Origin: a bacterium
GTDB taxonomy: Bacteria > JADJOY01
Length of the DNA: 20,000 bases
Direction of reading: 5' to 3'
NCBI GenBank assembly: GCA_046331705.1
Contig: JAXLQJ010000043.1
Location: 46,596-66,595, forward strand
Below, piece by piece: positions 1 to 20,000 of this stretch (its first letter is position 1; each line of letters starts with the position of its first letter). The notes below the pieces were generated by a model. It was not told the origin of the DNA. It saw only the letters and a program-made list of their open reading frames with translations, and made no database searches. Position numbers and translations under genes: made by a program.

Positions 1-123
1 ATCGATGCGGCCGAAGCCGGCGTACGCGACCGAGTGCCGAGCGCGCGGCTCATCTTCGTGGAACCCGACGTCTATCGCGGTTCGTGAGCGCAGCGCGCGC
101 GAACCCGCCGGAGCCGAGTCAGC

Positions 124-1125
124 ATGCCCAAGACACTGGTCACCGGGGCCACCGGATTGGTGGGCTGGAACGTCGTTCAGGCATTGCGCGAGCGCGACCG
201 CCCCGTGCGGGCGTTGGTTCGCGATCCCGACAAGGCGCGTCGCTTGCTGCCCGCGGAGGTGGAGCTGGTGGCGGGTGACGTGACCGATCGCGCGTCCGTC
301 GATCGCGCGCTCGCCGACGTGAACGTCGTCTACCACGCCGCGGGATTGCCCGAGCAATGGCTGAAGGACGTGGGTCGATTCCAGCGCGTCAACGTGGAAG
401 GGACGCGCAACCTCGTGGATGCCGCGCTTCAGCGAAAGGTCGAGCGGTTCGTCTACACCAGCACCATCGACGTCTTTCAGGCGGCGACGTCGCAGGAATA
501 CGACGAGTCGAGCCCCATCGATGCAACGCCGAAGGGCACGCCCTACGAGCGTTCGAAGCAGGACGCCGACCGCGTGGTGGTGGCGGCGCTCGCGCAGGGG
601 CTCCACGCCGTGATCCTGCACCCCGCGGCGCTCTACGGCCCCGGTCCCGCCGGTTCGCCAGGCATCAACGACTTCATCGTCAGGCTCGAGAAGCACCAGA
701 TCCCGGCGCTGCTGCCCGGCGGCATGCCGGTGGTCCATTCGCGGGACGTCGGAGTGGGGCACGTCCTCGCCGAGGATCGGCCGGCCGGCAGCCGTTACAT
801 CCTGAGCGAGTCCTACGTCGACATCACGCATCTGGCGTGGATCGTGAGTCATGCGCTCGGACGCAAGGACATCCCGCGCGTCATGCCGCTTGGGCTCGCG
901 AGGCTCGTCTCGGAAATCGGCGAGCGCTGGGCCGCGTTGTCGGGCCGTCCGCCGCTCATTCCGCGCGGCCAGCTCCACTTCCTGCAATGGAAGGCGCGCC
1001 CCAAGAACAACAAGGCGCGCAAAGAGCTCAAATGGACGCCGATGCTCTTCCGCGACGGTGTCCGCGCGACCGTCGCCGAGCTGACCGGAAAGCCGCTCGC
1101 CGCCGCGTCCTCGCCTGCGGGCTGA
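124..1125 (+). CDS. NAD-dependent epimerase/dehydratase (extended SDR, HpnA/dihydroflavonol-reductase-like), 333 aa
   Basis: N-terminal Rossmann motif LVTGATGLVG, VYHAAG, VNVEGTRN, FVYTST and catalytic YERSK (YxxxK). GGAG lies about 11-14 nt upstream of the ATG. Confidence 0.9.
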   Translation: MPKTLVTGATGLVGWNVVQALRERDRPVRALVRDPDKARRLLPAEVELVAGDVTDRASVDRALADVNVVYHAAGLPEQWLKDVGRFQRVNVEGTRNLVDAALQRKVERFVYTSTIDVFQAATSQEYDESSPIDATPKGTPYERSKQDADRVVVAALAQGLHAVILHPAALYGPGPAGSPGINDFIVRLEKHQIPALLPGGMPVVHSRDVGVGHVLAEDRPAGSRYILSESYVDITHLAWIVSHALGRKDIPRVMPLGLARLVSEIGERWAALSGRPPLIPRGQLHFLQWKARPKNNKARKELKWTPMLFRDGVRATVAELTGKPLAAASSPAG

Positions 1126-1226
1126 CCCGGCGAGGGGACGCCGCCATGCCGGGGCACCGGCCGTCACGGGCGCTCGCATCCCGATCGTTTCGTGCGAGGA
1201 TGCCGGCGCGCACCTGGGCGCGCTCG

Positions 1227-3209
1227 ATGAACCGACTTCTGCATCCCGTCGGCCCTGCGGCACTCTGCGCCGTGCTCGCCCTCGCGGCCGCGTGCGGCGG
1301 CGACGGCAGCCGCAGCGCGCTCGTCCCCCTGGCGCTGCCCGAGGGCTGCAACCCACTCCTCGGCGGCGGCGACTGCTTTCTGCCGTACCCGAGCGATTTC
1401 TTCCGCGTGCCGGATGCGACCGCGACGAGCGGCGCGCGCATCGAGACCCGCGGTGCCGCCAAGCTCGCCGCCGCCGACGGCTCGAGCGCCGACGTCTCCG
1501 ACTGGCGCCCGATTCAAGGCTACTCGCGCTCCTCGACCGTCCTGGGAACGCTGCTCGCTCCCACGGCGGATGCGGGCCTGGTGGGCTTCTTCGACTCGCC
1601 CGGCGAGACGCTTGCGGTGCGCAGCTCGGCGACGCTGATCGTCGATGCCGCCAGCGGCGAGTTGGTGCCGCACTTCGCCGATCTCGACCCGCGCGCCAAC
1701 GACGCGAGCCGCCAAGCGATCGCGCTCCATCCGGTGGTCCCGCTCGGCGAGTCGCGTCGCTACATCGTCGCGTTCCACGGGCTCGTCAGCCCGACGGGCG
1801 CGGACGTGCCGGCGCCGGAGGGTTTCCGGCGCATCCGCGACGGCGAGGCCGCGGGAGACACCGCGCTGGCGCCCCTCGTCGCTCGCTACGAGAGCGACGT
1901 CTTCCCCCCGCTCGAGGCGCTCGGCTTGCCGCGCGCCGAGATCCAGCTCGCGTGGGACTTCACCACCGGCTCGGACCTGGACGTGACCGGCGACATGCGG
2001 CGGGTCCGCGAGCTGGCGCTCGCGTGGCTCGCGTCGCACACGCCCGAGATCACCATCGACGACGTCGAAGAGCACGCACCCGGCGACGGCTCCGGGCTGT
2101 GGCGCACGGTCTCCGGCACCGTGCGCGGTCCGCGCTTCGTCGACTCACCCGATCCCGGCGCGCGCCTCACGCGCGACGGCGACGGCCGCGTGCGCCAAGA
2201 CGGCACCGTCGCGTTCCCGTTCCTCGCGCAGATCCCCGAACGCCTCCGCGATCCCGCCGCGGGCGCGGGCCGCGTGATCGGTCTCGGCCATGGCTTCTTC
2301 GGCACGCGCAACGAGGTGCGCAGCGCCTCGGCGATTCAGTCGGCGAATGCGCTCGGCGCGGTGGTCACGTCCATCGACTGGTGGGGCATGTCGGTCACCG
2401 ACGCACCCGGCGTGGTGCTCTCGCTGGTGGGCAACCCGGCGCGCGCCACGCTCTTCACGGATCGCGTTCATCAGGCGATCGCCAACTGGCTCACCTTCAC
2501 CGTGGCGCTGCGCGGTCCGCTGGTGGGAACGGCGGCGTTCCAGCGACCCGGCACGGAGCAGTCGGTCTACGACCCGAGTCGCGTCGACTTCTGGGGACTC
2601 TCCAACGGCGCGATCCTCGGCACCGTGCAATCGGCGATGAACCCGTGGAGCGAGCGCGTCTGCCTCAACGTGGGCGGCGCCGGCTGGTCGCAGATGATGT
2701 GGCGCTCGGGAAACTTCGTGCCGTTCCTGCTCGCCGCGTCGCTCTCGATCCCCGATCCGCTGGTGCAGCAGGAGTACGTCGCGTCGATTCAGCGGCACAT
2801 GGACCGCATCGATCCCGCCACCTACGCGCCGCTCTTCTTCGATCCCGAGCTGCCGCAGAATCCAGCCGATCGCCACGTGGTGCTGCAGATGGGCCTCGGC
2901 GACGCCGGCGTCCCCAACGTGGGCAGCTTCTACCTGGCGCGGGCGCTCGGCGCCGCCGTCACCATGCCGACCGCGGCGCCCATCTGGGGCGTCGATCCCG
3001 TGGTGGGCTTCGACGCCCGCGCCGGCGTCACCGTCTTCGACATGGGCGTCGACGCATCCTTCGAGGCCAAAGCCTCGCCACCGCTCGCCGGCAACGTCGT
3101 CCACGACGGCGTGCGATTGCTGGCCGCCGCCGACCGCCAGCTCGACGCCCTCTTCTCCGTGGAAGGCCGCGTCATCCACCCCTGCGACGGCCCCTGCGAC
3201 CCCGAGTAG
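1227..3209 (+). CDS. Lipoprotein with N-terminal Ig-like region and C-terminal alpha/beta-hydrolase (lipase/esterase-like), about 660 aa
   Basis: Start reassigned to ATG 1227 within ORF 357..3209, because the upstream part overlaps the SDR gene. Signal peptide ends in LALAAAC-GG. Also has a PYPSD motif, GHGFFG oxyanion region, nucleophile elbow GLSNG, candidate Asp (GDAGV) and His (NVVHDG), and a C-terminal HPCDGPCDPE. Confidence 0.75.
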   Translation: MNRLLHPVGPAALCAVLALAAACGGDGSRSALVPLALPEGCNPLLGGGDCFLPYPSDFFRVPDATATSGARIETRGAAKLAAADGSSADVSDWRPIQGYSRSSTVLGTLLAPTADAGLVGFFDSPGETLAVRSSATLIVDAASGELVPHFADLDPRANDASRQAIALHPVVPLGESRRYIVAFHGLVSPTGADVPAPEGFRRIRDGEAAGDTALAPLVARYESDVFPPLEALGLPRAEIQLAWDFTTGSDLDVTGDMRRVRELALAWLASHTPEITIDDVEEHAPGDGSGLWRTVSGTVRGPRFVDSPDPGARLTRDGDGRVRQDGTVAFPFLAQIPERLRDPAAGAGRVIGLGHGFFGTRNEVRSASAIQSANALGAVVTSIDWWGMSVTDAPGVVLSLVGNPARATLFTDRVHQAIANWLTFTVALRGPLVGTAAFQRPGTEQSVYDPSRVDFWGLSNGAILGTVQSAMNPWSERVCLNVGGAGWSQMMWRSGNFVPFLLAASLSIPDPLVQQEYVASIQRHMDRIDPATYAPLFFDPELPQNPADRHVVLQMGLGDAGVPNVGSFYLARALGAAVTMPTAAPIWGVDPVVGFDARAGVTVFDMGVDASFEAKASPPLAGNVVHDGVRLLAAADRQLDALFSVEGRVIHPCDGPCDPE

Positions 3210-3333
3210 CAGCGGCGCCCATCGTCCGGCGCGTGATCGGTCCCTCGGCAGCCCCGAAGCCCGCGCGTACGAGAATCGAGCCGGCTCCTCACCGAGCGCT
3301 CCGCGACCAACGACGACGCCGTGCGCGCGAGCT

Positions 3334-5139
3334 TCACCGTTCGAGGCGCAGGGCGATGTCCCGGGAGAAGTCGGGGATCGCGAGATCGATGGCGCCGCCG
3401 CGGGGACGCTCGGTGGATCGGCCGATCTCGGCGCCGGTGTACGTGTCGAACCAACGGGCATGCCACACGCCCTCGCCTTCGACCGGCACGCGGACGGTGG
3501 CGCCGGAGAGGGTCGACGAGTCGGGGCGATACCACTGGTGCGCGTCGTTCTTGATCCACACGAGCGCGGTGTGACGGCCGCGCAGCGCAAGGGTGACGAG
3601 GGCGGCGCTCGGTGCGGTGGCGCTGGCGCCGCCGACGGCGAACTCCTCGTCGTCGAAGGCGACGTCTTCGACGAAGCTGGCGAGAGCGCCGAAGTGGACG
3701 TAGGCGTCCGTGGGATCGACGACGTTGTCCCACCACCACGTCATGCCGGTGCCGAAGGCGCCGCTGAGGGCGCCGGCCCACAGCATGTCGTGGACGCCGG
3801 TGCTCTCGGGGTCGGCCGCGAGGGTCTCGGCGGGGCCCCGGAAGTCCACGCCCGCTTCGCCAGCGAGCGTGGCTTTGCCGTAGCGGCCCATGTGCGCGGC
3901 GAGCAGCGGCAGCGCGTGGCTGAAGTCGAGCGGTAGCCCGGCGACCGAGTAGAGGTGCACTTGGGTGAACGCGATCTCGGGCAGCTGCCAGAGATCGCGC
4001 AGCAACGCGGTGCCGAGAAAGAGATCGAGAAGCGCGGGCGTGCCGCTGGTGCTGGTGGTGATGGGCCGCCGCGCCGGATCGAGATCCTGGATCGCGCGCG
4101 CCATGGATTGGTGCCACTCCACCAGCGCCGCCGTGCCCGGTGAGTCAGCGAGGTCCACCTCGTTCCAGAGCTCCCACGCCAGCAGGTTGGTGGCGTAGCC
4201 GTAGCGCGCCACCAGGTAGCGCAGCCGGCGCTCGAAAAGCGAGCGCGCCGAGGGGTCGGTGAAGAATCGCGCAGGAGCGGCGAGCGGCCCGCCGTTGGCG
4301 GCGTTGTACGGGTTCCCGTCCCACTCGCTGTTGGCGGTGAGCGAGAAGGCGCCATGGTTCTGGATCGAGAGCAGGACCGCGATGCCGAGGGAGCGCGCCT
4401 TCTCGATCACGTCGTCGAGCTGCCAGGCGCGATCGAGTCGTGCCGTGTAGTCGCCGAGCGAGGTCGCCTCGAGGCCGCCGTCGGGCGCGCGCTCGGTCCA
4501 TTCGAGGGCGAACGCCCAGCTCGGCATCCAGAGCCGCGCATAGGTGGCGCGTTGCGCGGCGAGCTTCTCGAGCCAGTCGTCGTAGGCGAACGTGCCGCGG
4601 CCGTCGTACCAGCACAGGTTCTCGCCGATCGCGAAGTAGGGCGTGCCGTCCTCGTGACGGAGGTAGCGCGCGTCGCGCTCGCTCACGTGCAGGAAGCCGT
4701 GCTCGTTCGCCGCGGGGGCGCCCACCTCGACGGCGCTCCAGGGGCTCGTTCGCTCGTCGGTGTCGCCGCTCGCCGTCACCTGGCGCGCGACGAAGCGCCA
4801 TTCGAAGTGGCCGGCTTCGCTCGGCGCGAAGCGAACGACCCAGTGCGGATCGCTCGCGGCTTCGAGCGATTCGCGCCCGTCGACGAGCTCGCGGGTGAAG
4901 TCGCGGGTGACGAACGCGGGAACGCGCACGAGCGCTCCCAGAGGTGTGCGGAGCTCACCCCACACGTCCGCTTGCGCGGGATCGAACGGATTGGGGGCGA
5001 GCACGGGCAGGTCGAGGGTGCGCTCGAGCTTCCCCCAGGCGGTGAGCTCGGCGGTCGGCGCGCCGTCGTTCGACGAGGACGACGAGCCGCAGCCGGCGAG
5101 GACCAGGACGAGGAACGCCGAGAGCCGGCACGCGTTCAC
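3334..5139 (-). CDS. Lipoprotein, DUF5060-like N-terminal domain plus clan GH-A (GH5-like) glycoside hydrolase
   Basis: Probable GTG start at 5139 (alternative 5157). Lipobox LVLAG-C followed by a Ser linker. NPFDP...WVVRFAPSEAGHFEW resembles DUF5060. Also HGFLHV, DGTPYFAIGEN, acid/base WELWNEVD and candidate nucleophile LAGEAG. Confidence 0.8.
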   Translation of the reverse strand: MNACRLSAFLVLVLAGCGSSSSSNDGAPTAELTAWGKLERTLDLPVLAPNPFDPAQADVWGELRTPLGALVRVPAFVTRDFTRELVDGRESLEAASDPHWVVRFAPSEAGHFEWRFVARQVTASGDTDERTSPWSAVEVGAPAANEHGFLHVSERDARYLRHEDGTPYFAIGENLCWYDGRGTFAYDDWLEKLAAQRATYARLWMPSWAFALEWTERAPDGGLEATSLGDYTARLDRAWQLDDVIEKARSLGIAVLLSIQNHGAFSLTANSEWDGNPYNAANGGPLAAPARFFTDPSARSLFERRLRYLVARYGYATNLLAWELWNEVDLADSPGTAALVEWHQSMARAIQDLDPARRPITTSTSGTPALLDLFLGTALLRDLWQLPEIAFTQVHLYSVAGLPLDFSHALPLLAAHMGRYGKATLAGEAGVDFRGPAETLAADPESTGVHDMLWAGALSGAFGTGMTWWWDNVVDPTDAYVHFGALASFVEDVAFDDEEFAVGGASATAPSAALVTLALRGRHTALVWIKNDAHQWYRPDSSTLSGATVRVPVEGEGVWHARWFDTYTGAEIGRSTERPRGGAIDLAIPDFSRDIALRLER

Positions 5140-5201
5140 GGGGCGCGTCGCGGCCACGAGGATTCGTGGCCCTGGAGACGGTCGTGGCGGGCTTCGTCCG
5201 C

Positions 5202-6029
5202 TCACTTCGGGATCTTGATCTTCCGGAGGTCCGGCGGCCCAGGCGGATAGCGCAAGTCGAGGTCCTCGAGCGTGTGCCGCAACAGCCGCGCGACCACGTG
5301 ATTGCGGTACCACTTGCGATTGGCGGGGATCACGTACCAGGGGGCCCACGGCGTCGAGCAGCGCCGAAGCGCCACCGCGTAGGCCTCCATGTAGTGGTCC
5401 CAGAGATTGCGCTCGCCGATGTCGCCCGCCTGGAACTTCCAGTGCTTGGTGGGATCGGCGAGCCGCTCTTCGAGGCGCTTGCGCTGCTCGTCGCGGCTGA
5501 TGTGGAGGAAGAGCTTCAGGATCCGCGTGCCGCTCTCCGTCAGCATCCGCTCGAAGTCGTTGATCTGCCGGTAGCGCTCCTCGATCACCTCCGGCGAGGC
5601 CCAGCCGTGGACGCGCACCACCAGCACGTCCTCGTAGTGCGAGCGGTTGAGGACGCCGATTCGGCCCTTGGGCGGGCAGCGCTGATGCACGCGCCACAGG
5701 AAGTCGTGCGCCAGCTCCTCGGGCGTGGGCTTTTTGAACGAGTGGACCTCGAGCCCCAGCGAGTCGAGCGGACCGAAGACCTTGCGAATGGTGCCGTCCT
5801 TGCCGCCGGTGTCCATCGCCTGCAGCACCACCAGCACGCCGTGCGAGGCGGCGGCCACCAGCTTCTCTTGAAGCTCGTCGAGCGCGGCGAGGTCCTCGTC
5901 GAGAAGCTTCTCGCCCCGCTCCTTGTCGAGGCCGCCGTCATCGTCGGGATCGAAGCGGCCGAGATCGACCTTCCTTCCGTGCGTGGGGATGCGACAGCGC
6001 TTGCGGATGCGGGCTGCGTCGTTGGCCAT
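5202..6029 (-). CDS. ppk2: Polyphosphate kinase 2 family protein (single domain, class III-like), 275 aa
   Basis: Walker A region LQAMDTGGKDG, FKKPTPEELAHDFLWR, NRSHYEDVLVVRVH, KLFLHIS, KHWKF and APWYVIPANRKWYRN. ATG 6029 (MANDAAR) is preferred over 6071. Confidence 0.93.
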   Translation of the reverse strand: MANDAARIRKRCRIPTHGRKVDLGRFDPDDDGGLDKERGEKLLDEDLAALDELQEKLVAAASHGVLVVLQAMDTGGKDGTIRKVFGPLDSLGLEVHSFKKPTPEELAHDFLWRVHQRCPPKGRIGVLNRSHYEDVLVVRVHGWASPEVIEERYRQINDFERMLTESGTRILKLFLHISRDEQRKRLEERLADPTKHWKFQAGDIGERNLWDHYMEAYAVALRRCSTPWAPWYVIPANRKWYRNHVVARLLRHTLEDLDLRYPPGPPDLRKIKIPK

Positions 6030-6092
6030 GCGGCGAGTATCCCCGATGCCGGTCCCGCCGATCCACCGCAACGATCGCGCTTCTCACGAAGG

Positions 6093-6149
6093 CGGGCGAA
6101 CGGCGCGCGCGGGAGGTTGGGGGGAAGAAGCCCGCGCGCGCCGCGCCCG
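6093..6149 (-). terminator. Strong GC hairpin directly 3' of the beta-propeller gene (terminator or mRNA-stabilising stem)
   Basis: CGGCGCGCGCGGG (6101-6113) is the exact reverse complement of CCCGCGCGCGCCG (6131-6143). The stem extends via CGGGCG (6093-6098)/CGCCCG (6144-6149) around a 2-nt bulge. No good U-tract. Confidence 0.5.
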
Positions 6150-6157
6150 AAAGAGGG

Positions 6158-7456
6158 CTATTCGTCGCAAGGCTCGGGGGCGCGGTGCCAGATCTCGGCG
6201 CCGGTGGGAGACGTCGCGCAGCCGTAGCATTGCGCCGTGCCGACGTAGAGATCGTCGAAGAAAGTCTCGAGCCCGCGGATGCCGAGATTGCGTGCGTCGC
6301 CGAAGCCGGCGGGGGCGAGCTTGCCGCGCGGCCCCACCTCCTCGACCCAGGTGATCCCGTCCTTGGTGCGATAGAGGACCGCTCCCTGCTTGGCCGCGGT
6401 GGCGTCGGAGTCGGCGGCCACGTACGTGCCCAGGTAGAGCTGATCGCCGTGCTCGTGGAGGCGCCAGCCGTAGCCGCGCGCCGGATCGTCGTGGCCGTTC
6501 TGGACGACGCTCTGCCAGCTCGCGCCGAGATCGCGGCTGCGCCAGACCGCGAAGCCGTTCCGCGGGTTGCCGGTGCTCGCGTAGAGCGCGCCGCGGAACG
6601 CGATCATGCTCAGGATCTCGATGTTGCCGGAGTCGCCGAACCCGGCGCGCGTGGCGGCGGCGCCGCCCACCACCGGTGCGAGCGTGCTGCCGTCGAAGCG
6701 ATAGATCCGTGCGCCGCGCCCGTTCCACGCGGCGATGAAGAGCTGATCGCCGAGCGGCGCGATCTCGCCGAAGGTGTGGTTGCCGACGTCGTCGAGACCG
6801 TTGGCGGCCATGCGGCTCCACGAGGCGCCGTCGTACGTCCAGAGCTCGGCGCCGCGCGCGTTCGAGGTGCCGATCCAGAGCTTCTTGCGCCAGACCACGA
6901 AACCGCGCACCGAGAGATTCGCCGGGTTGCCGAGGCCCGGCTCGCCCAGACGCTTCCAGGCGACGCCGTCGCTGGTGCGCCAGAGCTCGGCGCCGGTGGC
7001 GGGATTGTGGGTCGCGGCGAGCAGCGCTCCTCCGTACACCACGAAGTTTCGGATGCCGAGGTTGAAGCGGTTGCCGAAACCGTCGCCGACGACACGCTGC
7101 CAGGCGTCGCCGTCGTAACGCCACACTTGCGCGCCGGTGGTCGCGCTCTCGTTCGACGCGCGCGGCGCGCCCACGTCCGGATCGTCGCCAGGCGCGCCCG
7201 TTCCGCGATCGAGTGTGCCCACGTAGAGGTGATCGCCGAACGCCTTCATCGACCACGCCCAGCGATTGGCGGCGTCGCCGAAGCCGTCGGCGTTGACCTG
7301 CGTCCAGCAGCCCGCGGGCACGGCGGCCTTGCGCGCGGGCGCGTCGTCGCCGGTCAACGCGGAAGCGTCTCGCGGCGCCGTCTGCGGCGCACCGCACCCG
7401 AGAATCAGCGACATCAGCGACGTCGACGCCAGGCACCTCGCCCCAACGCGCAGCAT
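6158..7456 (-). CDS. Putative lipoprotein, seven-repeat beta-propeller of unknown function, 432 aa
   Basis: ATG 7456 is preceded by GGAGGGGGAG. Signal peptide ends LMSLILG-C. Seven repeats of W-x-x-V-x-x-x-G-(F/L)-G-(D/N)-x-x-N ... L-Y-V-G-T ... GAxxWR. Confidence 0.75.
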   Translation of the reverse strand: MLRVGARCLASTSLMSLILGCGAPQTAPRDASALTGDDAPARKAAVPAGCWTQVNADGFGDAANRWAWSMKAFGDHLYVGTLDRGTGAPGDDPDVGAPRASNESATTGAQVWRYDGDAWQRVVGDGFGNRFNLGIRNFVVYGGALLAATHNPATGAELWRTSDGVAWKRLGEPGLGNPANLSVRGFVVWRKKLWIGTSNARGAELWTYDGASWSRMAANGLDDVGNHTFGEIAPLGDQLFIAAWNGRGARIYRFDGSTLAPVVGGAAATRAGFGDSGNIEILSMIAFRGALYASTGNPRNGFAVWRSRDLGASWQSVVQNGHDDPARGYGWRLHEHGDQLYLGTYVAADSDATAAKQGAVLYRTKDGITWVEEVGPRGKLAPAGFGDARNLGIRGLETFFDDLYVGTAQCYGCATSPTGAEIWHRAPEPCDE

Positions 7457-7568
7457 GAGCGCTCCCCCTCCGCAGAGCGGAATCCGAGTCGGGCTCGCTC
7501 CGCGTGAATCGCGTCGCGTGCGTCGCCGACGTCCGCGCTGCCACTCGTCTTGCCCACCCGACGGCGAG

Positions 7569-7584
7569 AGCAAGAGACGCGCCG
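7569..7584 (-). promoter_or_regulatory. Candidate sigma54 (-24/-12) promoter for the beta-propeller gene
   Basis: The minus strand reads CGGCGCG-TCTC-TTGCT against the consensus TGGCACG-N4-TTGCW. It has exact GG-N10-GC spacing and lies about 110 nt upstream of ATG 7456. Confidence 0.4.
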
Positions 7585-7957
7585 TCGCAACGGGCGTCAT
7601 CGTGTTGACCGCGTCGGCGGAGCGAGCTCGCGACGCGCACCGCAGCCGCGCGCGAGGCGCCGGCGCAAGGCTCGATCGCAACACGCGAATCCGCCGTCGC
7701 GGTGCGGGAAGCCGAAGCGATCCACGATACGCGAGCGACGTCCGCATCGAGCCGTGGGTGCGTCGAGAAACTGGCGCCTGTGATTCGCCGCATCCCACGG
7801 TTCTCGGCGGGGACGCCACTCGCGTTAGCAGGCTGCCGAAGCGCTCGCCGGCGCGCCACCGGCGTGTGGCGCCTTCACCGCCCGTTCAGCGGTGGAGTCG
7901 CGAGCGAACGCTTCGCCGTTTGTGGTTCGTGCGGCCTTCGAGTATTCCCCGCATCCG

Positions 7958-9151
7958 ATGCGCTTCATCCACACCGCCGATTGGCATCTGGGGCGCCTCT
8001 TCCACGGCGTCCATCTCACCGACGATCAGCGCCACGTGCTGGCGCAGCTCGTGACGCTGGCTCGCGAAGCGCGCGCCGATGCGCTGATCGTCGCGGGCGA
8101 CGTCTACGATCGCGCGGTCCCGCCGCCCGAGGCGGTGAGCCTTCTCGACGAGGTGCTCACGCGACTCGTGCTCGACGAGCGCATCCCGGTCATCGTGATC
8201 GCCGGTAACCACGACGGGCCCGATCGCCTCGCGTTCGGCTCGCGGATCCTCGCCGAGCGCGGGCTGCACGTTCTCGGCGTGCCCGACGCCGCGCCGCAGC
8301 CGATTCGTCTTGCCGATGCGTGGGGCACGGTCGAGGTCTTCGCCGCGCCGTTCGCCGATCCCGCGACCTTCCGAGCCCAGCTCGGCCGCGACGACCTCCA
8401 CGACCACGATGCCGCGCTGGGCGCGTGGGTGGAGCGCGCGCGCGTCGCCGCCGATCCCGCGGCGCGCCCGGTGCTCGTGGGTCACGCGTTCGTGCGCGGT
8501 GGCGCCGAGAGCGAGTCCGAGCGGCCGCTCAGCGTCGGCGGCGCCGGCGCCGTCGACGTGGCACGTCTCGACGGATTCGCGTACGTGGCGCTCGGTCATC
8601 TGCACCGGCCGCAAGCGCTGCGCGCCGACGGCGCGATCGCGTACGCGGGGTCGTTGCTCAAGTACTCGTTCTCGGAGGTGGATCACCCCAAGTCCGTGAG
8701 CGTCGTCGAGATCGACGCGCGCGGTCGCGCGTCCATCGAGCGAGTCGCGCTCACACCGCGTCGCGACGTGCGCATCCTCGAGGGCCATCTGGACGAGCTC
8801 ACCCGCGGTCGAACCGCGGCGGGGCCGGTCGCGGGCTCGCGCGACGACTATTTCCGCGTGCGCCTGCTCGACTCCGGGCCGCTGCTCGATCCGATCGGCA
8901 AGCTGCGCCAGGTCTTCCCGAACGTCCTCGAGCTCGAGCGCCCCCTGGATCGCACGACGACGCCGGCGGCGGGGAGCGTGGCTCCCGCCGATCGTCGTCA
9001 GCTCGGCGACGTGGAGCTCTTCGAGGCGTTCGTGCGCGAGATCACGGGCGACGCGCTCTCGGATGCGCAGCGCGAGCTGTTGCGCGACGTGCTGGTCGAG
9101 GTCGAGCGCGCCGAGAGCGAAGGCGACGCGGAGGCCGTCGGTGCGTCCTGA
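7958..9151 (+). CDS. sbcD: Exonuclease SbcCD subunit D (Mre11-like metallophosphoesterase)
   Basis: MRFIHTADWHLG, AGDVYDR, IAGNHD, VGHAFV, SESERPLSVGG, YVALGHLH and YAGSLLKYSFSE. Directly upstream of an SbcC gene. Confidence 0.96.
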   Translation: MRFIHTADWHLGRLFHGVHLTDDQRHVLAQLVTLAREARADALIVAGDVYDRAVPPPEAVSLLDEVLTRLVLDERIPVIVIAGNHDGPDRLAFGSRILAERGLHVLGVPDAAPQPIRLADAWGTVEVFAAPFADPATFRAQLGRDDLHDHDAALGAWVERARVAADPAARPVLVGHAFVRGGAESESERPLSVGGAGAVDVARLDGFAYVALGHLHRPQALRADGAIAYAGSLLKYSFSEVDHPKSVSVVEIDARGRASIERVALTPRRDVRILEGHLDELTRGRTAAGPVAGSRDDYFRVRLLDSGPLLDPIGKLRQVFPNVLELERPLDRTTTPAAGSVAPADRRQLGDVELFEAFVREITGDALSDAQRELLRDVLVEVERAESEGDAEAVGAS

Positions 9152-12100
9152 GCGGCTTCTCGTGCGCGGTTTCGGCCCCTACGCCGAGCCGTGCACGATC
9201 GATTTCCGCGGGCTCGGATCGAGCGCGCTCTTCCTGATCCACGGTCCCACGGGCGCCGGCAAGACCTCGCTCCTCGACGCGATGTGCTTCGCCCTCTACG
9301 GCGAGGCTTCCGGTGGTGAGCGGCGCGGCGACGAGCTACGCAGCCACCTGGTCGGCTCCGGTGTCGAGACCGAGGTGACGCTGGATTTCCGCCTCGGCGC
9401 GGCGCGCTACCGGGTGACCCGCCGGCCGAGGTACCGCCGCCCCAAGAAGCGTGGCGAAGGGGACGTCGAGGTCGACGGTCGCGCGACGCTCTGGGATCGC
9501 AGCGAAGCCACGGACGATGCCCACGAGGGCAAGCCGCTCGCGGCCAAGTCGAGCGAGGTCGATCGCGAGATCGCGCGCCGCCTCGGCTTCACGGCGGACG
9601 AGTTCCGGCAGGTGATCGTGCTTCCGCAAGGCGAGTTCCGGCGGCTCTTGACCTCCACCTCGGACGCGCGCGAGGCGATTCTCGAGGTGCTGTTTCGCAC
9701 CGCGCACTACCGCGCGATCGAGGCGGCGCTGGCACGAGCGGCGCTGGCGGCGCGGCGCGAGCTGGAGGCGCTCGAAGCCCGCCGTCAGGCCGTGCTCGAG
9801 CAGAGCGACGCCGTCAGCGAGGACGAGCTGAGCACGCGCCGCGCATCGCGGGTCGCGGAGGTCCACGCGAACCGCGCCGAGCTGGCGCGTCTGGTCGAAG
9901 AGGAGCGTCGTGCGCGCAGCGATCTCGAGGCCGCGCGCGTCGCGGCCCGCCAGCTCGCCGAGCGCGCGGATGCGGCGGCGGTGCTCGCGGCGCTCGCCAG
10001 CGGCGCGGCGGAGATCGACGTGCTGCGCGGCGAGATCGAGGCCGCGCGGCGAGCGGCACCGCTGGTGGAGCTGGTCGCGGCGTGGCGGAGGGTCGAGGAC
10101 GAGCGCCGTGCGCTCGAGGACGCGCACCGCGACGCCGCCGCGAACGAGGAGCGCGCGCAGTCCGCGCACGCCCGCGCTCGAGAAGCGCTCGCGCGCGAGC
10201 AAGGGCGCGGTCCGGAGCGCGAGGCCGCGCGCCGAGCGGTGGATCGCCTGCTCGCTGTCGGAGAGCAGCTCACGCGCTGGCGCGCCGCACAGGCCGAAGC
10301 GGCTGACGCAGCCGCGCGGGTCGCGAAGCTCGAGACCGTCGCCAACGACACCCGCGCGGAACGCGAGCGCGCCGAGCGGACGCTGGCGGAGCAAGCCGAG
10401 ACACGCGCTCGCGCTGCGCTCGCCGCGGAACGTCTCGCCGGGCTCGAAGCGACGGCGCGCGAGGCACGGATGCTGCTCGCGCGCCGCGTGGATCTCGCCC
10501 GCACCGAGCGGGCGCTGGGCGCGGAACGGCGGCGCTACGAGCGCACCGGTGCTGCGCTCGCGGAGGCGGAGTCGCGTCGCGAGGCGGCGCGCGCGGTGGC
10601 GGCGCGTCTGGAGACGCTGTGGCGCGCCGGACAGGCGCAGCGGCTCGCGGCGACGCTCGTCGCGGGCGAGCCTTGCCCCGTGTGCGGAGCGGTCGAGCAC
10701 CCGCGGCCGGCCGCGGCGTCGGCGGAGGATGTCGACGATTCCGCGCTGGATGCGGCACGTGCGGAGCTCGCGGCGTGCGAAGAACGGTCGAGCGAGGCCG
10801 AGCGTGCGCACGCGGCGGCAGGTCGGGAGCTCGCGTCGCTCGAAGGTGCCCACGCGGAGAAGCGCGCCGGGCTCGCCGCGGCTGCGGACGAGTCGCCCGA
10901 GGCATTGGAGGCTCGCGCGATCGCCGCGGAGGGCGAGCACGACCTCGCGGCGGCGGAGGTCGCCCGGATCGATGGGATCGACGCGGCGCTCGCCACCGCC
11001 CGCCAGCGACACGAGGCTGCCGGGGCTCGGCTCGCGAGCATCGACGAGGAACTCTCGACGGCACGCCGAACCCAGGCCGTCGCCAGCGGCGTGGTGGCGG
11101 AGCGCGCGGAGGCGATCCCGGGCGAGCTTCGCGCGCCCGGTGCGCTGGAGGCGAACGTGCGCGCCGCGCGGGAGACGCTCGATGCGCTCGAGGCCGCGTT
11201 CGCCGCCGCCGAGGTCGAGGCTCGTGCCTGTCGCGAAGCCCACGAGGCGGCTCTGCGCGCGCGCGGCGCGACGGCCTCGGCGCTGGCCGTGAAGGGCGCC
11301 GAAAGCGAGCGATTGGGGCCCGAGCTCGCGGTCAAGCGCGCGCGCGCCGGCTTCGCCGACGAGACCGCCCTCGCCGCTGCCGTGCGCACGCCCGCGCAGC
11401 TCGCCGTGCTCGACACGCGGATCCGGGAGTTCGATGCCTCGCTCGCGGCGGCGCGCGATCGGCTCGCCCGCGCGGAGGAGGAGGTGCGCGGCAGCGAGGC
11501 GCCGGACGTCACGAGCGTCGAGGCCCGCCACGAGAGCGCGCGCCAGCGCGCGGAAGCCGCGAGCAACGCGATCGTGGCCCTCGAGGGCGAGGTCGCGCGG
11601 ATCGACAAGGCGCTCGCGAGCTTGGGCGAGATCGGCGACGAGCTGCGCGCGCGCGACCAGCGCTTTCGCGCGCTCGGTCAGCTCGCGGAGCTCGCCGACG
11701 GCAAGCGCAACTCGTTGCGCATGAGCTTCCAGCGCTTCGTGCTCGCGGCGCTCCTCGACGAGGCGCTCACGGCGGCGACGGTGCGGCTACGGGCGATGAG
11801 CCGCGGACGCTTCTTGCTGCAGCGCGCGGCGATCGCCACCGATCAACGGCGAGCGGGCGGCCTCGATCTCGAGGTCTTCGACCTGCACACCGGGCAGGGT
11901 CGCTCGGCACGCACGCTCTCGGGCGGAGAGAGCTTCCTCGCGTCGCTGGCGCTCGCCCTGGGACTCGCGGACGTGGTCCAGGCGCACGCCGGCGGCATGC
12001 GCCTCGACACGCTCTTCATCGACGAGGGCTTCGGCAGCCTCGACTCCGAGTCGCTCGACCTCGCCATGCGCGCGCTCGAGGACCTGGAGCGCGGCGGTCG

Positions 12101-12209
12101 GTTGGTGGGGATCATCTCCCACGTCGCCGAGCTGCGCGAGCGAATCGACGTGCGCCTCGAGGTGGCTCCCTCGCAGCGCGGCTCCACGGCGCGCCTGGTG
12201 ATGCCGTGA
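9141..12209 (+). CDS. sbcC: Exonuclease SbcCD subunit C (Rad50-like SMC ATPase), about 1022 aa
   Basis: GTG start at 9141 with GGAGG upstream, overlapping the sbcD end by 11 nt. Walker A GPTGAGKT, Q-loop LPQGEF, long Ala/Glu/Arg coiled coils, Zn-hook CPVCG, signature LSGGE, Walker B/D-loop LFIDEGFGSLD and H-loop IISHV. Confidence 0.96.
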   Translation: MRPERLLVRGFGPYAEPCTIDFRGLGSSALFLIHGPTGAGKTSLLDAMCFALYGEASGGERRGDELRSHLVGSGVETEVTLDFRLGAARYRVTRRPRYRRPKKRGEGDVEVDGRATLWDRSEATDDAHEGKPLAAKSSEVDREIARRLGFTADEFRQVIVLPQGEFRRLLTSTSDAREAILEVLFRTAHYRAIEAALARAALAARRELEALEARRQAVLEQSDAVSEDELSTRRASRVAEVHANRAELARLVEEERRARSDLEAARVAARQLAERADAAAVLAALASGAAEIDVLRGEIEAARRAAPLVELVAAWRRVEDERRALEDAHRDAAANEERAQSAHARAREALAREQGRGPEREAARRAVDRLLAVGEQLTRWRAAQAEAADAAARVAKLETVANDTRAERERAERTLAEQAETRARAALAAERLAGLEATAREARMLLARRVDLARTERALGAERRRYERTGAALAEAESRREAARAVAARLETLWRAGQAQRLAATLVAGEPCPVCGAVEHPRPAAASAEDVDDSALDAARAELAACEERSSEAERAHAAAGRELASLEGAHAEKRAGLAAAADESPEALEARAIAAEGEHDLAAAEVARIDGIDAALATARQRHEAAGARLASIDEELSTARRTQAVASGVVAERAEAIPGELRAPGALEANVRAARETLDALEAAFAAAEVEARACREAHEAALRARGATASALAVKGAESERLGPELAVKRARAGFADETALAAAVRTPAQLAVLDTRIREFDASLAAARDRLARAEEEVRGSEAPDVTSVEARHESARQRAEAASNAIVALEGEVARIDKALASLGEIGDELRARDQRFRALGQLAELADGKRNSLRMSFQRFVLAALLDEALTAATVRLRAMSRGRFLLQRAAIATDQRRAGGLDLEVFDLHTGQGRSARTLSGGESFLASLALALGLADVVQAHAGGMRLDTLFIDEGFGSLDSESLDLAMRALEDLERGGRLVGIISHVAELRERIDVRLEVAPSQRGSTARLVMP

Positions 12210-12232
12210 CGCGCGGCCGGTGAAGGCCGGGC

Positions 12233-13396
12233 TCAGGTGACGAGCGGCAGCGGGTCGAGCGGCGGCGCGTCGGGTCGACGCACGGAGTGCCCGCGCTGGT
12301 CCGGGCTCTCGCCGCGCCAGCCGCCGGGCGCGAAGTAGCAGTAGGCGCGCTCGCACGGGAAGCCGCGGTTCTCGCGGAAGAGCGCCTCGCAATCGCGCAC
12401 CAGCGCTTCGCCCTCGAGACCGCCCTCCACGCGATCGAGCGCCTGGGCGAGCGAGCGCACGTCCGCGATCCGCTGGCTCAGCGCGTAACGACGTCCGGCG
12501 ACCTTGAGGCTGCGCACGCCGGCGCGGCCCAGGGCGCCCACGGAGCAGAGCGCGCAGCGATAACGCACCCGCGACACCGTCATGTAGTCCACGTGGTAGC
12601 GACCAACGGCCTCCACGTCGAGGTCCTGGGCGCCCTCCTCCACCTCCACCACCACCTGCTCGTCCTTGAGGTGGCAGGGCAGCATCTCGCTCTCCTCGAG
12701 CATCCCCATCAGGATGCGAGGGGGGATGTGCGCCGTGAGGGGGCGCAGCCAGCGTTCGACACGCGGTTGCGTGAGCAGCTTCCCGCCCAGCGACGGCGCT
12801 TGCTGGATGGGGTGCAGGAAGCCGCAATGGCCGTCGACGAGATGGCAGCCGTCGTTCATCACCAACACCTCGATCTCGAGGTCGCCGGCGACGCCCACCA
12901 GCTCGGCGATCTCGGGCTCGGTGAGGTGGCGCGGCAGCACGGCGCGCCGAAAGCCGAGCGCGCGCCAATGCGCGAGCGCTTCGCCGTTGAACGCGGCGGC
13001 CACGCTCGAGAGATGCAACGGCACGTGCGGCGCGCTCTCGCGCAGCTGCGGCAGGATCGCCGGGTCGGCGACGATGAAGGCGTCGACGCCCGCCCCGCTC
13101 GCGCGCTCGATCTGCTCGCGCGCGAGCGGCAAGCTCGCGGCAGTGAAGTGATTGTTGAGCGCCAGGAACACCTCGACGCGAGCCGCATGCGCGCGCCGCA
13201 CCACCTGCGCGAGCTCGCGGTAGTCGAGGAGGTTCGAGCCGGCGTCGTCGCGGCGATTGGCGTGCTCGACGCCGGCCTCGCGCGCGGCGTCGTTGCGTGG
13301 TTGCACGCCGCAGTAGAGCTCGCTCGCGCCGGCCTCCACGAGGGGCTCGACGTCGCTGGGCTCGGAGACGGGGGCGGTGATGGCGGGTCGCTTCAT
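12233..13396 (-). CDS. U32-family ('peptidase U32') Fe-S protein, UbiU/TrhP-like subunit, 387 aa
   Basis: ATG 13396, 4 nt after the upstream stop. AP...EAGASELYCG, GVDAFIVAD, LHLSS, FN, RAVLPRHL, EIEVLV and GVRSLKVAGR are U32 hallmarks. Cys184-x6-Cys191, Cys241 and Cys281/284. Confidence 0.88.
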   Translation of the reverse strand: MKRPAITAPVSEPSDVEPLVEAGASELYCGVQPRNDAAREAGVEHANRRDDAGSNLLDYRELAQVVRRAHAARVEVFLALNNHFTAASLPLAREQIERASGAGVDAFIVADPAILPQLRESAPHVPLHLSSVAAAFNGEALAHWRALGFRRAVLPRHLTEPEIAELVGVAGDLEIEVLVMNDGCHLVDGHCGFLHPIQQAPSLGGKLLTQPRVERWLRPLTAHIPPRILMGMLEESEMLPCHLKDEQVVVEVEEGAQDLDVEAVGRYHVDYMTVSRVRYRCALCSVGALGRAGVRSLKVAGRRYALSQRIADVRSLAQALDRVEGGLEGEALVRDCEALFRENRGFPCERAYCYFAPGGWRGESPDQRGHSVRRPDAPPLDPLPLVT

Positions 13397-13400
13397 GACG

Positions 13401-14204
13401 TCACATCGGCAGCGCCGGCTGGTGGACCCATCGGTCGATTCGCCAGCCGCTCGGCGGCGTCGGTGGCGCGGGGTTCTCGTAGAAGTAGCTGTTGCCCTTG
13501 AGCCTGAGCGGCATCCCGTGCTCGCGCTCGATGCGAAGCGTGTAGCCACGGCATTCGCGGGCGCAGCCCGGCAGCGGATACGGCGCGCGATCGGGGTGCT
13601 GGTGCAGGCTGGCGGTGGGGCACGTGCGTGACGTCGACACCAGCACGAACGGGTAGTAAAGGCTGCCCGGGAGCTCGAGGTGCTCGTCGCCCGGGCCCCC
13701 CTCGAGCCCTTGCGCGAGGTGCTCGTACTCGATGCGCGCGAAGCCGAGCGCCCGCAGCGAGCGCAGGAAGCCCGGGATCGCCACCGGCGTGCCGCGCAGA
13801 TGGGCCTCTCCGGCGCCGCCGCTCTCGAGGTAACGCGGGATCATCGGGTCGCGCTTGAGCTTGTGCAGCAAGCGCCCGAACACCAGGCCGAAGCCGCCCG
13901 CGCGTTCGCGGAGCATTCGATGGACGCCCCAATCGTTGACGACGATCTCCGCGTTCGGAGCCTCGCGCGCGAGAACGTCGAGAAGCCGCGCGAAGGGCTC
14001 GAGATCCGGTTGCGCGAGGTAAGGCGTGACGAACGTGATGGGCTTGCCGGCGTCGCGGGTCCGCGCCAGCACCTGCCTGAGCTCCGCTGGCCGCGGCAGC
14101 AGCCGCGGGCAGACCTCGTTGCCGAAATAGAGTCGGTCCGCGGCGAGGAGCGCCTCGTCGCGTAGTCGCGCCGGATCGGAAACGAAGAGAGCGGTCTCGT
14201 TCAC
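13401..14204 (-). CDS. Divergent U32-family protein, UbiV-like subunit, about 267 aa
   Basis: Probable GTG start at 14204 (alternative 14213). ADRLYFGNEVC resembles UbiV ADVIYLGEAVC. Also GKPITFVTP, EIVVNDWG and GRLL. Four Cys arranged C32...C195-x18-C214-x3-C218. Co-oriented and adjacent to the other U32 gene. Confidence 0.75.
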   Translation of the reverse strand: MNETALFVSDPARLRDEALLAADRLYFGNEVCPRLLPRPAELRQVLARTRDAGKPITFVTPYLAQPDLEPFARLLDVLAREAPNAEIVVNDWGVHRMLRERAGGFGLVFGRLLHKLKRDPMIPRYLESGGAGEAHLRGTPVAIPGFLRSLRALGFARIEYEHLAQGLEGGPGDEHLELPGSLYYPFVLVSTSRTCPTASLHQHPDRAPYPLPGCARECRGYTLRIEREHGMPLRLKGNSYFYENPAPPTPPSGWRIDRWVHQPALPM

Positions 14205-14283
14205 CAGCCGCACCGGTAAGGCGAAGCCGAGGCGGGGGGCGCGCGGCACCGCGTGCGATCGAGGCGATCTGCGCCGAAGTGCG

Positions 14284-14301
14284 GCACGATCCCGATCGTG
14301 C
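14284..14301. promoter_or_regulatory. Perfect inverted repeat GCACGATC-cc-GATCGTGC, candidate operator
   Basis: 8-bp arms with a 2-bp spacer in the 168-bp divergent spacer, immediately downstream of the predicted minus-strand -10 box. Confidence 0.45.
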
Positions 14302-14305
14302 GGGC

Positions 14306-14335
14306 AGAATAGGAACCGCTCGGAGGGGGCGTCAA
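14306..14335 (-). promoter_or_regulatory. Candidate sigma70-type promoter for the U32 pair
   Basis: The minus strand reads TTGACG-N18-TATTCT, near-consensus boxes in a very GC-rich background, about 100 nt upstream of GTG 14204. Confidence 0.5.
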
Positions 14336-14372
14336 GGAAAGCGCCCATCGCGAGCTCGGCCGCTGCCACCCC

Positions 14373-15200
14373 ATGCTTCCCTCGAACGATCTCGCGTCCG
14401 CGCTGCGCTGTCCGCGCTGCGGTGCATGCGCGCTCCGGCGCGCGATCGACGCGTGCACGCTCGAGTGCCAGGGTTGCGGCGCGGAGGTGGCGTGGTCGCG
14501 GGGCTTCGGCGATTTCACCTGGGCGGGGAACGACCCGGCTTCGGGTGAGGAGGCGATCGCGCGGCGCTACGACGGGCTCGGCGGGGCGAGCTACGACTGG
14601 TTGGTGCGGCACGCGTTCGCGGCGGAGCTGCTCTTCCGGCGCTTCTGGGGCGCGTCGCATGCGGCGGCGGCGCGGCGGATCGCGGCGCGCTTCCCGGACG
14701 CGAAGGGCGCGCGGGTGCTGGATCTACCGGTGGGTGGCGGCGCGGCGCTGGTGCGACACCGGGCATCGCTCGTGTCGGCGCGGTGGGTGGTGGGCGTGGA
14801 CCTGTCGGCGGGGATGCTCGCCCGCGCGGCGCGGCGGTTGGCGGCGCTCGGGACGGGCCACGTGGCGCTGGTTCGAGCACCCGCCACGCGCTTGCCGCTC
14901 GCTGATGCCACGGTGGACCAGGCGCTCGCCGTCAACAGCCTTCACTGCTTCGTCGATCCTGGCGGCGCGCTTCGCGAGCTGCGTCGCGTGCTGGCGCCGG
15001 GGGGCGTGCTGGCGGGGTCGTGCATCGTGCGCGGTGCCGGTCCCGCCGCCGACCGGCGCATCGAGCGCATGCGGGAGCGCGGCCATTTCGCGGCAGCGCT
15101 CGAGCGCACCGAGATCGAGCGCGCGCTGGGTGCCGCGGGCCTCGAGGCGATCGGTTGCGATCAGCTCGGCGCGGTGCTCGTCTTCGCCGCGCGTGGATGA
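14373..15200 (+). CDS. Class I SAM-dependent methyltransferase (Methyltransf_11/UbiE-like) with N-terminal Zn-ribbon, 275 aa
   Basis: N-terminal LRCPRCG...LECQGCG. Motif I VLDLPVGGG, VVGVDLSAGML, LPLADATVD and SLHCFVDPGGALRELRRVLAPGG. Confidence 0.88.
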   Translation: MLPSNDLASALRCPRCGACALRRAIDACTLECQGCGAEVAWSRGFGDFTWAGNDPASGEEAIARRYDGLGGASYDWLVRHAFAAELLFRRFWGASHAAAARRIAARFPDAKGARVLDLPVGGGAALVRHRASLVSARWVVGVDLSAGMLARAARRLAALGTGHVALVRAPATRLPLADATVDQALAVNSLHCFVDPGGALRELRRVLAPGGVLAGSCIVRGAGPAADRRIERMRERGHFAAALERTEIERALGAAGLEAIGCDQLGAVLVFAARG

Positions 15201-15241
15201 TGGCGGCTGGCCGGCGGCATCGCGTGGGCTGCGCTCGAGGC

Positions 15242-16528
15242 TCAGGGGATCGCGAGCGAGACCAAGCTCGCGGCGAGCATCGCGCCGAAGCCGAGCCCGA
15301 CCACTCGGCCGAACGCCCAGCCGCCGATCGCGATCGCGATCCCGCCCTTGACGATCGTGTTAGAGATCACCGCGACCCAGATGGCCGTGGCCGCGACGTT
15401 CACGTCGAGGCCCGCTTTGGCGAGGCCGGCCATGGAGAGCGTGATCGCGTCCACGTCGGTGGTTCCGGCGAGCGCGCTGGTCACGTAGATCCCGCGCGAG
15501 CCGAGGCTCTCGTTGGCGGCTTTCACGGCGACCAGGATCGCCGTGAAGAGCAGCGCGAACTTGACCGCTTGCGTGAGCTCGAAGGGATTGGCGAACGCCA
15601 CGTTGGCGGGCGTGGGCGCGCTCGCGCGGGTCCGCTTGAGCAGCAGCAGCGCCACCATCGCGCCGGCGAGCGTCATGGGCACGAGCGAGTGGCAGAGCGG
15701 TATCAAGGTGGGCCGGTGGATCACCGCGACGAGGATCAACACGCGCACGTACATGATGCTCGACGCCAGCACCACGGCGAGTGCCGCCGGCTCGAGGATG
15801 GAGCGGTCGCGACGCGCGCTGCCCGAGGCCGAGAGCGTCACGGCGACCGACGACACGAGGCCGCCGACCAGCCCGGTCACGCCGAGCCCGCGTCCTGGTC
15901 CGAGCACCCGAATCGCGAGATAGCCCACGAAGCTCACGCCCGCGATGAGCGCGATCATCCAGCCGATCTTGCGCGGGTTGAGGACCGCGTACGGGCCGAG
16001 GTCGCGATCCGGCAGCAGCGGCAGCACCACCACCGCCACCAGCAAGAACTTGAGGGTCGCGTAGACGTCGTCCTTCGACGCTTGCGCCACCAGCGAATGA
16101 AGCACGGGTTTGAGCGACAGCACCAGGGTCATCACCACCGCGATCGCGGACACGGTCACCAGTCGGCGGCCCGTGGGCTCGATCACGTGCTCGGTGGTGG
16201 CGAGCGCGCCGATCAGGTAGGTCACCAGCGCGGCGATCTCGGACGTCAGTCCCGAATCGCCGCCCGCGCGGACGCTGCGCAGGTGGACGACGCCGAGCAA
16301 GGACATCACCGCGAGGAACGGGAGCAGCACGATGCCCGGGCCGAGGGAGCGCGCGAGCAGCGCGGAGATGGCGCCGGCGAGCGCGAAGAGCGGGAACGTG
16401 CGCGAGCCGCCGAAGAAGTAGCGCCGGTCCTCGGCGCTGGCGGGATGCGATTGCTCGCGTTCGAGCCCGATGAGGAGCCCGACAGCGCACGCGACCGCGA
16501 GCGAGAGGAAGGGCTCGTATGCGTCCAT
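15242..16528 (-). CDS. MgtC/SapB-family N-terminus plus DUF4010 multi-pass membrane protein, 428 aa
   Basis: ATG 16528. GLLIGLERE...GSRTFPL, GLTSEIA, VVLPLLPD, NPRKIGWM, GGLVSS, NPFEL and TDVDAIT, with many hydrophobic segments. Confidence 0.88.
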   Translation of the reverse strand: MDAYEPFLSLAVACAVGLLIGLEREQSHPASAEDRRYFFGGSRTFPLFALAGAISALLARSLGPGIVLLPFLAVMSLLGVVHLRSVRAGGDSGLTSEIAALVTYLIGALATTEHVIEPTGRRLVTVSAIAVVMTLVLSLKPVLHSLVAQASKDDVYATLKFLLVAVVVLPLLPDRDLGPYAVLNPRKIGWMIALIAGVSFVGYLAIRVLGPGRGLGVTGLVGGLVSSVAVTLSASGSARRDRSILEPAALAVVLASSIMYVRVLILVAVIHRPTLIPLCHSLVPMTLAGAMVALLLLKRTRASAPTPANVAFANPFELTQAVKFALLFTAILVAVKAANESLGSRGIYVTSALAGTTDVDAITLSMAGLAKAGLDVNVAATAIWVAVISNTIVKGGIAIAIGGWAFGRVVGLGFGAMLAASLVSLAIP

Positions 16529-16625
16529 TGTGGACAATCCTATACGAGCGCGGGTGTGCGACGGCACGCCGTTTGAACATGCCGGACTCCGTCGCGGGAG
16601 CCTGGCACCGAAGTCGGCACTCGAA

Positions 16626-16648
16626 GCGATGCGCGAGTCGCGCATCGC
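16626..16648. repeat. Perfect 11-bp inverted repeat GCGATGCGCGA-g-TCGCGCATCGC
   Basis: Read directly from the intergenic region between the divergent DUF4010 and pilT-like genes. Confidence 0.6.
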
Positions 16649-16872
16649 GGCCCGGTTGGGTGGGCCCTCGCGACCGTGGCCGCATGGACGCGACCTTTCC
16701 CTCATCCCCCGCTACGTGTCAGCGATCACAGGCGTTTTTCGTGGTCACGGCCGCGCGGGCGTGGGATGCGGCCGGCGCGAGACATCGTGTGCGGCGCCAC
16801 CCTGAAGCCGCTGGCAACCGCCGGACGTGGTCGTGTCGCAGGTCAATCCCCTGACGACCGAGAGGAGCATCG

Positions 16873-18096
16873 ATGACGCCTGAATCCGCCGCTTCACTCG
16901 AGGATGCCCGCGCCCGCGCCCGTAACTCCTCGGCGGGGGCCCCGGTGATGCCACGGCCCGAGACCGCGCTGAATGTGCGGCCGGCGGTCGCTTCGGGCCG
17001 CGTTCCGCAGGCGACGCCTGGCATGGACGAGCGGAAGTTTCGGGGAATTCTCTCGGCAGGTCTCAAGTACCGGGCTCGCGACATCCACTTCAAGGTGGGC
17101 TCGCCGCCGTTGATGCGCATCCTGGACGAGCTGCGCGAGACGCCGATCCCCAAGCTCAACGCCGACGACATCGAATGGATCGTGCGGTTCCTGTTGCGGC
17201 GCAGCCATCACAATCCCGAGAACCTCATCGACGAGATCGAGACCTGCTTCGAGCTCGAGAACGCCGCGCGCTTTCGGGCCAGCATCTTCTGGCAGATGGG
17301 GACGGTCGCGGTGGTGTTGCGGATCGTGCCGAGCGAGATCCCGTCGTTCGACTCGCTCGATCTGCCGCGCTCGATCCGCCAGGTCGCGGATCTGCAACGT
17401 GGGCTGGTGTTGGTCGCCGGTGTCGCCGGATGCGGCAAGTCCACGACGCTCGCCTCGATCATCCACGAGATCAATCGCACTCGTCGCGCGCACATCGTCA
17501 CCATCGAGGATCCGGTGGAGTTCGTGCACCGGCCGCTCTTGAGCTCGATCACGCAGCGCGAGGTGGGACGCGACACGCGCTCGTTCAACGCGGCGTTGCG
17601 CTCGGCGTTGCGCCAGGACCCGGACGTGATCCTGGTGGGTGAGCTGCGAGACCTGGACACGATCGACACCGCGCTGCGCGCCGCAGAGACCGGGCACCTG
17701 GTGCTCGCGACGATCCACACCACCGACACGGCGAAGACCATCGGCCGTCTGCTCGGCGTGTTCGGACAGGGCGAGCAGGCGGCGGTGCGCTATCGCCTCG
17801 CCGAGAACCTGAAGGCCGTCATCGCCCAGCGCCTGCTCCCGCGGAAGAACGGCGAGGGCATGGTGCTCGCGTGCGAGGCGATGTTCTCGAACCTGACGAT
17901 CCAGGAATGCATCCAGGATCCGTCCCGCACCGGCGAGATCACGGACTTGGTCGGGCAGGGTGGCGACAAGCTCCACACGCACACGTTCGACCAGCACCTG
18001 ACGGAGCTCTACCGGACCGGGATCGTGGATCTCGAGACCGCCAAGGCGGCGTCGAGCCGGCCGGGGGATTTCGAGCGCGCGCTCAGCTTCGAGTAG
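16873..18096 (+). CDS. pilT: PilT/PilU-family type IV pilus retraction-type ATPase (paralog), 407 aa
   Basis: SD AGAGGAG at 16861-16867. DIHFKVGSPPLMRI, RFRASIF, Walker A GVAGCGKST, Asp box TIEDPVE, ALRQDPDVILVGELRD and AETGHLVLATIHT. Confidence 0.9.
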   Translation: MTPESAASLEDARARARNSSAGAPVMPRPETALNVRPAVASGRVPQATPGMDERKFRGILSAGLKYRARDIHFKVGSPPLMRILDELRETPIPKLNADDIEWIVRFLLRRSHHNPENLIDEIETCFELENAARFRASIFWQMGTVAVVLRIVPSEIPSFDSLDLPRSIRQVADLQRGLVLVAGVAGCGKSTTLASIIHEINRTRRAHIVTIEDPVEFVHRPLLSSITQREVGRDTRSFNAALRSALRQDPDVILVGELRDLDTIDTALRAAETGHLVLATIHTTDTAKTIGRLLGVFGQGEQAAVRYRLAENLKAVIAQRLLPRKNGEGMVLACEAMFSNLTIQECIQDPSRTGEITDLVGQGGDKLHTHTFDQHLTELYRTGIVDLETAKAASSRPGDFERALSFE

Positions 18097-18186
18097 CGAG
18101 CTGGTCGCGCGAGGACCGCCGCGCTCCTGCGCGGCCGTCGTGCGTTCCGAGCCCGAGCGCTGTCCGCCGGTGTAGGCTCGGTACGC

Positions 18187-19782
18187 ATGCCCACAGCCTG
18201 GCTCGTTCGGACTCTTTGCAGTCGAGCGCGTGTGACTCGGACACGCGCAGGTGCCACCCTCGTTTGCGCCGCGCTCCTCGTCGGTGCTGGATGCGTGGGT
18301 GCGATCGTCGGCACCGGAATCGACGCCGTCGGATCGGCGGTCACGTATCCGTTCAAGAACGGGCTCTTCGCGCGCCTCTACGAGTACGACAACACCTCAC
18401 CTGATCCGTGGCGCGCACTGGAGGACGATCGCGGGCGCGACTACGGGAACGAGCTGGTGGGGCTTGCGGTCTCGGGAGGGGGCAGCCGGTCGGCTTACTT
18501 CTTGGCGTGCGTGCTCGACCGCCTGCGTCACATCGCGGTTGCGCCCGCCGACGGCGGCACGGGCGCAGCCACGACGCTCCTCGACGAGGTGGACTTTCTC
18601 TCCGCCGTCTCCGGCGGCTCGCTTGCTTCGACCTATTACACGCTGCTTCGGCCCGACTCGTCCGAGCCGGCGGCGCTGGATGCGTTCTTCCGCCAGTTTC
18701 GCCAGGACATGCGGCTCGACTTCGAGATGCGCAGTGTCGGCAGGACGCTCCTCATGGGGCGGGCAATTCCGCTCATCCTCACGCACTATCATCGGGGCCA
18801 CGTGCTCGCGGAGGTCTTCGATTCCAACTTCTTCCACGATGCGACGTTCGCCGACCTCCCCGCGCCGGGGCCGCGGCGGCCCACGCTGATCGTCAACGCC
18901 ACGTCCTACTCGCGCGGCAACAAGTTTCTGTTCACGCGTCTGCCCACCGGCCGCTTCAACGACTCGCGCCTGATGCGGGGCGTGCGCGAGCTCAAGCTCA
19001 TCCGCGGCAACTCCACCGAGCTCCATCGGCCCTTCGAGAACACCGGCTTCGACACGATCGCCAGCGACATCGCGAGCTTTCCGCTTTCGTATGCGGTGGC
19101 GGCCTCCGCGGGGGTGCCGAGCTTGCTCGGCCCCACCGTGCTCAAGGACAAGTCGCGAGCCGACGCCGATCTCTTCGAGGAGCTCGGCGACGGCGGCCTC
19201 TACGACAACTACGGCCTCGAAACGCTGGTGCAGCTCTTCGCGACCATCCTCGAGGAGCGCCCCGGCATGAAGGCGCGGATCATCGTCGTGGACGCCAGCT
19301 CGTTCTTCGAGGCGCAGGTGGACCGGCCCGAGTACACCGTGGCCGACTACGCGGATCGAATCGCGTCCATCGCGTGGCTGCGGACCAGCGATTACACCGA
19401 GATGCTCTATCGAACCCTTGGCAGCATCGACTTGAAGCGCCTGGAAAAGGTCGCCGAAGAGGGGACGGGCGGCCTGAGCTTCGGCGCACGCCAATCGCCG
19501 TTCCGGAACCTCGACCTTCAGGTTGTGAGCCTCTTCCACCAACCCGAGACGCTCACCGCCGCCGACCTGCGCGACGACCTCCCATCGCGCCCGTCGGTGG
19601 TGGCGAAGGTCTACAAGAGCCTCGTGCCCGAGCCGATCCGAAACCCCGCCGGCTTCATCGTGAATCTCAACCAAGAGGTGCGCGGTATCGGCACCCGCTT
19701 CTCGATCGGTGACGAGGCCGCGGACTTGGTCGACGCCCAAGCCGAGCTCGCGGTTCGCGACGTGCTCGTGCCGTCGCAGTGA
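18187..19782 (+). CDS. Patatin-like phospholipase, probably exported or a lipoprotein
   Basis: Gly-rich LAVSGGGSRSA, nucleophile SAVSGGS, LIVNATS, AVAASAGVP and catalytic Asp in DGGLYDNYG. Hydrophobic N-terminus ends LLVGAG-C. Start is 18187 or GTG 18232. Confidence 0.85.
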   Translation: MPTAWLVRTLCSRARVTRTRAGATLVCAALLVGAGCVGAIVGTGIDAVGSAVTYPFKNGLFARLYEYDNTSPDPWRALEDDRGRDYGNELVGLAVSGGGSRSAYFLACVLDRLRHIAVAPADGGTGAATTLLDEVDFLSAVSGGSLASTYYTLLRPDSSEPAALDAFFRQFRQDMRLDFEMRSVGRTLLMGRAIPLILTHYHRGHVLAEVFDSNFFHDATFADLPAPGPRRPTLIVNATSYSRGNKFLFTRLPTGRFNDSRLMRGVRELKLIRGNSTELHRPFENTGFDTIASDIASFPLSYAVAASAGVPSLLGPTVLKDKSRADADLFEELGDGGLYDNYGLETLVQLFATILEERPGMKARIIVVDASSFFEAQVDRPEYTVADYADRIASIAWLRTSDYTEMLYRTLGSIDLKRLEKVAEEGTGGLSFGARQSPFRNLDLQVVSLFHQPETLTAADLRDDLPSRPSVVAKVYKSLVPEPIRNPAGFIVNLNQEVRGIGTRFSIGDEAADLVDAQAELAVRDVLVPSQ

Positions 19783-20000
19783 CGTGTCGGCCCAGCGTAT
19801 CGCCGGAGCAGAGCCAGAGAAGTGTCACCCTCGTCTGTGAGCGGATGGGCTCGGCGCCCCGCGCACGGGCGAAACGACTCCCGCGCTGATGGCGTGTTCG
19901 CCTACCGACGTGGCGTTCCTGGGCGGCTTCTGTAGAAGGCGGTGCGAAGGGTCGTGTGAACGAGCTCCGCGGTGAGCACGCGGGACGCACCTCGTCCGTT

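Follow-up and report, generated by a model that had tools for sequence, protein, structure and literature searches.

A candidate U32-type heterodimeric hydroxylase encoded next to a divergently transcribed methyltransferase

Two adjacent bacterial genes, which we call U and V, most likely specify an iron-sulfur heterodimer that falls within the U32 superfamily and belongs to a widespread family, as judged from sequence comparison and structure prediction. The genes lie in a 20,000-nucleotide stretch of DNA (the window) and are accompanied by a gene for a class I S-adenosylmethionine (SAM) methyltransferase (MT), with which they form a three-gene cassette. Whether this cassette specifies a new U32-type heterodimeric hydroxylase together with an O-methyltransferase is, in our estimation, evenly balanced.

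The coordinates of the cassette are collected in Table 1. The stop codon of V (TGA, 13403 to 13401) is separated from the start codon of U (ATG, 13396 to 13394) by the four nucleotides cgtc. The GTG start assigned to V at 14204 agrees with the N termini of 25 homologs, which read ME.A.F, and MT begins with an ATG at 14373, which leaves a divergent gap of 168 bp between it and V. These coordinates confirm an earlier, sequence-only reading of this DNA, in which two adjacent genes 4 nt apart lay head-to-head with a methyltransferase gene across 168 bp. A promoter search of the region upstream of V returned one site, compared with 0.0 expected from 50 shuffles, and the -35 TTGAC and the -10 element of this site are kept in all five genomes of the genus. 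An Rfam scan of the intergenic region matched no family. V and U are a co-transcribed gene pair, and MT is transcribed divergently from them. Within the genus, the gene order SbcD-SbcC-U-V-MT-DUF4010-PilT is maintained.

Table 1. Positions of the cassette genes and associated features in the window
Feature	Position	Strand	Description
V-like gene P0001	13401..14204, stop included (coding 14204-13404)	minus	267 aa, GTG start
U-like gene P0002	12233..13396, stop included (coding 13396-12236)	minus	387 aa, Peptidase_U32
Class I SAM methyltransferase gene P0003 (MT)	14373..15200	plus	275 aa, Methyltransf_11, N-terminal CxxC...CxxC
Divergent intergenic region, V/MT	14205..14372		168 bp
Sigma-70-like promoter	14306..14335	minus	TTGACG, 18 nt, TATTCT; ~100 nt upstream of V start
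Three-gene cassette U, V, MT	12210..15241		flanked by sbcC stop (12209) and DUF4010/MgtC gene end (15242)

The U-like protein, P0002, matches the Pfam family PF01136 (Peptidase_U32) at 102.4 bits (gathering threshold, 22.4), a domain carried by all 33 of its relatives, and it is the sole PF01136 match in the 8.17-Mb genome (95.7% complete). Its scores against NCBIfam models of characterized proteins were low: 93.2 bits with the UbiU model NF047963 (cut-off, 440), over the N-terminal half only, and 65.3 bits with the TrhP model NF011996 (cut-off, 534). Weak NF047963 matches were found in 60/60 members of the U family (best E value, 2e-37), and the RlhA model was absent from the NCBIfam matches of P0002 and of this family. 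In a quick IQ-TREE phylogeny of 80 rows with only four named references, P0002 fell in a separate clade of 63 rows (SH-aLRT, 100; stem, 3.34). Escherichia coli TrhP and RlhA lay outside this clade, and E. coli UbiU grouped with the 11 remaining UbiU-like sequences from the database, which were not resolved as one clade. The low scores and the separate clade set P0002 apart from bona fide UbiU, TrhP, and RlhA. The phylogeny had been proposed in the sequence-only reading, and its description of both proteins as strongly diverged is borne out by these scores and by the lack of a UbiV match for V described below. The branches leading to U and V of the window are long (2.46 in the U tree); the grouping of the window's proteins with those of Undinarchaeota in the U tree carries a long-branch warning, and the V tree does not recover it.

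P0002 contains nine cysteines. Six of them (184, 191, 241, 281, 284, and 353) are invariant in 60/60 relatives, and C29 (57/60) and C348 (55/60) are nearly so. C184 and C191 correspond in the alignment to the UbiU C-x6-C pair, and C241 aligns with the cysteine of the UbiU CKGR motif (C232). The cluster cysteines of E. coli UbiU are, by the numbering we assume, C169, C176, C193, and C232. Of these, the third ligand, C193 of the GxCSP motif, lacks a conserved counterpart in the U family, and the family has four conserved cysteines absent from UbiU (C281, C284, C348, and C353); the cofactor content may therefore differ from that of UbiU. P0002 represents a new Peptidase_U32 subfamily in which eight cysteines are conserved.

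The V-like protein, P0001, matched nothing in Pfam (with either start) or NCBIfam even at E values up to 10. It did not reach the gathering threshold of PF01136, and none of 31 relatives had a precomputed Pfam domain. The UbiV model NF047965 (cut-off, 275 bits), which did not match P0001, scored E. coli UbiV at 362.6 bits, and whereas PF01136 is carried by 120/120 UbiV relatives among the matches listed, the V family is invisible to it. At the profile level, an hhalign comparison of the P0001 family with 33 UbiV sequences gave a probability of 86.7% (E value, 4.4e-6; 214 columns), compared with a maximum of 3.1% for ten column-shuffled alignments, and comparison of the V family with the U family gave 91.3%. 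P0001 has exactly four cysteines (32, 195, 214, and 218), all invariant in 26/26 family members. They align with the four conserved cluster cysteines of the UbiV alignment and have the UbiV layout, C...C-x(12-18)-C-x3-C, with the first cysteine after strand 1. The four-cysteine pattern that had been attributed to both proteins is therefore present in P0001 but not in P0002. Likewise, the label "U32 family" holds for P0002 through PF01136; for P0001 it denotes profile-level remote homology only, because there was no Pfam or NCBIfam match.

An AlphaFold2 model of P0001 is a TIM barrel (pLDDT, 87.4). In a fold search with this model, Mk0906 (PDB 5d88), a minimal archaeal U32 protein that is a single TIM barrel of similar size, gave a Z score of 12.5 and the longest alignment in the list (197/247 residues; rmsd, 4.0), at 12% identity and with no sequence-level match. 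The unrelated protein CutC tied with it (Z score, 12.9), and many other TIM barrels scored between 10 and 12; the fold search with the predicted structure does not by itself single out U32. P0001 is a remote homolog of UbiV, a four-cysteine TIM-barrel protein of an unnamed family. The pair is not an orphan, as it had first been called, because this family comprises 2260 cluster representatives.

U and V are adjacent in 60/83 V copies, drawn from 80 genome loci in many phyla, with both gene orders represented. The V-then-U order, which had been singled out as opposite to that of E. coli ubiUV, is indeed found here but is common in the family (25/60 adjacent copies) rather than peculiar to this locus. 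Co-folding of U with V gave an ipSAE of 0.91 in all three runs, compared with 0.00 for the best of three controls; the runs had at least 81% of contacts in common, and the partners had pLDDT values of 87 to 88. For calibration, 116/157 solved complexes reached this mark, compared with 2/215 mismatched pairs; the two counts apply only roughly here, because the co-folds were run with alignments of our own. A PDB sequence search found no homolog of U or V, so the co-fold is unlikely to be the recall of a solved complex. The predicted interface comprises residues 185 to 187, 190 to 194, 241, and 243 of U and residues 31, 189 to 196, and 219 to 227 of V, which in the model are the cysteine neighborhoods of both subunits. 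Co-folding and adjacency support the heterodimer that had been proposed from the gene arrangement.

The pair resembles UbiU-UbiV (E. coli YhbU/YhbV), likewise encoded by two adjacent U32-superfamily genes. Unlike ubiUV, it has no ubi gene beside it: a profile scan of the window found neither ubiT (SCP2) nor any other ubi gene, as the sequence-only reading had stated, nor did it find a further U32 gene. The genome has no UbiA above the cut-off (best UbiA_proteo match, 89.7 bits; cut-off, 275.45), and V/U is carried mainly by archaea and anaerobic lineages instead of Pseudomonadota. Ubiquinone is an unlikely substrate. The pair can also be compared with TrhP (YegQ) and RlhA (YdcP), Fe-S proteins of the U32 group that have a link to prephenate-dependent hydroxylation. 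According to the account in PMC10990095, U32 proteins form twelve subfamilies, most of them uncharacterized, and have a four-cysteine motif in common, and prephenate is the oxygen donor for UbiUV.

From the homology with UbiU-UbiV, TrhP, and RlhA, we infer a three-step mechanism. The U-V dimer would oxidize an aromatic or heteroaromatic carbon in its substrate without O2, with Fe-S clusters at the interface taking electrons away; prephenate would supply the hydroxyl group; and MT would methylate the new hydroxyl, as in the combinations of UbiUV with UbiG or TrhP with TrmR/CmoM. Fe-S binding, hydroxylase chemistry, the role of prephenate, O-methylation, and the class of substrate are all presumed by analogy with these systems, and the homology behind the presumed chemistry is distant, amounting to 28% identity between P0002 and E. 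coli UbiU in the N-terminal 173 residues and, for UbiV, to similarity that shows only at the profile level. The chorismate mutase family CM_2 scored above its cut-off in 5/5 carrier genomes tested, the window's own included, indicating that prephenate is available.

Alternatively, U-V might not be a hydroxylase at all: it could be a genuine U32 peptidase assisted by a second subunit, or else an oxidoreductase or dehydratase of the Fe-S type with other chemistry, such as reductive dehydroxylation or electron transfer. U32 was named for collagenase-like peptidases, and the Metallomics review PMC11574389 holds that oxidases and putative peptidases of this group cannot yet be separated by sequence; the account in PMC10990095 states that direct in vitro hydroxylase activity has so far been demonstrated for no U32 protein. 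The second set of four cysteines in the U family and the frequent electron-transfer neighbors of V/U relatives (FAD_binding_4, CCG, and ETF) are also consistent with such a role. However, the invariant cluster cysteines of both subunits are located at the predicted interface, as in UbiU-UbiV and unlike a protease site, and the quinohemoprotein amine dehydrogenase (qhp) operons described below, which contain V and U, already have a QhpE-like protease and lack a known step that is a hydroxylation. We therefore consider a nonhydroxylase function improbable.

The third gene product, P0003, matches Pfam Methyltransf_11 at 62.4 bits, as well as the Methyltransf_25, Methyltransf_12, Methyltransf_31, Methyltransf_23, and UbiE families. 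Its best NCBIfam match, to the DVU_1556 family, scored 61.8 bits (cut-off, 155). In Bacillus, the TrhP1/TrhP2 gene pair adjoins the gene for the methyltransferase TrmR, which methylates the new hydroxyl. TrmR presumably belongs to PF01596, in contrast to P0003, which does not have this family among its Pfam matches. The CxxC...CxxC motif of P0003 consists of C13, C16, C32, and C35. The earlier designation "Zn-ribbon SAM methyltransferase" is correct with respect to Methyltransf_11 and this motif; the zinc ribbon itself is read from the motif alone, because none of the Pfam zinc-ribbon models matched. The motif is present in the window, in loci L003 and L004, and in the Undinarchaeota neighbor, and is absent from loci L005, L006, and L069; within the genus, it is missing from two of the four MT orthologs.

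The linkage of MT to the pair was examined in other genomes. In the sister genus (contig C249 of genome G005), the order is SbcD, SbcC, approximately 100 nt, DUF4010, and PilT, with no U, V, or MT between sbcC and DUF4010; the three genes thus differ between the two genera as a single insertion/deletion block. Beyond its own genus, P0003 had homologs only next to the pair in two Undinarchaeota loci, where a methyltransferase with CxxC and Methyltransf_11 adjoins U-V divergently (BLASTP E value, 8e-9). In an Omnitrophota locus (L069), a methyltransferase gene directly follows V. Among the best 150 matches to the V family, only 4 are 460 aa or longer, and in all 4 the V domain is joined to a Methyltransf_11/25 domain, with three arrangements represented. 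Independent V-MT fusions occur in 6/80 metagenome loci, with U directly upstream in four, a U fragment at the contig edge in one, and no flank in one.

These results could also be viewed in light of a second possibility, that U-V is a U32-type Fe-S heterodimer but MT is a functionally unrelated neighbor, the product then being hydroxylated and not methoxylated. A class I methyltransferase flanks the U-V pair in only 3/76 loci outside the genus, and within the genus the adjacency of MT does not go beyond the overall conservation of gene order. MT also evolves faster than its neighbors (56 to 67% identity, compared with 75 to 97%), and it is divergently transcribed, outside the operon. Further, the fused methyltransferase domains are not of the P0003 subfamily (best BLASTP E value, 0.002; two others not significant). 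Against an unrelated MT stand the joint absence of the three genes where sbcC and DUF4010 abut, the divergent methyltransferase in Undinarchaeota, and the methyltransferase domain in every multidomain V protein found among those best 150 matches, together with the position of U upstream of fusions. The methyltransferase link that had been proposed is thus real but patchy, the exception rather than the rule; it withstands the refutation set in the sequence-only reading, a lack of linkage in other genomes, though in a less simple form than anticipated, and we regard a functionally unrelated MT as doubtful.

A third possibility is that U-V is an alternative pyrimidine C5 hydroxylase of tRNA or rRNA, like TrhP1/TrhP2 or RlhA, and that MT would then produce a methoxylated nucleoside, for example mo5U. 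In support of this, the genome encodes no U32 protein apart from this pair, the TrhO N-terminal domain went unmatched in it, and the CmoB model gave at most 29.8 bits (cut-off, 275). P0003 also has weak matches to CmoM (E value, 0.001), CmoB (E value, 0.003), and RlmA (E value, 0.002). As described in PMC10990095, PMC6599085, and PMC5727448, two of the three characterized U32 functions are RNA hydroxylations. However, the distribution is patchy for a function in translation, with V present in 2/55 sampled genomes outside the window's own family and absent from the sister genus, and relatives occur in peptide, cofactor, and secondary-metabolite contexts. A domain scan found no RNA-binding domain in U, V, or MT, and the weak P0003 matches are far below the cut-offs and typical of generic class I methyltransferases. 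We give RNA hydroxylation only a slim chance; an aromatic residue of a peptide or protein, or a secondary metabolite, is a more likely substrate for the proposed hydroxylase than a housekeeping RNA. MqnA/D was also without a match in the genome, and the earlier suggestion that the pair acts on a different substrate agrees with these searches and with that for UbiA.

The neighborhoods of relatives point to what such a substrate might be. In a related branch from Acidobacteriota and Gemmatimonadota, the V-U pair lies inside qhp operons at 3/3 loci, which contain QH_alpha, QhpD, QH_gamma, QH_beta-like, V, U, ABC, and QhpE-like genes. No flavoprotein, and hence no QhpG, was found in the scanned ORFs of these three loci. 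QhpG, as described in PMC7876137, is an O2-dependent FAD enzyme that dihydroxylates tryptophan, the known step absent from these operons; it has no sequence relation to V/U. V-U takes up a position in operons that show no QhpG-type gene, with dihydroxylation of tryptophan in the gamma subunit as the implied task. This arrangement suggests peptidyl-tryptophan as the substrate of that branch. The analogy applies to the relatives and not to the window's copy, because QH_alpha is missing from the window's genome, where the QhpD model reached at most 257 bits (cut-off, 453). Elsewhere, V/U relatives are found near FAD_binding_4/CCG/ETF genes, LplA with a radical SAM gene, BcrAD/HGD-D genes, and YcaO, SPASM, and B12 radical SAM genes. 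Given such diverse neighborhoods, a single function for the whole V/U family is unlikely.

We tentatively propose, while judging it somewhat less probable than its converse, that V/U is an unrecognized branch of O2-independent hydroxylases whose substrates are tailored natural products and the aromatic side chains found in proteins and ribosomal peptides. It would replace QhpG in Acidobacteriota and Gemmatimonadota, allowing tryptophylquinone to be formed without oxygen, and in the window's lineage and the V-MT fusions it would be part of a hydroxylate-then-O-methylate module that installs a methoxy group. If this is true, a U32 enzyme would have its first protein or peptide substrate, and a quinone cofactor, the tryptophylquinone of quinohemoprotein amine dehydrogenase, would have an anaerobic route of synthesis.

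The U-like protein P0002 scored 102.4 bits against Pfam Peptidase_U32 (cut-off, 22.4 bits) and fell far under the NCBIfam equivalog cut-offs for UbiU (93 versus 440 bits) and TrhP (65 versus 534 bits). It is 28% identical to E. coli UbiU across 173 N-terminal residues, and a search of PDB sequences with P0002 gave no relevant match. In a quick IQ-TREE phylogeny of 80 U32 proteins, P0002 and 62 relatives formed one clade (SH-aLRT, 100; stem, 3.34), outside which stood E. coli UbiU, TrhP, RlhA, and UbiV and 11 UbiU-like database sequences. The U-like protein is set apart from UbiU, TrhP, and RlhA, the divergence that the sequence-only reading had noted. Cysteines C184, C191, C241, C281, C284, and C353 are invariant in 60 relatives, and C29 (57 of 60) and C348 (55 of 60) are nearly so. 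The C-x6-C pair of UbiU aligns with C184 and C191 and a later UbiU cysteine aligns with C241, whereas the third UbiU cysteine has no counterpart in P0002. The additional CxxC and C-x4-C cysteines point to a second metal site in U.

The V-like protein P0001 had no match in Pfam or NCBIfam down to an E value of ≤10. None of its 31 relatives in a clustered protein database carried a Pfam domain, and those with names were called “hypothetical protein.” For P0001 the ESM Atlas gave 30 unnamed clusters; the nearest cluster with a Pfam family, Peptidase_U32, scored weakly (0.81). The only cysteines of P0001, at positions 32, 195, 214, and 218, are each invariant in 26 of 26 sequences. Its AlphaFold2 model is a TIM barrel (pLDDT, 87.4; pTM, 0.88). 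When this model was searched against representative structures, the U32 protein Mk0906 (5d88) ranked second (Z, 12.5; rmsd, 4.0) and gave the longest alignment, 197 residues. CutC (Z, 12.9) ties with 5d88, many other barrels scored a Z of 10 to 12, and the Foldseek matches in the PDB were generic TIM barrels, among which 5d88 ranked fifth. Because several TIM barrels score alike, the fold alone does not decide.

The V family profile found no relevant match among PDB sequences. Compared by hhalign with single E. coli sequences, the family gave 7% for UbiV, which is too weak to use, and 0.9% for UbiU; a diverse UbiV alignment was therefore needed. The 120 UbiV relatives listed by a protein search were all enterobacterial and 73 to 100% identical. 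These sequences were kept out, and the profile was therefore built from other genomes, with 32 UbiV genes of Pseudomonadota plus E. coli UbiV (members 30 to 91% identical to the latter). Against this 33-sequence set, the V family matched with a probability of 86.7% (E value, 4.4e-6; 214 columns), and all four cysteines were in register. None of ten column-shuffled alignments exceeded 3.1%, and the alignment in reverse gave 0.3%; the V family against the U family gave 91.3%. The profile-profile match is the decisive evidence, and by it P0001 belongs to the U32 superfamily as a remote relative of UbiV that current domain models miss. Among 1.84 billion cluster representatives, the V family numbered 2260 at an E value of ≤0.001, 1812 at ≤1e-10, and 834 at ≤1e-30.

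The arrangement first read from the DNA, a U32-like pair head-to-head with a methyltransferase gene, was confirmed, including the 4-nt spacing and the 168-bp gap. The proteins are 267 (P0001), 387 (P0002), and 275 (P0003, the methyltransferase) amino acids long. With the start codon that homologue N termini favor, P0001 begins VNETALF, in register with ME.A.F of 25 homologues. One sigma-70-like site lies in the divergent gap (1 observed versus 0.0 in shuffles of the region), and its −35 and −10 elements are kept across the genus (five of five genomes). A riboswitch or other RNA between V and the methyltransferase gene was rejected, as no Rfam family matched anywhere in the window, this gap included. 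Upstream of the cassette are sbcD and sbcC, and downstream are a gene for a DUF4010/MgtC membrane protein, pilT, and a patatin-like gene. A mobile-element origin was rejected: the flanks show only short GC-rich chance repeats, and the GC content of the cassette is like that of its neighbors (window, ~71%). Farther upstream, before sbcD, several long overlapping ORFs of up to 950 amino acids gave no Pfam match at an E value of ≤1e-5, save a weak DUF5060.

Coordinates of the cassette and of related features in the window, its genome (G000), and other genomes (L, loci; bit scores in the remarks on qhp loci have cut-offs of 274 for QH_alpha, 453 for QhpD, 50 for QH_gamma, and 165 for QhpE-like)
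Feature	Location	Strand	Remark
Long overlapping ORFs	window 357-7859	either	DUF5060 match in 3334-5697 (-)
U, V, and methyltransferase block	window 12210-15241		
U gene start	ATG 13396-13394	minus	four bases after V stop
V gene stop	TGA 13403-13401	minus	ORF end
V gene start	GTG 14204	minus	best start by homologue N-termini
Sigma-70-like site TTGACG, 18 nt, TATTCT	14335-14306	minus	sole such site in 168-bp gap
P0003 gene start	14373	plus	168-bp divergent gap to V gene
SPASM-type radical SAM peptide maturase	G000:C85:7247-8620 (L092)		QhpD model
MT-V fusion	P0240		Methyltransf_11/25 domain
V-MT fusions	P0251, P0269		Methyltransf_11/25 domain
B12-radical-SAM/glycosyltransferase/V/MT fusion	P0262		Methyltransf_11/25 domain
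V-MT fusion loci with U directly upstream	L136:2857-5362, L201:499-2906, L202:2901-5308, L211:1127-3627		
qhp operon with V-U	L050:1045-10546		Blastocatellia; QH_alpha 516, QhpD 591, QH_gamma 135.6, QhpE-like 165.8
qhp operon with V-U	L076:594-10788		Blastocatellia; QH_alpha 513, QhpD 591, QH_gamma none found, QhpE-like 158.7
qhp operon with V-U	L074:948-7413		Gemmatimonadota; QH_alpha and QhpD beyond stretch covered, QH_gamma 56 (two copies), QhpE-like 140.7
FAD_binding_4/CCG loci	L012, L018, L028, L029, L039, L041, L046, L052, L060, L065		
Omnitrophota tandem U-V loci	L043:3033-12834, L069:4161-8081, L081:4923-10563		
Desulfonema-like loci	L036, L047, L055 (~1760-12084)		
U-less V paralogue	V ~6001-6790 in L014, L016, L022, L024, L026, L030, L033, L034, L049, L053, L058, L061, L075, L078		

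With each GTDB species represented by one genome, scanning turned up 372 stretches that encode a V relative; the analysis used the best 80 loci. Carriers among these are Thermodesulfobacteriota, Chloroflexota, Omnitrophota, Bacillota, Acidobacteriota, and Gemmatimonadota, as well as Bathyarchaeia, Woesearchaeota, and Undinarchaeota. U was directly adjacent on the same strand at 56 of the 83 V copies by script (34 U-then-V and 22 V-then-U). Four further adjacent cases (L005, L006, L079, and L082) were missed by the script through over-extended ORFs. The V-then-U order remarked on in the window is thus common in the family, with at least those 22 copies. Two of the other copies have one intervening ORF, 5 lie at contig edges, and 16 have no U inside 6 kb. 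Seven of these 16 adjoin a Ham1 gene, and several genomes with such a V hold a separate V-U pair elsewhere; in Thermodesulfobacteriota the U-less paralogue often stands directly before the Ham1 (dITP/XTP pyrophosphatase) gene.

Co-folding of P0002 with P0001 gave an ipSAE of 0.91 in three of three runs (highest of three controls, 0.00), with ~240 contacts, at least 81% of them common between runs, and partner pLDDT values of 87 to 88. The predicted interface takes in the cysteine neighborhoods of both chains. Of 157 solved complexes, 116 attain the mark used, as do 2 of 215 mismatched pairs; these figures are approximate, since our own alignments went into the co-fold. As the PDB has no sequence relative of either protein, the co-fold is unlikely to echo a complex already solved. 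As a prediction, the model supports binding of U to V. With the predicted complex and adjacency across phyla, the heterodimer proposed at the outset stands, and we regard the assignment as a heterodimeric U32-type enzyme as firm. In the U tree the window protein groups with Undinarchaeota (8-row group; SH-aLRT, 97; long-branch warning). We place no reliance on this grouping, which the V tree fails to recover; only L042 is nearest in both trees.

P0003 scored 62.4 bits against Methyltransf_11, and its best NCBIfam match was the DVU_1556 family (61.8 bits versus a cut-off of 155). Its Cys motif is missing in two of four genus orthologues. Apart from the four other species of the genus, only two Undinarchaeota loci showed a P0003 homologue near V. 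Members of the genus share synteny along all of SbcD-SbcC-U-V-MT-DUF4010-PilT, and adjacency there therefore says little. V is absent from G005, a 100% complete genome of the sole other genus of the taxonomic family. Its syntenic contig has ~100 nt between sbcC and the DUF4010 gene, so U, V, and the methyltransferase gene are present or absent as one block; the best methyltransferase-like gene of G005 is 37% identical and on a different contig. The Undinarchaeota neighbor shares the layout of a CxxC motif ahead of Methyltransf_11 and is likewise divergent from the pair (BLASTP E value, 8e-9; 25% identity).

Four of the best 150 V family members are at least 460 amino acids long, and all four carry a fused methyltransferase domain. 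When metagenomes were scanned with the V-MT form, 6 of 80 loci encoded a fusion; their neighbors were assigned by BLAST against already annotated ones. Four of the six have U immediately upstream, one shows a fragment of U at the start of its contig, and the last has a flank of only 96 nt; a B12-radical-SAM-like gene precedes U at three of the six. The fused domains are outside the P0003 subfamily (best BLASTP E value, 0.002; two others not significant), so the link is of the V/U enzyme with SAM methylation generally and not with this orthologue. Pfam covered 150 of the 151 genes directly flanking V/U at 76 loci outside the genus, and a class I methyltransferase flanks at only three loci (L069, L072, and L080). 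Co-occurrence of the methyltransferase with the pair, as first proposed, therefore holds in part: three independent lines (presence or absence as one block, the Undinarchaeota neighbor, and the fusions) speak for it, and its rarity as a flanking gene speaks against it. That the methyltransferase shares its substrate with U-V has somewhat better than even chances. The inference first drawn is supported. The chemistry is drawn from distant homology, and the cassette has about an even chance of being a hydroxylase. We assign the cassette to the UbiU-UbiV type of enzyme, as a new form that comes with a methyltransferase.

Ubiquinone is an unlikely substrate, as a search of the window's genome (8.2 Mb) found no UbiA above the cut-off (best match, 89.7 versus 275 bits). 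The best MenA match was also below its cut-off (44.9 versus 102 bits), and MqnA/D had no match. In the same genome, the N-terminal domain of TrhO (PF17773) had no match, no further U32 protein was present, and the CmoB model matched at best at 29.8 versus 275 bits. The known xo5U route is missing, which leaves room for an RNA role of the cassette. Outside the window's taxonomic family, only 2 of the 55 genomes sampled have V, and the sister genus lacks it; this patchy distribution fits an accessory function better than an RNA role. The GTDB phylum is thinly sampled, with six species genomes, five of which have V. Chorismate mutase was above the cut-off in all five carrier genomes tested, so that these carriers can make prephenate. 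Elsewhere in the same genome, a SPASM-type radical SAM maturase (QhpD model, 257 versus 453 bits) might mark a peptide substrate.

Relatives offer the most informative context. In them, V and U lie inside the quinohemoprotein amine dehydrogenase (qhp) operon at two Blastocatellia MAG loci and one Gemmatimonadota MAG locus, between a QH_beta-like gene and genes for an ABC exporter and a QhpE-like protease. No QhpG-type flavoprotein was found among the ORFs scanned at these three loci. Passages of PMC7876137 describe QhpG as catalyzing the O2-dependent dihydroxylation of the Trp destined for cysteine tryptophylquinone (CTQ) and report every qhp gene as necessary. Because the qhp genes are all necessary, yet no QhpG-type ORF was found, V-U of the qhp branch plausibly carries out this step, dihydroxylating Trp without O2. 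A CTQ role for the window's own V-U was rejected, as its genome has no QH_alpha. With that absence and the low score of its best QhpD-like radical SAM gene, the maturase above, the qhp operons are a lead to the chemistry of the family and not to the window's substrate.

Other neighborhoods are varied. Radical SAM genes, B12-binding and HMPTM-type included, directly flank U-V at 15 of the 76 loci, and YcaO genes recur beside V/U. In Omnitrophota, two or three tandem U-V pairs sit amid YcaO, radical SAM, and ABC transporter genes, in what look like peptide natural-product clusters. FAD_binding_4 and CCG genes, with ETF nearby, are neighbors in Chloroflexota and Bathyarchaeia, where two FAD_binding_4 genes and a CCG/4Fe-4S gene (GlcDEF-like) precede U-V and ETF is often opposite; such a set might supply the electron-acceptor system still missing for U32 oxidation. 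LplA and a small radical SAM gene are neighbors in Thermodesulfobacteriota. In Desulfonema-like loci, U-V is enclosed by a methylmalonyl-CoA-mutase/B12-binding/MeaB set on one side and, on the other, a FAD_binding_3 gene, two BcrAD-type ATPases, and two HGD-D dehydratase subunits.

Passages of PMC10990095 give ubiquinone, tRNA U34, and 23S rRNA C2501 as the only known U32 functions and describe the subfamilies as mostly uncharacterized. In the open-access literature and bioRxiv, we found no further U32 substrate for 2024 to 2026 and no description of the V/U family, of U32-methyltransferase fusions, or of a U32 protein in qhp operons. What is new is a UbiV-like family missed by domain libraries, with 2260 cluster representatives across many anaerobic bacterial phyla and archaea, that pairs with its own U32 partner (60 of 83 copies adjacent). 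Two handles on function emerge: the recurrent fusion or linkage of V/U with SAM methyltransferases and the place of V/U in qhp operons without QhpG. The qhp case makes a specific idea testable, namely that a protein-derived quinone cofactor could be made without O2, with prephenate as the oxygen donor.
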